Source of the DNA: a virus | Length of the DNA: 64,000 bases | Virus record (IMG/VR): IMGVR_UViG_3300027714_000005 | Reading direction: 5' to 3' (one strand) | In this document: piece after piece, positions 1 to 64,000 of the stretch | Layout of the letters: the number at the start of each line of letters is the position of its first letter | Position numbering within the stretch: the first letter of the stretch is position 1 | Translations under genes and position numbers: made by a program | The notes under the pieces: model-generated | The model's database searches: none | What the model saw: only the letters and a program-made list of their open reading frames with translations | What the model was told of the DNA's origin: nothing

Positions 1-1089
1 AAAGACCACAATTTCAATACACTACACACCATACAATGGCCTCAATCCTTGGGTACAATCTATGGTGGTGTCACCGCTTCACTCGGTTATAAAGCACTAA
101 GAGACGAATACATCATCATGGGACTCGCATCCTATGGTGAGGTTGATGACGAATTATATAAACTACTACACAACTGTTACTATTGGTTTGAAAGTAAACA
201 AGGTAAAGATGTACGGATGAATGTAGAGTTCGCAGGGTATTGTCTTGCAGAAAGTGAACTGTCCGCAAAATACGCTAAGTATGAAACTCGATTCCGAGAT
301 TACATATCGGAACACTGCACACCCGAAAATGCGTCTGCTACTGTGCAGAAGTTCTTTGAAGTTGAAGTGATGAAGATAATGACTACTGCACGGCAGTATG
401 GTAGTAAGTTAGTGTATGGTGGTGGATGTGCTCAGAACGTTACTGCAAACACTTTAATCCGTGAACTGTTTGATGAGATGCATATTGCAATCGCACCAAG
501 TGATTCGGGTAACGCATTAGGATGTGCGGCATACTCATGGCATAAGGCAACAGGGGGAACACACCTAAAGTGGTCTCCTTACCTTGGACACAACATAGAC
601 CGTGACATAGACCCCAAAGAAGTCGCACAATACCTTGTAGATAACAAAATATGTGGTGTTGCGAATGGTCGTGCGGAATATGGCCCACGTGCGTTAGGTA
701 ATCGTTCATTACTTGCAGACGTTCGTTCCGACATCAATGACACTGTTAACACTATTAAACGTAGACAGAAGTTCCGACCCTTTGCTCCGGCAATTCTATC
801 CGAACACGCAGACGAATACTTCTCTGGCCCAATGAATGAGTATATGCAATTCACCGCAGTTGCTAAACACAAATACTCTTCGGTCACACATGCTGACGGA
901 ACCGCAAGAGTTCAGTTAGTAACACCAGATTGTAAATCAGTCTTACGTCAGATACTAGAAGAGTATTACAAATTAACGGGTGTTCCGATGTTACTAAATA
1001 CATCTTTAAACATCCGTAACAAACCAATGGTCAATACCGTAGAAGAGGCTATTGAGTGGGAAAACAAATACAAAGTAAAGGTATTCTAA
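1..1089 (+). CDS. Carbamoyltransferase (CmcH/NodU/TobZ family), 5'-truncated by window edge
   Basis: Frame open from base 1 (..WPQSLG..). Motifs IMGLASYG, GGCAQN, APSDSGNALG, GRAEYGPRALGNRSLLAD, RQKFRPFAP, PMLLNTSLN. Confidence 0.92.
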   Translation, partial: KDHNFNTLHTIQWPQSLGTIYGGVTASLGYKALRDEYIIMGLASYGEVDDELYKLLHNCYYWFESKQGKDVRMNVEFAGYCLAESELSAKYAKYETRFRDYISEHCTPENASATVQKFFEVEVMKIMTTARQYGSKLVYGGGCAQNVTANTLIRELFDEMHIAIAPSDSGNALGCAAYSWHKATGGTHLKWSPYLGHNIDRDIDPKEVAQYLVDNKICGVANGRAEYGPRALGNRSLLADVRSDINDTVNTIKRRQKFRPFAPAILSEHADEYFSGPMNEYMQFTAVAKHKYSSVTHADGTARVQLVTPDCKSVLRQILEEYYKLTGVPMLLNTSLNIRNKPMVNTVEEAIEWENKYKVKVF

Positions 1090-1412
1090 TGGAAAATAAA
1101 AAAATGAAAGATTTTCACCCCGCAGACTCAAACGGAGACGGTATCGTCTCGGCAGAAGAACAATCAATGTACCTTGAGTTCAAGAGAAAAGAACTCGATG
1201 ACCAAGACGCAATGCGTGACGCACAACGTAAGATGACGTGGTTTGCTTTGTTTGGTATGTTACTATATCCTTTTGCTGTAGTTCTAGCTAGTCTAATGGG
1301 ATTGACTGAAGCACAATCGACACTGGGTAATATGGCACCTACGTATTTTGTAGCGACTGCCGGTATTGTTGCCGCATTCTTTGGTACTCAAGCATATAAT
1401 AAGAACAAGTAG
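1089..1412 (+). CDS. Small membrane protein with EF-hand-like motif and two TM helices
   Basis: DSNGDGIVSAEE loop, two hydrophobic segments. ATG overlaps upstream TAA. Confidence 0.6.
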   Translation: MENKKMKDFHPADSNGDGIVSAEEQSMYLEFKRKELDDQDAMRDAQRKMTWFALFGMLLYPFAVVLASLMGLTEAQSTLGNMAPTYFVATAGIVAAFFGTQAYNKNK

Positions 1413-2212
1413 TGGAAAAGGTTAGGTGGCGTGGCACGTGGGGAATGGGGGATGTTATTCTCGCACTCAATATCTGTCACAACTATTGTTATAAAAACGA
1501 TACGACACTCAACCTAGAGATGCACTGGGAGCACGGGGAAGACCATTTAGAAACCCCTGAAGACCCTGAAACAATCATAGAACGTATGACGTGGATACAT
1601 ACCAAATACTATCGTGAAGAAGATGTAACAGTAACCCACGTCTATAACTCCGACCTATTTGATTCTGGCAATGTAAATCCTAATAAATCTAAAAGAAGAT
1701 TCTACTTCGAATCTGGTGCGTTTGAAGATACAGATGCCCCTGACAATAACTGGCCTTGGAAAAGGGAACACTACAAAAATCATATCGATACCAAGAAGAT
1801 AGTTGTATGGACACCTACCTATAATTCAGAACCACCAAGAAAGTGGAAAAGGTTCTTGACAAAAGATGATTGGGGTGATATAATAGAGCTACTTCGCAGG
1901 GAGGGGTGGATACTAGTAGAACTCACTTATCGTACACCTATAAAAGAAGCATTCAAACAGATACAAGATGCAGACTATGTCTTCTGTTATGATGGAATGT
2001 GGCACTATCTCGCAAAGAACTTCTCTACACCAATATTTATACCATCATGGGAAGGCATCAGTGGTTATGCTTGCCCTCAAGTAGTATGTAGACCTAATAA
2101 GAAACTTACTATGAAGTTTGTATCTACATTCACTGAAGAGGGACATAAACATATGAAATATAAATCTGATAAATACCTAAGAAAACTTGGAGAATACTTT
2201 AGTGAAGATTGA
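1412..2212 (+). CDS. Glycosyltransferase, GT9 (heptosyltransferase)-like GT-B fold
   Basis: N-terminal GMGDVIL, central RKW..DW..II..L, C-terminal DGMWHYLAKNFSTP resembling D(S/T)G..H.A. Confidence 0.55.
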   Translation: MEKVRWRGTWGMGDVILALNICHNYCYKNDTTLNLEMHWEHGEDHLETPEDPETIIERMTWIHTKYYREEDVTVTHVYNSDLFDSGNVNPNKSKRRFYFESGAFEDTDAPDNNWPWKREHYKNHIDTKKIVVWTPTYNSEPPRKWKRFLTKDDWGDIIELLRREGWILVELTYRTPIKEAFKQIQDADYVFCYDGMWHYLAKNFSTPIFIPSWEGISGYACPQVVCRPNKKLTMKFVSTFTEEGHKHMKYKSDKYLRKLGEYFSED

Positions 2213-3164
2213 TAGAGCAGTAATTGAAATTAATGGTGCGTGTAACTATAGTTGTACTATGTGTCCTCAAGACACTAGAACGGGTGGTAGAAACAAAGAC
2301 TTTCTCAAGAAGATGGGACTGGAAGAGTTTGAGAGAAATGTTGCTGATTGTGCAAAACATGGACTACGAGTAGTTAACCTAGAAGGTAGTGGAGAACCCA
2401 CACTGAATAGACATCTACCCGAATACATTAAGATTGTTAAGAAGTATGGAGCTAAGTGTTTCATGTTCTCTAATGGATTCCGTATGCATGGACAGTTCAT
2501 GGCAGACTGTGTTGATGCCGGACTAGACTTCTTTCGATTCTCGTTCATTGGATACAACCCTGAGAAGTATGATGAGTGGATGAACAATACTATTGGAGGA
2601 AACTTCAATAACATTGTTGATAACATTAAACAGATGAAAGCATATGTGGACAAGACTGGAAGTGACTGTGTAGTCGCAACCTATCACTTGATTACTGACA
2701 ACGAAAACCTAAATAAAGAACTTGACCAGTATAAAGCTTTGGTTGATGACCTTGGTGTCAAAACTGAAATTTGGAAAATGCATAATTGGTCTGGTGTATA
2801 CAACATCGGTCTCAATGAGAGAGAAGGGAAGGTAAAAAGTTGTGGTAGACCATTTAGTCCTGATGTTGTTATTCGTGCTGGCGGTACTGACGGTAAGAGA
2901 GGTGGTGTTGCACCTTGTTGCCAAGTACTCGGTCAAGACGAAAAGGCCGTTCTGGGGCACACCTCTGAGAACACCATCGAAGAAATATGGTACGGAGAAG
3001 AATATACAAAACTCCGTGAAGATCATACTAGCGGAAACTATCCTGATTATTGTCTTAGTTGCGACTTTCTATTGGATGACCCCGAAGTACTTGTCTACAC
3101 TAACCATGAGCGTGACCTAATGAAGATGCACGGAACAGAGTTCGACTTAAATGATTACCGATAA
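2202..3164 (+). CDS. Radical SAM protein with SPASM/twitch domain
   Basis: CNYSCTMC (CxxxCxxC), GSGEPTL, SNG; C-terminal CGRPF..PCC..C..C. Confidence 0.9.
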   Translation: MKIDRAVIEINGACNYSCTMCPQDTRTGGRNKDFLKKMGLEEFERNVADCAKHGLRVVNLEGSGEPTLNRHLPEYIKIVKKYGAKCFMFSNGFRMHGQFMADCVDAGLDFFRFSFIGYNPEKYDEWMNNTIGGNFNNIVDNIKQMKAYVDKTGSDCVVATYHLITDNENLNKELDQYKALVDDLGVKTEIWKMHNWSGVYNIGLNEREGKVKSCGRPFSPDVVIRAGGTDGKRGGVAPCCQVLGQDEKAVLGHTSENTIEEIWYGEEYTKLREDHTSGNYPDYCLSCDFLLDDPEVLVYTNHERDLMKMHGTEFDLNDYR

Positions 3165-3747
3165 TCTATGGATGATACAGATACACGGCAACGAGGTATC
3201 ACAACATTATGCAAAACAGTCGATTCCTACATGGGATTGTCATGTCAACCTCTTTGATGCATACACCCCAGAAGCAATGCCTAGCTACTTGAACTTTGGT
3301 AAGTTCTGGGGGGTGCGAGACTTCAGTGAATCTGAGAAGGCAGGATTCTACAGTCACCTAGAGTTATGGCAACTGTGTTTCGTGGAAGACAGACCTATCT
3401 CAATCATAGAACATGATGTGGTGCGATGTAAAAAGGATATGCCTATCATAGGTAACTTCTTTGCATTCGCAGACTTCGAAGATGAGAAAAGTTGGAGAAA
3501 CTATTCTACTAGATTCAAGGGTCATCCATACTGGGGAACAGATGAACCACTGTGTCCTGTCACACACGCATACTACCTCACTCCCGATGTTGCGGAGGCA
3601 TTATTCTACGCAGTCATCCTAGACCCCATCACTAAGTTCGTGGACGATTATATGTGGGAGTTCATGGGTCAAGACAAAGACAAGATAGTACAGTATTCTA
3701 ATCCTATATACTATGAACACATTGGAGGCACAATGGCCCATGAATAG
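3151..3747 (+). CDS. Glycosyltransferase family 25-like
   Basis: GFYSHLELW, IIEHD, THAYYLTP, VDDY motifs. Confidence 0.7.
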   Translation: MITDNLWMIQIHGNEVSQHYAKQSIPTWDCHVNLFDAYTPEAMPSYLNFGKFWGVRDFSESEKAGFYSHLELWQLCFVEDRPISIIEHDVVRCKKDMPIIGNFFAFADFEDEKSWRNYSTRFKGHPYWGTDEPLCPVTHAYYLTPDVAEALFYAVILDPITKFVDDYMWEFMGQDKDKIVQYSNPIYYEHIGGTMAHE

Positions 3748-4531
3748 AATGATATATCAGGTTTCTGTAGGGAAACCATCTAAACTTTACGAACACTGTA
3801 TCCAATCGGTAAGTGATTACTGTGAACGACACGACATCAAACACATTATATTGAGTCAACCAAAACTAAGAATCAAACCAGACATCTTTACCAGTGGACG
3901 AAGCGAAGAGTCGTACATGAAGTATGGTGGGTATCTACCTATCTACGAGAAAGAGAATGCGTTTGAGTACCTCGATGATTATGACCAGATTGCAATCATT
4001 GATGCTGATATCTATATCCGACCAGACGCACCAAATATCTTTGATGAGATGGATGGCGACTACGCATTTGGTGCTGTTGCTGAACGTGAGATGGATATTC
4101 AAACTTGGTATACTGGCAAGATTCAAAACTACTCTGCAATGCAGTATCGTCACCTACACGGTAGCGGACAGGGGGACTTCGTACCAAATCACTTAGGGTT
4201 TGAGTTCTTCAATATGGGGATGATTCTCTTGAACTCACAACAATTCAAACCATACCTCAAGGGACAGTCACCCCACGACTTCTTGATGAGAGATGAGTTT
4301 AAGGACTTTGTTGATGGAATAGGTGCTTACAAATGGAGTACCGACCAGACACTATTGAACTACTTCCTCAAGAAGTACAAGATACCTACCAAACATATGG
4401 AAGGCAAATGGAATGGATTGTTTGGTGCGGTCAATAATGTAAAAGAGTGTCACTTTGTACACTTCTTCCTGAAGGACAAACTTCCCAACGGTGGAGAAAA
4501 TGTCGAAGAGTTAATGAAACAAATCGTATAA
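3740..4531 (+). CDS. GT-A glycosyltransferase (GT8/GT34-like)
   Basis: IIDAD (DxD), FNMGMIL, DQTLLN, WN, FVHF motifs. Confidence 0.75.
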   Translation: MNRMIYQVSVGKPSKLYEHCIQSVSDYCERHDIKHIILSQPKLRIKPDIFTSGRSEESYMKYGGYLPIYEKENAFEYLDDYDQIAIIDADIYIRPDAPNIFDEMDGDYAFGAVAEREMDIQTWYTGKIQNYSAMQYRHLHGSGQGDFVPNHLGFEFFNMGMILLNSQQFKPYLKGQSPHDFLMRDEFKDFVDGIGAYKWSTDQTLLNYFLKKYKIPTKHMEGKWNGLFGAVNNVKECHFVHFFLKDKLPNGGENVEELMKQIV

Positions 4532-4534
4532 ATA
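4527..4534 (+). promoter_or_regulatory. T4-type late promoter (TATAAATA) upstream of porin-TctA-TctC unit
   Basis: Exact TATAAATA about 50 bp before ATG 4581. Confidence 0.75.
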
Positions 4535-4580
4535 ACCCTTAGACAATACCGTCTAAACCTATATTAAGAGAGTGAGAAAT

Positions 4581-5177
4581 ATGAACATACTAAAGACAGT
4601 CCTTGTAGCAGGGACTTTAATTACTGCCGCACCTGCATTTTCCGCAGGAGACTACACCGAAAAGAACTTCAAACTTGTAAGTAAAGACACGGGGACATCT
4701 GTCCAATACCGTGGATACACCAGTGGTGACCAGTTCACTATGGTTGGAGTTGCACAAAAAGTTGGTAAGTGGAAAGTCGGGTATCGCAACACCAAGTCTA
4801 AAGGCAAGACCGAAAACCGTTATCGCATCACTGCACCGAAAGTATTCTCCCTAATGGGTGTTACTATGAAACCTCGTGCAGAGTGGAGAGAGTGGGAATC
4901 TGACCAGAAAGATTCATACCTACGTTTAACACCCGTTATTCAAACCGGAGGAGACATCACCAATAAACTATCATGGTTTCTTGATGTCAAACCTAAGTTT
5001 GCTTTTGGTAAGGTAGGCACCGATAATGGTCGTTTGGAAAGTGTACAGAATGATCTTGGAGTTGATTACCAATTCAATGATTACATTAGTGCAGGAATCT
5101 TCTACGAGTATGTGGCTGACGATAACTTTTCGAAAAAAGATGATTTCTTCGGAACAAGTATAGTCGTTAAGTTCTAG
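4581..5177 (+). CDS. Putative outer-membrane beta-barrel (porin-like) protein
   Basis: Sec signal peptide (..APAFSA), amphipathic beta-strand pattern, C-terminal Phe (TSIVVKF). Confidence 0.65.
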   Translation: MNILKTVLVAGTLITAAPAFSAGDYTEKNFKLVSKDTGTSVQYRGYTSGDQFTMVGVAQKVGKWKVGYRNTKSKGKTENRYRITAPKVFSLMGVTMKPRAEWREWESDQKDSYLRLTPVIQTGGDITNKLSWFLDVKPKFAFGKVGTDNGRLESVQNDLGVDYQFNDYISAGIFYEYVADDNFSKKDDFFGTSIVVKF

Positions 5178-5179
5178 TC

Positions 5180-6607
5180 ATGGAAATCCTAGTTCTTTTA
5201 CTAGGAGTTCTGTACGGTCTACTAATTGGGGTTATCCCTGCCGCTGGTGCTACTACGGGTCTGGTTACTATCTTTGCATTCTTGCATTGGTTTCCCGACC
5301 CTTACCTTGCAGTAATATTCTGCATGGCAGTGGTCGCTGCGTCAACGACTGGGGATAGTTTCAGTGGTATTCTTCTAGGAATCCCTGGCGCAAACTCTGC
5401 CGCAACTACGATGATTGATGGTCACCCCCTTGCGCTTCAAGGAAAGTCAACCTATGCGTTGACTGCCGCAATCACATCGTCAACAGTAAACGGACTACTC
5501 TGGGGTGGTCTGGTGTTCTTCTTCCTTCCCTATTACGGTAAATTGGTTTACTTCTTTGGCATCCCAGAGTTGTGGATATTCACTTTACTTGCATTCGTGT
5601 GTGTTGTTTTTATATCGAGTAAACTGTGGGTTAGGAGTATTGTTGCACTATTGATAGGTTTATTCCTTGGTGCGGTTGGTACTGACCCCAATACTGCGGG
5701 TGAGAGATTCACGGGTGGTTGGTTTTATATCGAAGACGGTATTCAATTGATGCCTCTGGTCGCAGGACTCTTTGCATTCCCCGAACTGATTGCAGGATTG
5801 AAACGTGGTGGTACTATTGCACCTATCCTGTCAGGGTTCGAACAGAGACGTGAAGGGTTCAAGGCAGTATGGGACAACCGATGGTTATCACTGAGAGGTG
5901 GTTTCATCGGTGCTATCATAGGGATGTTGCCAGCACTCGGTGGTGCGGTAGGTGATTGGATTGCATACGGACAGACTGTTGCAACCAACCCAGACGAAAC
6001 ATTTGGTAACGGGAACATCAAAGGTGTAATTGGGCCGGAGGGTGTAAACAATGCACAGAAGGCAACATCAATGTTACCGACCGTCTTGTTTGGAATTCCA
6101 GGCGCATCATTCGCTGCTGTTCTGTTATCACTGTTTGCATACCTCGACTTTGAGATGGGTTCCTTTGATTTACTAGAAGATGGAAAGTTCTTTTCAAGCT
6201 TGACTTTTGGGTTCATGTATGGTAGTATAATAGTTGGGATAATTTGTATAGTTGCGATGCCATTGGTTGCATCCTTCACACAGGTTAAGTTCAAGTACTA
6301 TGCACCACTCATATTCGCATTCGTCACGTGGGCTTGTGTACAGTACACGGGTGGTTGGCAAGACTACTTTGTGTTGGTACTATGTACTATAATGGGTCTC
6401 ATACTTAGAAAATATAAGTTTAGTAGACCCGCATTGTTATTAGGGTTTCTGTTGAGTGAAAGGATTGAGAACCTTACACATCAAATGACTGGACTCTACA
6501 CATTAGAATCGGTGATGGATAGACCCCTATTCATTATCTTAACCATTATTACTTTAGGAGTATTCACATGGGGATTATCAAGAAAATCGCAATTGGACTT
6601 TGCTTAG
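5180..6607 (+). CDS. tctA: Tripartite tricarboxylate transporter large permease (TctA family)
   Basis: Polytopic membrane protein with ILLGIPGANSAATTMIDGHPLA, GTDP..G.ERFT, GLFAFPE, GPEGVNNA, LFGIPG. Confidence 0.9.
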   Translation: MEILVLLLGVLYGLLIGVIPAAGATTGLVTIFAFLHWFPDPYLAVIFCMAVVAASTTGDSFSGILLGIPGANSAATTMIDGHPLALQGKSTYALTAAITSSTVNGLLWGGLVFFFLPYYGKLVYFFGIPELWIFTLLAFVCVVFISSKLWVRSIVALLIGLFLGAVGTDPNTAGERFTGGWFYIEDGIQLMPLVAGLFAFPELIAGLKRGGTIAPILSGFEQRREGFKAVWDNRWLSLRGGFIGAIIGMLPALGGAVGDWIAYGQTVATNPDETFGNGNIKGVIGPEGVNNAQKATSMLPTVLFGIPGASFAAVLLSLFAYLDFEMGSFDLLEDGKFFSSLTFGFMYGSIIVGIICIVAMPLVASFTQVKFKYYAPLIFAFVTWACVQYTGGWQDYFVLVLCTIMGLILRKYKFSRPALLLGFLLSERIENLTHQMTGLYTLESVMDRPLFIILTIITLGVFTWGLSRKSQLDFA

Positions 6608-7641
6608 TCTTAACTACACAAGCATTTGCTGATGTAACACTAGTCGTTCCACAAAAGGTTGGTGGAGGAACATCTGTATGGGCATCAATTGTCGCAAAGG
6701 AGATGGAGAAGTATCTGGATGAGAAAGTTATCCTACAACACTATCCGTCTGCACGTGACATCGGTGGATTCAATAAATTTCATAATGAGTATAAAGATCG
6801 AGACGATGTCATCATGGTATCGCATGGTGGTAACGGAGTATCGTTCTTAACGGAAGAGGTTGATTATGTTTACGCAGACTACGAAAGTATTGGTCTGATG
6901 AACCTCAACATCATTGTGGCAAAGAGAAAAGACTTCAACCCCGACACTAGTGTGATTAAGTTCTCTGCTGGTTCGGGACAAACTCCCGAAGCATTTGCAA
7001 TAACATTGTTACAGTGTGGGTGGTTACCTACAACACAACTGTATGTTGACTGTTTTAAAGACGAGGTTGTATGGGTATCTGGTATGTCTGGGGGTGAACG
7101 TAGGCTCGCATTCCGTAGAGGAGAACTCAATGGTACACGTGAGAATCCCGCTGCATACAAGAAACACGTGAGTCAAGATGAGAACGCAGAAGTATGGTTC
7201 CATCACGGTATCATAGTGCCACCTTTACATGAGGGACAAATCGCAAAACATATCGATGATGAGAATTATAAGGGTTACTTGTTAGAAGACCTATTCTTTC
7301 AGAAATGGGGATACGCACCAAAGGGTGACTTCTACGAAGCATACAAACTAGTTAAGTCATTCCGTGATGGTATGCAGAAGGCATTGTGGGTACATAAGGG
7401 TAATCCGAACCGTGACCGTTATGTTGCCGCACTCAATAAAGTTGCGTCCAACCCTGAGTCTATTGCCGCAGTTGCAAAGAAAGTCGGCAATTACGATTGG
7501 TACACTGGAGTTCAGGGTGACGAACATCGTGATATTTTGATGACGCTTATTGATGAGGGTTCTCTCGGAACATTGATTGACTTTAATCGTTCCGCATTGG
7601 GTCTTGATGCGGTGTACAAGGAAGAGTTACTTGTCCAATAA
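6568..7641 (+). CDS. tctC: TctC/Bug-like periplasmic substrate-binding protein
   Basis: Signal peptide (..TQAFA), TLVVPQKVGGGT N-terminal motif, SGGERRLAFRRGEL. Directly downstream of tctA. Confidence 0.7.
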   Translation: MGIIKKIAIGLCLVLTTQAFADVTLVVPQKVGGGTSVWASIVAKEMEKYLDEKVILQHYPSARDIGGFNKFHNEYKDRDDVIMVSHGGNGVSFLTEEVDYVYADYESIGLMNLNIIVAKRKDFNPDTSVIKFSAGSGQTPEAFAITLLQCGWLPTTQLYVDCFKDEVVWVSGMSGGERRLAFRRGELNGTRENPAAYKKHVSQDENAEVWFHHGIIVPPLHEGQIAKHIDDENYKGYLLEDLFFQKWGYAPKGDFYEAYKLVKSFRDGMQKALWVHKGNPNRDRYVAALNKVASNPESIAAVAKKVGNYDWYTGVQGDEHRDILMTLIDEGSLGTLIDFNRSALGLDAVYKEELLVQ

Positions 7642-8182
7642 GTACATATTAGTGACAGGTGCGCCAGGCAGTCGTTGGAGTGGATTCGTCAACGACTGCC
7701 TGTACACTCGTCCTGATGTAGATACTAGTGACCAGTCTCCCAATAGAGAGTATTGGGCTCATGGTGACTTAATGCATAAGGGTGCATACTTCGACCCTAG
7801 TTTCGAGTTCATGAATTCTCCAGAGTCTGAATGGGATAAACCATTTAGTGGTACTGGTTATAGAGTAATCAAGTCACACACGTTTGCGTTTATGTTGGAT
7901 AGGTTAAAGGAACATGGTCACGATATGTATTTGATACATAGACCTGATGACGAGTGTTATGAGTGGTGGCACACGGCTGGTGGTTGGGATATTACCTATC
8001 CAGACTACAGACGTTACTACTGGGATAATGATGGGATGAAAGACCAAATTAGATTACAGAACAAACACATTCTGGACTTTGTCAAACAGGAAGGTCTTGA
8101 AGGTTATGATGACGGAAAGAGGACGATATATCGATGGCGACCCCCTACAAATACACGAAAGAATTTGACCGAAACTGGTTGA
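7631..8182 (+). CDS. Sulfotransferase-like P-loop protein
   Basis: ILVTGAPGSRWS, VIKSH, LIHR motifs. TTG start inferred from upstream AAGGAAGAG. Confidence 0.45.
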   Translation: MSNKYILVTGAPGSRWSGFVNDCLYTRPDVDTSDQSPNREYWAHGDLMHKGAYFDPSFEFMNSPESEWDKPFSGTGYRVIKSHTFAFMLDRLKEHGHDMYLIHRPDDECYEWWHTAGGWDITYPDYRRYYWDNDGMKDQIRLQNKHILDFVKQEGLEGYDDGKRTIYRWRPPTNTRKNLTETG

Positions 8183-8691
8183 AGGATTACTTTACATACG
8201 ACTGGCCCACATCACGAACTGCGGGTCTTGATGGTTATTACTGGACAGGATTTAGGTTAATAGATGAAATCAAAGAAGGGGAACGAGTTCTGGATGTTGG
8301 TTGTGGTCTCAATCCTTTTAAGCGTCACATTACCAATCTTCATGGAATTGATATCACAGACATAGGGTCTGATGAACAGGTTCCTGTAGAATACTTTAAG
8401 ACCGAAGAGAAGTATGATGTTGCGTTTGCACTGGGTAGTATCAACTTCGGTCACTACGATATGATTAAGAGTCAGACCGAAGGAATGGTCAATGCACTGA
8501 AACAGAAATCTCGCATCTATTGGAGATGTAATCCTGCACACCGTGACCACGGTAATGACAAAGTGAAGGATGTGCCATTCTTTCATTGGAGACTGGAACA
8601 CCACCTCTTGTTAGCAAAACGTTTTGGATACGAAGTAACAGAATTTATGCCTGACAAGAACAGGTACTACGTAAAATGGGAAAGAAAATGA
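8134..8691 (+). CDS. Class I SAM-dependent methyltransferase
   Basis: VLDVGCG, GIDI, YDVAFALGSINF. Confidence 0.85.
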   Translation: MATPYKYTKEFDRNWLKDYFTYDWPTSRTAGLDGYYWTGFRLIDEIKEGERVLDVGCGLNPFKRHITNLHGIDITDIGSDEQVPVEYFKTEEKYDVAFALGSINFGHYDMIKSQTEGMVNALKQKSRIYWRCNPAHRDHGNDKVKDVPFFHWRLEHHLLLAKRFGYEVTEFMPDKNRYYVKWERK

Positions 8692-9392
8692 ACCACAAAA
8701 TATTCATCCACATACCTAAGAATGGTGGGATGACAATAAGAAAAAACCAGACGATTAGACAACAAGTCATCTTTTCTTCAACGAATAATCATAAGAGTGC
8801 TGCATACACCAAGGGCCTTGAAGAGAAGATGCACAACACCAAAGACCACCAAGGGTACGAACACGCACGTTGGAGAGACCTGAAGACTGATGTTCAGGAG
8901 AATTTCCAAGCAGTTGCAATCGTTCGTAATCCTTGGGATAGGGTTATGTCTCGGTTTAACTTTGCGAAGAAAGTAATGTACCACGAAGGAACCCAACCAA
9001 AAGACTATGCAGATGTATCATCCTTTGAGGCATTCCTAGAGGAACGTCATAAGTGGGGTGGTCAAGAGTATATGTGGCATCGTGCAATCCGTGGATGGTA
9101 TCCCGCATACGACCATGTGAGTGACTTGGAAGGAAACAACCGATGTGACATACTGCGGTTCGAGAACTATAACGATGACGTGAAACTATACTTCGGTCTA
9201 TTGAGCGACCCGGCTCCCCGCAACATTACTCGTGTACCCAATGATAATGGTAAGACGGGATACGGTACTTCTTATACTGATATATACACTAAAGAGACTA
9301 TACAACTAGTCGCTGACTGGTACAAGAAAGATATAGACTATTGGGGTTTTGACTTTGATACTGGTGCGACTAAAAATTACTGGATTAAATGA
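8688..9392 (+). CDS. Sulfotransferase (Sulfotransfer_2 family)
   Basis: FIHIPKNGGMTI (5'-PSB), VRNPWDRVMS (3'-PB), LRFEN, Y..DI..WGFDF. Confidence 0.85.
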   Translation: MNHKIFIHIPKNGGMTIRKNQTIRQQVIFSSTNNHKSAAYTKGLEEKMHNTKDHQGYEHARWRDLKTDVQENFQAVAIVRNPWDRVMSRFNFAKKVMYHEGTQPKDYADVSSFEAFLEERHKWGGQEYMWHRAIRGWYPAYDHVSDLEGNNRCDILRFENYNDDVKLYFGLLSDPAPRNITRVPNDNGKTGYGTSYTDIYTKETIQLVADWYKKDIDYWGFDFDTGATKNYWIK

Positions 9393-10048
9393 TGTTAAAA
9401 GAACTTTTTGACAAATACGGTTGTGATAAGGGAACGGGTAGACACCACTACTATAAAGAATATGAACCCTACATGAAACCCGTAAGAGAGGAGCTCCTCG
9501 GTAGAGGGCCCTCTACCAACGACCCTATCAATATTCTTGAGATTGGTACATTCAAGGGTGCATCTACTCGTGCGTTCCATGAATATTTTCCTAAGGCAAA
9601 CATTTATGTCATAGACTTATTTGACCGTATTCCGTCTAAAGATGTTACAATATTACGCAAAGACCGAGTTCGTTTCATAGAGTCGAACTCTACAGTAAGA
9701 TCACTCCCCAATAAGATTAAAAAAGCATGGGGTACGGATATCAAGTTCGACTTTATTATCGATGACGGTGCACATTGGCCAGAGGCAAATCGACTGACCT
9801 TTGAGAATACCATAGAGTTCTTGAAACCTGATGGGACATATTTTGTCGAAGATGTATGGCCATTGCACTTAATGACACCAACCCAGTTGTTAGATAAATA
9901 TCTCGTCAAGAATCCCGGCCGTTACGACATGGATAAACACCTTCAAATGATGGATGTTTTTAAGAAATACGATATGACATCATATGATCGTAGGGAAGAA
10001 ACCCGCCGCGGTGATACCTATATTATCGCAATGAAACACAAAAAGTAA
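9389..10048 (+). CDS. SAM-dependent O-methyltransferase (MycE-like sugar methyltransferase)
   Basis: DKG...H.Y...YE, ILEIG, FDFIIDDGAH, LKPDGTYFVED. Confidence 0.8.
   Translation: MMLKELFDKYGCDKGTGRHHYYKEYEPYMKPVREELLGRGPSTNDPINILEIGTFKGASTRAFHEYFPKANIYVIDLFDRIPSKDVTILRKDRVRFIESNSTVRSLPNKIKKAWGTDIKFDFIIDDGAHWPEANRLTFENTIEFLKPDGTYFVEDVWPLHLMTPTQLLDKYLVKNPGRYDMDKHLQMMDVFKKYDMTSYDRREETRRGDTYIIAMKHKK
9488..9517. repeat. Two abutting perfect palindromes (12 bp + 18 bp) inside the methyltransferase CDS
   Basis: GAGGAGCTCCTC (9488-9499) and GGTAGAGGGCCCTCTACC (9500-9517) each equal their own reverse complement. Confidence 0.95.
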
Positions 10049-10057
10049 GGAAATCCA

Positions 10058-11401
10058 ATGAAGTTAATATGTTTTGATTTGGATGGTGTGTTGGTTGACA
10101 CAAAAGGAATTCACTTCGATGCATTGAATGATGCGTTGATTGCACATGGACATGACCCAATCACAAAAGAAGAACATCTATCAAGATATGATGGTCTCAC
10201 CACGGATATGAAACTCCGCCATCTGGGCATTCCTGATGATGATAAGAAAAAGGTTAGTATCTCTAAACAGGCAATAACCTATCTGAAGTTGAATACAATC
10301 AAACCCAATCCTGCAATTACTGAGTTGTTCAAATATCTCAAGAAACAGGAGTATGGGGTTGCTGTATGTTCCAACGCACTAGGACGAACTGTCGAGAAGT
10401 GTCTGTTATCACTGAAACTGTATGACTACATTGACGAGGTGTATACCAGCGAAGACGTATTGAACAACAAACCCCATCCAGAGATTTACTGGAAGGCGAT
10501 GGGTGAATGGGGTGCATATCCCTTCGAGACTGTTATAGTAGAAGATTCTCCGGTGGGTATCACATCCGCATACTATTCCGGTGCAGAAGTCGTTCGTGTC
10601 AGTCACCCTGATGAAGTAAATATGGACTTGGTGTCACGTATCGAGAACGCATTCCCCGCATACGATGCACCTAAGTGGAAAGACTCCACAATGAACGTGT
10701 TGATTCCTATGGCTGGTGCGGGAAGTCGTTTCTCGGATGCGGGATATGTTTTTCCCAAACCATTAATCGATGTTAATAACAAACCTATGATTCAGACAGT
10801 TGTCGAGAATCTAGGGATTGACGCAAACTACATCTTTATCGTACAGAAAGAACATCGTGAGAAGTACAACCTAGACTCCATGTTGAACCTCATTGCACCT
10901 GACTGTACTATTGTAGAGGTTGATGGTGTAACAGAAGGTGCTGCGTGTACTACGTTACTTGCCAGTGAGTTCATTGACAACGATAAACCTTTATTCATTG
11001 CGAACTCAGACCAGTACGTGGAATGGGATTCTTTGGACTTCTTCTATAAGATGCAAGCACGACAAGCGGATGGTGGTATTGTTACTTTCAAAGCAACACA
11101 TCCCAAGTGGTCATTCGCAGAAGTCGATGACGGTCTTGTTAAACGAGTTGCTGAGAAAGACCCGATCAGTGATAATGCAACTGTAGGTTTCTATTACTTC
11201 CGTAAAGGCAGTGACTATGTCAATTCCGCAAAGTCTATGATAGAACAAGATATTCGAACCAACGGTGAGTTCTACGTTGCTCCGGTATTCAACACTGCGA
11301 TTGATGATGGTCTACGTATCTTTGCACACGAAGCGGCCGCAAACTGGGGACTCGGAACACCTGAAGACCTCGAAGCGTACCTACGAGAACACCACTGGTG
11401 A
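10058..11401 (+). CDS. HAD-family phosphatase fused to sugar-phosphate nucleotidyltransferase
   Basis: N-terminal FDLDGVLVD, SN, KPHPEIY, VEDS..G; C-terminal IPMAGAGSRF..GY..PKPLI, TEGAACT, NSDQ, AEK, NGEFYV, LGTPEDL. Confidence 0.9.
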   Translation: MKLICFDLDGVLVDTKGIHFDALNDALIAHGHDPITKEEHLSRYDGLTTDMKLRHLGIPDDDKKKVSISKQAITYLKLNTIKPNPAITELFKYLKKQEYGVAVCSNALGRTVEKCLLSLKLYDYIDEVYTSEDVLNNKPHPEIYWKAMGEWGAYPFETVIVEDSPVGITSAYYSGAEVVRVSHPDEVNMDLVSRIENAFPAYDAPKWKDSTMNVLIPMAGAGSRFSDAGYVFPKPLIDVNNKPMIQTVVENLGIDANYIFIVQKEHREKYNLDSMLNLIAPDCTIVEVDGVTEGAACTTLLASEFIDNDKPLFIANSDQYVEWDSLDFFYKMQARQADGGIVTFKATHPKWSFAEVDDGLVKRVAEKDPISDNATVGFYYFRKGSDYVNSAKSMIEQDIRTNGEFYVAPVFNTAIDDGLRIFAHEAAANWGLGTPEDLEAYLREHHW

Positions 11402-12156
11402 AAACCGCACTATGCATCTCTGGACGATGGAATGACGATTGTTCGCACAAGTGGGTAGACCGTTCTAAACGGTTACTACCCCACGACTACCTATACACTG
11501 GTTCATGGAAAGGTCAAAACACGGTGGACTTCACCGTAGATCACTTCTTTGATGAACCAGAGAACGAGTATCACCCAGTCTTTGACACCGAAGCATATCC
11601 TGATGATGCGTCTGCACTCAGACGTGATGTGTTCCCCCAGTTAATAAAAGAACATGAAGCTGGTGGTTCTTCCCACAGTCAACTTAAACACGCCCTCGCA
11701 TCACAGAACTGGCACAAACAGATTCTAATCCACAACGAGATGATGAAACAATTACCCGATGACATTGATATGGTCATACGTACTCGTTTCGATACAATAG
11801 TCTCCGACCAGTTAGACTGGCAGGGGATGATACAAGAGTCATATGACAAGATAGTTCCTATGGGGTTCAATTGTATGAACTACTACGGTACTCACGACTT
11901 CAATAGAGTTAAGGGCATGGGTAAGGAGACTACTTACTATATCAATGATGCGTTGATTATACATCCCAGAGAGTGTTGGGATACCGACTTAGTGGATAGA
12001 CTATATAAAGATAAGAAGTTAAAGAGTGCAGAAGAGGGATGGTATCAAATACTATCCGAACCTTTTGGTATGTACCACCAGAGTTATCACGGTGGTTGTT
12101 ATTTGTCTGGAAGATGGGATTTGGTGAGAGATGTTGATGCAAGCCTACATAATTAG
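11398..12156 (+). CDS. Hypothetical protein, probable glycan-related GT-A-like enzyme
   Basis: ALCISG N-terminus and VIRTRFD motif typical of polysaccharide-locus proteins; cluster context. Confidence 0.45.
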   Translation: MKTALCISGRWNDDCSHKWVDRSKRLLPHDYLYTGSWKGQNTVDFTVDHFFDEPENEYHPVFDTEAYPDDASALRRDVFPQLIKEHEAGGSSHSQLKHALASQNWHKQILIHNEMMKQLPDDIDMVIRTRFDTIVSDQLDWQGMIQESYDKIVPMGFNCMNYYGTHDFNRVKGMGKETTYYINDALIIHPRECWDTDLVDRLYKDKKLKSAEEGWYQILSEPFGMYHQSYHGGCYLSGRWDLVRDVDASLHN

Positions 12157-12847
12157 TATGATAAACAACCACGAGTCAACAGTTGCGACTCGTCATGTTA
12201 TTGAATCAATAAAGAAAACTGGAACAAAACTAGAACCAATCATCCTGCCCGCAACAATTCCTAGTACAATAAAACAAGACCTCGATAACATGGGTCTGGC
12301 CGATTTACAATATACCTATCCAAGAGATGCATCACAAGACGGTCTTGATATGAGAACTGGTCTCCGACTGTCTCATTATCCTACCAACAATCTAAACAAC
12401 AGAATTGCGTGTATGGTATCTCATATGAGATGTTGGCAGAAAGCAATTGATCTAGATGAGACTATTGTTGTCCTAGAACACGATGCATACTTTATAGACA
12501 CTCTCTGTCCAGAGGACTTGACTTCTGAATGGAAAGGTGGTATAATAGGTCTTAATGATCCCAAAGGTGCAACTAGAAGATCACAAGAGTATCATAAGAT
12601 AGCATCTTCTTACGTAGGACTGCAATCAGTTCCAACTATAGATGATTGGGATGTACCACAAGGTCTTGCAGGTAACTCTGCATATATGATATCCCCCAAG
12701 GGTGCTAAGAAACTTATAAGTAAAACCATAGAGATTGGTATGTGGCCCAACGATGCATTGATGTGTAGACAGATGTTCCCGTGGTTACAGATAGTCTATC
12801 CGTATTATACTAAAACACAGGGGTTGAAGTCAACCACAACATCATGA
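12131..12847 (+). CDS. Glycosyltransferase family 25-like
   Basis: AYII, ACMVSHMRCW, VLEHDA, GNSAYMISPKGAKKL, PND. Confidence 0.8.
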   Translation: MLMQAYIISMINNHESTVATRHVIESIKKTGTKLEPIILPATIPSTIKQDLDNMGLADLQYTYPRDASQDGLDMRTGLRLSHYPTNNLNNRIACMVSHMRCWQKAIDLDETIVVLEHDAYFIDTLCPEDLTSEWKGGIIGLNDPKGATRRSQEYHKIASSYVGLQSVPTIDDWDVPQGLAGNSAYMISPKGAKKLISKTIEIGMWPNDALMCRQMFPWLQIVYPYYTKTQGLKSTTTS

Positions 12848-13491
12848 AAGCATTCGTAATTACATTAATCAATAACGCCAAGAGCGTTGAAGTTGCACAG
12901 AAATGTGTTGAGTCTGGGAAACGACATGGTATTGATATCTGGAACTTTGAGGCATTCTCTCCAGCAGACGATCCAGTATCATTGTTACAGACCAGAGGTA
13001 TAGACCCCATTCAGTTTGATGAGAAGTATTCTCGCAACCTGAACTGCATCTCAGCATTCCTCTCACACTACGCATTGTGGGAACAGTGTATTAAGAGCAA
13101 CGAAACCTTTGTCATCTTCGAACATGACGCAATCGTTCTTGCACCTATTCCAGAAACAACCTTCAGATATGTAATGAACATCGGTGCACCGTCATATGGT
13201 AATTGGAACACACCTAAGATACTTGGTGTCAATCCCCTCACAACTAAGAGATATTTTCCGGGCGCACACGCCTACATGATCACCCCCGCAGGTGCTAAAC
13301 TATTAATAGAAAATGCACCCATGTATGCGAAACCGACTGACGTGTATATGAACCTAGATACCTTCCCTTGGTTACAGGAATACTATCCATTCTGTGCAGA
13401 GGCAAGAGACTCATTCACGACAATCCAAGTACAAGCTGGGTGTCAAGCAAAACATAACTACAAAGATGGATATGGTATTATCGATGCATGA
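12844..13491 (+). CDS. Glycosyltransferase family 25-like
   Basis: AFVITL, AFLSHYALW, IFEHDA, GAHAYMITPAGAKLL, PTD. Confidence 0.8.
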   Translation: MKAFVITLINNAKSVEVAQKCVESGKRHGIDIWNFEAFSPADDPVSLLQTRGIDPIQFDEKYSRNLNCISAFLSHYALWEQCIKSNETFVIFEHDAIVLAPIPETTFRYVMNIGAPSYGNWNTPKILGVNPLTTKRYFPGAHAYMITPAGAKLLIENAPMYAKPTDVYMNLDTFPWLQEYYPFCAEARDSFTTIQVQAGCQAKHNYKDGYGIIDA

Positions 13492-14149
13492 AGTATTTTT
13501 AACTGGGTGCGATGAGAAAACCGCATGGCAGTTACCGTGGTTCGTATCGAACTACCGTAAACATAATAATCACCCAATCATACTCGCAGACTTTGGTATG
13601 AATCCTGACACACGTAAGAAGATGGTGGATGTCTTTGACTTGGTAATAGATGTCAAGAGTGAAGCAAAGGGGTGGTTTAAGAAACCTCGTGCGATACTAG
13701 ATGCCACTAGAGTTGACGGTGTCACTAAAGTTTGTTGGATTGACACTGATTGTGAGATTACGGGTAACATCGAAGCTATCTTTAAACTGACTCACAAGGG
13801 TAAGTTAGGTATGGTTGAAGACCGTCCGTGGACTCAACGTAGACCTGAGATGGGTCGATGGTATAACTCTGGTGTAGTGGTTGTGGAAGGCACACCAAAC
13901 GTCTTGAAGTGGTGGGCAGATGAGTGTATCCGTAATCCTGTACAGGGTGACCAAGAGGTATTATACCTTATGATGAATGGTGATGAGATACAGAAGATGT
14001 CATACATCGAACCTATCCCCCACATATATAACACTTTAAGATTAGACTACATAGATGGTATACAAGTAAAGAACCCTAAGATAGTACATCACACAGGTGC
14101 GAAGGGAAATGCTGTAATAAAAATGTTAATGGAGAAAAATGATGTATGA
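13484..14149 (+). CDS. GT-A glycosyltransferase
   Basis: ADFG, GWFKKP, WIDTD (DxD), YNSGVV, GDQEVL, HHTG. Confidence 0.7.
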   Translation: MHEVFLTGCDEKTAWQLPWFVSNYRKHNNHPIILADFGMNPDTRKKMVDVFDLVIDVKSEAKGWFKKPRAILDATRVDGVTKVCWIDTDCEITGNIEAIFKLTHKGKLGMVEDRPWTQRRPEMGRWYNSGVVVVEGTPNVLKWWADECIRNPVQGDQEVLYLMMNGDEIQKMSYIEPIPHIYNTLRLDYIDGIQVKNPKIVHHTGAKGNAVIKMLMEKNDV

Positions 14150-14552
14150 ATATAGAACAAAGGTAGTACGTGTAGTTGATGGTGATACCGTTGACGTTGA
14201 CGTTGATTTGGGATTCGGAGTATGGCTTCGTAAAGAACGAGTCCGTCTATACGGTATCGATACCCCAGAATCACGAACACGTGACAAAGAAGAAAAGAAG
14301 TATGGACTTGCCGCAAAGGCATTCCTAAAGAAAGCACTTGGTACAAGTCCTATTCTGAAAACAACAAAGGACGGTAAGGGTAAGTATGGTCGTATCCTTG
14401 GTGAGTTTATTGTTGACGATGGAGAGACTGGTACTAGGGTTAATATCAACCAACTACTGATTGAAGAACATCATGCCGCTGCATATCATGGACAGTCAAA
14501 AGATGAAATCGCAGAACAACATTTGATTAACAGAGAACTAGTAAAATTATGA
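14139..14552 (+). CDS. Thermonuclease (SNase-like)
   Basis: RVVDGDT, RVRLYGIDTPE, GKYGRILG. Confidence 0.9.
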   Translation: MMYEYRTKVVRVVDGDTVDVDVDLGFGVWLRKERVRLYGIDTPESRTRDKEEKKYGLAAKAFLKKALGTSPILKTTKDGKGKYGRILGEFIVDDGETGTRVNINQLLIEEHHAAAYHGQSKDEIAEQHLINRELVKL

Positions 14553-14809
14553 AAATATTACACAACAATGTCCTAGTGACACAAGCAGAAGCAGAAACCG
14601 TTACTGGTGGTGGTATCATTCTACAGAGTGATTTGACATCCGGTAACAAAGCAGCAGTTGTCATCGCAGTCAGTGAAGCAGTCGCTGCAGCGGGTCTAAA
14701 ACAGAAAGACCGAGTGTTCCTTGATTGGAGTAAGTCTATGCCAATCGAAGTTGATGGATTGAAATGTGCTGTGATTGAATATTGTCACATTAGAATGGTT
14801 GTGAACTAA
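14549..14809 (+). CDS. GroES-like co-chaperonin
   Basis: 86 aa, K.L.N.VLV, TGGGIIL mobile loop, AVVIAV. Confidence 0.75.
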   Translation: MKILHNNVLVTQAEAETVTGGGIILQSDLTSGNKAAVVIAVSEAVAAAGLKQKDRVFLDWSKSMPIEVDGLKCAVIEYCHIRMVVN

Positions 14810-14818
14810 GAGTAATTT

Positions 14819-15442
14819 ATGAGAGTTAATGTACTTGGTAACGGAGACAATGCGGGTATCTTTAAAAGAGGTACGCAAGGCAAACTATTGATATGTAACA
14901 TGCCTCCGTTCGAGATTCCTAAAAAGGAAGTATTCGCAACCTGTATGGTAGACTTCAAGATGATGAAGGCACTACAGGAAGGTCATATCCAACTTGATAT
15001 GTACGAATGGATTCTTGGTACTCGTCCCAAAGTTTGGATGGAACAATCCGGTACATTCTACATGAAGTACTCACATCTTATTAAGGGATTTTATCAACAC
15101 GTCCCTAAGTATGCCGCAGGAACGGGTGATCCAAGGATGGCTGCAACCAACTTCAACTGTGGTCACATGGCAGTTCATTATGCGTGTGCTAAGATGAAGG
15201 CGGACGAGGTTCACATCTATGGGTTCGATAGTATCTTTGATATGAACCTAGATAGTTTTACCGACCTTCTACTAGAGAGTGATCGTAGTACAGGTAACAC
15301 CGTGAGACTTGCACAGAACTGGAGACCTATCTGGACAGAGATGTTTAAAGAATTCCCCGACACTAAGTTTCACTTGTACCACTCGCATTCTAATATTAAG
15401 ATTCCGATATCGGATAATGTGTACGTACATACCCCAAAATAA
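14819..15442 (+). CDS. Hypothetical protein, Maf/GT29-like Rossmann fold
   Basis: VNVLGNG, ICN, MVD, NCGHMAVHYA, VHIYGFD. Confidence 0.45.
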   Translation: MRVNVLGNGDNAGIFKRGTQGKLLICNMPPFEIPKKEVFATCMVDFKMMKALQEGHIQLDMYEWILGTRPKVWMEQSGTFYMKYSHLIKGFYQHVPKYAAGTGDPRMAATNFNCGHMAVHYACAKMKADEVHIYGFDSIFDMNLDSFTDLLLESDRSTGNTVRLAQNWRPIWTEMFKEFPDTKFHLYHSHSNIKIPISDNVYVHTPK

Positions 15443-15446
15443 AAGC

Positions 15447-15475
15447 TTGACTTTTTATATCAACCGTGATATAAT
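15447..15475 (+). promoter_or_regulatory. Sigma70-type promoter for tRNA-Asn
   Basis: TTGACT-17 nt-TATAAT with TG extension, 8 nt before the tRNA. Confidence 0.85.
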
Positions 15476-15483
15476 AGTTTTAT

Positions 15484-15558
15484 TCCGAAGTAGCTCAGTG
15501 GTAGAGCAGTTGACTGTTAATCAATTGGTCGTTGGTTCGACCCCAACCTTCGGAGCCA
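15484..15558 (+). tRNA. tRNA-Asn (GTT)
   Basis: Acceptor stem TCCGAAG/CTTCGGA, D-arm AGCTCAGTGGTAGAGC, anticodon loop CT-GTT-AA, T-loop GTTCGA, encoded CCA. Confidence 0.97.
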
Positions 15559-15578
15559 TTACTATATGAGGAACGAGA

Positions 15579-15743
15579 ATGAGTCATTACGATAAAGAAA
15601 GAGAAAGTTACCAAGACTTTATTGCAAAAAAAGCAAAAGAAGCAAAAAGGATATCCGCTTCAATGGTTGCACCCTCACCCATAGAGTTAAGGGTGAAGGC
15701 GTTAGAGGAAAGAATAAAAGAGTTAGAGAAGAAACAGGGTTAA
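15579..15743 (+). CDS. Hypothetical 54-aa coiled-coil protein
   Basis: Manually translated MSHYDKERES...RIKELEKKQG; GAGG upstream; fills the gap to the convergent gene. Confidence 0.55.
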   Translation: MSHYDKERESYQDFIAKKAKEAKRISASMVAPSPIELRVKALEERIKELEKKQG

Positions 15744-16420
15744 GATCGTTTCTTCTTCTTACGTTCGTCAGCAATCCACTTCTTAGCTTTAGAGTTATCT
15801 ACTGGTTTTTTGAGGAACTTACTGACATCTTTATATGCACGTAGAGTCTCTACCTTAAAGTCTTTACCGTTAGAGTTATCAACAATCAACATATTCTGTT
15901 TACCGAACATAGTCTGGAATGCACCGATGTTACGTTGTACTTCTTTCCAGTAGTTGGTAACTTCTTTCGCACCAATAGTACGGTCACGTGCTTCATCACG
16001 TTCTATTGCGGTATCAAGGTCGGTGTTCACAAATATCATTGCAACATCGTAACCAAGATTCTTCATTGCACTGACTTGTGATTTAACCTTACTGAAGTCT
16101 TTACCAGTACCATCAATAACCAAACCAAGACGACCAGTAAGGTATCGTGTTTGCATGATACCAGTTAATTTCTTTGCCTTACCACGCATCTCTTGACCTT
16201 GTACAGAGAAGATGTTATCGGTGTTCATCTCCATACCTGCTTTCTTCATTGCAGCTTCGTATGCGTCATCAGAGTTTACAACCTTCAGACCTAATGCGGG
16301 AAGACCCGTCTTACCAACGATGAAAGACTTACCACTGCCTGGCCCACCAGCAAGGAATATTGCTTTAAAGATTGCGGGGTCATCGACACCCTCAGTTATG
16401 AACTTCTTAAACTTAATCAT
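15740..16420 (-). CDS. P-loop kinase, zeta-toxin/AAA_33-like
   Basis: AIFLAGGPGSGKS Walker A, VNSDD, LVIDGTG, GYDVAMIFV, AIER..R.R lid. Confidence 0.8.
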   Translation of the reverse strand: MIKFKKFITEGVDDPAIFKAIFLAGGPGSGKSFIVGKTGLPALGLKVVNSDDAYEAAMKKAGMEMNTDNIFSVQGQEMRGKAKKLTGIMQTRYLTGRLGLVIDGTGKDFSKVKSQVSAMKNLGYDVAMIFVNTDLDTAIERDEARDRTIGAKEVTNYWKEVQRNIGAFQTMFGKQNMLIVDNSNGKDFKVETLRAYKDVSKFLKKPVDNSKAKKWIADERKKKKRS

Positions 16421-16572
16421 TAGAATATCCACACTAGTAGTAACGTTACTACCACACCTTCGATGAATGCAACTGCACGTGTACCAAGGTCATACTTCAT
16501 AAGTGCTATGTCGTATAGGTCATCGTGCTTCTCCACGATAATTGCTTGTATTTCTTTTAACTTGTCCATCAT
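16420..16572 (-). CDS. Hypothetical 50-aa membrane protein
   Basis: Manually translated MMDKLKEIQ...FIEGVVVTLLVWIF; TAATG overlap with the next gene. Confidence 0.55.
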   Translation of the reverse strand: MMDKLKEIQAIIVEKHDDLYDIALMKYDLGTRAVAFIEGVVVTLLLVWIF

Positions 16573-16581
16573 TTTACTTCC

Positions 16582-17412
16582 TTAGTAAACTTGCATTACT
16601 CGTTCGAGAATACGACTGTAGTTCGACATGATAGCTGTGAAAGCGTCATTATCACTCGAACTTAATTTAATACTACTGTTATTTATATGTTCTGCAAACT
16701 CACGAATATCTTTATTTTCACCAGTCAACCTAGTGGGTCTTGGTGGTAACGGAGTGCCATTCCTGACAGCAAGTCTTGCACTAAAATCTTCTCTCTCATA
16801 GAGGTCGATCAAATCAAAGTCTTCGGTGCACATTGATGCGAAGTCATTCTTGATATCAGATGCAACGAACGTCTGACCCACATCAAGGGGTTGTCCTGCT
16901 AGGAACACTGCGTCAAACAAAATATCTGAATTTACATAGTATGTATCATCTCCCATGACATAACGTTTGTTTGAAGATACTTCACCCGACACAAAGTGTC
17001 TACCAATGTCTTTACAGAACGATGCGTGATCGTCTGGGTATGCAGTGCATACGTAGGCAGATTGATGAAAGTGTGCGTTGACTATTGGCCATAGTTGTGA
17101 AACTAGGTTAGTCCTCAATCCACCTTCTGAGTGGTCATACAGTGTGGAGAATGCAGAGTCTCTAAATGATGGTACTACCAGAACATTCTGATATCCCAAT
17201 AGGTTAATCATATTAGATATACCTATTGCTTGCCAGATAAATGATTCCGCAAACTTCTCTTCTCGCACAAAGTCATACGCAGGATGAGCAGCAATAAACT
17301 CGATTATCTTGCGTTCTAAATGACCAAAGCTATCTTCGTTCACCATAACACTATTAACAGTCTGACCCGTCTTACCGATGACTACGTTAAATAAATCCCT
17401 ATTATGACTCAT
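16582..17412 (-). CDS. Hypothetical protein (paralog of 17412-18215)
   Basis: Shared GYQN(V/I)LVV.SF, FDAV.L.G, FA..CTEDFD.ID, terminal VY. Confidence 0.75.
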   Translation of the reverse strand: MSHNRDLFNVVIGKTGQTVNSVMVNEDSFGHLERKIIEFIAAHPAYDFVREEKFAESFIWQAIGISNMINLLGYQNVLVVPSFRDSAFSTLYDHSEGGLRTNLVSQLWPIVNAHFHQSAYVCTAYPDDHASFCKDIGRHFVSGEVSSNKRYVMGDDTYYVNSDILFDAVFLAGQPLDVGQTFVASDIKNDFASMCTEDFDLIDLYEREDFSARLAVRNGTPLPPRPTRLTGENKDIREFAEHINNSSIKLSSSDNDAFTAIMSNYSRILERVMQVY

Positions 17413-18215
17413 TAGTATACCTTATACCATTCATTAATAGTTTCTAGGTTAATTGCGAGTCGAAAGTATACTAGTCGATCTCTATGATTTCGAATCTTTC
17501 CCAAGAAATTTGGAGTGATACGTTGCTTCACTTCATATATTCTAGTGGGGGTGTTCACACACTCGATAAGACGATTGATGGATTGTTCTTTGTTCTTAGG
17601 CCCACCTTTTAGGTTTCTAGTCTTTGTGTCGCCACGGTAAACATCGATCATGTCGAAGTCTTCGGTGCAGTACTTCGCAAACTTTGCCTTAACATCAGTG
17701 GCACTAAACTTACCGTCTAACAGTGATTCACTGCCTAGTAGAACTACCGCATCAAACTTAACGTCAGTCTTCATCTTGAAGGTACTGTCAATTTTAAAAC
17801 AAGAGTCAACCGGAATTATGTTGATGTCGTACTTTTCATATAACGGGGTGAAGATACTTCCCATCTTGGGTTCTGCGACATAGATGTTGCCGTGTGTCTC
17901 GTTCACCGAGTGTACAATAGGTAACAGATGGTCACCCGCACTTTTTATAGGACGGTAGTTCCTATCTCGTAATTGAGTATATTGGTTGTTTTCGAAAGAA
18001 GTCACAACCAGAATGTTCTGATATCCCGAAGTCGCAAGCATTCCGTCAACAAGCGATGCGTCTGTCAGTAGAGTTGTTATATCACTGAACTTGGTTACCC
18101 TACCATTAAACTTTGGAATACCGTCACGAATTGTGGACATCATTGTTTCTTTAGTTTCTAAGTCAACTATGGTGTTTTGTTCTGACGTTCTCGGTTGGGT
18201 TCTATATAGAATCAT
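17412..18215 (-). CDS. Hypothetical protein (paralog of 16582-17412)
   Basis: Same shared motifs; translationally coupled. Confidence 0.75.
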   Translation of the reverse strand: MILYRTQPRTSEQNTIVDLETKETMMSTIRDGIPKFNGRVTKFSDITTLLTDASLVDGMLATSGYQNILVVTSFENNQYTQLRDRNYRPIKSAGDHLLPIVHSVNETHGNIYVAEPKMGSIFTPLYEKYDINIIPVDSCFKIDSTFKMKTDVKFDAVVLLGSESLLDGKFSATDVKAKFAKYCTEDFDMIDVYRGDTKTRNLKGGPKNKEQSINRLIECVNTPTRIYEVKQRITPNFLGKIRNHRDRLVYFRLAINLETINEWYKVY

Positions 18216-18484
18216 TTCTTTATTCCTGAGTAGATGGACTGAATGTGGTCTTCAAACAGTTCGATTTTCTCTAGTCGTTTAGGCCAGAGAATATACTCTT
18301 TCTCTGGGTTTGCCTTGAGATTGTTTAGTAATGGTTGAATCGCACCAAACAACGCATCGAGTTTTTCTTGTGTTTCGGACACAGATGTAGAGACGTTCGC
18401 TACCTGCGCCTGTGCATTTTGCACCGCATCTAGTTCGTTCTCATCTACAAGTGTGAAACCAAAATCAAATAGTTCATTGGACAT
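18212..18484 (-). CDS. Hypothetical phage protein
   Basis: 90-aa ORF with GGAG RBS downstream of a late promoter. Confidence 0.7.
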   Translation of the reverse strand: MSNELFDFGFTLVDENELDAVQNAQAQVANVSTSVSETQEKLDALFGAIQPLLNNLKANPEKEYILWPKRLEKIELFEDHIQSIYSGIKK

Positions 18485-18502
18485 ATCATTCTCCTGTCAT
18501 AC

Positions 18503-18510
18503 TATTTATA
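18503..18510 (-). promoter_or_regulatory. T4-type late promoter
   Basis: TATTTATA on + strand = TATAAATA on - strand, upstream of 18484. Confidence 0.75.
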
Positions 18511-18530
18511 AGTTTTTTTATCTAAAGTGC

Positions 18531-18559
18531 TTGACAAAAGGTGTTTAATTCTGTATAGT
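18531..18559 (+). promoter_or_regulatory. Sigma70-type early promoter
   Basis: TTGACA-17 nt-TATAGT. Confidence 0.75.
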
Positions 18560-18588
18560 GTATGTATACTGTCATGAAAGAAAAAGAA

Positions 18589-18888
18589 ATGCAAACATTT
18601 AATGGTTCGATGAAGTATGATATGCATGGTCGGAAGCGTAAGACTAATGCGTGGAAGACCACCCCTAAACGTGCCAAGACGGAGTTTAAACCTTTAGAGT
18701 CCTATCCTGTCCATCGTGACGATAACCGCGAGAAGTACCCTTCTAAGAGTGATATGGGACGTGATATTGTAAGGGTAGACAATTCATATAGAATTGAAGA
18801 GTCTAAGAAGTTCACGGTAGCACCAGCCTATAATAAGGGTGCATATCAAGTAATCTCACGTTCAGACGTGAAACACATAGGAAAATAG
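18589..18888 (+). CDS. Hypothetical basic phage protein
   Basis: ORF after the early promoter with C-terminal APAYNKGAYQVI motif. Confidence 0.7.
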   Translation: MQTFNGSMKYDMHGRKRKTNAWKTTPKRAKTEFKPLESYPVHRDDNREKYPSKSDMGRDIVRVDNSYRIEESKKFTVAPAYNKGAYQVISRSDVKHIGK

Positions 18889-18889
18889 T

Positions 18890-19054
18890 ATGTTATTAAA
18901 CCCAGATGATAGAACCCCATTCGAAGTATTAACAAAGGCGATGTACGAGGACAACCGTAGTGAACGTAGATTGTGGAAAGACGAAGAAATCTCTTATGAA
19001 CAATATGTTGAAGAGAATATGCAATTTCTGCTTGACAACTTCAGAGAAGTGTGA
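18890..19054 (+). CDS. Hypothetical 54-aa protein
   Basis: Manually translated MLLNPDDRTPFE...LLDNFREV; starts 1 nt after the previous stop. Confidence 0.55.
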   Translation: MLLNPDDRTPFEVLTKAMYEDNRSERRLWKDEEISYEQYVEENMQFLLDNFREV

Positions 19055-19060
19055 TATAAT
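19032..19060 (+). promoter_or_regulatory. Sigma70-type early promoter
   Basis: Perfect TTGACA-17 nt-TATAAT with TG extension. Confidence 0.85.
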
Positions 19061-19093
19061 ACTTGTATTGATAATGAGAACTGTGAGGATATT

Positions 19094-19579
19094 ATGAAGA
19101 TTGTAATTCAAACCCAAGTACGAGAGAACTATGCTGCCCACAACGAGGACTATGTCCAAGGTGTAACGCAGGATTACTGGAAGTACAAAGGCGGTAGAAC
19201 CTTTGTAGTAAACAATGTGACCATTGCACAGTCTCAGGATGACGCCTTCTGGCAGTCCTTAACGGACGCTGTAACAGAGATGAACGAATCCTTTGAGGAG
19301 TATATCCTCAGTAGCGACCTCGTTGATGAGTGCGACTTCGACCTAAGAAACTTCGCCGTCACCCTAGAGAAAGACCTCTTCACCGAAGGGTTTGTTGCAC
19401 TGAGGAAGACCATCAATGGTGAGTACGGTTACATGAGAAAAGAAATACTCAGTAAGTACGAGAGATGGTTACAGATTGGTGGCGAACAGAAGGACTATTC
19501 CAGTTCGTTCGAATTCGTCAACGGTAAGATTCTTCCGTATAAAGAGTCGTGTGATTACCTGAAGGAGTTAGCGGCATGA
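19094..19579 (+). CDS. Hypothetical protein
   Basis: 161-aa ORF, GAGG RBS. Confidence 0.7.
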   Translation: MKIVIQTQVRENYAAHNEDYVQGVTQDYWKYKGGRTFVVNNVTIAQSQDDAFWQSLTDAVTEMNESFEEYILSSDLVDECDFDLRNFAVTLEKDLFTEGFVALRKTINGEYGYMRKEILSKYERWLQIGGEQKDYSSSFEFVNGKILPYKESCDYLKELAA

Positions 19580-19866
19580 ATGTCCCGAACGGTCTTGCGA
19601 GACTTATAAAAGGTGGTTGTACCATTGAGAAAAACGACATGGACTATGTGAATGGATTCCAACTCGTTTACAAATTTGATAATGATTATGGTGCGTCCGT
19701 AGTTAAACATGATTTCTCGTATGGCGGAAAGAAAGGCCTATATGAGGTTGCGGTGCTTGACAATGAAGGCGACCTGTGTTATACTACACCCATAACGGAC
19801 AATGTTCTTGGTTATCAAAACATTGGTCAGGTAGAACAAATACTTGCGGAGATATCACATCTATGA
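19576..19866 (+). CDS. Hypothetical phage protein
   Basis: F.NDYGASVV..SYGG..GLYEVAVL motif common in phage small proteins; ATGA overlap. Confidence 0.7.
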   Translation: MNVPNGLARLIKGGCTIEKNDMDYVNGFQLVYKFDNDYGASVVKHDFSYGGKKGLYEVAVLDNEGDLCYTTPITDNVLGYQNIGQVEQILAEISHL

Positions 19867-20414
19867 ATATATTCCACTTAGATAACGACCCTATTGTTGC
19901 CGCACAGATGATGTGTGACAAACACGTCTGTAAGATGGTCACTGAGTACGGCCAAATGTTGTCTACTGCACATCGTGTACTAGACGGTGAGTTGTACATA
20001 GACAAGACCAAGAATGGTCGTAACATCAAACGATGGAGAGTGCCAGGCGATTGTCGAGAACGAGACTTGTACAAGGCATCTCATGTCAATCACCCGTCCA
20101 ACATATGGACACGTGAGAATGAAGCGAACTACCGATGGTTGTTCAAACACTTCCAAGCAACTGCGAAGGAGTATGAGAAACGATACGGACGTGTACACAT
20201 GACCTATGATAAACTAGGTGGTTATGTATGGTTTGCACCACGTAATATAAATTTAGTCGGAAGACTTACAAAATTCGCACAAGCAATGCCTGAGTATTGC
20301 AAACGTGAAGACCCAGTAGAAGCATACCGTTTCTACTACATAAAAGAAAAGGTAGACTTTGCAAGATGGAAGAATACCGAAACCCCAATATGGTTTAAGG
20401 AAGGAGTAGCATAA
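19863..20414 (+). CDS. Pyrimidine-dimer DNA glycosylase-like (DenV-related) protein
   Basis: MNIF.LD.DP..AAQ..CDKHV.KM..E..QMLSTAH, H.NHP..W, QAMP, AYR.YY...K. Confidence 0.7.
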   Translation: MNIFHLDNDPIVAAQMMCDKHVCKMVTEYGQMLSTAHRVLDGELYIDKTKNGRNIKRWRVPGDCRERDLYKASHVNHPSNIWTRENEANYRWLFKHFQATAKEYEKRYGRVHMTYDKLGGYVWFAPRNINLVGRLTKFAQAMPEYCKREDPVEAYRFYYIKEKVDFARWKNTETPIWFKEGVA

Positions 20415-20620
20415 TGCACGACATCAATGATTATGATCGCAAACGTGAACATCGTTTTTGTAATCAGTGGACATCGGAAAGAGAGTTCTGGTTGACCCCA
20501 TCTATTAGTATTAGTTTATATGATGGATTCTGCCTAGATATTTCGTTCTTGTGTTTCAAGTACTACACCTTTTTAAACTACAATAGGAAAAATGATAATG
20601 GAGAACAATATGACTTATGA
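20414..20620 (+). CDS. Hypothetical protein
   Basis: 68-aa ORF coupled by TAATG, GGAG RBS. Confidence 0.55.
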   Translation: MHDINDYDRKREHRFCNQWTSEREFWLTPSISISLYDGFCLDISFLCFKYYTFLNYNRKNDNGEQYDL

Positions 20621-20864
20621 AGAAATTGTTAACACCCTACGCCTAGGTGTAGTAAACTTGTCGTTCACTAAAGTGAAAGATAATGCAGTACGTGAAATGA
20701 GAGCAACTCTGGTGGAAGATATGATTCCGGTAGACAAGATGCCTAAGACAGATGCAAACGCAAACACTGAGAAGAACCAACTCGCAGTACGTGTGTTCGA
20801 TCTGGATGTATCAGACTGGCGTTCATTTCGTGTTGATTCGCTCTTGACTTTTAACACTCTATAA
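20610..20864 (+). CDS. SH3/WYL_2-like beta-barrel protein
   Basis: V..SFTK......REM.ATL, VFDLD..WRSFR.D. Confidence 0.7.
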   Translation: MTYEEIVNTLRLGVVNLSFTKVKDNAVREMRATLVEDMIPVDKMPKTDANANTEKNQLAVRVFDLDVSDWRSFRVDSLLTFNTL

Positions 20865-20882
20865 AGTATACTATATAATACT

Positions 20883-21506
20883 ATGGTCACTAAAAAACTT
20901 ACATCAGCGCAGAAGGCAAAGGCAACCAGAGAGGCGAAGAAACTCGCCTCTTTGAAAGAACTTGGTTTCGAACGCAAGAAAGTTAAACGTAAACGCAAAC
21001 CGATGTCTGATGCACAGAAGGCTGCAGCGACAGAACGTCTTGCGAAGGCACGTGAAGCGAGAGGGGCGGACGGTAGTAAGTCAGTACATGAAGACTTACG
21101 AAACCAACCTGAAGATCATTTTCTACACTGGAAGAAAGTTAAGGAGTGGTTGAAAGCAAACCAACTTGAACTGAAAGGAATGTCGATGTTCAAGGACTCT
21201 AAGGTCTCTAAGGAAAGAGGACAATATATCGACCTAGAAGTTTACATATCCAACATGAAGAAGTATCTCAGTGGTGGTATATGGAGTGACTTTAGGTATG
21301 GTGAGAAACGAGAATCTCGTATCATGACCGTCTGTACTACTATGGCATACTATGATGATGGTAGACCTAAGAGAAGTTACGGGACTTGGTATCCAGATAT
21401 AGCAACAACTTGGACTAGAGAGTTGGAAGCTGAGTTCGGAACTCAGATATATTCCCCTATTAATAATGAAGAAGTTGAAGAAGAGGATATTGTCGATGAG
21501 AGTTGA
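20883..21506 (+). CDS. Hypothetical protein with basic N-terminus
   Basis: 207-aa ORF upstream of gp33. Confidence 0.7.
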   Translation: MVTKKLTSAQKAKATREAKKLASLKELGFERKKVKRKRKPMSDAQKAAATERLAKAREARGADGSKSVHEDLRNQPEDHFLHWKKVKEWLKANQLELKGMSMFKDSKVSKERGQYIDLEVYISNMKKYLSGGIWSDFRYGEKRESRIMTVCTTMAYYDDGRPKRSYGTWYPDIATTWTRELEAEFGTQIYSPINNEEVEEEDIVDES

Positions 21507-21768
21507 GTTTCAAATGGGTGGAGTAGATTCCTCGCAAGAAGAGTCTAGTTTCATGAACAGAAAGAAGTTTACCCGTATGGTAGAAGATACGGTACGATAC
21601 AAGTCAATGAATTACATTGATGCCGTTGTTTATCTCTGTGAAGATAACAACTTAGAGATTGAGGATATCAAGAAGTATATCGCGGTATCCATCAAGGAGA
21701 AGATTGAGTTGGAAGCTATGAATCTTAATTTTCTTGAAAAAGGTGAAAGATTGCCAAGTGATAAATAA
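21496..21768 (+). CDS. gp33: Late transcription coactivator gp33
   Basis: F...VE..V......YIDAVV.LCE.N.LE.E.I..YI...IKEKIE.EA..LNFL; adjacent to gp32. Confidence 0.8.
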   Translation: MRVEFQMGGVDSSQEESSFMNRKKFTRMVEDTVRYKSMNYIDAVVYLCEDNNLEIEDIKKYIAVSIKEKIELEAMNLNFLEKGERLPSDK

Positions 21769-21772
21769 TAGC

Positions 21773-21801
21773 TTGACTTTCTTTCTTTATTATGATACAA
21801 T
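21773..21801 (+). promoter_or_regulatory. Sigma70-type promoter for gp32
   Basis: TTGACT-17 nt-TACAAT with TG extension. Confidence 0.7.
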
Positions 21802-21831
21802 GCATACACTTAATACAAATAATACAACCAA

Positions 21832-21839
21832 TATAAATA
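21832..21839 (+). promoter_or_regulatory. T4-type late promoter for gp32
   Basis: TATAAATA 16 nt before ATG. Confidence 0.65.
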
Positions 21840-21855
21840 ATACCGGAGTAATACA

Positions 21856-22782
21856 ATGTCTTTTGCAAACCTAAAATCTAATTCCCTTGACGTGTCGAAG
21901 TTGGCAGCAGCCGCTCAACAAGTCGGTGGGGGAACACAAACTAAAAACAAGTACGAAGATTTACGATTCTGGAAACCAACTGTTGATGATAACGGTAACG
22001 GTTTCGCACAGATTCGTTTCCTTCCTGCCGCTGAAGGTCAAGAACTTCCGTGGGTTCGATACTTCGATCACTTCTTTAAAGGGCCTACTGGTCAATGGTA
22101 CGTTGAGAAGTCTCTGACTACTCTTAACGGACAGAACGACCCAGTGAGTGAGTATAACTCACGTCTTTGGAACAGTGGTATCGATGAAGACAAAGAAGTC
22201 GCACGTAAACAAAAACGTAGACTACACTATGTCGCAAATGTCATGGTAGTATCTGACCCATCCAATCCTGCCAATGAAGGTAAAGTATTCCTTTACGACT
22301 TCGGTAAGAAAATCTTTGATAAGATTATGGATGTGATGCAACCACAGTTTCCAGGCGAGACACCTGTAAACCCATTCGATTTCTGGAACGGTGCTGATTT
22401 CCAGTTAAAGATTCGCAATGTCGCGGGATACCGCAACTATGACAAATCAGAGTTTAAAGGAGTAACTTCGTTCTTAGATGCGGATGAAACTAAACTTGAG
22501 TCAACTTATAATCAGTTGCATGATATGACAGAGTTTGTTGCAGAGTCTTCGTATAAGTCTTACGATGAACTGAAAGCACGTTTAGAAGTAGTACTTGGTC
22601 AAGCAACTGGTGCTGGTGCAACAGTTAAGAATGATATGTTATCTCAGACTGCTGAGAGTGTACCTTGGAAGTCTTCGGAACCAACCGTAGTGTCTAACAC
22701 TGCCCCAGAACCTACGATTGCTGCGACAGGAAATGAAGATGATACCTTGTCATACTTCGCGAAACTCGCTGCTGAAGACTAG
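21856..22782 (+). CDS. gp32: Single-stranded DNA-binding protein gp32
   Basis: D.RFWKP..D..GNG.A.IRFLP, YDFGKKIFDKI, NPFDFW.GADF.LKIR, YRNYDKSEF, acidic tail DDTLSYFAKLAAED. Confidence 0.97.
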   Translation: MSFANLKSNSLDVSKLAAAAQQVGGGTQTKNKYEDLRFWKPTVDDNGNGFAQIRFLPAAEGQELPWVRYFDHFFKGPTGQWYVEKSLTTLNGQNDPVSEYNSRLWNSGIDEDKEVARKQKRRLHYVANVMVVSDPSNPANEGKVFLYDFGKKIFDKIMDVMQPQFPGETPVNPFDFWNGADFQLKIRNVAGYRNYDKSEFKGVTSFLDADETKLESTYNQLHDMTEFVAESSYKSYDELKARLEVVLGQATGAGATVKNDMLSQTAESVPWKSSEPTVVSNTAPEPTIAATGNEDDTLSYFAKLAAED

Positions 22783-22820
22783 GAAAGAATCCTTGCCTTA
22801 GGATAAACCGTTATGGTTAT

Positions 22821-22846
22821 AGGGTCTCTTCGGAGACCCTTTTTTT
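22821..22846 (+). terminator. Rho-independent terminator with cUUCGg tetraloop
   Basis: AGGGTCTC-TTCG-GAGACCCT followed by T-run, between convergent genes. Confidence 0.92.
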
Positions 22847-23048
22847 ATCTGTCGTAAACTGTTGTTGACTCGTTCACTTTCTTGGGGATACAATAGGCTG
22901 TTACCATTGTGTTATGATGAATGTTCTTATGTTGTCCATGAACAAGGGCATGGGCATAGTCATTACACACATGAATACTACGGAAATACATATCTTGAGA
23001 TATGATATCCCCCTGCACCATTACCATAAGTAGGAATGCGTGTATCAA
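22845..23048 (-). CDS. Hypothetical protein
   Basis: 67-aa ORF overlapping the tape-measure stop. Confidence 0.55.
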   Translation of the reverse strand: MIHAFLLMVMVQGDIISQDMYFRSIHVCNDYAHALVHGQHKNIHHNTMVTAYCIPKKVNESTTVYDR

Positions 23049-24640
23049 CCAAATGCCACTCGATCTAGGTCATCTGTAGCCGGAGACGCATCACCATACA
23101 CTGCACTACTCTGAGAGTTGTTAGTAGTGGTTGGTGCACTTATGTTCTGTACTGCAAGATTACCACCACCTGATGCCGACATATTTTCAACGTCATTTCT
23201 ACCAGTGGATAATGCTTCCAACTTACGACCACTCCTACCTGATCTTTCCATTGGTATAGTTGGGATGGTTGAAAGTTGAGACTCTTTCTCCTCGGTGTTA
23301 ATTTTGCTGACTTTTACAGTTAACTCTGGAATCTCACTTTGACTAACTTTCTGTGCAACAGGTAACTCTGGAATCTCACTGGTGCCGACTTCACCTTTAC
23401 TCAGTCTTTCTGCCTTTACCTTCTCTTGCTTCTCATACACAGATGCCTTGAACTTCTCTGCTCCATTAGTATCCATCAATTCTGCGTTTTCAAGGTTCTT
23501 GACAAAATCTGGTACTTTAATACCCAATTTCTCTAATAGTCCACCACCTAAACCTGCCAACTTCTGTGCTATTTTAATAAAGAAGTTGCCAACAACAGCA
23601 AGTCCATCTTTCATATGTTCGACACCTAACAACATAACATCGAACACACTATCAAAACCTAGTGCATTTTTGACTTTGTTTAGTAATAATGCGATACCCG
23701 CAATTGCGAGACCGACTCCAATAATAATAGGGAGGAAAGGTGCAAGTGCAAACGACATAGAGGCAACGGCAGTCATCAATGCGGGAACCAATGTGCCCAT
23801 TGTAAACACAGTTATTGCTAAGTATCCGGCTCGCAGGAACTTAACTGCCGTACCAAGTTTCGATAATACACCAGTCACCATACTCATCAAACCTTTACCA
23901 GTAGCAATCATTCCTAACTGTAGTGCAAGGAGACCTGCACGTACTATTTTAACCGCATTAATGATTTTGATGAAGACAAAACCGGCAAGGAAGGCACCAC
24001 TGAGTAGTACAAAACCGTTCATTATCTCTTTAAAGTTATTACTGATGAATGGAAACACGGTCTCTTTGAAGAAAGTAAAAATGCCTTCAGTAGCAGGAAG
24101 TATCTTCTCTTTGACAAATTTCTTGATACTATCAAAGTTCTTTATCATTACACTGAATACTTTAACACCAACAATACCAAGAGCAAGTTTAGCAAGTTTC
24201 ATGAGAAAAGAAGGGGTCTTGATTGGGCCACCAATCTCTTTCTTTCCATCAGCAAATTTTTCACCAACAGACTTATTTGCCTCTGCCTCTTTAGCGACTT
24301 CCTTTGCGTCCATTTTGTCTTGTTTTGATTGCAGTCTATCAGCAACTCTTGCTGCATTGGTATCATCTAGTGTAGCTATTTGAACCATTGTCTGTGATTT
24401 AATCAGGTCACCAAAAGCAGCCACCTGTAATTCTTGAGCAGCACGTTCATCACCCTCTGCCTTTGCTAATGACACAAGTTCAAGATTTGTTTGATGTGAT
24501 TCGGCAGCATTCTTTGCCAGTTCAGCATTCTTAGCAGTTAATAGTCGTAACGCAGCTAGACTCTCGGTATCAATCCTAATACCTTCTTCCAGTAGCGCTT
24601 CTTCTCTTTCTGCTTTTACTTGGTCTTCTCTTTTTGCCAT
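23045..24640 (-). CDS. Probable tape measure / baseplate hub protein (gp29-like)
   Basis: 531 aa, helical with central hydrophobic segments and an N/S/T-rich C-terminus; directly downstream of gp26/gp51. Confidence 0.65.
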   Translation of the reverse strand: MAKREDQVKAEREEALLEEGIRIDTESLAALRLLTAKNAELAKNAAESHQTNLELVSLAKAEGDERAAQELQVAAFGDLIKSQTMVQIATLDDTNAARVADRLQSKQDKMDAKEVAKEAEANKSVGEKFADGKKEIGGPIKTPSFLMKLAKLALGIVGVKVFSVMIKNFDSIKKFVKEKILPATEGIFTFFKETVFPFISNNFKEIMNGFVLLSGAFLAGFVFIKIINAVKIVRAGLLALQLGMIATGKGLMSMVTGVLSKLGTAVKFLRAGYLAITVFTMGTLVPALMTAVASMSFALAPFLPIIIGVGLAIAGIALLLNKVKNALGFDSVFDVMLLGVEHMKDGLAVVGNFFIKIAQKLAGLGGGLLEKLGIKVPDFVKNLENAELMDTNGAEKFKASVYEKQEKVKAERLSKGEVGTSEIPELPVAQKVSQSEIPELTVKVSKINTEEKESQLSTIPTIPMERSGRSGRKLEALSTGRNDVENMSASGGGNLAVQNISAPTTTNNSQSSAVYGDASPATDDLDRVAFG

Positions 24641-24652
24641 GTCTGTCCCATT

Positions 24653-24841
24653 TTACTTACGTTGTTGTTCTTCGTGTCTTTGTTTCTCCTCCTCTAACCA
24701 TTGTTCTAGGAGGGTTACATAAATCTGCCTCTCCCACGGCATCATGTTGTCAAGTTCAGTTAACGAATAACTGTAGTTGTGCATCATAAAGAAGTTAGTC
24801 TTATAGTGATTTACAAGACTATCGTGCGAGAGGTTTAGGAA
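24653..24841 (-). CDS. gp51: gp51-like baseplate hub assembly protein; first ATG at 24787, coding region likely entered by -1 frameshift from gp26
   Basis: Manually translated FLNLSHDSLVNHYKTNFFMMHNYSYSLTELDNMMPWERQIYVTLLEQWLEEE.. Confidence 0.75.
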   Translation of the reverse strand, partial: FLNLSHDSLVNHYKTNFFMMHNYSYSLTELDNMMPWERQIYVTLLEQWLEEEKQRHEEQQRK

Positions 24842-25551
24842 AAAAAATCTTGTAGTCCTTTCAGTTCGTGTTCATTCTCTTTATCACATTTTCCACAAGT
24901 CCACTTGACATCCAATGCTAAAGATGGAATGTGACTCAAGAACTCTCCGAGTTTATCAAACTGTTGTCTGGTCATCGAGTCAATAAAATCTTTTACTTCT
25001 TTTACTGGTAAATCTTTGATGATAACTCGTTCATCTGGGGTCAACACTGCTTCAATGGACTTTGCCAACATAGTGAAACCAAATTCTACGGACTCATCAT
25101 CACCTTGTTTATAGTTATTAACCACTTCACCATATGCAGGGTATTTCATCTCAACCGAAATGTCTTCTGAGAGTTCAATGAGTGATTGGTTATCGGTCAT
25201 CTCGACCTTTGCATTCATGACATTAATAGTAACTTCAGTCTTGTGGCCACACTCCTCGTCATTACACGAGATGGAAATGTCTGAAGTCTCACCTACGGAT
25301 CGTCCACGAATCTGTGTGAACATATACTCAACATCAAATGTTGTCAGTGATTTAACATTTGTGTTACTTTCAACACAAGCATCAATGGTCTTCGCCATCA
25401 CTTCCATCATCTGTTGTTGATCACCAGTCTCGTTGGCAATCATCATTTGTTTTTCTTCTTTGACCAAATAGGGTCGGTATGTTACTTCTTCCCCAGTTGA
25501 TGGTACTGTCAGTCTATAGGTGTTGGTTACGTTTAACTTAGGTAATGCCAT
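24835..25551 (-). CDS. gp26: Baseplate hub assembly protein gp26
   Basis: MALPKL..TY.LTVPSTGE.V.YRPYLVKEEK, FDVEY.F..IR..SVGE, MKYP, L.GLQDFF. Confidence 0.9.
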   Translation of the reverse strand: MALPKLNVTNTYRLTVPSTGEEVTYRPYLVKEEKQMMIANETGDQQQMMEVMAKTIDACVESNTNVKSLTTFDVEYMFTQIRGRSVGETSDISISCNDEECGHKTEVTINVMNAKVEMTDNQSLIELSEDISVEMKYPAYGEVVNNYKQGDDESVEFGFTMLAKSIEAVLTPDERVIIKDLPVKEVKDFIDSMTRQQFDKLGEFLSHIPSLALDVKWTCGKCDKENEHELKGLQDFFS

Positions 25552-25575
25552 TATATTCTCTCTAATAATAATATG

Positions 25576-26277
25576 TTATAAAAACTTTCTAATCAGTTCG
25601 CCTGCGAGACCTTCAATAAATCCAGTATCTTTTGCGTCACCGCCTTTGGACTTCCAGTTCTTGTATGATAGTTGTACCGTCACTTCAAGTAACTGTCCGT
25701 CATCACTCAGATCAATTGCAACTAATGAAGTTGGGTATGCTTTATCTAGGACTATTGTATATGTGATATCGTCACCGAATATCAAATTTAAATCTAACTC
25801 ACCTTGTGCAAGGTCAATCGGCCCTAGTCTGGGTAATCTTGAACGTAACGATGAAGGAATCTTACCAGCATCGTATAGTTGTGTTTTCTTAATGGGGAAA
25901 GATGTACCCCTCTTAATGTGTTGAATGATTACTGGATGGGTGTACTCGTTAAAGTATCCCACTTCGTGAGTCTCTTGGTTGACCGCAAGGTTTTGCCAAA
26001 TCTCAAAGTATCTCCGTATCTTCATATCATTAAGACAATGGAATGTCAGGGTAACGTCTTCGATTGCGTGACCGTATGCTGTCTTACTTGTTTCTAAACC
26101 AATAGTTCGTTCGGTAGATAGTATTTGTCGGCCGGGCAGTGATGTTGCCTTACACAACAGGTTCATCTCTCGTGCGTCACCTGTTAACGGTGGTAGGAAA
26201 ATCTTAAACAGATTCCCCATTGCCATGCCACCACCTTTACCAATCTGTGACTTGAATTCATCGATACGTGCTACCAT
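25576..26277 (-). CDS. Tail-tube-fold baseplate protein (gp54-like)
   Basis: LLCKATSLPGR, TLTF, YFE.WQ, AYPTS, VTVQLSYKNW; position between gp2 and gp26. Confidence 0.65.
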   Translation of the reverse strand: MVARIDEFKSQIGKGGGMAMGNLFKIFLPPLTGDAREMNLLCKATSLPGRQILSTERTIGLETSKTAYGHAIEDVTLTFHCLNDMKIRRYFEIWQNLAVNQETHEVGYFNEYTHPVIIQHIKRGTSFPIKKTQLYDAGKIPSSLRSRLPRLGPIDLAQGELDLNLIFGDDITYTIVLDKAYPTSLVAIDLSDDGQLLEVTVQLSYKNWKSKGGDAKDTGFIEGLAGELIRKFL

Positions 26278-26870
26278 TAACCTTTACCTATCTTTTGTCT
26301 TGAATCGTAGAACACCTTCTGAGAGTTTGCCTTACGGAACTGTGCGGTTGGTAAGAATGTTGCAATCTCCCACTCAGGTTGTGGTACTTCCGCAAACTTA
26401 CTCTTGACGTGTGCATTCAAGTAATGTTTGAAACATGGTTCGTAGTATCGCAACTTCGCAATACTCTGTAATTTCTTATAGTTGATAGCAAACTTTGCAT
26501 CTTCGTTTTTATTACTAGCAGAAGTCTCCATCAACGCATCCAACATCTTTGCACGAAGGATAGGTGGAAGGTAGTGAAGGTTCAATCCATAAAACCCACC
26601 CTTTGCAGGGCCAACAACAATAACCAAGGGAAACAAATCGTAATACGGAAGTGTGTCCTTAGTCTTGGGGTCATAGAAGAACATCTGCATTGTTCCCACA
26701 ACACCACTCTTTGTACGACTCTTTAGTTGTTCCTCTTTCATCAATGCTTCACGATTGATGGAACGCATATTAGATGCTTTCTTTTGGAACCACTCACGAC
26801 TTTCCTTAGTACGGGGAGTTACTCCCGCACGGAATGCTTGTAGTTCTAGTCTGTTGAATATATTACTCAT
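26277..26870 (-). CDS. gp2: DNA end protector protein gp2
   Basis: MFFYDPKTKDTLPYYDLFPL, GLNLHYLP, CFKHYL..HV.S, W..A.FLPT.QF. Confidence 0.93.
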   Translation of the reverse strand: MSNIFNRLELQAFRAGVTPRTKESREWFQKKASNMRSINREALMKEEQLKSRTKSGVVGTMQMFFYDPKTKDTLPYYDLFPLVIVVGPAKGGFYGLNLHYLPPILRAKMLDALMETSASNKNEDAKFAINYKKLQSIAKLRYYEPCFKHYLNAHVKSKFAEVPQPEWEIATFLPTAQFRKANSQKVFYDSRQKIGKG

Positions 26871-26875
26871 AGTTC

Positions 26876-26883
26876 TATTTATA
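26876..26883 (-). promoter_or_regulatory. T4-type late promoter for gp2
   Basis: TATAAATA on - strand just upstream of 26870. Confidence 0.7.
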
Positions 26884-26884
26884 C

Positions 26885-27394
26885 TTATTTTTTACGTTTC
26901 TTACGAAAAGGTTTTAAAGTTTTACCTAAAGGTTTCAACGGTTTGGTTGACTTAGGAATGATACTCTTCAGAGGTTCGTTCTTCTCCGTCCATATAACAA
27001 ACTTCCATCCACGTTCCTCTGCGTACTCCCTTGCGGCATCCCACTTATTTATATTCTTAACATAGGTAAAACTTTCGGTTAGATATCGTCTGGTGTTCTT
27101 ACTACCAGTCGGTATCCTAGTCTCCTTGTCTGGTTTGATCTCTACCAAGAAAGTCCTACCACTGGCCATCACCAACTTCATGTCCATAAAATATCTATGA
27201 TAACGCTTGTCAACCTCATATAAGTATGGTATAATGACTTCTTCGGATGACCACTTTACTACGTCAGGGTTACCATCTGCCCACTTGAATGCGTGTTTCT
27301 CCCACCCAGACCTATAGGTGACCTTTGTATGATCTCCCTCGTACTTCGATGGATTCTTTACGGTGTATATACCAGAATGTGTTTTAAATGCCAT
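26885..27394 (-). CDS. gp4: Head completion nuclease gp4
   Basis: KNPSKY.GD....YRSGWE, WSSEE..IPY, HRYF.D, LVEIKP, N..KW.AA. Confidence 0.93.
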   Translation of the reverse strand: MAFKTHSGIYTVKNPSKYEGDHTKVTYRSGWEKHAFKWADGNPDVVKWSSEEVIIPYLYEVDKRYHRYFMDMKLVMASGRTFLVEIKPDKETRIPTGSKNTRRYLTESFTYVKNINKWDAAREYAEERGWKFVIWTEKNEPLKSIIPKSTKPLKPLGKTLKPFRKKRKK

Positions 27395-27402
27395 AAAAAC
27401 CT

Positions 27403-27438
27403 TATAAATAAAGATAAATGATTTACAACCTATTTATA
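27403..27438. promoter_or_regulatory. Pair of oppositely oriented late promoters (gp48 on +, gp4 on -)
   Basis: TATAAATA at 27403-27410 (+) and TATTTATA at 27431-27438 (-). Confidence 0.75.
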
Positions 27439-27449
27439 GAGAAAATAAA

Positions 27450-28541
27450 ATGCCTGATAACATATACGATGCCAAAGTCGGAGACAAGTTAACTCCAGCA
27501 CAAATAATCCAAGCAACGAAAGGTGAGACTCAGGGCACTGCAACAGAACCCGAAGGTGTGATAGCGAACAAGAACAAAAAGAACTTGGAATATCCGTTAA
27601 ACAATCCAGATGATTATAAAGGTAGAATCGTCTTTAATGTCATGAAAGACGCAGAGACTGACCTAGGTAATGTCGTGGGTGCTCTTACAGGTTTTATTAA
27701 AAAGACTTTAAACCCTGATGATGAAGCTCCAGATGGTAGTGCTATTGAAGAGACAACTGGTGCAAATCCTGAAGACATGGTAAAGGGTGTTTCGGCTCAT
27801 AAAGGTACTGAGACCACTACGCAAACTATTATAGCACCCAAACCACTCACCCCACTTGACAGACAGGTATCACTGTACCTTCCTGTAGGTTTGCAGTACC
27901 GTGACAATGTCGCATACGAAAATATGGACATCGGTGGTATGGGTGCTGGTGTTGAGTCGGGATTGAAAACTGGTTCTGGTGCTATAAATGCTTTAATTGA
28001 CGGTGGACTGAAAACTCTTACTGCGGGACTTTCCGGTTCTGCTAATAAGAATGTCGCAAAGATTGCTACTGTCAAACTTGCGTCCGCATTACCAGATGAA
28101 ATTGCGGGTGCATTTAAGTCTGCGGCCGGTGTGACATCAAATCCTAACACACGTGTATTGTTCAAGTCGGTTTCATTACGAGAGTTTGCATTTGCGTTTA
28201 AGTTCATTGCGACTTCTCCGAAGGAAGCAACGGAGATCAAGGAAATCATCAAACTCTTCCGAACAGAACTGTACCCCGAAAACATTAACCTACCCGTTGC
28301 GGGTAGTAATATATCTATTGGTTATCGTTTCCCTAATAAGTTTCAAATCGAAATTGAATATAATGGAGAAGAGATTGCGACTAAAATCAAACCATGTTAC
28401 CTCCGTGACGTTGGTGTGACTTATAACAACACTGCGATGGCAATGCATAGTGACGGTAACTTCTCTGAGGTAGAGATGACTCTATCATTCCAAGAGACAA
28501 GAACACTCAACAGGAAAGACGTTGAAGAGGACGGATTCTAA
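27450..28541 (+). CDS. gp48: Baseplate tail-tube cap gp48
   Basis: L.YP, SLYLP, NP....LF.....R.F.F.FKF...S..EA..I..II..FR, P..F.I, V.MTLSF.E. Confidence 0.85.
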   Translation: MPDNIYDAKVGDKLTPAQIIQATKGETQGTATEPEGVIANKNKKNLEYPLNNPDDYKGRIVFNVMKDAETDLGNVVGALTGFIKKTLNPDDEAPDGSAIEETTGANPEDMVKGVSAHKGTETTTQTIIAPKPLTPLDRQVSLYLPVGLQYRDNVAYENMDIGGMGAGVESGLKTGSGAINALIDGGLKTLTAGLSGSANKNVAKIATVKLASALPDEIAGAFKSAAGVTSNPNTRVLFKSVSLREFAFAFKFIATSPKEATEIKEIIKLFRTELYPENINLPVAGSNISIGYRFPNKFQIEIEYNGEEIATKIKPCYLRDVGVTYNNTAMAMHSDGNFSEVEMTLSFQETRTLNRKDVEEDGF

Positions 28542-29284
28542 TGACAACTAAATACTTCTCTAATTTTAATATCATCTCTTACAGATTTGGTGACAACGAG
28601 AAACCAGTACTGTTTGACAATCTTAGTCAATATGTTGATGTCATAGATGGACTCAAGGATAACCTTAGTTTCTATAACCAACACACAATTATTTCTGGTG
28701 AACGTGCTGATACTTTATCCTATAAGTTGTATGGGACTACGGATTACTACTGGACGTTCTTTTTGATGAACGACCATTTGCGTGTATCGGGTTGGCCTAT
28801 AGATGTTCACACCATTCTGGATATTGCGAAAGAAAAGTATCCACACCGAACTGTTACCACAAATGATGTTGTCGCTGCAAACTTTCCGGTAGGAACGGTG
28901 GTAACCGGACTGAGTAGTGCTACGGTAGGAACTATTGTCAAACGAGACCTATGTATGGGTCAATTGGTTATCGATACAGTAGATGACAACAACTTTGATA
29001 AGAACGAGTCTATCGCATACACTAGTGAGGAAGGTGTGTTCTATGTTGCACAGTTGATACGAGAATCCACACAGTATGATGCAGTTCATAACTATGAGTT
29101 GAATGGGGTACATCAGGACTTACCACTCTACGACTTTGGTAATCCTGGCGCAACGTGGACTCCTATCACTTATAGAGATCGTATGGAACGTAGAAATGAT
29201 GAGTTGAAAACTATTAATGTATTGAAACCATCCGTCATAGATAGGGTAGTGAGTGAATTTAATAACTTCCACAAGGAAAGTTAA
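28541..29284 (+). CDS. gp53: Baseplate wedge protein gp53
   Basis: YFSNF..I.Y, GERAD.LSYKLYG..DYYW, WP, N.ELK.I.VLKP. Confidence 0.88.
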   Translation: MTTKYFSNFNIISYRFGDNEKPVLFDNLSQYVDVIDGLKDNLSFYNQHTIISGERADTLSYKLYGTTDYYWTFFLMNDHLRVSGWPIDVHTILDIAKEKYPHRTVTTNDVVAANFPVGTVVTGLSSATVGTIVKRDLCMGQLVIDTVDDNNFDKNESIAYTSEEGVFYVAQLIRESTQYDAVHNYELNGVHQDLPLYDFGNPGATWTPITYRDRMERRNDELKTINVLKPSVIDRVVSEFNNFHKES

Positions 29285-30648
29285 TGAGTAGCAAAACGAC
29301 ACAGTCGCAACAATTTAAGATTATTAAGGCAGAGATATCAGCTGATCGTCTTGGTGGTGTTGACACTAATACGTTTGATGTCCGTACATCTATTGCGGAA
29401 CTGAACATCTTCGAGAGTCTGGACAAACCTTATCTTACTGGTACGGTTGTTATTCTGGATGACAAGGCATTGTTCGATAAAATTAACTTCCAAGGTACGG
29501 AACGACTGTCTGTAGAGATGGCCTCGGTTGACAATAACTTGAACATAGTATTCAAACGTACCTTCATTATGACAGGTATTGAACAACAAGTCAAGTCAAA
29601 TGATAACGGAAAGTCTTCGATTGTGGTTTTCACGTTACTTGACGAACACGCATTTCTTTCATCATTAAAAAAGATTAGTAAGTCATTCAACGGACGTATC
29701 GATGATGTTCTAATCAAACTACTCGCCACCGAGTTGAAACTGAATATTGATCTATCATACCTGTTCTTACCTAATGGACTGAAGGCACTTCCATTACAGA
29801 CGAACATGAGGGGCATCATCCCAAATATGTCACCTATAGATGCGATCAAGTGGTTGACTAGTAGAGCAACGACAGTGACGGGATCACCATTCTTTACCTA
29901 TGCAACGATGCATGATGATAATCTACGTCTAGGTAATCTAGACTCCATGTTATCACAAAAAGCGTTTAACTCAAGGATACCCTATACATTCAACCCAGCA
30001 AACGTTTCTAATGCGGAGACACAGACTGAGTTTGAAAAGACATTTACTATTAAGGCAATGAAGACATCCAAGTCTGCAAACACTCTCAGTCTTGTACAAC
30101 GTGGTGCGGTGGGTGCTCTATTACAAAACACCAATCTTAACACGGGTATTATAACCAAGGGTCATCACAGTATAAGAAACGTCCTAGATAGACTAGAGAA
30201 TACAAATATCATTGGCAATAACCAGAATGTGTTTGACCCCAGCTTTAAAGTGGATAACAAGTTAGTAGACGAATATGACGCACAAGTCTACACAACAGTC
30301 ACTTCTACGGGTACTTACGGTAGACATAAAAGTTATCATGATGAGTATGATGGAACTAAGTTTAAAAAGAAATTAGAGAACCGAGCACTACTCAACCATA
30401 TGTACAAGAATATGTTTAATGTTGTGGTAGAAGGTGCGGGTTTTATTATCGCAAAGGCTAGTGTTGGTGACATCGTTAATTTAAAGGTTGTGAACGACAA
30501 CGTAGAAAGTTCTAGTGTTGCGACCGAGGACGATCTTATCGACAAATCGAAGTCTGGTGATTTTATAATCTATGATACAAGACATACGTTTCAAGGTACA
30601 CAACACACCGTGTCAATGAACCTGTGTAAACTGGAGAAACTTCCGTAA
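29284..30648 (+). CDS. Probable baseplate hub protein (gp27-like)
   Basis: LNIFESLD.P.LTG...I.D, G.ERL, IIPN.SP..AI.WL, SGDFII; position between gp53 and gp5. Confidence 0.6.
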   Translation: MSSKTTQSQQFKIIKAEISADRLGGVDTNTFDVRTSIAELNIFESLDKPYLTGTVVILDDKALFDKINFQGTERLSVEMASVDNNLNIVFKRTFIMTGIEQQVKSNDNGKSSIVVFTLLDEHAFLSSLKKISKSFNGRIDDVLIKLLATELKLNIDLSYLFLPNGLKALPLQTNMRGIIPNMSPIDAIKWLTSRATTVTGSPFFTYATMHDDNLRLGNLDSMLSQKAFNSRIPYTFNPANVSNAETQTEFEKTFTIKAMKTSKSANTLSLVQRGAVGALLQNTNLNTGIITKGHHSIRNVLDRLENTNIIGNNQNVFDPSFKVDNKLVDEYDAQVYTTVTSTGTYGRHKSYHDEYDGTKFKKKLENRALLNHMYKNMFNVVVEGAGFIIAKASVGDIVNLKVVNDNVESSSVATEDDLIDKSKSGDFIIYDTRHTFQGTQHTVSMNLCKLEKLP

Positions 30649-31511
30649 TGAAACCGATTCTATCAGAGTTCTATGGTGACAACACACGATGGTTCATTGC
30701 AACTGTTGTTGATGCCTCACCCCCATATGGTTACGAAGGACGTGTGAAGATTCGTGTACACGGAATACATACGGAGTCTACCAGACTAATTCCCCAGAGT
30801 GACTTACCTTGGGCCCAATGTGTTATCCCAACCACAGAAGGTGGTGCTTCTGGTATAGGACGGATGCCACAGTTGCAATCAAGTGCTTTAGTGTTTGGTA
30901 TGTTTATGGACGGAGTTAATTCACAGACACCTATTATATTGGGTTCTCTTCCTCATATAGAAAATCCTTCTATAGTCCAACAAGGACAGAAGTTCGAAGA
31001 TACCGGAACAGATAACAAACCAGAGACCATCTTCGAGAAACTCGGTGCAGCATTAAAACCAAAAACGACTGACATCCAAAATGAAGCGGCCGGTAACATC
31101 AACAACCTAGTTAAACTTGCACGAGAAAACACATCGGTGACTTTCTTCTTGAACCTAGGGTACTCTGTGAAACAGGCTATAGGTATAACTGCGGGACTTA
31201 CCCACGCATCTGGTATGCGAACCGGAATCAATCCCCAGTCTAGTGGTATTGGTAATTTCCGTAATGGTCGATATCAAGACTTACTGAGATTCTCTAGTAA
31301 GAACAATGAGTTTCTTACACAGTTGACCTTTGTTGCATATGAATTAAACGGGTCACAGTCTGCCACCAACATAAGATTATTGCAATTAGACAGACTCGAT
31401 AACAACGGTATCTGTCAAGTATTCAGTAGATATTATTTGGAGAAACCTGATAACGCAACAAGCAAACAAATAGAATTGGCCGCACGAAGACTGATCGATA
31501 GGATAACATAA
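30648..31511 (+). CDS. gp5 N-terminal OB-fold domain plus degenerate phage tail-lysozyme-like domain
   Basis: WFIATV.D, GRVKIRVHGIH, DLPWA, VFGMFMDG..SQ.P.ILGS; C-terminal GYS..QA.GI...L..ASG, QL.FV.YEL. Confidence 0.8.
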   Translation: MKPILSEFYGDNTRWFIATVVDASPPYGYEGRVKIRVHGIHTESTRLIPQSDLPWAQCVIPTTEGGASGIGRMPQLQSSALVFGMFMDGVNSQTPIILGSLPHIENPSIVQQGQKFEDTGTDNKPETIFEKLGAALKPKTTDIQNEAAGNINNLVKLARENTSVTFFLNLGYSVKQAIGITAGLTHASGMRTGINPQSSGIGNFRNGRYQDLLRFSSKNNEFLTQLTFVAYELNGSQSATNIRLLQLDRLDNNGICQVFSRYYLEKPDNATSKQIELAARRLIDRIT

Positions 31512-33634
31512 TGGCATTAAATAAAACAGACCTAAATCTCGTTCTGAATGCAGAAGGTAGAAAGAAAGAAGTTGGTAATGCTAGGTTTCAAGACCAGTCT
31601 ATAAGTGCTATCGAGGAAACATTTGTCAAAACGACAACAACCCTTGGACAAGAAGACGGTAAGATTCTCGGTGGTATCAAGTCATTAGGACAGTCTACCA
31701 ATTCTTCGGAAGAGGTTATTACTAGTGCTGTTGGTCTGATAACCGATACTCTCCCCGCATTGTCTGGTGCGAAAGGAAATGTGTTAACAGTCACCAATGC
31801 CACGGTACTAGACTCTGATGGAAAGTTCTTACGATACAAGTTACCAAGTGATTCTGATGGTAGTCTTGTACTTAATGCATTATCGATAGACTCTGCCGGT
31901 GGTGTTGTTTCGGTAGTAAGAAGTCTTCTTGGTCGTGACTCAGATGACAATGCTCGTTCTTTTGGTTCTACAACCACGAGTGTTACTGCACTGACAGGTC
32001 TTCCTGCACTCAAGGCAAATGTCCCTACATCTGCACTTGCAGTAGTAACGGACGGAACTGGACAAAGTATTGCGGAATGTGTTAGTATTGCAGAACAAAA
32101 GAAGAATGCAGACTTTGCGGAGATTACCGCATTTACCGATGTCATTGAAGCGATGAGACCACCTGCCTCTGCTGGTGGTGGACTGTTTGGTAAGATCAAG
32201 TCTGCGATGAGTGCTGTGAGTTTTGCGGGTGGACTTGGTGCTACACTGAACCAACTCGCTCCAGTCGCTGCTCTAAACGACACTCTTGCTCAAGTGACTA
32301 GCAAAGTCAATGAATTGGAAACACTTGCGTTAGGTGCTACGGAGAAGTTTGCGGCACTAGGTACTGAGGCAATGGCAATTGGTGACGGAATGATCCAATC
32401 AACGTTAGATCAAGTTACCAATATTACTGGTGTTCAGGATTTAATCGCGAAGGGTAATAACCTAAAAGACCAATTGAATACTCTACCTACAATAAATGAT
32501 GTTATCGGAACAGATTTGAGTAATGTGGTTGATGTTGTTAACAAAGTTACCGATGAGGTTAATCAATTTGAATCTGATTTCGATCTACGTATTGACGAGG
32601 GGTTACTGGGTACTCTACAGAATGTTGCGGAGGGTTTGACTGGTGATGCCGCAAGTTATATCTCAAACCTTGTTTCCGGTGGTATCGTTTCGTCTGATCA
32701 AGAAAGACAACAGATTCTTGCACAGTTTTCTAGTGATGATCCGAGACAAAAAAAGGAAGCTGTTAAGACCTTGACTGGTAAGTCCATCAATGTATCAGAA
32801 CGAATGAAATCCATTATCGGAACGGATGAGAATACCTCTACTACGTTAGAGATGCAAGTTCAGATGATTAAGAAGGCGAGAGAACAGGGTGTGCCTGAAC
32901 AAGAGATTGCCATTGCTCAACAAGAGATATCTACTATTGACGATAAGATGAGTAAACTAGATACCACAATCGGTGGTTCTGTTGTTGTCGAAGCAAGTCT
33001 ATTTGAAGAGGCTGTCTCAATCGATCAGTCGAGTAAATGGTCTGGTCGCAACAGTCCAGATGATATCTTTACATATATTTCTTCGGTAGAAGAGTTGGAT
33101 GCCGAGTTTACTAATGTCCACCGAGAAGTTACCGAAGTTATTGTTCATGCCTCAGAGACTCACACCAATAAAAACATAGGTGCGATAGAGATAAATAACA
33201 TACATACCGAACTTGGACATGACGGTATTGGATATCATTATGTTATAAGAAGAGACGGTAGATTGCAACGTGGTAGACCAGTCAACACAGAGGGTGAACA
33301 CGCAATTGTCAATGGACATGACAAACGATCTATTGGATTGGTCATGGTTGGTGGGTTGAACGTTTCTACTGGTGAAGACAATCCTACGAATTATAGGTCT
33401 GCCCAGTCATTCACAAGAGAACAGTTTACAACACTAGAGAAGTTCTTTGCTAGTTACTATCGCAGATTTCCGGGCGGTCAGGTGTTTGGACACAACGATG
33501 TTGATGAGGCCGAACATGACCCATACTTTGATGTGGTAGATTATGTTGATTCGGTATTCAGGAAAAAGAATAAATTGATTGACCCCAAGACAAACGGCCC
33601 AATGAGTCCATCGGAGATTAATAGTGACAACTAA
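31511..33634 (+). CDS. Virion-associated protein with C-terminal N-acetylmuramoyl-L-alanine amidase (Amidase_2)
   Basis: VIVHAS, IGYHYVIRRDG..Q.GRP, HA..GH...SIG.V.VGG, FT.EQF..L, VFGHND, DP.FDV; long helical N-terminal region. Confidence 0.85.
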   Translation: MALNKTDLNLVLNAEGRKKEVGNARFQDQSISAIEETFVKTTTTLGQEDGKILGGIKSLGQSTNSSEEVITSAVGLITDTLPALSGAKGNVLTVTNATVLDSDGKFLRYKLPSDSDGSLVLNALSIDSAGGVVSVVRSLLGRDSDDNARSFGSTTTSVTALTGLPALKANVPTSALAVVTDGTGQSIAECVSIAEQKKNADFAEITAFTDVIEAMRPPASAGGGLFGKIKSAMSAVSFAGGLGATLNQLAPVAALNDTLAQVTSKVNELETLALGATEKFAALGTEAMAIGDGMIQSTLDQVTNITGVQDLIAKGNNLKDQLNTLPTINDVIGTDLSNVVDVVNKVTDEVNQFESDFDLRIDEGLLGTLQNVAEGLTGDAASYISNLVSGGIVSSDQERQQILAQFSSDDPRQKKEAVKTLTGKSINVSERMKSIIGTDENTSTTLEMQVQMIKKAREQGVPEQEIAIAQQEISTIDDKMSKLDTTIGGSVVVEASLFEEAVSIDQSSKWSGRNSPDDIFTYISSVEELDAEFTNVHREVTEVIVHASETHTNKNIGAIEINNIHTELGHDGIGYHYVIRRDGRLQRGRPVNTEGEHAIVNGHDKRSIGLVMVGGLNVSTGEDNPTNYRSAQSFTREQFTTLEKFFASYYRRFPGGQVFGHNDVDEAEHDPYFDVVDYVDSVFRKKNKLIDPKTNGPMSPSEINSDN

Positions 33635-35126
33635 GAGAGACAGTTTTGATTTAAGAGTTGATAAAATCGGTGAAGGTGCTGAGAATTCTCTTGGTGTTGC
33701 CCAAGATGGTATGCAAGACCCTACGGGAGAATATCCCAAGAGAGAATATAACTACGGTTCTTCAATCAACAAAGCATCACGTGGCACAAAGATAAACAAT
33801 CTTTATGTCGGGGGTGGTGACATTGGGGTATCTTTAAATATCGAACCACAACGTCCATCCGAGTATCCGTTCAACCAAGTACAAGAGACTGTCTCCGGTC
33901 ACGTCATCGAACAGGATGACACGCCAGGCGGTGAACGTGTATTAATCAAACATCGTACTGGTGCGGGTGTTGAAATGAGAGCAGATGGTTCTGTTATCAT
34001 CTCTGCTGTCAATAATAAGATTGAAGTGACTGGTGGTGATCAGACTGTTATCATTGAAGGTAATGGTAATCTAGTGTATCAAGGTAACCTCAACCTTAAA
34101 GTGACTGGTGACTATAATGTAGACGTGGGTGGAAACTATAACGTTAATGTTGCTGGTAGTCTACGTGAGGATATCCTAGAGAACCACAAGACAACCGTCA
34201 CGGGTAATCGTGAACTGACCACAAAGAAGACCAAGACAACAAGAACCCTCGGAACCTCTACCGATGTCATGTTAGCAGATTATAATTCGTTTGTCAAACT
34301 TGATCAGAAAAACTTTGTTGAAGGTAATATGGAGTTTGCGTCAGAAGACAATATCTTTATGTCTGGTAAGGAAGCATTTGTTGTGTCGAGTAAGAACGCA
34401 AACATCACTGGTGCAAAATACATTTCCATCATGGGACAGAAGGGTGCAATCGGTGGTAGAATGGTTGACTTCACAGGTAACGTATTCCAAGGTGGAGAAG
34501 GCCCTGTCGAGTATAACTCTGGTGCGGTATTCTATGGTACGTTCATGGGTAAAGCATCCGAAGCGTGGAAGGCAAACAACGCAGACAATGCTGACCTTGC
34601 ACTGAGATCGTATTTCGCCTCAAACGCAAAGCACTCACTGACAGCAGTAACCGCAGGAACCGCTGCGACAGGTGCTGCAACATTTAGTATACCCAAAATA
34701 TTGTCGGCAGGTATACATCTACCCAAGAAGACAAAAGAGTTTCAGTATCCCAGTTCTGGGCCTGCGGAAGTTCAGATCACTGGTGAGTGGGTTGTTGGTC
34801 AAGCGGTCAATGGTGACTATGCAATCAAGACTGTTGTTCTTGACGGTGGTGACGTATTATTGGCAAAGACACTTCTTACTGATGATTACAATGACGTGTT
34901 CAACAAGATTCCTACTACCCAAGAGATTCGTTCTGCTTTCCGAAACGCATCGTCTAGAGACTCAATTGGAAGTGTACTTGTTTCGGAAGAAAGACTCAAC
35001 CCAGAATATAAATCAAAGTCCCCACCGAAAGTCGGTAGGACTGCAAAGAAATCCGCATCATCTAGATTTGGATTTGAACCGATTGGTAATGCAATCGAAA
35101 ATAGAGGAAAGAGGTTTACACCGTGA
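33624..35126 (+). CDS. gp5 C-terminal (beta-helix spike) portion
   Basis: DPTGEYP, YPFNQV.ET.SGH.IE.DDTPGGER....HRTG..VE...DG, V.GDYN.DV.G repeats. Confidence 0.85.
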   Translation: MTTKRDSFDLRVDKIGEGAENSLGVAQDGMQDPTGEYPKREYNYGSSINKASRGTKINNLYVGGGDIGVSLNIEPQRPSEYPFNQVQETVSGHVIEQDDTPGGERVLIKHRTGAGVEMRADGSVIISAVNNKIEVTGGDQTVIIEGNGNLVYQGNLNLKVTGDYNVDVGGNYNVNVAGSLREDILENHKTTVTGNRELTTKKTKTTRTLGTSTDVMLADYNSFVKLDQKNFVEGNMEFASEDNIFMSGKEAFVVSSKNANITGAKYISIMGQKGAIGGRMVDFTGNVFQGGEGPVEYNSGAVFYGTFMGKASEAWKANNADNADLALRSYFASNAKHSLTAVTAGTAATGAATFSIPKILSAGIHLPKKTKEFQYPSSGPAEVQITGEWVVGQAVNGDYAIKTVVLDGGDVLLAKTLLTDDYNDVFNKIPTTQEIRSAFRNASSRDSIGSVLVSEERLNPEYKSKSPPKVGRTAKKSASSRFGFEPIGNAIENRGKRFTP

Positions 35127-35716
35127 TAGTATTAGTTGATCCAGTTTATAATCCAGAATCTCAAGGTAGTATTACCGCTGCGACCAAGTTGGGGCCGGGA
35201 ATTACAATCGCAAGGTTCCTCGGTGCGTATGGTGATAGAACACCATTCAATCATGTGGTAACTAACACTGCACGTAAACAGATTGCACGACACCTATATT
35301 TACAATCCGAAGCAATACGAATTATCAACGGTAACACAAAGAACTTCAATGATGTTCGTTTGATTGTTTCGGAAGGTCTCTACAAACTCAGAGAGACTGA
35401 TGCCAATGATGATATTATGAAGAAGAAGTCTGATGGTAGACTTGTATATTATCAAGTAATAGATCAGGAAGGTAAGATCAATCTAGAGAAGACATTCGAT
35501 GTTGCGGAATACTGGAAAGACTATATTAAGTTTGGTACATTGTACCTAGACTATGATAATTACAATCCAGACGGTAGTTTGACCGCATCAATTGGATTAG
35601 AGTTCCCTACAACACCAGCGACCTTCGACATTAGTTTTGCGGGAGACGTAAAAACTTATTTCAATAACGAACTAATGAGTGCAAACGAATTAGTAGAAAT
35701 CGAGGAAAGTGACTAA
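35123..35716 (+). CDS. Hypothetical baseplate-region protein, possibly degenerate peptidase M15 fold
   Basis: 197-aa ORF between gp5C and gp25; weak pattern resemblance only. Confidence 0.5.
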   Translation: MIVLVDPVYNPESQGSITAATKLGPGITIARFLGAYGDRTPFNHVVTNTARKQIARHLYLQSEAIRIINGNTKNFNDVRLIVSEGLYKLRETDANDDIMKKKSDGRLVYYQVIDQEGKINLEKTFDVAEYWKDYIKFGTLYLDYDNYNPDGSLTASIGLEFPTTPATFDISFAGDVKTYFNNELMSANELVEIEESD

Positions 35717-35723
35717 AAAGTCA

Positions 35724-35731
35724 TATAAATA
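35724..35731 (+). promoter_or_regulatory. T4-type late promoter
   Basis: TATAAATA before gp25. Confidence 0.7.
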
Positions 35732-35736
35732 GAACT

Positions 35737-36186
35737 ATGGCAATACGAAGAGCGTTCGCACAAGAAGATAGAGACCTACAAACGGCATCGGTATCAACGA
35801 GTCGTGTTAGGGAGTATTCTGATATTGATTTAACATTTACCGCCAAACCGACTAGTGGAGAAATCTACAAGAAAACGGATGCAGCGGCAGTGAAACAATC
35901 AATCAAGACACTAGTACTTACAAACTTACTGGAGAAACCATTTCGTCCCGACTTTGGTGGTCACTTGCAGGGACAGTTGTTTGAATTGGCAGATAGAGGA
36001 AAGTCGGCTTCTCTAAAGAGAGGTATCATGCAAAACATCGATGTATACGAACCAAGGGCAAAAGTTCTGGATGTGGTTGTGAATCTACAACCAGATAGAA
36101 ATAGTTTAGATGTAACAATAAAATTCAAGGTAGTGAATACCGAAGAACGGGTCGAATTCACTACTACACTTGCAAGGTTAAGATAA
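35737..36186 (+). CDS. gp25: Baseplate wedge protein gp25
   Basis: YSDIDL.F, D.AAVKQSIK.LV.TN..EKPF.P.FG, LFE, YEPR. Confidence 0.93.
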   Translation: MAIRRAFAQEDRDLQTASVSTSRVREYSDIDLTFTAKPTSGEIYKKTDAAAVKQSIKTLVLTNLLEKPFRPDFGGHLQGQLFELADRGKSASLKRGIMQNIDVYEPRAKVLDVVVNLQPDRNSLDVTIKFKVVNTEERVEFTTTLARLR

Positions 36187-36187
36187 A

Positions 36188-38014
36188 ATGGCGACAACAA
36201 TAAAATCCACATCGTTAGACTTTGATGCGATTAAGAATAACCTCAAGGTATTTCTTGCTGATAAGAACGAGTTTGCAGATTACAACTTCGAAGCATCTGG
36301 TCTTTCCAATATTTTGGATGTCCTTGCATATAATACACATTATAATGCGTTGACCGCCAATTTTGCTTTGAACGAATCTTTCCTAGGGACGGCACAGTTA
36401 CGTAGTTCTATAATCTCTCTTGCCGAGGGTATAGGTTACATTCCAGATTCGAAGACATCGTCTCAAGCAATTATTAAACTGTCGTTGAATCTTTCGGGTG
36501 TTGTTGGTCGTGATACCCATATTCAAATTCCGAGTGGAGTTAAGTTTAACGCAACTGTTGATGAGACCGAATACGTATTCCAGACACTAGAGAACATCTC
36601 TGCGGAAGACAACGGTGCTGGACTATATGAGTTCGATAACGCATCTGGGAATAAGAACATTAAGATACATGAAGGAACCGAGAGGGTTAAGACCTTCATC
36701 GTTTCTAGAGCTGAAGACAACGAAGTCTATATCATTCCTGACAAATCAATAGATATTGATACCGCAATTGTTCGTGTATATGAACAACCGTCTTCTTCAG
36801 TATTCCTTCCGTATACAAACATTGTTAATGCTAACACCATTAGTGAAAATTCGACACTGTACATCCTCAAAGAATCACCTAACGGTCTCTTTGAATTGTC
36901 CTTTGGTAACGGAACAACCTTGGGTAAAGCACCCCCGACTGGTTCAAAGGTTACGGTAACTTATCTTGCCAGTAGTGGTTCACCATCAAACGCTGCTAAG
37001 ACTTTCGAGCCACAGTCTGGTGTAAGTGTTGCGGGTCAGACCTACAATATGACAGTAACAACGGTTGCTGATGCGGTTGGTGGTTCTTCGAAAGAAACTA
37101 TAGAGTCTATTAGACAAACTGCACCATTCCAATATGCAACACAAAATAGAATGGTAACTGCGGTAGATTACTCTGCACTGGTATTAAGAAACTTCTCCAC
37201 ACTGATTAAAGATATTCAATCATTTGGTGGTGAGGATGCACTCGACCCAGAATTTGGTACAGTGTTCCTATCAATCCTATTCAACGCAGACGTTGATGTT
37301 GTTACCGAACAAGAAACCAAGGATGCTATTACTGACCTTTCTAAACAGTTAGCTGTTGCATCATTCAAGGTTAAGTTTACCGACCCAATAAAAACTTTTA
37401 TTGAGACTAAAACTTTCTTCCAGTTCAACCCCACTTTGACAACACTATCAAGAAACACTATTCAAGATTCTGTGAACAATGTTATCACTGCGTACTTTAG
37501 TGCAAACACTGGCAAGTTCAATCAGTCCTATAGACGTTCTAATCTATTGACACTTGTTGATGATGTCAGTCCTGCGATATTGTCCTCTCGTACAGAAACT
37601 TTGATGCAGAGAAGATTCACCCCAACGTTGACTAAAATTCAAGATCACACTCTTCGATTCGTTACTACTCTGAAATCAACTGACGATTTGTTATATACCG
37701 TGACATCCTCACAGTTTGGATTTCAGAACAAGACGTGTATCATAAGAAACAAATTAAACACAAACAAACTAGAAGTGTTTAATGGTGAAGACAATGAAGT
37801 TCTTGTTGATAACGTAGGTTCGTTTGCGGGTGATACCGTTTCTATTGTTGGTCTACAAATCGACAACCTTATTGGTACAAACACATACATTAAAATCTCA
37901 GCAAAACCTGCTAATGAAAGTGCGATAACACCATTTAGACAGGATATAATTGAGTTAGACCCAGCGAACACATTCTCTCGTATTGTTGATGTTGATACTG
38001 GGGTCACTAACTAA
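36188..38014 (+). CDS. gp6: Baseplate wedge protein gp6
   Basis: LDFD.IK.NLK.FL, DYNFEASGLS.ILDVLAYNTHY, ESFL.TAQLR.S, E.IESIR..AP, QNR.VTA.DY, GGED. Confidence 0.95.
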   Translation: MATTIKSTSLDFDAIKNNLKVFLADKNEFADYNFEASGLSNILDVLAYNTHYNALTANFALNESFLGTAQLRSSIISLAEGIGYIPDSKTSSQAIIKLSLNLSGVVGRDTHIQIPSGVKFNATVDETEYVFQTLENISAEDNGAGLYEFDNASGNKNIKIHEGTERVKTFIVSRAEDNEVYIIPDKSIDIDTAIVRVYEQPSSSVFLPYTNIVNANTISENSTLYILKESPNGLFELSFGNGTTLGKAPPTGSKVTVTYLASSGSPSNAAKTFEPQSGVSVAGQTYNMTVTTVADAVGGSSKETIESIRQTAPFQYATQNRMVTAVDYSALVLRNFSTLIKDIQSFGGEDALDPEFGTVFLSILFNADVDVVTEQETKDAITDLSKQLAVASFKVKFTDPIKTFIETKTFFQFNPTLTTLSRNTIQDSVNNVITAYFSANTGKFNQSYRRSNLLTLVDDVSPAILSSRTETLMQRRFTPTLTKIQDHTLRFVTTLKSTDDLLYTVTSSQFGFQNKTCIIRNKLNTNKLEVFNGEDNEVLVDNVGSFAGDTVSIVGLQIDNLIGTNTYIKISAKPANESAITPFRQDIIELDPANTFSRIVDVDTGVTN

Positions 38015-39024
38015 TGTCAAAACGGAATGACACACTAGTTGACATTGGACGCAGAGAACTTGCGTTCGATGGCCATGCAGTACAAAGCATTTTACCAGCT
38101 TTCTTTGCTGACGATTACCCGAAACTTATCACACTTCTAAATTACTATTATGAATTCGAAGACCGTGATGAGTCTGCCGGAAAGCTGGTTCATGAGTTAT
38201 TCTTTAGTCGCGATATTACACAGACAGACTTAAAGTTACTCAGTTTCATTGAAGACGAACTTCTACTAGGACAATCATACTTCGAAGGGTTCGCTGACAA
38301 AAGAGCTGCTGCAAAATATTCCAGTAGTCTATATCGTTCCAAGGGAACCAAATATTCTATAGAACAGTTCTTTAGAACCTTCTTTGGAGTTGACCCTGAA
38401 ATAATCTACACCAAAGAAAACGTGTTTAAAGTTGGTGACGATCAGTCTACTATCGGTATCGAGAATCAAAGATACCTTACTGATAACAAATTATACCAGA
38501 CATTTGCACTACTTGTCAAGACCGACATCGCCTTTAATGACTGGAAAGAACCATATAAACTATTCACTCACCCCGCTGGAATGTATGTGGGGTCAGAGGT
38601 TCAGATTGTATCGGTAGTAACTGACACGTTGACCGCACCTCTAGTTGTAGTGGAACCACCACCACCTCTTGCTGTTCATTCAACCGCATCTTTTGGAGAC
38701 TTCGCGATAATGGATATCACTGCTCTTGTTGATGACCTATATACAGATTCAGCAGGTGTTCTAAGTAGAATTAATGCAGAACTCACTTCGATAGAAGATT
38801 TCTCTCTCGAACAGATACAGACAATTAACAATCAGTACTCTTCATTGCGTGAAGCACAGACTGCAACATCACCTACGTTTGATGATTCAGACGCATCTGC
38901 AACTAACGGTATGGACTTGAGTAACAACTTCTCCTTCGAGACGTTAGACCAAGATAGACATCAATCGTGGAGTTCAGACTCAGATCAATACGTAAAAAGT
39001 TTTGGTATACCGATTAATTACTAA
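38014..39024 (+). CDS. Baseplate wedge protein, short gp7-like
   Basis: LP.FF..DYP, YRSKGT..SIE.FFR.FFG, YQ.F, HPAGM; follows gp6. Confidence 0.7.
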   Translation: MSKRNDTLVDIGRRELAFDGHAVQSILPAFFADDYPKLITLLNYYYEFEDRDESAGKLVHELFFSRDITQTDLKLLSFIEDELLLGQSYFEGFADKRAAAKYSSSLYRSKGTKYSIEQFFRTFFGVDPEIIYTKENVFKVGDDQSTIGIENQRYLTDNKLYQTFALLVKTDIAFNDWKEPYKLFTHPAGMYVGSEVQIVSVVTDTLTAPLVVVEPPPPLAVHSTASFGDFAIMDITALVDDLYTDSAGVLSRINAELTSIEDFSLEQIQTINNQYSSLREAQTATSPTFDDSDASATNGMDLSNNFSFETLDQDRHQSWSSDSDQYVKSFGIPINY

Positions 39025-39033
39025 TTAAACTCT

Positions 39034-39041
39034 TATAAATA
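39034..39041 (+). promoter_or_regulatory. T4-type late promoter
   Basis: TATAAATA before 39064. Confidence 0.7.
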
Positions 39042-39063
39042 GTATGAACAACAGGACTATAAA

Positions 39064-40095
39064 ATGGCACGACAGACACTAAACAGAGGATCAGCGGCAA
39101 ATGACGGAACGGGTGACACCCTTCGCATTGCAGCTCAGAAGATCAATGAGAACTTTTCGGAACTCTATACCAGTATTGGTGGTGATTCGGCAACAACTAG
39201 CGTAACACTTACCGCTATTGGTGCTGTGTTCGAAGGTTCGATTGCCGATGGTCACGAGACAAACTTAATCGCGGTCAATCCGACTGGGGATAGGGATGTT
39301 TATATCCCGAATGCTAGTGGCACTATCGTGTTAGATTCTGATACGCAGACCTTGACTAACAAGACTATTCTTGTTCCGATAATGACAACCCCTAAGATTC
39401 GTGATGCGAACGCAAGTCATACCTACAATGTTACTGTAGGCGACATCAGTGCGAATCGTAACATCGCTCTTCCTGTATTGGGTGCGGGTGATACCTTTGT
39501 ATTTGAGAATCACACACAAACTTTAACCAACAAAACACTAACCTCACCAAGTTTGGTAAACATCAAGTTGGGTGGTTTATCCGGTGGTTCGTTACTACTA
39601 GACAGTTCTAGTAATGAGTACTTAAAGTTTGTTAAGACTGCAAGTGCGGTTAACTTTGTTACCGTCACAAACTCTGCGACAGGTAATGCAGCTGCAATCG
39701 ATGTTGACGGTGGTGATACTAATATCAGTCTGAAGATTGGTGCAAAGGGTACTGGTGCAGTACAGATTATAAACAAACTTGTTCTTGAAAAGGGAACAGA
39801 TGTTGCAACTACAACTGCTGTAGATTTGTCCGAACCATTAACAGTATTTAACTCTGGTAGTCTGATTCTTCCGACTATCGGAGACGGCACTATTCAAGCT
39901 GAAGTAAAACACTTCAGTAATGTAGGTGCTGGTGAAGTAAGATTACAAGCAGGAAGTACAACTAAAATATTTGGTTGTAATAACAATGGTTACGTTTCCT
40001 TCGGTGAAGGTGACGGATGTATACTAGTATGGAACACAACAAAAAGCAAATGGTTTTTTGTGTCTAATAACGGCACAACAATAGTGAACCCCTAA
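39064..40095 (+). CDS. Baseplate/tail-fibre connector, gp9/gp10-like N-terminus
   Basis: MARQ.LN.G..ANDGTGDTLR.A..KINENF.ELY; TQTLTNKT repeats. Confidence 0.75.
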   Translation: MARQTLNRGSAANDGTGDTLRIAAQKINENFSELYTSIGGDSATTSVTLTAIGAVFEGSIADGHETNLIAVNPTGDRDVYIPNASGTIVLDSDTQTLTNKTILVPIMTTPKIRDANASHTYNVTVGDISANRNIALPVLGAGDTFVFENHTQTLTNKTLTSPSLVNIKLGGLSGGSLLLDSSSNEYLKFVKTASAVNFVTVTNSATGNAAAIDVDGGDTNISLKIGAKGTGAVQIINKLVLEKGTDVATTTAVDLSEPLTVFNSGSLILPTIGDGTIQAEVKHFSNVGAGEVRLQAGSTTKIFGCNNNGYVSFGEGDGCILVWNTTKSKWFFVSNNGTTIVNP

Positions 40096-40107
40096 AGGAT
40101 AAAAGAA

Positions 40108-41466
40108 ATGGCGATTATTACTAATCCAATTAAAAAGCAAGTGATCCAAGCTCTGAAGACTGATGTCGAGTTATCGAGCACACATTACTTTGCGGTAATT
40201 GGTCGTTCAGAAGATTGGAACGCAACTGACACTGCACCGTCCCCACTCAATTCTAGGAAAGAAGAGAGAGATTTCCGTCTGTCTGCACAGTCTGCGAAGA
40301 AAGTAATTGACCTTTCATTTGTTGTTCCTCGTTACAACTGGTCTTCTGGTGCAATTTATTCACGATACGATGATGCTGTAGTTGGGTATCCAACACAGAC
40401 ATACTATGTCATGAACGACAACAACCAAGTTTATATGTGTATACAACAGGGACAGAACGTTTCTGGTCAAGCACAGGTATCTACGGTTCAACCTAGTGGT
40501 AACACAACGGGTATTCCTTTTGACACTGCGGATGGATACATCTGGAAGTTCTTGTACTCTATTGGTGCGTTGGACGCGACTAAGTTTGTTTCTGCAAACT
40601 ACCTTCCAGTAACATTGGTTGGTACTACCGACTCGGATTCTCCGGCTGCAATCATAGAACAAAAGACTATTCAGAACGCTGCGGTAGTGGGACAGGTTAT
40701 TGGTTATGCAGTTGATTCGGGTGGTGCTGGTTATTCCTCTTCACCGACAATCACCGTTTCTGGTAACGGAACAAAGGCAAAAGCAAACTCCTTCATCTCT
40801 GGTGGTGCGGTAACTAAGGTTACATTGATCGATAGTTCTGGTTTATACACACTTGGTTCTGGATATAATTGGGCAGAAGTTACTATTACTGGTGGTGGTT
40901 CTCCAACCAAACCCGCCTCAATCCGTCCAATCTTATCTACTCCATTAGGATTAGGTGGAGACCCAAGAGACGATTTGCGATCAACAGCAATCATGTTTAA
41001 CACAAAACCTTCTGGTACAGAATCAACGGACTTTATTGTTGGTAATGATTTCCGTCAGGTTGGTCTGTTAAAGAATCCAATGGATTCAAGTGGTAGCACT
41101 TTGTTTACAGAAACTACAGGCATAGCTCTGAAGAAAATAAACCTGTCCACAGTGACTGCTGATTTCACCGCAGATAATACCATCAAAGGTAGTACATCTG
41201 GAATCGAAGCAATCATTGACAAAGTTGACAGTTCTAATGTTTGGTATCACCAGACTTCAGTAACGGGATTTGGAAACTTCGCTCAAGGTGAGGCAGTTAC
41301 AGAAACTAACGGAACTGGTGTTGGTGTATTGAATTCAAGTGTAACTCCATATTATGAACCTGAGATAGATACTATGTCTGGAGAACTACTATATATTGAT
41401 AACCGTGCTTCTATTACACGTGCTTCAGACCAGACCGAAGATATTAAACTCGTAATCCAAATTTAA
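40108..41466 (+). CDS. gp8: Baseplate wedge protein gp8
   Basis: IGR...W, VVPRYNW.SG..Y, YYVM.....VY.C, DGYIWKFLY, NDFRQVGLLKNP, SGELLYIDNR..I.R..DQTEDIKLVI. Confidence 0.9.
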   Translation: MAIITNPIKKQVIQALKTDVELSSTHYFAVIGRSEDWNATDTAPSPLNSRKEERDFRLSAQSAKKVIDLSFVVPRYNWSSGAIYSRYDDAVVGYPTQTYYVMNDNNQVYMCIQQGQNVSGQAQVSTVQPSGNTTGIPFDTADGYIWKFLYSIGALDATKFVSANYLPVTLVGTTDSDSPAAIIEQKTIQNAAVVGQVIGYAVDSGGAGYSSSPTITVSGNGTKAKANSFISGGAVTKVTLIDSSGLYTLGSGYNWAEVTITGGGSPTKPASIRPILSTPLGLGGDPRDDLRSTAIMFNTKPSGTESTDFIVGNDFRQVGLLKNPMDSSGSTLFTETTGIALKKINLSTVTADFTADNTIKGSTSGIEAIIDKVDSSNVWYHQTSVTGFGNFAQGEAVTETNGTGVGVLNSSVTPYYEPEIDTMSGELLYIDNRASITRASDQTEDIKLVIQI

Positions 41467-41477
41467 GGTTATAACCG

Positions 41478-44400
41478 ATGCCAAAGACATTTACATCCAA
41501 CGTATTCTCTTCCTCTTATAAGGATGATTTTACCGCTTCCGATAACTACCATCGAGTATTATTTAATAGCGGACGTGCTTTGCAAGCAAGGGAACTTACC
41601 CAATTGCAAACCATCATCCAAGAAGAAATAGGGCGATTTGGTCGAAACATATTTAAAGAAGGTGCTGCGGTAAATCCTGGCGGCCCTACTATTACGAACG
41701 ATTACGAGTTTGTCAAACTAAACACTGCAACCTATTCACTTCCCAGTGACATAAGTACTCTAGTTGGTGTAACCCTTACGGGTGCAACTTCTTCGGTGCA
41801 AGCAAAGGTAATTGAAGTAGTTGTTGCAACTGGCAGTGACCCTGCAACGTTGTACGTACAATACATTAACACTTCTTCGGGTTTAGCTGGTGAGAACACA
41901 ATTCGTTTAACTGCTAACGAAGTACTAATTAATGCTTCTGGTTCGAATCTACAGATTGCGACTGCTGTCGGTACTGACCTCCCTATCGGTAGAGGTTGTA
42001 AGATTGCAAACGCATCGGGTGACTTCTTTACTCGTGGCCACTTCGTGTTCGCGACTGGTCAATCAATCATTCTGTCCAAGTACTCCAGATATCCTACTAA
42101 GGTTGTTGGTTTTAAAGTAACAGAAGACATTATCACTGTTTCTGATACCACTGATCTATACGACAATCAGGGTGCCACACCCAACCTGTCTTCGCCTGGC
42201 GCAGATAGATATCGTATCCGACTCACACTAACCACTGAAGACCTAGTGGCAACAGACGAAAACTTTGTCTACTACTGTGATGTCGTAGATGGAAATATCG
42301 TTGATCAGGTAACTGGTGCTGACGATTATAACAAAATTGCAGACACACTTGCACGTAGAACTAGTGAAGAATCTGGTAACTACATTGTCAATCCATTCAC
42401 TGTTGACTTTACTGACTCTGGTACTAATACCATTGCTACTATATCAGATGGTGTTGCATATGTCAATGGTTATCGTGGTGCAACCGAAAAACCTACTCCA
42501 TTAACTATTGCTAAACCTCGCGAAACCGCAGTTGTTCCAAACGAAGTTGCTGGTATCTCTTATGGACAGTATTTCATATGTGACGATCTCAAGGGTAGAT
42601 TAGACATTCGTACTAATGAGACACTGAATTTATCTACATCAACAACCAACCCTGCCGCAAGTATTATTGGTACTGCGAGAATTCGTGCTGTAGAAGAAGA
42701 TGGTTCGAACTTCCGTGTATACCTGTTCGACATTAAAATGAACAGTGGTCAAAACTTACGTAACATTAAGACTATTGGCACATCTACAATTAAACGTGCA
42801 ATACCAGTCTTCGAGGGTGGTAAAGCGTTCATCAAAGAGTCTCGACAAACAAACTTGGTGTTTGGTTTACCAAACCCTCGTCCTAGAATCGTTAGTGACG
42901 TTGATTTCGAAGTTCAACGAGTATTTGTTGAAACTGCCAGTGGTGGTGCGTTTACACTTAACCTTACTACTACCGGAGAAACATTCGTCAACACTTCTCA
43001 GTGGATTGTTGTTAAAGACACTGACGGTGTAGTGGTCACCAATGCCACATTCGGTTCCGTAGGTACACAAAGTCTTACTGTTAGTAACTTAACCAATGTA
43101 GCACACACAGTATATGCAAAGGTAAATAAAGCAGCTCCTGCTGTTCGTCAGAAGACTCTTGTTACAACTACAAAGACTGCCGCAGTCGAATCTGATGGTG
43201 CTGGTATTTTGTTTGTTGGTTTAGATGTAACAGATATTCAAAGTGTTCAATCAGTAAAACAAACAAATGTTAACGGTGCGGACATCTCGCATCTATTCAC
43301 ATTAGATAACGGTCAACGTGCCGGTTACTATGACAATGGTCGTATGTTACTTGAGACTGGTGCAAGTGCACCGTCTGGTAATGTCTATGTTGGATTCAAA
43401 CACTTCACCCACGGTGCGGGTGATTTCTTTGCCGTAAACTCCTATATTGGTCAGGTTAATTACGAAGACATCCCAACCTTCAATACTGGTATACGTAACG
43501 GTACTGTTAATCTACGTGATGTAATTGATTTCCGCAATGGTGTTAACGCTAGTGGTGTGTTCACAAATACTACTGCAACAGAGATTCCTACAAACGGAGA
43601 CATCTTCCAAGCAGACGTAGAATACTACCTACCTCGTGCGGATAAGGTTGTTGTTACCAATCAAGGTGAAGTTAAGAACATTATGGGTGAAGCCGGTTTC
43701 GGTTCGATGGTTCCTGCTACACCAGAGAACACATTAGCACTATTCCAGTTGCAACACAATGCATATGGTCTAAATGATTCTGATGTTGTTGTTGTACCAT
43801 TTAAAGCAAAACGATTCACTATGGGTGACATCTCCAGACTGGAAGATAGAATCGATAAAATCGAAGAAGCAACTTCATTGAGTCTTCTTGAACTCGAAAC
43901 CGCTTCACTACTAGTATTAGATAGTGACGGTAACCCAAGAACTAAGTCGGGATTCTTTGTTGATAACTTCTCAAGTAGATCATTCTCTGATGCTGATAAC
44001 GTTGAGTATCGTGCTGCCATCGACCCCTCAAGAGGATTCTTATCAGTACCCACTCTAGAAGATGATGTAATCCTTGCATATGATTCCTCTAAGTCAACTA
44101 ACACTATCATGAAAGGTGATACTGTTTACTTGAACTATACGGACTCTGCAACTATTACACAGACCTTAGTAACTGGTACTGAGAACGTCAACCCATTTGC
44201 AGTTATTACTGGTGAGGGTAACATTACGTTATCTCCAGCAACTGATAACTGGTTCCAGACAAAGTACGCCCCAGCAAACATAATTAATGCTACCAAAACT
44301 GAGAATGTTAATGTTAATCTAGGTAATATCCAAAGTAATATCATTACGCAAGAATTACCAGATGCAAATAAATGGAAGTGGGATATAGGTAACTCGTGGA

Positions 44401-46679
44401 CACCCGTTGCCGGTTTTGGTCAGATTCCAAATGAACTTCGTTCGGGTTGGAGAGGAACTCCTGCTTGGAACTGGAGAGGTGTACCTGCCGAAAGTACCAG
44501 AGTTGTGGATGTTGGTAACAACAACGGTGGTCGTGCTGGCCAAGACTTCAACGTTGTTAGGTCTTTCTCCAACCGTATTGTTGTTGGTGAGAAGACTATA
44601 CGTAAAGTCGTTGGTGAGAAGACTGTATCGTTGACATTCCTTCCCTTCATTCGTGCACGTAAAGTGTTCTTTAAGGCAGAAGGTTTACGTCCTCAGACAC
44701 GATTCTTCCCATTCTTCGATGGTACTCCTGTTGCAGACTTCTGTAGAGAAGAGACATTTAAACGTTATGGCGCACTTGCAACAGACGTATCATACTCTAA
44801 CGCAAACCGTAGAGCAACTGCACACCCCCAAGGTGCGTCTAACCTTGAGACTGATGCTAACGGTGTTATTGAAGGTTCGTTCTTTATTCCTTCATCCGAA
44901 ACCAAACGTTTCCGTGCTGGTACACGAGAGTTCAAACTCTTGGACATTAGTAAGAATGATGACGCAGCTGCGTTATCTCGTGCATCTTTCAACTATACCG
45001 CACAAGGTACTTTGGATACACGACAAGAGACTATTACCTCAACTCGTATCACACAGACTAGAACTCGTAGATGGACTACAACAACACGAGTTAAAGTAAC
45101 TGACCCATTAGCACAGTCATTCTTTGTGACCAACCCTAGTGGTATCTTTGTAACTAAGATTCAGACTTACTTTAAGAGTAAGGACGCTACTGGTATTCCG
45201 ATTCAGTTACAAATTCGTCCAATGGTTAATGGTCATCCAAGTTCGACTGAGATTCATGCTCAGTCTATTAAGTTCTTGAATTCCTCTGCGGTTGCTATAC
45301 CGTCTGCACAGACACAAACAGCAGTTACCGCTGCACCAACAACATTCGAGTTTGATGAACCAATCTTCTTGAATCCCGACACAGAGTATGCTATTGTTCT
45401 ACTTGCGGAATCTATTGAGTATGAAGCATATGTTGCTGAAACATACGCATACGAATTAGGTTCTACCGAGAAGAGAATCTCTCGTCAACCTTCTATGGGT
45501 TCATTGTTTAAGTCACAGAACGGTACGACTTGGGAACCAGATCAGACTAAAGACCTTGCATTCAAAATCTTTACTGCTCAGTTTGTTTCTTCAGGTACTG
45601 CGGTGTTTGAGAACCGTGATGTAGAACCATCTGCACTGGAAAACAACCCAGTGTACATGAACGCTGCACATGGTGCTGACAGTGACCAAGTAACACTACT
45701 ATGTTCTAACCACGGTTTCAACTTAGGTGACACGGTTACTGTATCTGGTCTAGTCCCCGCAACAACCTACAACGGTGTCAAAGGTTCGTCTATCAATGGT
45801 GCGAGAACGATTACTCGTGCAGATGGATTTGGTGTCAGATTCAATGCCGACTCGGCCGCAACCTCTTCAGGTAGATTTGGTGCAGAGTTGATCACAATCG
45901 ATAAACAGATTCAATATGATGTTGCGTCACCTAACATGACCACACTATTACCGGATGACACTACACTTACTTACCAAACTAAGTTAACTTCTGGTAAGTC
46001 ACTTGCAGCGGTATCTGGTAGTCAGGTTAAGTATGCTAGGGATACTGCGTACTCAAGTGAAGTTGTTATCGGAGATGAGAACTACTTCGCAACTCCACGA
46101 TTGGTTGCTAACGCTGCAAACGAAACTGCTGAACTGGGTTCGGGTGAACGGTCTGTATCTGTCAAGGTTGCGATGGCAACGACACGTTCTGCGGTATCTC
46201 CGATCATCGATACACAGGGTGCGTCACTATCAACGGAATCGAATCAGATTGATAATCAGGTTGCCAGTGGTACTGAGAATGGTGTCAACATCCCATTGAC
46301 TTACTCTGCGGAAACTAATGCGTTCGGTGGTTCTTCACTTGCCAAACATATGAGTACTGTTGCAACACTAGACTCCCATGCTGTTGGTATGAAAGTACTA
46401 CTTGCCGCAATAAGACCTTCCGGTAGTCACATCGATGTTTACTTCAGAACAGGTACTGAAGGTACTGATATCTATAGTACTTCATGGATACTAGCTTCAC
46501 AAGAAACGACTGTTGCACCCGATGATAGAAACTTCCGTGAGTATCGTTACATGATTGGTGGTGATACCGGAACAATAGATGCATTCACTGAGTATCAATT
46601 CAAGATTGTATTCCGTGGTAATAACTCATCCAAGGTTCCGTTCATACGAGACTTTAGAGCTATTGCGATGGCAACATAA
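41478..46679 (+). CDS. Large virion structural protein (VrlC/DUF4815-like)
   Basis: Y.DDF....NYHRVLF..GRALQARELTQLQT, PGADRY, LARRT.EESGNY.V.PF, RFTM.DI..LE.RI, GFFVDNF, DPLAQSF, GSLFKSQN..TW. Confidence 0.85.
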   Translation: MPKTFTSNVFSSSYKDDFTASDNYHRVLFNSGRALQARELTQLQTIIQEEIGRFGRNIFKEGAAVNPGGPTITNDYEFVKLNTATYSLPSDISTLVGVTLTGATSSVQAKVIEVVVATGSDPATLYVQYINTSSGLAGENTIRLTANEVLINASGSNLQIATAVGTDLPIGRGCKIANASGDFFTRGHFVFATGQSIILSKYSRYPTKVVGFKVTEDIITVSDTTDLYDNQGATPNLSSPGADRYRIRLTLTTEDLVATDENFVYYCDVVDGNIVDQVTGADDYNKIADTLARRTSEESGNYIVNPFTVDFTDSGTNTIATISDGVAYVNGYRGATEKPTPLTIAKPRETAVVPNEVAGISYGQYFICDDLKGRLDIRTNETLNLSTSTTNPAASIIGTARIRAVEEDGSNFRVYLFDIKMNSGQNLRNIKTIGTSTIKRAIPVFEGGKAFIKESRQTNLVFGLPNPRPRIVSDVDFEVQRVFVETASGGAFTLNLTTTGETFVNTSQWIVVKDTDGVVVTNATFGSVGTQSLTVSNLTNVAHTVYAKVNKAAPAVRQKTLVTTTKTAAVESDGAGILFVGLDVTDIQSVQSVKQTNVNGADISHLFTLDNGQRAGYYDNGRMLLETGASAPSGNVYVGFKHFTHGAGDFFAVNSYIGQVNYEDIPTFNTGIRNGTVNLRDVIDFRNGVNASGVFTNTTATEIPTNGDIFQADVEYYLPRADKVVVTNQGEVKNIMGEAGFGSMVPATPENTLALFQLQHNAYGLNDSDVVVVPFKAKRFTMGDISRLEDRIDKIEEATSLSLLELETASLLVLDSDGNPRTKSGFFVDNFSSRSFSDADNVEYRAAIDPSRGFLSVPTLEDDVILAYDSSKSTNTIMKGDTVYLNYTDSATITQTLVTGTENVNPFAVITGEGNITLSPATDNWFQTKYAPANIINATKTENVNVNLGNIQSNIITQELPDANKWKWDIGNSWTPVAGFGQIPNELRSGWRGTPAWNWRGVPAESTRVVDVGNNNGGRAGQDFNVVRSFSNRIVVGEKTIRKVVGEKTVSLTFLPFIRARKVFFKAEGLRPQTRFFPFFDGTPVADFCREETFKRYGALATDVSYSNANRRATAHPQGASNLETDANGVIEGSFFIPSSETKRFRAGTREFKLLDISKNDDAAALSRASFNYTAQGTLDTRQETITSTRITQTRTRRWTTTTRVKVTDPLAQSFFVTNPSGIFVTKIQTYFKSKDATGIPIQLQIRPMVNGHPSSTEIHAQSIKFLNSSAVAIPSAQTQTAVTAAPTTFEFDEPIFLNPDTEYAIVLLAESIEYEAYVAETYAYELGSTEKRISRQPSMGSLFKSQNGTTWEPDQTKDLAFKIFTAQFVSSGTAVFENRDVEPSALENNPVYMNAAHGADSDQVTLLCSNHGFNLGDTVTVSGLVPATTYNGVKGSSINGARTITRADGFGVRFNADSAATSSGRFGAELITIDKQIQYDVASPNMTTLLPDDTTLTYQTKLTSGKSLAAVSGSQVKYARDTAYSSEVVIGDENYFATPRLVANAANETAELGSGERSVSVKVAMATTRSAVSPIIDTQGASLSTESNQIDNQVASGTENGVNIPLTYSAETNAFGGSSLAKHMSTVATLDSHAVGMKVLLAAIRPSGSHIDVYFRTGTEGTDIYSTSWILASQETTVAPDDRNFREYRYMIGGDTGTIDAFTEYQFKIVFRGNNSSKVPFIRDFRAIAMAT

Positions 46680-46888
46680 TGGCATCTAGACTAATTAATG
46701 TCGCAGGAAACCCGAATTTGGCAAGATGTCCAAGTTCGGGTGCTATTATTAATATAAATAAAGATGAGATAGAAAAATCACGTGCATTGAAGAGTGCTAG
46801 ACAAAACAAAGATAAAGAGTTCCGTGAGTTGAGACAAGATGTCAATGACCTGAAAGAACTCCTCAATAAACTGGTAGAGAAACTGTAA
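46679..46888 (+). CDS. Small hypothetical virion-associated protein
   Basis: V.G.PNL.R...SGAIIN plus C-terminal coiled coil; TAATG couplings on both sides. Confidence 0.7.
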   Translation: MASRLINVAGNPNLARCPSSGAIININKDEIEKSRALKSARQNKDKEFRELRQDVNDLKELLNKLVEKL

Positions 46889-47973
46889 TGGCAAATAAAC
46901 CGACAATTACTGATATTCAGGATACGTTTACCACATTAGTATCCAACCTAAACATCATCTCGTTGGATTTGGGTGCTGCGGGTCGATTAAACACAAGCGA
47001 AGATTCCGACCACACTTCTGCTATCAATGAGTTAGAACTTGGTATTCGTGGTACATCAAATAACCTAGTCGCAGTAGACCTTGCAGACTTTACCGCAAAC
47101 AACATCGTATCTGCACTACATGAAATTGATAGTGACCTTCACGGTGCTGGTGGTGGTAACGCAAAGGCAGACTTGACAACCAATGCGAATGATATTGTAT
47201 CAGGTGTTAATGAACTTGAATTGGGTATCAGGGGAACTAATAACGGACTGGTTGCATCTATCCTATCAACTACCGCAAATGACCTAGTATTGGCCATTGG
47301 TGAACTTGATAGTGACATTGGTGCAAGACCACACACAACTCTTACAACTAGTTCGAAGAATCTTACTGCTGCGGTCAATGAACATGATGCAGAGTTGGGT
47401 ACGATCACTGCGGTTGCGATGGGTACAACTGCCTCTACGGTATCAACCGCAATTAAAGAACTAGAAATAGAGATTGATACACTCAATACCTTTGTTGAAC
47501 CTACACAGTCATTGACCACTACTGCGGGTACTGTTGCGGATGCGATCAACGAACACGATGCAGAGATTGGTTCTGCATCTCTCAATACCTCTGCGACCAC
47601 ACTACGTGGTGCAATCAACGAGTTACATACCGAGGTTGGTTCTGCAATTGGTAGTACACACAACACTACCACTGGTAATATTGGTGCATCTCTCAACTCC
47701 CTAGATAGTGCTGTAGGTAACCTTGCTGATTTAAGTACAGACATCACTGCGAGTGGACATGGTAACATTGTCGGTGCATTGAATGTTATGCAAGCAGATA
47801 TTGAAGCACTTGATAGCAGTAATATCGCTTCAAACCAAGCATTGGGTTCACTAAACCTATTAGATTCTGATGGATTTGTTAATTCAGAAAGAACGAATTT
47901 TGTAAATGCCCTAAACGCGCTGAGAGCGGACATTCCACTCATCTACAACGCTAGCGGAACTCAACTCAATTAA
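46888..47973 (+). CDS. Fibritin/whisker-like segmented coiled-coil fibre protein
   Basis: Repeated L.T.A..(I/L)V.A(I/V)NE(L/H)D..IG units; TATAAATA at 46753-46760. Confidence 0.65.
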   Translation: MANKPTITDIQDTFTTLVSNLNIISLDLGAAGRLNTSEDSDHTSAINELELGIRGTSNNLVAVDLADFTANNIVSALHEIDSDLHGAGGGNAKADLTTNANDIVSGVNELELGIRGTNNGLVASILSTTANDLVLAIGELDSDIGARPHTTLTTSSKNLTAAVNEHDAELGTITAVAMGTTASTVSTAIKELEIEIDTLNTFVEPTQSLTTTAGTVADAINEHDAEIGSASLNTSATTLRGAINELHTEVGSAIGSTHNTTTGNIGASLNSLDSAVGNLADLSTDITASGHGNIVGALNVMQADIEALDSSNIASNQALGSLNLLDSDGFVNSERTNFVNALNALRADIPLIYNASGTQLN

Positions 47974-47991
47974 TCGGAGTATAGTGACACC

Positions 47992-50094
47992 ATGAGTAGT
48001 GTTCCATTAAAATTAAAAGACACCGCAGACTTCCAAGAAATAACTACCTCAGAAGAGAACTATCTTGCTTATCAGGTAGGTCTGGGTTTTGCGGCACTCG
48101 ATAGTTCATCTGTAAATCAGTTGGGTGTAAACCTGTCTGGTGACAATCGTACTGTAGGAACCTTTACTGATACTTCCTACGATTCGGCTATCGGAACTCA
48201 TACTAATCTTCTTTCGACAACAAGTATATCCACGGTAATTCGACAGAAGGCTGGTACTGCCACTATCTCTGGTAACGACTATCGTGTTCTAGTATCACAG
48301 AGAGATAGTGACGGTCAACGAATTGTTCAGGAAATGGACGATACCAAACTGAATGTCCTTCTAGATAGAATCAATTCACGAATCTATACGTCAGATTATC
48401 CCGGCACTTACAAACTTGCAACGTCTGCCCCCAGTGGAGATTACTCAGTAAATCTTGCTAATGTAATGACAGATACAAGAACTGACGGACATTCTCTTCA
48501 GTACAACATCTATCAAAGAAATACCATGACCGCACCAACAACGGTTCGTCCGTTTGCGATTAAACGGTCTAGTGGTCAAACGGGTACGTATCAAGGTCTT
48601 CAGGAAATGACTGATGGCCAGATTAAATACTCACTTGGTATTAAAGCAAGGAATCGTACTTCCTCAACTGCGAACTCTGTTGGTACATACAAAATACTGA
48701 GTTCTTCTACAGGAACCCCAACTAATGCGGGATTCGCTGGTACGTGGCAAGCAAAGGGTACTGCAACAGATACACGTCAAACTGTTAGTAATGTTAACTA
48801 TACCCGTACCCGTAACTCGACATATTCACGACTAAGAACTTCTACCTATAGTGCAAACTATACTAGAAACCGCAGTAGTACATTCCTAAGAAATTCTACT
48901 ACTACTCGTTCGAGTACATTTTCTGCCACATATGTAACAACACGAACAAGTTCTTACTCTCCATCATTTGTTGGGGATTACATTGGTAATTTTACTACAA
49001 CTACTGCGAACACTTACACTCGCACACGGGCATCAACACTTGATTTCCTAAGAACCAGTACGGCCGGTTATACTGGTAATTATGCCCGTTTATTAGAATT
49101 CACTGGTAATTTCATTGGTAACTACACTGGTAACTATCTGGGTCAAAACTTTGGTCGATCTTTTTATAGAACACTATATGTAAGTGTTGACCAAGAGACA
49201 TTTTCCTACTCAAGTTTCTATGCCGCTGACTACTCAAGAAATCGTATTACAGACTCTACGGTTACCTCAACACGGACGAGCACATACACTAGAGCAACTG
49301 GTGGGTCTTTCACCGGCAACTACTCAAGTCAAGCTTATTATTTAGGTAACTATGTTGGTAATGTTAGTACAACTAGTACACGTACCAGTCAAAGGGTCAC
49401 TGCTAACAATTTCGCAAGAAACTTTGCTGGTAACTACGCAAGAAACTTTGTGGCAGGGTATTCTCGAAGTTTTGCTAGAGACTTTATTGGTACATCAACA
49501 ACCACCTTTACAGGTAACTTTACTGGCGACTTTACTGGTGATTACACTGGCGACTTTGTTGGTAACTTTATTGGTAACTATACAGGTGTTCGAACATATA
49601 CGGTAAGACGTGCCACATACCATGCAAAAAGTGGTAGTGCATTTTACTATACTAGACAATCTACATCGGCACCGACCGACTTTCAACGAGATCGCACCGT
49701 AAATAGAACAGCAAATTCTACAAGAACATCTACGGCCGCTTTCGCACGGAATCGGACAGTTTATTTTACTGGCAACTATGCTCGAAACTTCACTTCCACA
49801 TTTACAGGTAACTACTCAAGAAACTTTGCTCGTACTCGTTCAAGTAACTTTACGGGAGCATCTTCATTTACAAGAGACTTTGTTGGTAACTATCTAGGTA
49901 ACTATTCCAGAGTATTTAGCGCAAACTATGCAGGTAATTATTCACGAAACTTTGCGGGTAACTACACTGGTAACTATAATAGAAACTTCATCGGGGATTA
50001 TGCTAGAACCTTTACAGGTAACTATGCTAGTACAACCATTGGGTCAGGTAACGAAAACATAGAGACCTACACCATGTACGTAAGAATTGTATAA
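47992..50094 (+). CDS. Putative virion fibre protein A: globular N-domain plus GNY/RTR low-complexity region (predicted branched beta-hairpin)
   Basis: N-terminal ~265 aa paralogous to 50105-52543; repeat region 48790-50037. Confidence 0.75.
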   Translation: MSSVPLKLKDTADFQEITTSEENYLAYQVGLGFAALDSSSVNQLGVNLSGDNRTVGTFTDTSYDSAIGTHTNLLSTTSISTVIRQKAGTATISGNDYRVLVSQRDSDGQRIVQEMDDTKLNVLLDRINSRIYTSDYPGTYKLATSAPSGDYSVNLANVMTDTRTDGHSLQYNIYQRNTMTAPTTVRPFAIKRSSGQTGTYQGLQEMTDGQIKYSLGIKARNRTSSTANSVGTYKILSSSTGTPTNAGFAGTWQAKGTATDTRQTVSNVNYTRTRNSTYSRLRTSTYSANYTRNRSSTFLRNSTTTRSSTFSATYVTTRTSSYSPSFVGDYIGNFTTTTANTYTRTRASTLDFLRTSTAGYTGNYARLLEFTGNFIGNYTGNYLGQNFGRSFYRTLYVSVDQETFSYSSFYAADYSRNRITDSTVTSTRTSTYTRATGGSFTGNYSSQAYYLGNYVGNVSTTSTRTSQRVTANNFARNFAGNYARNFVAGYSRSFARDFIGTSTTTFTGNFTGDFTGDYTGDFVGNFIGNYTGVRTYTVRRATYHAKSGSAFYYTRQSTSAPTDFQRDRTVNRTANSTRTSTAAFARNRTVYFTGNYARNFTSTFTGNYSRNFARTRSSNFTGASSFTRDFVGNYLGNYSRVFSANYAGNYSRNFAGNYTGNYNRNFIGDYARTFTGNYASTTIGSGNENIETYTMYVRIV

Positions 50095-50097
50095 ATA
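50090..50097 (+). promoter_or_regulatory. T4-type late promoter
   Basis: TATAAATA overlapping the stop of fibre A, 7 nt before ATG 50105. Confidence 0.7.
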
Positions 50098-50104
50098 GGA
50101 TGAT

Positions 50105-52543
50105 ATGGGAACTACCACACTAAAACTCGAAGGCACCAATGGTGACCTTAAAGAGATAACTACCTCAGAAGAGAACTATCTTGCTTATCAAGCAGGCCTG
50201 CATCTCTCTGCGTTAGATTCAAGTGACGTGGCATCGATTACTGCGGTCAGTACTAATAACACTATAATTGGTGCATTTACTGATACTAGGTATAATGATG
50301 CTTCTGGGACACACGGGTTCGACAATGGCAATGCTCCGGTGCAACAGACGATAACCTCATTATATCAAAGAGAGGGGGTGACTGATTTTGCGGGAGACTC
50401 TGCGGCATATAGATATCCTCTAGAGTTCACCGACAATAGCGGAACACCCGAACTACACGAATTAGATTCCGCAGAAGTTGATACAATAAGTGACCGTCTC
50501 CTATCTCGTATCGCAGTATCAGAATATCCTGGCGTATATAAACTTGCGACATCTGCTCCCACTGGATATACCACATACAAGTCAAATGTATTTTCGGATA
50601 ATTTGCAGACAGGTGTATCTGGAACTACGTACAATATCTATGTAAAGAACACAATGTCGGCCCCGACTGCGGTGAGACCTGTTGCTATCAAGAGATCAAG
50701 TGGACTGACAGGCACCTTCCAAGGTGTCCAAGAGATGACCGATGCCGAGATACGATATAGTTTTGGTTCAAGGGTACAGTCACGCATCTCAAATAGCAGT
50801 GCCGGTATTGGTACATACCAGATGCGGAGTTCCGCACAGGGTGCGCCATCTGACACGGGTACTTGGTCAAACCGAGGTACAGCATCAGACACTCGTTACA
50901 ACACAGTGAATACTGACTATGCGGCCGCATACACAAGAACTCGTTCTAGTAACTATGTTGGTAACTACAGTAGAAACTTCGCAAGAACCTTTGCGGGAAC
51001 ATTTACTGGTAACTTTGTACTATCTTTCATTGGCAACTATACAGGTAACTACTCAAGAAACTTTGGGGGAGACTATACGGGTAATTATGCTCGTACTTTT
51101 GTTGGTGACTATATAGGTAACTATGCTCGAAACTTTGCGGGTAACTATGTTGGTAACTACAGTAGAAACTTCTCTGCGGTGTATAGTAGAACTCGTGTAA
51201 CTGATTACGTTGGTGACTTCACTGGTAACTTTACTGGTAACTACTCACGCAACTTCCAAGCAGATTACCAAAGAACTCGTGTAACAACCTATACGGGTAA
51301 TTTTGCGGGTAACTACTTAGGTAACTATGTAGGTAACTATGCTCGTGCATACTCTGCGGATTACCAAAGAACACGTACTGCTGTGTTTACTGGTAACTTC
51401 TTAGGAGATTATGTTGGTAACTTCTTAGGAGACTATGTTGGTAACTTCGTTGGCAACTATACTGGTAACTTCGTAGGTAACTATACTGGTAACTTCGTAG
51501 GTGACTATGCAAGAACACGTACAGCAGTCAATGGTGCTTCATACGCAAGAACTCGTACCGCCACTGGCAACTATGCGAGAACTCGTACCGCCACTGGCAA
51601 CTATGCAAGAACTCGTACCGCAAGTGCCTCGTATGCGAGAACAAGAGTAGGTACATTTGTGCGAGTTCGGGTGAGCGGGTATTCGGGTGGTGGTAAAAGT
51701 GGTAACGCTTATAGCTACCAAGGTAACTTCGTAGGTAACTATGTTGGTAACTATGTAGGTAACTATTCCAGAAATTTATCCTATGTAGGTAACTATTCCA
51801 GAAATTTATCCTATGTAGGTAACTATTCCAGAAATTTATCCTATGTAGGTAACTATTCCAGAAATTTATACTATGTTGGTAACTACGGAAGAACACGTGC
51901 TACCGCATACGCAAGAACACGTGCTACCGCATACGCAAGAACTCGTGCTACCAACTACCAGAGAACACGTGCTACTAACTACCAGAGAACACGTGTAACG
52001 AATTACACTGCTTACTACTTAGGTAACTATGTTGGTAACTATGCTCGTGCATTTTCTGCGGATTACCAGAGAACGTCTACACGTACTCGTGTAACGAATT
52101 ACGTTGGTAACTTCGTAGGTAACTATGTTGGTAACTATGCTCGTGCATTCTCTGCGGATTATACCACCAACTTTACCCAGACATTTACTGGTAATTTCCT
52201 TGGAGAATATACCGGAAACTATGCTCGTGCGTACTCTGCGGATTATCAGAGAACCAGAAGTTCCGCATACTCTGCGGCCTATAATAGAACAAGAAGTTCG
52301 ACCTATTCTGCTGTCTATCAAAGAACACGGACTTCGAGTTATGCGGCTGATTACCTTAGAACATCTACGACCGATTCGACTAGGGCGTCCACTGGGGTAT
52401 CTACGGTGACTCGTTCGAGCGCATACACCTCAACTAGCACACAAGACTTTACTGGTAATTACACGGGAAACTATGTAGGAACCACAATTGATACTGGGTC
52501 GTCTACCATTGAGACATACACATTGTATCATAGAACGGCATAA
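50105..52543 (+). CDS. Putative virion fibre protein B: globular N-domain plus GNY/RTR low-complexity region (predicted giant beta-hairpin)
   Basis: Paralog of 47992-50094; repeat region 50909-52486 symmetrical around SGGGKSG. Confidence 0.75.
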   Translation: MGTTTLKLEGTNGDLKEITTSEENYLAYQAGLHLSALDSSDVASITAVSTNNTIIGAFTDTRYNDASGTHGFDNGNAPVQQTITSLYQREGVTDFAGDSAAYRYPLEFTDNSGTPELHELDSAEVDTISDRLLSRIAVSEYPGVYKLATSAPTGYTTYKSNVFSDNLQTGVSGTTYNIYVKNTMSAPTAVRPVAIKRSSGLTGTFQGVQEMTDAEIRYSFGSRVQSRISNSSAGIGTYQMRSSAQGAPSDTGTWSNRGTASDTRYNTVNTDYAAAYTRTRSSNYVGNYSRNFARTFAGTFTGNFVLSFIGNYTGNYSRNFGGDYTGNYARTFVGDYIGNYARNFAGNYVGNYSRNFSAVYSRTRVTDYVGDFTGNFTGNYSRNFQADYQRTRVTTYTGNFAGNYLGNYVGNYARAYSADYQRTRTAVFTGNFLGDYVGNFLGDYVGNFVGNYTGNFVGNYTGNFVGDYARTRTAVNGASYARTRTATGNYARTRTATGNYARTRTASASYARTRVGTFVRVRVSGYSGGGKSGNAYSYQGNFVGNYVGNYVGNYSRNLSYVGNYSRNLSYVGNYSRNLSYVGNYSRNLYYVGNYGRTRATAYARTRATAYARTRATNYQRTRATNYQRTRVTNYTAYYLGNYVGNYARAFSADYQRTSTRTRVTNYVGNFVGNYVGNYARAFSADYTTNFTQTFTGNFLGEYTGNYARAYSADYQRTRSSAYSAAYNRTRSSTYSAVYQRTRTSSYAADYLRTSTTDSTRASTGVSTVTRSSAYTSTSTQDFTGNYTGNYVGTTIDTGSSTIETYTLYHRTA
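51751..51870 (+). repeat. 30-bp coding tandem repeat x4 (YVGNYSRNLS)
   Basis: CTATGTAGGTAACTATTCCAGAAATTTATC: three exact copies plus one with a single mismatch. Confidence 0.95.
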
Positions 52544-52582
52544 ATTACTTATATATAAAACTGAATGAAACAGGAGACTATA

Positions 52583-53032
52583 ATGTCTAGAACATGGTTA
52601 GATAATGCGTTTTGGGAAACACCCAGAAAAGAGTTATTAAACGCAATAAGCGAAGAAGTTGACGGTAATAAAACTAAACGTCAGGTTCACAAAATAGAGA
52701 AATTGAATGCCGATGGCACCCCCAATGAATTGTTCATAGAAGCGATTGAATTTCTCGGTGAAGAAAAGATTAATGCCTCTAGTCAAAAACGATTGTCGAA
52801 AAAACAAGACGAAGCGGACATCGAAAAACAAAAGAAAATGGAACACGAACGTGCAAAGAAACTAGAACAACTCTTTGAGTATAAACTAGAAACCTTTGAA
52901 ATTCCAGAGATTAAAGAATCTAAAAATCGTTTGTTGAAATCAAAACTAAGACGGTCTAAATCTGTCCCTGAAGTGAATTTATATGCTATTTTATTGGTAC
53001 AGGAATCATTAGAAGATGTCGGAACTAAGTAA
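52583..53032 (+). CDS. Hypothetical protein (charged, helical; possible fibre assembly factor)
   Basis: AGGAG RBS; follows the fibre genes. Confidence 0.65.
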   Translation: MSRTWLDNAFWETPRKELLNAISEEVDGNKTKRQVHKIEKLNADGTPNELFIEAIEFLGEEKINASSQKRLSKKQDEADIEKQKKMEHERAKKLEQLFEYKLETFEIPEIKESKNRLLKSKLRRSKSVPEVNLYAILLVQESLEDVGTK

Positions 53033-53765
53033 AGGTTTTGTTATTGTTGCATCAAGAAATATTAATTTTTACACTTATGCAATAAATCTAATACAATCAA
53101 TCAAAGACTATTACCCAGAAGCACTCATCACCTTGGTGACCGAGGAAAGGTTCTTTGACGGCCGTGAAACCGAAGACACTGATCAAATTATCATCTGTGA
53201 TAACCACTACCGTGCAAAACTGTGGGGTATGGCAAACACACCCTACGACATTACGATGTATGTCGATGCCGATATGGAGTGTGAACACGAAGATATCATG
53301 ACCATATGGGATGAGATGAAAGACTATGATATGGTCTTTCACGAGTTAACCAAGGAACGTGAACAATTCTATGCTATTCGTGAGTTCAAGTACAACGGTG
53401 GATATGAGAAGTATAAATTGTGTGGAGGAGTGTGTTTATATCGCAGTGGAAATCCATTAGTAAAGGAGTTTATGGACGATTGGTATGAACTGTATTGTAA
53501 ACAATATGATAATAGATGGATGCCCGATGGTTTCGATAAAGCACAGTGGGCTAAAGACCTCCGACATTTCGATCAGACAACCCTCTGGTGGTTAGTGAAT
53601 AAGGTCGAGAAATACAAAGACCTCAAGATTGGAATCTTCGAAGATGATATCCGATGGAATTACTTTACACAATACGGATACGAAGGTTTGAAGTCTAAGA
53701 CTGGTGCTCCACCTATCCTTAGACATTACTCAGGTTGTTTACAAAAGGACACACCTATAGTATGA
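53016..53765 (+). CDS. GT-A glycosyltransferase-like protein
   Basis: GFVIVA, RAKLW.M..TPYD.TMYVDAD (DxD), GGV.LY, DQ..LW, RWN, HYS. Confidence 0.7.
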   Translation: MSELSKGFVIVASRNINFYTYAINLIQSIKDYYPEALITLVTEERFFDGRETEDTDQIIICDNHYRAKLWGMANTPYDITMYVDADMECEHEDIMTIWDEMKDYDMVFHELTKEREQFYAIREFKYNGGYEKYKLCGGVCLYRSGNPLVKEFMDDWYELYCKQYDNRWMPDGFDKAQWAKDLRHFDQTTLWWLVNKVEKYKDLKIGIFEDDIRWNYFTQYGYEGLKSKTGAPPILRHYSGCLQKDTPIV

Positions 53766-54448
53766 TTGATGTCCCTATCAACAACAAAGAAATACTAGCA
53801 ACCCTGAAAAAGTTCGAGTGGTATTACGAAAATCGGGAACATATTAGTAAGTATTTACGGAAAAATGGTCGTAAGGAACACCGTGAACACTATGTATGTG
53901 ATGAATATCGTGACAAGATTATTGCGGAAGATACAAAACACGAAGGGTTCCCCGAAGATTCATATAGTTATAGTTTGAAAGAAGATCAACTGTATCAAAA
54001 GTTGGATGATCTAAGACAACCCGATCACGGAAAGGAGATGGTTAAGATACTTGCGAAGTATGGTGAGTTGAATACAGAACTCTGTACACTATTATCTACA
54101 AGAAATAACGCATTACAAATTATGTATCCACCAGATGGGTTTATCGCGTGGCACAACAATGCCAATGCTTCGGCATATAACCTAATCTTCAGTTGGTCAG
54201 AAACCGGTGATGGTGATTTTAGGTATGTTGATGGTCATACCGGTAAGATGGTCGTTATGAAAGACAAAAAGGGGTGGCAGTGTAAAGCTGGATACTTCGG
54301 TGCGTATGGTGAACCTTGGTACAATCGAGTATATCATGCTGCCCAAACAAACTGTTGGAGAGTTACGGTGTCCTATGTATTTGATAGAACCGATATTGCC
54401 CACGGACTACAAGATGAAATTATAGAAGAAATAATGTCCGATTACTAA
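53762..54448 (+). CDS. 2OG-Fe(II) oxygenase-like / cupin protein
   Basis: YPPDGFIAWHNN, distal YHAA, terminal R.T.S strand pattern. Confidence 0.55.
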   Translation: MIDVPINNKEILATLKKFEWYYENREHISKYLRKNGRKEHREHYVCDEYRDKIIAEDTKHEGFPEDSYSYSLKEDQLYQKLDDLRQPDHGKEMVKILAKYGELNTELCTLLSTRNNALQIMYPPDGFIAWHNNANASAYNLIFSWSETGDGDFRYVDGHTGKMVVMKDKKGWQCKAGYFGAYGEPWYNRVYHAAQTNCWRVTVSYVFDRTDIAHGLQDEIIEEIMSDY

Positions 54449-54468
54449 AAAGTACACGTTCCAAACCT

Positions 54469-54476
54469 TATAAATA
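54469..54476 (+). promoter_or_regulatory. T4-type late promoter
   Basis: TATAAATA upstream of 54517. Confidence 0.7.
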
Positions 54477-54516
54477 AAGACAAGTAAACAAATTGTTTTT
54501 ATAACGGGTATCATAG

Positions 54517-54885
54517 ATGTCATCAGCAAATTACGAAGATATTACCATTAATCAAGGCACCGATGTTTCTGTAGAAATACATCTGGTGCATGATAGTGGT
54601 AGTACATATAACCTCTCCAACCACAGCGTAGCTGCCAGTCTAAAACGCAGATATGCTGATTCCGCAAATGATCCCTTTACAGTTCAATTTAATGCCGTGG
54701 TTGTATCTCCATCAACTGATGGAATCATAAACCTATCTCTAACTAACACACAAACAGATGCGATGAAACCTCGTGGTCGATATGTTTATGATGTGGAAGT
54801 TTCCTATACCGATAGTGATAATAACGCAATCATTCAACGAGTCCTTGAAGGACAAGCCGAAGTTTCCCCATCGGCAACGAAATAA
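54517..54885 (+). CDS. Ig-like fibre adaptor (BppU-N-like)
   Basis: ITINQGTD, GII.LSLT..QT, GRYVYDVE, RVLEG..EVSP. Confidence 0.7.
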   Translation: MSSANYEDITINQGTDVSVEIHLVHDSGSTYNLSNHSVAASLKRRYADSANDPFTVQFNAVVVSPSTDGIINLSLTNTQTDAMKPRGRYVYDVEVSYTDSDNNAIIQRVLEGQAEVSPSATK

Positions 54886-54904
54886 TAAGGAAGGAACGTC
54901 AATA

Positions 54905-57900
54905 ATGGCTGATAAAATCATTGTAAAAAAGGTAGTTGTCGGAACTCCTATTAAACGAGTGACCGCTGGTGCTTTCAGTATAGCAAACCTCGCTGGTGTA
55001 GATGTTACTGCCACGGAATCTGATGGTTCCATACTCGCATATAACAAACTTTCTGGTAAGTGGGAGATCACCAACTTACGAACCGATGCAAACATAAATC
55101 TCAATTTTGATAGTGCACAGAATAAGTACACATTTGGTTTTGACAATACTGCATTTACGGGTTCCTTAATTCCAGACTCGAACGAAGCATATGACTTAGG
55201 TAGTGCAACCAAGAGGTTCCGTGACATATACCTGAGTGGTAACACTATTGGTCTAGGAACACTATCACTGAAAGACAGTGGTGGTGACTTAATCATTGTT
55301 GATTCACAGAATAATAAACTCAACCTAGGCATATCTCTAAGTACAAACAACACAGCAATTATGTCCTTTGACAGTAATGCGGGTACGTTTGTATTCAATG
55401 ATTCAGATATTGCACGAACCAATATCAATGAGACGTTCCACCAAGGTGTAACTGTAGTTAACGGTGCGACTGTTGATAGTGCGACCATTACAAACATTGC
55501 AAACTCAGTCTTAACAGGTAAAGCTGCAACACTAGACAGTGCTGCAATTGGTAACCTTCTGGTAACTGGTAATACAATTCTTCAGGGTAACCTGACGATT
55601 ACCGGAACAGAGACCGTAGTAAACACGGAAACGATTAACCTTGCTGACAACACAATCATCCTCAACTCAAACGCAACTGGTGCACCATCCCAGAATAGTG
55701 GTATTGAAGTTGAACGTGGTGACAGTGCTAACAAGAGTTTCTTATGGGACGAGACTAACGATTACTGGACATTAGGTAGTGAGAGTCTTGTAACTACTGG
55801 TAAAGTTCTATTCGGTAACATGTACAGTGCGGAAGGTGACTTACCTAGTGCATCAACCTATCATGGTATGTTCGCACACGTACATGGAACTGGTAAGGGT
55901 TACTTTTCACATGCGGGTGCATGGCACAAACTATTAGACGAAACATCGTCAACCACCGCAAGTTTAACCGAAGGGTCTAACTTATATTATACTCGTGCAA
56001 GATTCGACTCTGCATTGGGTGATGCAACATCTACCGCAAGTGTTCGTGGATATGTATCTGGAGATAAAGGTCTAGTATACAATTCATCTACGGGTGTGTT
56101 TGATATAGACTCTGCAAATATCAAAGGCATGTTCTCTGCTACTGGTGACTTAACATACAATAGTTCTACTGGTGCATTTTCGTTTGATGTAGAAGACGTA
56201 TACACTAAAGTAAACTTTGATAGTGACCTTGGTGACGCATTGGTCGGTGGTACAGGTATCAGTTATGATAGTAGTAGTGATACAATCTCTATTACAAATA
56301 CTGGTGTTGCTGCTGCGACCTATGGTTCTGCAACACAGATTCCGGTATTCACGGTAAACGCACAGGGTCAGTTAGACAGTGCGGGTACTGTTGCGGTTGC
56401 GGGTGTAACATCATTTACATTCGACTCTTCGGACGGTGATATCTCAATCGGTACTGCCGATGGTGCAACATTCACTACACGAATTAATCTTAGTCCTTTC
56501 ACGACAAGCACCCTGACAGAACAAGGTAACTTGTACTACACTGATGTGAGAGCAAGAAACTCCCAATCCGTTACTGATGCGGGTGGAGACGGTTCTCTTT
56601 CGTACAACACTTCTACTGGTGTATTAACCTATACTGGCCCAAGTGCTTCAGAAACAAGAGCACACTTCAGTGCTGGCGGAGACATGACCTATGATAGTTC
56701 AACTGGTCGTTTCTCGATTGATGTTGAACAGATTTATACCAAAGCAAACTTTGATTCCGACTTCCTTTCACGTCTAGTGACACAGATTGATAGTGCGGGT
56801 ATTACTACTGCGACTATTGGCACACTCAATAACACAACCTTGGTAGGAAGTCAAGCAACCTTTGATTCCGCAACTATTACTACACTCACCAACACAAACA
56901 TGGTGGGAAGTCAAGCAACCTTTGATTCTGCAAACATTACTGCACTTGGTGGTATCACTGGGTTTGATGCGACATCAACTTCTACGTTACGTGGTCTATT
57001 CTCTGCGGGTGGAGACTTAACATATAACGCTTCTACTGGTCAATACTCCTTTGATGTTGAGACTGTATACACCAAAGCAAACTTTGATAGTGACCTAGGT
57101 GATGCGAATACAGCACAGTTACCCGAAGGAACCAACCTCTATTACACTACTGCTCGTTCTGATTCAGACTTTGATATTAGACTTGCTACCAAAACAACTG
57201 CTAATGTCACCGAAGGTTCAAACCTCTATTACACTACTGCTCGGTCGGACTCTGACTTTGATATTAGACTTGCAACTAAGTCCACAACCAACGTATCCGA
57301 AGGAAACAATCTTTATTACACTACCGCACGTGCTGACAGTGATGCAAAGGCATCTCTACTTGTTAACGATGCGGGTGGAGACGGTTCTCTCGCATACGAT
57401 AGTGCGACTGGTGTATTTACTTACACTGGCCCAAGTGCATCAGAAGTAAGAGCGCATCTAACCGCAAACAGAGGTTTGTCGGTAACGTCTGGTGGTCAGT
57501 TTAACATTGACTCCGCAAACGTTAAGGGAATGTTCTCGGTAACCGATGCTGGTGGTGATGGTTCTCTATCCTATTCAAATGGTGTCATTACATATACTGG
57601 CCCAAGTGCAACCGAAGTAAGAGCACATCTTAGTGCGGGAACTGGTGTCACCTATTCGGGTGGTGCAATCTCTATCGGACAGGATGTTGGTACATCTGCT
57701 GATGTAACCTTCGACAAATTAACTGTTGATAGTGCGATTGCAGACCACCTTGACCTTATACCACAGTCACCAAATCCTAATAAGGTACGTGGTCGTATCT
57801 TCTATGATAGTGCAGAAGAAGCACTTTCCTATTACAATTCGACTGCTGATATAACTGTAAACGTGGGTCAAGAATTCTTGATTCGTGTTAAGAACGAGAC

Positions 57901-60421
57901 TGGTGCAACGATTACTAATGGTAGTCTTGTATATGTTACAGGTTCTACAGCTGGAGTTCCTACGGTTGCTCCCGCACGTTCCAACTCCTTTACAACCTAT
58001 AAAGCAATTGGTATGGCGACTCAAGATATCGTCAACAATTCAGTCGGTTTTGTTACCGAGACAGGTTTTGTAAATGATGTTAATACAGGTGGATTTACTG
58101 AAGGTGCAACTCTTTATCTATCTCCTGATTCTGCGGGTGTATTTACTACAACAGAACCTACTGGTGGAGATTTCCCATATACAGTTGGTTGGGTAATTAC
58201 TGCTGATTCATCTGCGGGTCGAGTATTGGTTCGTAACTCTACCGAGACATTTGATAATGTCCGTGCAACACATGATATAGTTGCGGATAGAAAAATAACT
58301 GCGGATAGTGCTGAATTCAATCTAGTGCAGATGTCAAACTCTGAGTACACTGGTGCGGTTGTTCCAACGTTGCGTGAAGGTAACCTGTTCTACATGAATG
58401 GCCCTGACGCACTAGCGTATCAGAATGCTGACGTAACTATAAAACTTTCTCAAGATGATGTTACTCGTGTATATAACAACAGTGGTACTAGTATCGCAAA
58501 GGGTAAGGCAGTATACGTATCTGGCGCATCCAGTGACTTCCCTACCATTGCACTTGCAAGGTCGAATGCGTTCTCTACTGTTCAAAACACACTTGGTCTT
58601 ACTGCACACGTAATTGCAAACGGTGCCTTTGGTTTCGTAACAACTCGTGGTTGTTTTGGTGGTATTAACACTGCGGCATTTTCTGCGGGTAATAGAGTAC
58701 ACGTATCCCCTGATTCTGCGGGTGAGTTGGTAACTGTCAACCCAGTATTCCCCAACTACGCATTTGAGATTGGTACAGTACTTGTTGCTGACTCCGCTAG
58801 TGCTGGTGGTGTAGGTGGTTGTATTCAGGTTGACCCGAAATCGGAAGTATTTGAAACAGTACGAGTTGATGGTGTATCAAGATTCGATGGTAATGTAACT
58901 ATCGCAGGTAACTTGAACATCCTTGGTTCCGAGTCTAAGACTACGGTTGCCACTCTTGCGGTTGGTGACCAGTTTATCTCTGTACAAGAAGGTGACACAA
59001 TCACTACTGTACTACGTACTGGTGACTCAGGTGTCAACAACGTACTCTTTAAGGATCATTATAAGGGTGACGATACACAAACATACTTTGTACAAATCTA
59101 CGATGCGGATAGTGCTGCTGCGGGTGATGTCATTCGATGGGGTCTTGACTCTGCGAATGGTGGGCCGGGCATTGGTGCGTTCAAACACGTAGGATTCGAT
59201 TCTGCGGGTGGAGACTCTGATTGGAACTTAAAGACTAATGGTCTAACAAACATTCCACTACGTTTCAATATTACTCTAGATGTTGGTACAGACAACGGTC
59301 ACGATAGTGGTGACGTATGGAAAGGTGCCGCTGCACCACTTAACGAAGACTTTGGTTTCTTTGGTAACTACAATACGGGTTCACAACCCTTTACTCATGC
59401 GGGTATGTTCTATGATGCATCCGCAACTAAGTTTAAGTTCTTTGATAGATACGACCTTGATATCGCAGGAAACGTAAATACTAGTGGTGGTAACTTCGCA
59501 CTAGGTGATGTGGAAGCCGCATCCTTTACTGGTGCCTTGACTGGTGCGGTAACTGGTAATGCCTCTACCGCAACACTCCTACAGAATGCAAGAACCATTG
59601 CAATCAATGGTGATGTTACTGGTACTGCAACCTCATTCAACGGTGGTTCATCTATCAGTATCGCAGCTGCGATTACTGCTGGTTCGATTATCAATGCTGA
59701 TATTAAGTCCGATGCCGCAATTGTAGACACTAAACTTGCTACAATCGCTACTGCGGGTAAGGTAAATAACTCTGCAACAACTGCTACTGCCGCAAACACT
59801 GGGTCTGCAATCATTGCCCGTAATGCGAGTGGTAACTTTGCGGGTGGTACATTCACTGGTGAAGTCAACCGTGATGCACAAACTACAGTAACCGCAGGAA
59901 CATATGGTTCTGCAACTGCAATCCCTGTCCTTACAATTGACGCAAATGGTTTTGTTGATAGTGCTGGAACGATTGGTGTATCAGGTATCACTGGTGTAAC
60001 ATACGACTCAAGTAATGGTAATCTTACTATCGCAACAAGCGGAGATGACTTTGTTGATAACATTAACCTAAGTCCATTCACTACTGCGAACTTGGCCGAG
60101 AACACCAATCTCTACTACACCAACGCAAGAGCAAGAGCATCTATCGCAGGTCGTAACGGACTTGCATATAATGCTTCTACTGGTGTGATGGATATTGACT
60201 CTGCGAATGTTAGAGGAATGTTTAGTGCAAGTGGTCAACTTGCTTACAACTCAGGTACTGGTGCGTACACATTTACTAACAGATCAAATGCCGACACATT
60301 GACCGCAATCAAAGCAGTGGATGGTGCCTCAAGTGGTTTGGATGCGGACTTGTTAGATGGACAACACGGTGCACACTACCGCATCAACGTATACAATAAC
60401 GCAGGTTCGTTGTTAAACTAA
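54905..60421 (+). CDS. Long tail-fibre / virion fibre protein
   Basis: G/S/T/A-rich; EG.NLYYT.AR repeats, YN.STG.F repeats, two cement-like domains, GTYGSAT.IPV.T, C-terminal GLDADLLDG.HG; start reassigned to MADKII. Confidence 0.8.
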   Translation: MADKIIVKKVVVGTPIKRVTAGAFSIANLAGVDVTATESDGSILAYNKLSGKWEITNLRTDANINLNFDSAQNKYTFGFDNTAFTGSLIPDSNEAYDLGSATKRFRDIYLSGNTIGLGTLSLKDSGGDLIIVDSQNNKLNLGISLSTNNTAIMSFDSNAGTFVFNDSDIARTNINETFHQGVTVVNGATVDSATITNIANSVLTGKAATLDSAAIGNLLVTGNTILQGNLTITGTETVVNTETINLADNTIILNSNATGAPSQNSGIEVERGDSANKSFLWDETNDYWTLGSESLVTTGKVLFGNMYSAEGDLPSASTYHGMFAHVHGTGKGYFSHAGAWHKLLDETSSTTASLTEGSNLYYTRARFDSALGDATSTASVRGYVSGDKGLVYNSSTGVFDIDSANIKGMFSATGDLTYNSSTGAFSFDVEDVYTKVNFDSDLGDALVGGTGISYDSSSDTISITNTGVAAATYGSATQIPVFTVNAQGQLDSAGTVAVAGVTSFTFDSSDGDISIGTADGATFTTRINLSPFTTSTLTEQGNLYYTDVRARNSQSVTDAGGDGSLSYNTSTGVLTYTGPSASETRAHFSAGGDMTYDSSTGRFSIDVEQIYTKANFDSDFLSRLVTQIDSAGITTATIGTLNNTTLVGSQATFDSATITTLTNTNMVGSQATFDSANITALGGITGFDATSTSTLRGLFSAGGDLTYNASTGQYSFDVETVYTKANFDSDLGDANTAQLPEGTNLYYTTARSDSDFDIRLATKTTANVTEGSNLYYTTARSDSDFDIRLATKSTTNVSEGNNLYYTTARADSDAKASLLVNDAGGDGSLAYDSATGVFTYTGPSASEVRAHLTANRGLSVTSGGQFNIDSANVKGMFSVTDAGGDGSLSYSNGVITYTGPSATEVRAHLSAGTGVTYSGGAISIGQDVGTSADVTFDKLTVDSAIADHLDLIPQSPNPNKVRGRIFYDSAEEALSYYNSTADITVNVGQEFLIRVKNETGATITNGSLVYVTGSTAGVPTVAPARSNSFTTYKAIGMATQDIVNNSVGFVTETGFVNDVNTGGFTEGATLYLSPDSAGVFTTTEPTGGDFPYTVGWVITADSSAGRVLVRNSTETFDNVRATHDIVADRKITADSAEFNLVQMSNSEYTGAVVPTLREGNLFYMNGPDALAYQNADVTIKLSQDDVTRVYNNSGTSIAKGKAVYVSGASSDFPTIALARSNAFSTVQNTLGLTAHVIANGAFGFVTTRGCFGGINTAAFSAGNRVHVSPDSAGELVTVNPVFPNYAFEIGTVLVADSASAGGVGGCIQVDPKSEVFETVRVDGVSRFDGNVTIAGNLNILGSESKTTVATLAVGDQFISVQEGDTITTVLRTGDSGVNNVLFKDHYKGDDTQTYFVQIYDADSAAAGDVIRWGLDSANGGPGIGAFKHVGFDSAGGDSDWNLKTNGLTNIPLRFNITLDVGTDNGHDSGDVWKGAAAPLNEDFGFFGNYNTGSQPFTHAGMFYDASATKFKFFDRYDLDIAGNVNTSGGNFALGDVEAASFTGALTGAVTGNASTATLLQNARTIAINGDVTGTATSFNGGSSISIAAAITAGSIINADIKSDAAIVDTKLATIATAGKVNNSATTATAANTGSAIIARNASGNFAGGTFTGEVNRDAQTTVTAGTYGSATAIPVLTIDANGFVDSAGTIGVSGITGVTYDSSNGNLTIATSGDDFVDNINLSPFTTANLAENTNLYYTNARARASIAGRNGLAYNASTGVMDIDSANVRGMFSASGQLAYNSGTGAYTFTNRSNADTLTAIKAVDGASSGLDADLLDGQHGAHYRINVYNNAGSLLN
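57124..57340 (+). repeat. Coding tandem repeat (~87 bp) EG.NLYYTTARSDSDFDIRLATK
   Basis: Three consecutive copies in translation, first two near-identical in DNA. Confidence 0.85.
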
Positions 60422-60435
60422 GGATAAATAGATAA

Positions 60436-61236
60436 ATGTCACAATACAATAGAATAACAAGCCGATCCCAGTTTGTCGATTACTGTCTCCGTAGATTGGG
60501 ACACCCCGTGATCGAAATCAACGTGGACGATGAACAAATTGAAGACCGTGTTAACGATGCGTTACAACTGTTTGGTGAATACAATGGTGAGGGTAGTTAC
60601 CGAATTTACGTTACAATCACCATAACAGCTGCAATGGTATCTAGAGGTAGTATTGATTTCGATTTGGACGAAGGGCTACTACCGTCAGGTATAAACCCAG
60701 ATGACATATTGAGTATTTTGCGAGTACTTCCGTTTGACACTTCATCTAGTAGCACTAGTTTCATGGACGCTAAATATCAAATGCGTCTTAATGATATTCA
60801 TGGTATGCAAAATGGTCTGGCTGACATTGCGGGTTACGAACAAATGCAACAGTACCTGAGTCTCATTGATATGAAACTGACGGGTACTCCACAGATTCAA
60901 TGGACAAGACAGGGTAACGCCTTACAGATATTTGGTGATCTTGGTGGAACTGGAGACCTCAAGGCTGGTAAATCAATCGTGGCTGAAATGTATGTTGCGA
61001 CAAGTGCCAACGCTAATGGTAAACTATATAATAATATATTCCTGAAAGAATACGCAACCGCACTCATAAAAGAACAGTGGGGTGCAAACCTTATTAAGTT
61101 TGAAGGAATGGTACTGCCTGGCGGTGTTCAACTTAATGGTAGACAAATTTACGAAGATGCCAAATCGGAAATCGAAGTTATTCGTCAACGCATATATAAT
61201 GAGTATGACACTCCACCAGACTTCTTTGTAGGATAA
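60436..61236 (+). CDS. gp13: Neck protein gp13
   Basis: DYCLRRLG.PVIEINVDDEQIEDR, LKEYATALIK.QWG.NL.KF.G..LPGGV.LNG. Confidence 0.95.
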   Translation: MSQYNRITSRSQFVDYCLRRLGHPVIEINVDDEQIEDRVNDALQLFGEYNGEGSYRIYVTITITAAMVSRGSIDFDLDEGLLPSGINPDDILSILRVLPFDTSSSSTSFMDAKYQMRLNDIHGMQNGLADIAGYEQMQQYLSLIDMKLTGTPQIQWTRQGNALQIFGDLGGTGDLKAGKSIVAEMYVATSANANGKLYNNIFLKEYATALIKEQWGANLIKFEGMVLPGGVQLNGRQIYEDAKSEIEVIRQRIYNEYDTPPDFFVG

Positions 61237-61240
61237 CATA

Positions 61241-62143
61241 ATGGCAACGAACCCGTATTTCAAACAAGGTGTTCGTTCTGAACAAAACGTCTACGAGGAC
61301 ATCATAATTGAAGCCCTCCAGATGTATGGACAGGACGTATATTACCTCCCACGAGAAATCGTTAACAAGGATTCAATCTTTCTTGATGACATCCCGTCAC
61401 GTTTTGGTTCTGCATACAAGATAGAAATGTATATCGAGAACACCGAAGCGTTTGATGGAGAGGGAGACTTATTCACCAAATTTGGAATCGAACTCCGAGA
61501 CCAAGCAAACTTCATCGTCTCTAGAAAGAGATGGAAACAACTTGTCGGTGCACGTCTAGCGGAAACGGCAAACTTCCGTCCACGTGAAGGTGACCTAATC
61601 TTCTTGTCATTGTCCAAGTCTATCTTCGAGATCCGTAAGGTAGAGACTGAGAGTCCATTTTTCCAGTTACAAAATCTTCCCACGTTCCGTATGCAGTGTG
61701 AACTGTTTGAATACAGTGACGAAGACTTTGATACTGATGTTGTTGATATTGACATGGTGGAAGGTGAAGGTGCATTCCAATACTCCTTGACACTCGACTC
61801 CTCTGGTTTATACAACAACCTTGCTGGTACAACTGGTACTAGTTTCACGATTGGTGAACAGGTATTGCAGACTTTCACTGGATATGACATGGTAGGTGAA
61901 ATTACTCGTTGGAGTGATTCTGACAACACCTTACATATCGGACACGCAGGTGCAACTGATGGTAAGTATCATGTTTTCGTAACAGGCAGATCGGTTACCG
62001 GACAATCTTCGGGTAGGGTCGCTAAACCTACTCTTGTTGCAGAATTACAAGAGATTCAGAAAGACGCACAGAACAAAACCTTTAATGACTTCGAAGCCGA
62101 CTTCCTCGACTTCTCTGAGTCCAATCCGTTCGGAGACTTGTAA
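61241..62143 (+). CDS. gp14: Neck protein gp14
   Basis: NPYF, EQ..EDIIIE...YGQDVYYLPR, KFG.E.RD, RP.EGDLI, CELFEYS, DFSESNPFG. Confidence 0.95.
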   Translation: MATNPYFKQGVRSEQNVYEDIIIEALQMYGQDVYYLPREIVNKDSIFLDDIPSRFGSAYKIEMYIENTEAFDGEGDLFTKFGIELRDQANFIVSRKRWKQLVGARLAETANFRPREGDLIFLSLSKSIFEIRKVETESPFFQLQNLPTFRMQCELFEYSDEDFDTDVVDIDMVEGEGAFQYSLTLDSSGLYNNLAGTTGTSFTIGEQVLQTFTGYDMVGEITRWSDSDNTLHIGHAGATDGKYHVFVTGRSVTGQSSGRVAKPTLVAELQEIQKDAQNKTFNDFEADFLDFSESNPFGDL

Positions 62144-62922
62144 TGTTTGGAACATGGTTTTATCATAAGAGAGTAAGAACTGCGGTATCTGTATTTGGGT
62201 CGATGTTCAACAACCTACATGTCCTCCGTCACAATAGTGCGGGGGAGACAGTATCACAGGTTAAAGTACCTCTGTCATATGCACCAAAGAGAAACTTCAT
62301 CTCACGTTTGGATGAGATGAGTAAGGGTGAGGATGCAGAACGTAGGGTTGCTATTAAGTTACCTCGTATGTCGTTTGAGATTACAAACATGGCATATGAC
62401 CCGTCACGACAGTTACCCAAGGTAAACAAAATCTCTAAAGCGAGTAATGAGATAACTAAACGACAGAAGATTTACACATCTACTCCGTATACAATCTCGT
62501 TTCAGTTAAACATCTATGCAAAATCACAGGACGATGCGTTACAACTTGTTGAACAGATTCTACCATATTTTGCACCACAGTACACCGCAACGATTAAACC
62601 CTTTGCAGATATTCCCACACTAACCGAAGATGTTCCTATCTCTATGTCGGGCATAACCTTCCAAGATGATTACGAGGGTTCGATAGAACAACGTAGGACT
62701 ATTATATATACATTAGACTTCGAAATGAAAATTGCGTTATACGGGCCCGAAGGGACTGGTGAGATTATTCGTGATGTCCGAAACAACTTCTTCTTACAAG
62801 AAACTGGATTACGGGACAGTGACACATATCTCAAGACGCAGAAGATTACTCCGAATCCATCTAGTGTTGCTGCGGACAGTGACTATGGATTTACTACAGT
62901 AGACTTGGATAGCAGTGGATAA
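62143..62922 (+). CDS. gp15: Tail sheath stabilizer/terminator gp15
   Basis: FYH..R..V..FG..FN, KVPLSYAPK, LPRMSFE, QLVEQILPYF.P, RR.IIYTL.F. Confidence 0.95.
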   Translation: MFGTWFYHKRVRTAVSVFGSMFNNLHVLRHNSAGETVSQVKVPLSYAPKRNFISRLDEMSKGEDAERRVAIKLPRMSFEITNMAYDPSRQLPKVNKISKASNEITKRQKIYTSTPYTISFQLNIYAKSQDDALQLVEQILPYFAPQYTATIKPFADIPTLTEDVPISMSGITFQDDYEGSIEQRRTIIYTLDFEMKIALYGPEGTGEIIRDVRNNFFLQETGLRDSDTYLKTQKITPNPSSVAADSDYGFTTVDLDSSG

Positions 62923-62925
62923 TAT

Positions 62926-63291
62926 ATGAGTGATACAAGTAACGATAAGAATATCAAAGATGACTATACTACCTCCCGTGAAACCTATCACGATATAATC
63001 GAGAAGGGTAAGGAGAGTATGGAGTTGATGATTGAGGTGGCACGTGAGAGTGAACACCCCCGTGCTTTTGAAGTACTATCTGGTATGATGAAGAACATGG
63101 CAGATGTCACTGACAAACTGATGGACTTGAATAAGAAACACAAGGAAATCAACCAGACCGATGAACCCAAACAAATTGGTGGTACAACTACCAATAACCT
63201 GTTCGTAGGAACTACTACAGACCTACAACGTCTTATACAGAATGAAAAACAAGTGGATACCATAATAGATGTCGAACCCGAACAGGAATGA
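62926..63291 (+). CDS. gp16: Terminase small subunit gp16
   Basis: DY..SR..Y...IEKG, ARESEHPRAFEV, TNNLFVG.T.DLQ. Confidence 0.92.
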   Translation: MSDTSNDKNIKDDYTTSRETYHDIIEKGKESMELMIEVARESEHPRAFEVLSGMMKNMADVTDKLMDLNKKHKEINQTDEPKQIGGTTTNNLFVGTTTDLQRLIQNEKQVDTIIDVEPEQE

Positions 63292-64000
63292 ATCCTATCT
63301 AGGTAACATTAATGTTAAGCGTGATGGAGTTCAACATAGTTTTACCGAATGGGAAATCAAAGAATACTTAAAGTGTTCGAGTGACCCTGTATACTTCTGT
63401 AAGAATTATCTAAAAGTAATCTCTCTGGATGACGGGTTAGTGCCGTTTGACTTGTATCCATATCAAGAGACTATGTTTGACCACTTCAATAACAACCGAT
63501 TCTCTATCGTACTTGCGTGTAGACAGTCAGGTAAATCAATCAGTTCGGTTGGTTACATACTCTGGTTTGCGGTCTTCCACAGTGAGAAGGTCATTGCTGT
63601 ACTTGCGAATAAAGGTTCTACTGCAAGGGAGATGTTGGGTCGTGTCACACTCATGTTGGAGAACCTTCCGTTCTTCCTTCAGCCAGGAACTAAGGCACTC
63701 AACAAGGGTTCTATCGAATTCAGTAACAACTCACGTATCATTGCCGCATCTACCTCTGGTAGTTCTATTCGTGGTATGTCGGTTAACCTATTGTTCCTAG
63801 ATGAGTTTGCGTTTGTTGAACGTGCAAATGAGTTCTACACATCTACCTATCCGGTAATCTCTGCGGGTAAAGATACTAAGGTTATCATTACATCTACCGC
63901 AAATGGCATCGGTAATACGTTCCATAAGATATGGGAAGGTGCGGTACAGAAGGTAAATGACTTCATTCCGTTTACAGTGAACTGGTATGATGTGCCGGGC
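63269..64000 (+). CDS. gp17: Terminase large subunit gp17 (3'-truncated by window edge)
   Basis: Manually translated MSNPNRNESYLGN.NVK; KC..DPVYF, LYPYQ, Walker A RQSGKS, LANK, Walker B LFLDEFAF, ITST.NG. Confidence 0.95.
   Translation, partial: MSNPNRNESYLGNINVKRDGVQHSFTEWEIKEYLKCSSDPVYFCKNYLKVISLDDGLVPFDLYPYQETMFDHFNNNRFSIVLACRQSGKSISSVGYILWFAVFHSEKVIAVLANKGSTAREMLGRVTLMLENLPFFLQPGTKALNKGSIEFSNNSRIIAASTSGSSIRGMSVNLLFLDEFAFVERANEFYTSTYPVISAGKDTKVIITSTANGIGNTFHKIWEGAVQKVNDFIPFTVNWYDVPG

Follow-up and report, generated by a model that had tools for sequence, protein, structure and literature searches.

The marine phage DNA analysed here (a window of 64,000 nucleotides) carries a conserved unit of five genes, in which two repeat fibre genes (RP1 and RP2) are followed by a trio encoding a small helical protein (SH), a glycosyltransferase-like protein (GT) and an oxygenase-like protein (OXY). 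This unit belongs to the part of the genome of uncultured marine T4-like myoviruses that serves host recognition. On the preferred reading, given a probability of roughly 0.5, the trio would mature RP1 and RP2 in the cytoplasm before assembly; which proteins are acted on, by what chemistry and at what site is inferred, as is the occurrence of fibre modification at all. In this process, GT would add a sugar to a Ser, Thr, Tyr or hydroxylated residue of the repeat proteins, OXY would make a site on them ready, by hydroxylation or in some other way, and SH would serve as an adaptor or chaperone. The five genes are the following:

47992..50094, + strand: RP1, repeat fibre gene, 700 aa (ORF list)
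50105..52543, + strand: RP2, repeat fibre gene, 812 aa (ORF list)
52565..53032, + strand: SH, small Lys/Glu-rich helical protein, 155 aa, fold not assigned
53016..53765, + strand: GT, predicted glycogenin/GT8-like GT-A glycosyltransferase, 249 aa (ORF and fold match)
53762..54448, + strand: OXY, predicted PHD2/P4H-like double-stranded beta-helix protein, 228 aa

If the trio does modify the fibres, phages that are abundant in the ocean would be using enzymes to decorate the organelles with which they recognize their hosts, which would add a layer of host range that is invisible to the comparison of fibre sequences alone. Most documented cases of virion decoration by phage-encoded enzymes come, to our knowledge, from mycobacteriophages and giant algal viruses, and the module described here supplies a concrete pair of candidate substrates, RP1 and RP2. 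The analysis also defines two uncharacterised enzyme families that are absent from Pfam, a glycogenin-like glycosyltransferase and a family of the 2OG-oxygenase fold with an Asn at the metal site, and the latter, judging from its model, would represent a previously undescribed His-x-Asn branch of this fold.

The order RP(s)-SH-GT-OXY was found in all the GT-anchored IMG/VR loci with enough upstream DNA (80 loci) and in 45 of the 45 loci that were retrieved through the RP N-domain and have room downstream, although these synteny counts are not independent, as all the linked loci may go back to a single ancestral arrangement, or to two, among related phages. The co-occurrence of the enzymes with the repeat proteins, which the earlier note had proposed as a check, is thus seen in every scorable locus, whether the search set out from GT or from the RP N-domain, and in two deeply diverged clades. 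In GenBank phages, RP, SH, GT and OXY each match C48C1 only, a phage on which the literature gave nothing relevant, and the next gene matches 36 records. In P-HM2 this next gene directly follows a “virion structural protein”, and the block is therefore taken as one insertion unit. By megablast, the region had no match among GenBank phages, and Pfam and PHROGs returned nothing for the five proteins, save a weak phrog_1903 match for GT.

The second clade (clade 2) keeps the same order, with two period-4 repeat proteins followed by SH (E 1.5e-14 to its homologue here), GT and an OXY of approximately 28% identity, and differs from the clade of the window (clade 1) in its repeat chemistry and its downstream neighbour. 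Two complete genomes have period-4 repeat proteins nowhere but directly upstream of the trio. A canonical prolyl 4-hydroxylase (P4H) gene of the PF13640 family follows OXY in 29 of the 29 clade 2 loci, and the tip YGS.xE(S/T)PNPxxSSEGPxY, rich in Pro, is conserved in this clade. Both the canonical gene and the Pro-rich tip are missing from clade 1, and PF13640 was not found in five related genomes.

The layout of the genes points in the same direction. The five ORFs lie on the + strand and overlap or abut, with the 3' end of SH overlapping the start of GT by 17 nt, and the ATG of OXY overlapping the stop of GT by 4 nt, as ATGA (this ORF was called at 53735-54448, and the homologues indicate that its true start is the ATG at 53762). 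The T4-type late-promoter motif occurs 14 times in the window, where 3.6 would be expected (none of 100 shuffles reached 14), and three of its copies lie in or around the module:

46753..46760, + strand: late-promoter-like (T4-type) TATAAATA, upstream of a 361-aa fibre-like gene and RP1
50090..50097, + strand: late-promoter-like TATAAATA, starting 15 nt upstream of the RP2 ATG and ending 8 nt before it
54469..54476, + strand: late-promoter-like TATAAATA, opening the next unit and marking the 3' boundary of the module

The copy at 50090..50097 is the last before 54469, given that a motif scan of the window found none between 50098 and 54468, and the unit that begins at 54469 contains a fibre-assembly gene (54517-54885) and a long fibre. 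Among 62 distinct relatives, the motif never precedes SH or GT and precedes the fibre-assembly gene in 61. The features expected of an operon, that is, a common strand, abutment or overlap, the lack of an internal promoter motif from the start of RP2 to the stop of OXY and a fixed order, are all present, and this layout suggests that SH, GT and OXY are co-transcribed late with RP2. It also bears on the very unlikely alternative that the trio acts, not on RP1 and RP2, but on another virion component, such as the downstream long fibre (1,838-1,882 aa) or the baseplate proteins. While the trio is indeed placed between two sets of fibre genes, the promoter motif separates it from the fibre-assembly gene in nearly all the relatives, and this gene is absent from the clade 2 locus and the complete genome G008, where the trio and its P4H adjoin the neck gene gp13 and the repeat proteins still lie directly upstream.

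The “DxD glycosyltransferase” recognized in the earlier note was borne out by a confident AF2 model (pLDDT 92), in which the best structural match is glycogenin (Z 17.5, rmsd 3.6 over 197 residues), followed by the Skp1 galactosyltransferase Gat1 (Z 15.1), GlyE (14.9) and LgtC (14.5), with a Foldseek E of 1e-8. The Z of glycogenin exceeds that of the next family, Gat1, by 2.4 and that of LgtC by 3.0. The DxD motif is D84-A-D86 (in TMYVD84-A-D86, nt 53265-53273), at the end of strand 79-84, and the C-terminal motif is H237-Y-S-G-C-L-Q-K (H237-Y-S-G-x-x-x-K, 53724-53750); D84, D86 and H237 are invariant in 25 sequences that are 52-81% identical to the GT of the window. The invariant DxD is shared with glycogenin and other protein-directed GT8s, which are retaining enzymes; GT also carries a C-terminal H-Y-x-G...K of their type, in which H237 is a candidate metal ligand, and its size is that of a bare catalytic domain. 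On the other hand, GT is only 12-17% identical to glycogenin, Gat1 and GlyE (the last of these acting in serine-rich-repeat glycosylation), and differs from them in being phage-encoded and fixed beside repeat-fibre genes. It has no Pfam match at E <= 0.1, GT8 (PF01501) included, and a profile search of the PDB sequences with the GT alignment gave no match, so that the model supports its assignment to the glycogenin/GT8-like GT-A fold by fold, not by sequence family. One GT homologue bears a precomputed PF00535 match.

Enzymes of the GT8 fold also build LPS, and GT may, perhaps together with OXY, modify the LPS or envelope glycan of the host during infection, which would block superinfection or stop the progeny from re-adsorbing to debris; the position among the fibre genes would then mean no more than that the host-recognition cluster is plastic. 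The match with LgtC, an LPS galactosyltransferase, is consistent with this scenario, as is the finding that GT8 is the commonest glycosyltransferase family in the equivalent region of the pelagimyophages, from VrlC to the neck genes, where these genes of GT8-type fold were read as modifiers of the host O-chain (PMC7029224). That region, however, was described as non-syntenic (PMC7029224), yet here GT belongs to a rigidly conserved five-gene unit, with its order fixed in all the scorable loci of two clades, directly after the repeat fibres. The probable late co-transcription with RP2, the closer similarity to the protein-directed GT8s (glycogenin and Gat1) than to LgtC, and the lack of other LPS-pathway genes nearby further argue against the remodelling of the host surface, which is considered unlikely.

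For OXY, the AF2 model (pLDDT 92) and its structural matches reveal a double-stranded beta-helix core, the best match being PHD2 (Z 11.5, rmsd 3.2 over 145 residues), followed by a Pseudomonas P4H (Z 10.6) and the Dictyostelium PhyA (10.2), which upholds the previous description of a 2OG-Fe(II)-like protein with HxN. The residues concerned are the following:

54149-54160, + strand: W-H-N-N of OXY
54335-54337, + strand: H192 of OXY
54359-54361, + strand: R200 of OXY

The metal site reads H131-N132-N133...H192, and all members of the family have Asn where a 2-His-1-carboxylate triad would have its carboxylate; in an alignment of 28 sequences, with identities as low as 22%, this Asn never varies, nor do H131, H192 and R200, and W-H-x-N...H...R is the invariant signature. 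In the model, H131 lies at the end of strand II and H192 at the start of strand VII, and R200, eight residues after H192, opens strand VIII (200-207), a position that makes it a candidate for the basic residue that binds the C5 carboxylate of 2OG. PHD2/EGLN1, the bacterial P4H and PhyA have the same beta-helix, with the proximal His, the distal His and the Arg on the equivalent strands, and they differ in the Asp/Glu of their HxD/E, which is the invariant Asn in OXY. The model thus supports a 2OG-Fe(II) oxygenase-like protein of the PHD2/P4H fold with putative catalysis, and the alignments show HxN to be a fixed hallmark of its family, which is large (504 clusters or more at 50% identity), and not a decayed site. 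Neither the OXY of the window nor any of 28 diverse members has a Pfam match at E <= 1, PF13640 and PF03171 included, the OXY alignment gave chance-level matches or none in a profile search of the PDB sequences, and nothing relevant was found in the literature on an HxN facial triad.

The loss of the canonical carboxylate ligand from the whole family, together with the presence of the UGGT catalytic domain among the top Foldseek matches of GT, may also indicate a non-catalytic role. OXY would be a pseudo-enzyme or binding module and GT, together with SH, a folding sensor or chaperone like UGGT for the very long hairpin proteins, leaving no stable modification in the virion. T4-like fibres generally need dedicated chaperones (gp38 and gp57A), and the strict linkage to the repeat proteins is also consistent with such quality control. 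The DxD and His of GT, and the two His and the Arg of OXY are invariant across 22-47% identity, as in working active sites, however, and this alternative is rather improbable.

RP1 and RP2 are paralogues that both begin with a domain of about 265 aa, followed by a long stretch of repeats with an aromatic residue at every fourth position, which in RP1 are of the GNY/RTR type. They share a C-terminal motif (IETYTMYVRIV at the end of RP1), and a profile search of the PDB sequences with the RP N-domain alignment gave chance-level matches or none, just as an ESM Atlas look-up for RP2 and SH provided no structure or usable lead. As described in the earlier note, each repeat region contains a single Lys, found in the motif K-S-G-(S/N)-A-(F/Y)-x-Y:

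49627..49650, + strand: KSGSAFYY of RP1, with K546, the sole Lys of the repeats
51695..51718, + strand: KSGNAYSY of RP2, with K531, on which the mirror pattern is centred

There are 45 Arg for this one Lys in residues 266-700 of RP1 (HAKSGSAFYY), and 58 in residues 266-812 of RP2 (GGKSGNAYSY). The depletion of Lys is specific to the repeats, because the N-terminal domains have K:R ratios of 10:14 (RP1) and 6:13 (RP2), and it is family-wide, with a pooled R:K of 9208:307 in 111 distinct homologues, so that the single Lys is largely a consequence of repeat composition. In a sequence statistic, the position of this Lys at a predicted hairpin tip was borne out for one protein only. In RP2, the mirror anti-correlation of GN-type and R-type units peaks at residues 531-532 (r = -0.70 over 200-residue arms; none of 300 block shuffles reached this r), between mirror-complementary arms of approximately 260 residues each, whereas in RP1 residues 544-546 give a local minimum only (r about -0.55), and other centres in this protein are stronger. 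The repeat stretch of both proteins appears to fold back on itself.

In collagen, Lys is hydroxylated by 2OG-Fe(II) enzymes and then glycosylated, and the single tip Lys had been proposed to undergo the same two steps, a model that is now extremely improbable. It draws on the common motif of the two proteins of the window and on the few close relatives that retain a Lys there (GGGKGGNAYNY, YHSKSGSSFYY). The collagen system requires a conserved acceptor Lys, however, and the tip Lys is not a conserved site, as it is missing from an RP2 orthologue of 91% identity, which reads GSGSGQTYNY, as well as from the tips of clade 2. Furthermore, 40 of the 111 homologues have no Lys in their repeats, the exact motif is confined to this window, GT is GT8-like and OXY is P4H/PHD-like, with no specific lysyl hydroxylase among the matches listed. 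The check on the conservation of this Lys, named beforehand, came out against the idea, which, on the sequences compared, is refuted as a conserved mechanism; of the earlier interpretation, the conserved module and the folds of GT and OXY stand, and the tip-Lys chemistry does not. Nor did the other proposed targets prove general, given that the Ser of K-S-G is replaced in some relatives (GGGKGGDAYNY) and the repeats of clade 2 have no Lys, Arg or Asn ladder. The N-x-S/T sequons of GNY(S/T) were also considered as a general target and rejected, as clade 2 does not have them. No residue or tip motif is common to both clades, and therefore no common target site can be named.

A more specific form of the fibre-maturation reading, possible but doubtful, is a dedicated pathway for a new class of fold-back, period-4 Tyr-repeat fibre. 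GT would O-glycosylate this fibre on Tyr, Ser, Thr or a hydroxylated residue, the HxN OXY would supply or prepare the site and, in clade 2, the conserved SPNP...EGP tip would be the target of the canonical prolyl hydroxylase gained there. The gain of the P4H in clade 2 together with the Pro-rich tip fits tip modification; the pathway would then be the viral counterpart of hydroxyproline-linked glycosylation and would govern how the fibre binds its receptor or is shielded. Proline is an unlikely substrate in the clade 1 repeats, because it is almost absent from them (none in RP2 and two in RP1). In the Skp1 pathway of Dictyostelium and Toxoplasma, PhyA hydroxylates a Pro and glycosyltransferases, including the GT8-type Gat1, then act on the same protein. 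The module resembles it in the pairing of a PHD-like hydroxylase with a glycogenin-like glycosyltransferase, and PhyA and Gat1 are both among the top structural matches of OXY and GT, but the likeness is an analogy of fold only, with no Skp1-like substrate here, and a Pro-containing tip with a canonical P4H in clade 2 only. The capsid and tail proteins of mycobacteriophages are glycosylated, and the chlorovirus PBCV-1 encodes glycosyltransferases and a prolyl 4-hydroxylase. These viruses likewise encode glycosylation or hydroxylation enzymes that have their own structural proteins as proposed or shown substrates, but the enzyme families, hosts and substrates are different, and the predicted enzymes described here are encoded among the fibre genes of a single operon in marine phages of the T4 type.

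Finally, OXY also has relatives away from the fibres. The sister relation of the two GT-linked clades was not resolved in the OXY tree (support 69/0), and each genome has two or three OXY paralogues, located beside the gp41 helicase, UvsX, ThyX and a methyltransferase, while a paralogue adjoins DnaB in another phage. The presence of these solo paralogues beside replication-type genes implies that the family is not intrinsically fibre-directed. A TET/JBP-type dioxygenase paired with a glycosyltransferase for DNA hypermodification was set aside for the linked OXY, which matches P4H/PHD and is encoded with fibre genes in a late operon, but DNA hypermodification is possible for the solo paralogues, whose neighbours are replication genes.

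The two tyrosine-repeat fibre proteins (RP1 and RP2) and the trio of genes that follows them, which encode a small helical protein (SH), a predicted glycosyltransferase (GT) and an oxygenase-like protein (OXY), form a real five-gene module, and the best-supported reading, to which we give a probability of roughly one half, is that the trio takes part in the maturation of the fibres. The window comes from a T4-like myovirus, and all five open reading frames are present on its + strand, with the following surroundings:

Features of the module and its flanks
36188-38014, gp6-like baseplate wedge gene, upstream of the module
40108-41466, gp8-like baseplate wedge gene, upstream of the module
41478-46679, VrlC-like giant protein (phrog_358), upstream of the module
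47992-50094, + strand, RP1 (700 aa)
50105-52543, + strand, RP2 (812 aa)
52565-53032, + strand, SH
53016-53765, + strand, GT
53762-54448, + strand, OXY
54517-54885, fibre-assembly gene (phrog_3304), downstream of the module
Fibre of about 1,850 aa, downstream of the module
60436-62922, neck genes gp13, gp14 and gp15, downstream of the module

Given the baseplate and VrlC-like genes on one side and the fibre and neck genes on the other, the module lies within the region of marine T4-like phages named the "host recognition cluster" by Zaragoza-Solas et al. (PMC7029224). Within the baseplate module, 31511-33634 encodes a 707-aa protein whose C-terminal domain is of amidase or endolysin type (phrog_822), possibly a cell-wall hydrolase carried by the virion in the manner of gp5.

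The earlier note had named co-occurrence of the downstream genes with the repeat proteins as a check, and this co-occurrence was borne out from both ends of the locus. The best 80 of 314 GT-positive IMG/VR stretches (56-97% identity) carry, in fixed order, one or two RP genes (446-2,059 aa), SH, GT, OXY and then the gene for fibre assembly, provided that the upstream DNA suffices, and among the best 80 of 169 stretches found through the RP N-domain, the trio comes next in 45/45 loci with at least 2.1 kb past the last RP gene, the remaining 31 ending too early to be scored. Period-4 aromatic repeats are confined, in two complete genomes of 149 and 167 kb, to the two proteins encoded immediately 5' of the trio. 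Among GenBank phages, RP, SH, GT and OXY each match a single record, the sole related phage, uncultured "Phage C48C1" (OQ984149.1, 156 kb, filed under Kyanoviridae), where the trio comes after a single RP of 3,347 aa; 36 records from cyano-, pelagi- and Methylophilales myophages match the fibre-assembly gene. As this gene lies directly 3' of a small "virion structural protein" in P-HM2, the block from RP to OXY behaves as one insertion. Few independent events may lie behind the synteny as a whole. The C48C1 repeat protein (L001:16012-26055) has several globular inserts that separate its repeat blocks, and a segment of about 80 residues is duplicated within it almost exactly, KTRHRSYLYYSTDTS...NFSGQY occurring twice in tandem. 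In another relative (L033:4016-6325), the first RP gene runs into unrelated sequence (...IWWNEWPIICKL, 19 Lys) and stops early, apparently through a frameshift or a misassembly of the contig.

Gene overlaps and promoter words suggest that the trio is transcribed late, together with the RP genes and apart from the downstream fibre. SH and GT overlap by 17 nt, and GT and OXY by ATGA; a TTG start listed for OXY (53735-53761) is probably wrong, and the homologues begin at ATG 53762, giving 228 aa. The T4 late-promoter word TATAAATA occurs 14 times in the window vs 3.6 expected (reached by 0/100 shuffles), and, since it is about four times enriched and lies just upstream of structural genes, the phage group probably uses T4-like late transcription. 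Its + strand sites around the module are 46753, 50090 (which starts 15 nt upstream of the RP2 ATG) and 54469 (ahead of the fibre-assembly gene), with none in between; other + strand sites include 4527, 21832, 27403, 35724 and 39034. Of 62 distinct relatives, 61 have it ahead of the fibre-assembly gene, none has it ahead of SH or GT, and only four carry it within the span that runs from the last RP to OXY.

Apart from a weak phrog_1903 hit for the GT, neither GT nor OXY has a Pfam, PHROG or PDB sequence-profile match, and, as they fall outside the sequence families curated as GT8 and as 2OG oxygenases, they are best described as new fold-level relatives, with folds that the models establish. 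Both belong to large metagenomic families, of at least 327 clusters at 90% identity for GT and at least 398 for OXY. The GT model, built by AlphaFold2 with family alignments, is confident (pLDDT 92) and predicts a GT-A fold whose nearest match is glycogenin (Z 17.5, rmsd 3.6, 197 residues), followed by the Skp1 galactosyltransferase Gat1 (Z 15.1), GlyE (14.9) and LgtC (14.5). The DxD glycosyltransferase first proposed is thus upheld, with D84-x-D86 invariant in the family, as is H237 in an H-Y-S-G...K motif. Such an enzyme could instead act on the host surface, since GT8-fold enzymes also make LPS, and modification of the host O-chain has been proposed for GT8 genes in this region (PMC7029224). 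For fibre maturation, the closest functional analogue is the Skp1 pathway, where glycosyltransferases, a glycogenin-like GT8 among them, act after a PHD-like hydroxylase; virus-encoded glycosylation of virion proteins offers others.

OXY, read previously as 2OG-Fe(II)-like with HxN, is likewise modelled with confidence (pLDDT 92) as a double-stranded beta-helix nearest to PHD2 (Z 11.5), Pseudomonas P4H (10.6) and Dictyostelium PhyA (10.2). H131 lies at the end of strand II, H192 at the start of strand VII and R200 at the start of strand VIII, which is where the canonical fold has its pair of His ligands and the Arg that binds 2OG; Asn133 takes the carboxylate position. Searching 1.8 billion representatives with a profile gave at least 504 clusters at 50% identity, and Y122, W130, H131, N133, D168, W172, H192 and R200 are invariant down to 22% identity in a 28-member sample, of which 0/28 match Pfam. 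On this conservation, HxN, within W-H-x-N...D...W...H...R (53762-54448; OXY family alignment A4; L122-L169), is the signature of a large uncharacterised family, oxygenase-like by fold, and not a decayed site. The family also occurs away from fibres: related genomes carry two or three OXY paralogues and one GT, which always adjoins one of them, the solo copies adjoining gp41 helicase, UvsX, ThyX, a methyltransferase or, in another phage, DnaB. In the OXY tree, sequences linked to a GT group into two clades (97/92 and 100/100) distinct from the one that holds most solo copies (98/98), with no supported grouping of the two GT-linked clades.

The specific lysine chemistry of the earlier note, a collagen-like modification of a Lys at the hairpin tip, is wrong. 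Its starting observation holds, given that RP1 residues 266-700 have 45 Arg vs one Lys (K546) and RP2 residues 266-812 have 58 vs one (K531), both within K-S-G-(S/N)-A-(F/Y)-x-Y. The tip was sought as the centre with the strongest mirror-image anti-correlation of Gly/Asn-type and Arg-type units, which in RP2 is residue 531-532 (r = -0.70 over 200-residue arms; 0/300 shuffles of 24-residue blocks), so that the placement is well supported there, and weakly in RP1, where the motif is a local minimum only (r about -0.55). The same centre as in RP2 is found in a relative without this Lys. Among 111 distinct complete RPs of clade 1, the loci of the window type (pooled R:K 9208:307), 40 have no repeat Lys, the exact K-S-G motif is found in the two window proteins only, and a relaxed form in nine; its Ser is likewise not universal. 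The tip of a 91%-identical RP2 orthologue reads GSGSGQTYNY, others read GGGKGGNAYNY or GSGGGVYYY, and some lack the segment. By the criterion set in the earlier note, the mechanism is thereby refuted as a conserved feature.

A distant OXY homologue (P0380, about 28% identical) led to a second, deeply diverged clade. Its two RP-like proteins share the architecture of RP1 and RP2, with an RP-type N-domain, period-4 aromatic repeats (GIYS, GGYA, SGTY, NQYT) almost without Lys, Arg or Asn, and a central break, and they are followed by SH (E 1.5e-14), GT (3e-32) and OXY, and then by neck gene gp13 in place of the fibre-assembly gene. Common to the RPs of both clades are aromatic residues spaced four apart (58-91% of them have another at +4), Gly, Ser, Thr, the N-domain and a C-terminal motif, (I/L)ETYT(L/M)Y(V/Q)R(T/V)A or, as in clade 2, ...Y(S/T)(L/F)WKRxA, with which all the homologues end; in the two complete genomes it is confined to the two RPs, and it may serve in docking, assembly or recognition. 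The clade 2 tip is a conserved loop with two or three Pro, YGS.xE(S/T)PNPxxSSEGPxY, and a canonical prolyl-hydroxylase-type gene (PF13640; HxD...H...RxS) lies directly 3' of OXY in 29/29 loci; clade 1 has neither. Such covariation, a single evolutionary contrast, is the outcome expected if the oxygenases of the module act on the fibre tip. The clade 2 loci are L088-L121, for example L091:5293-11375.
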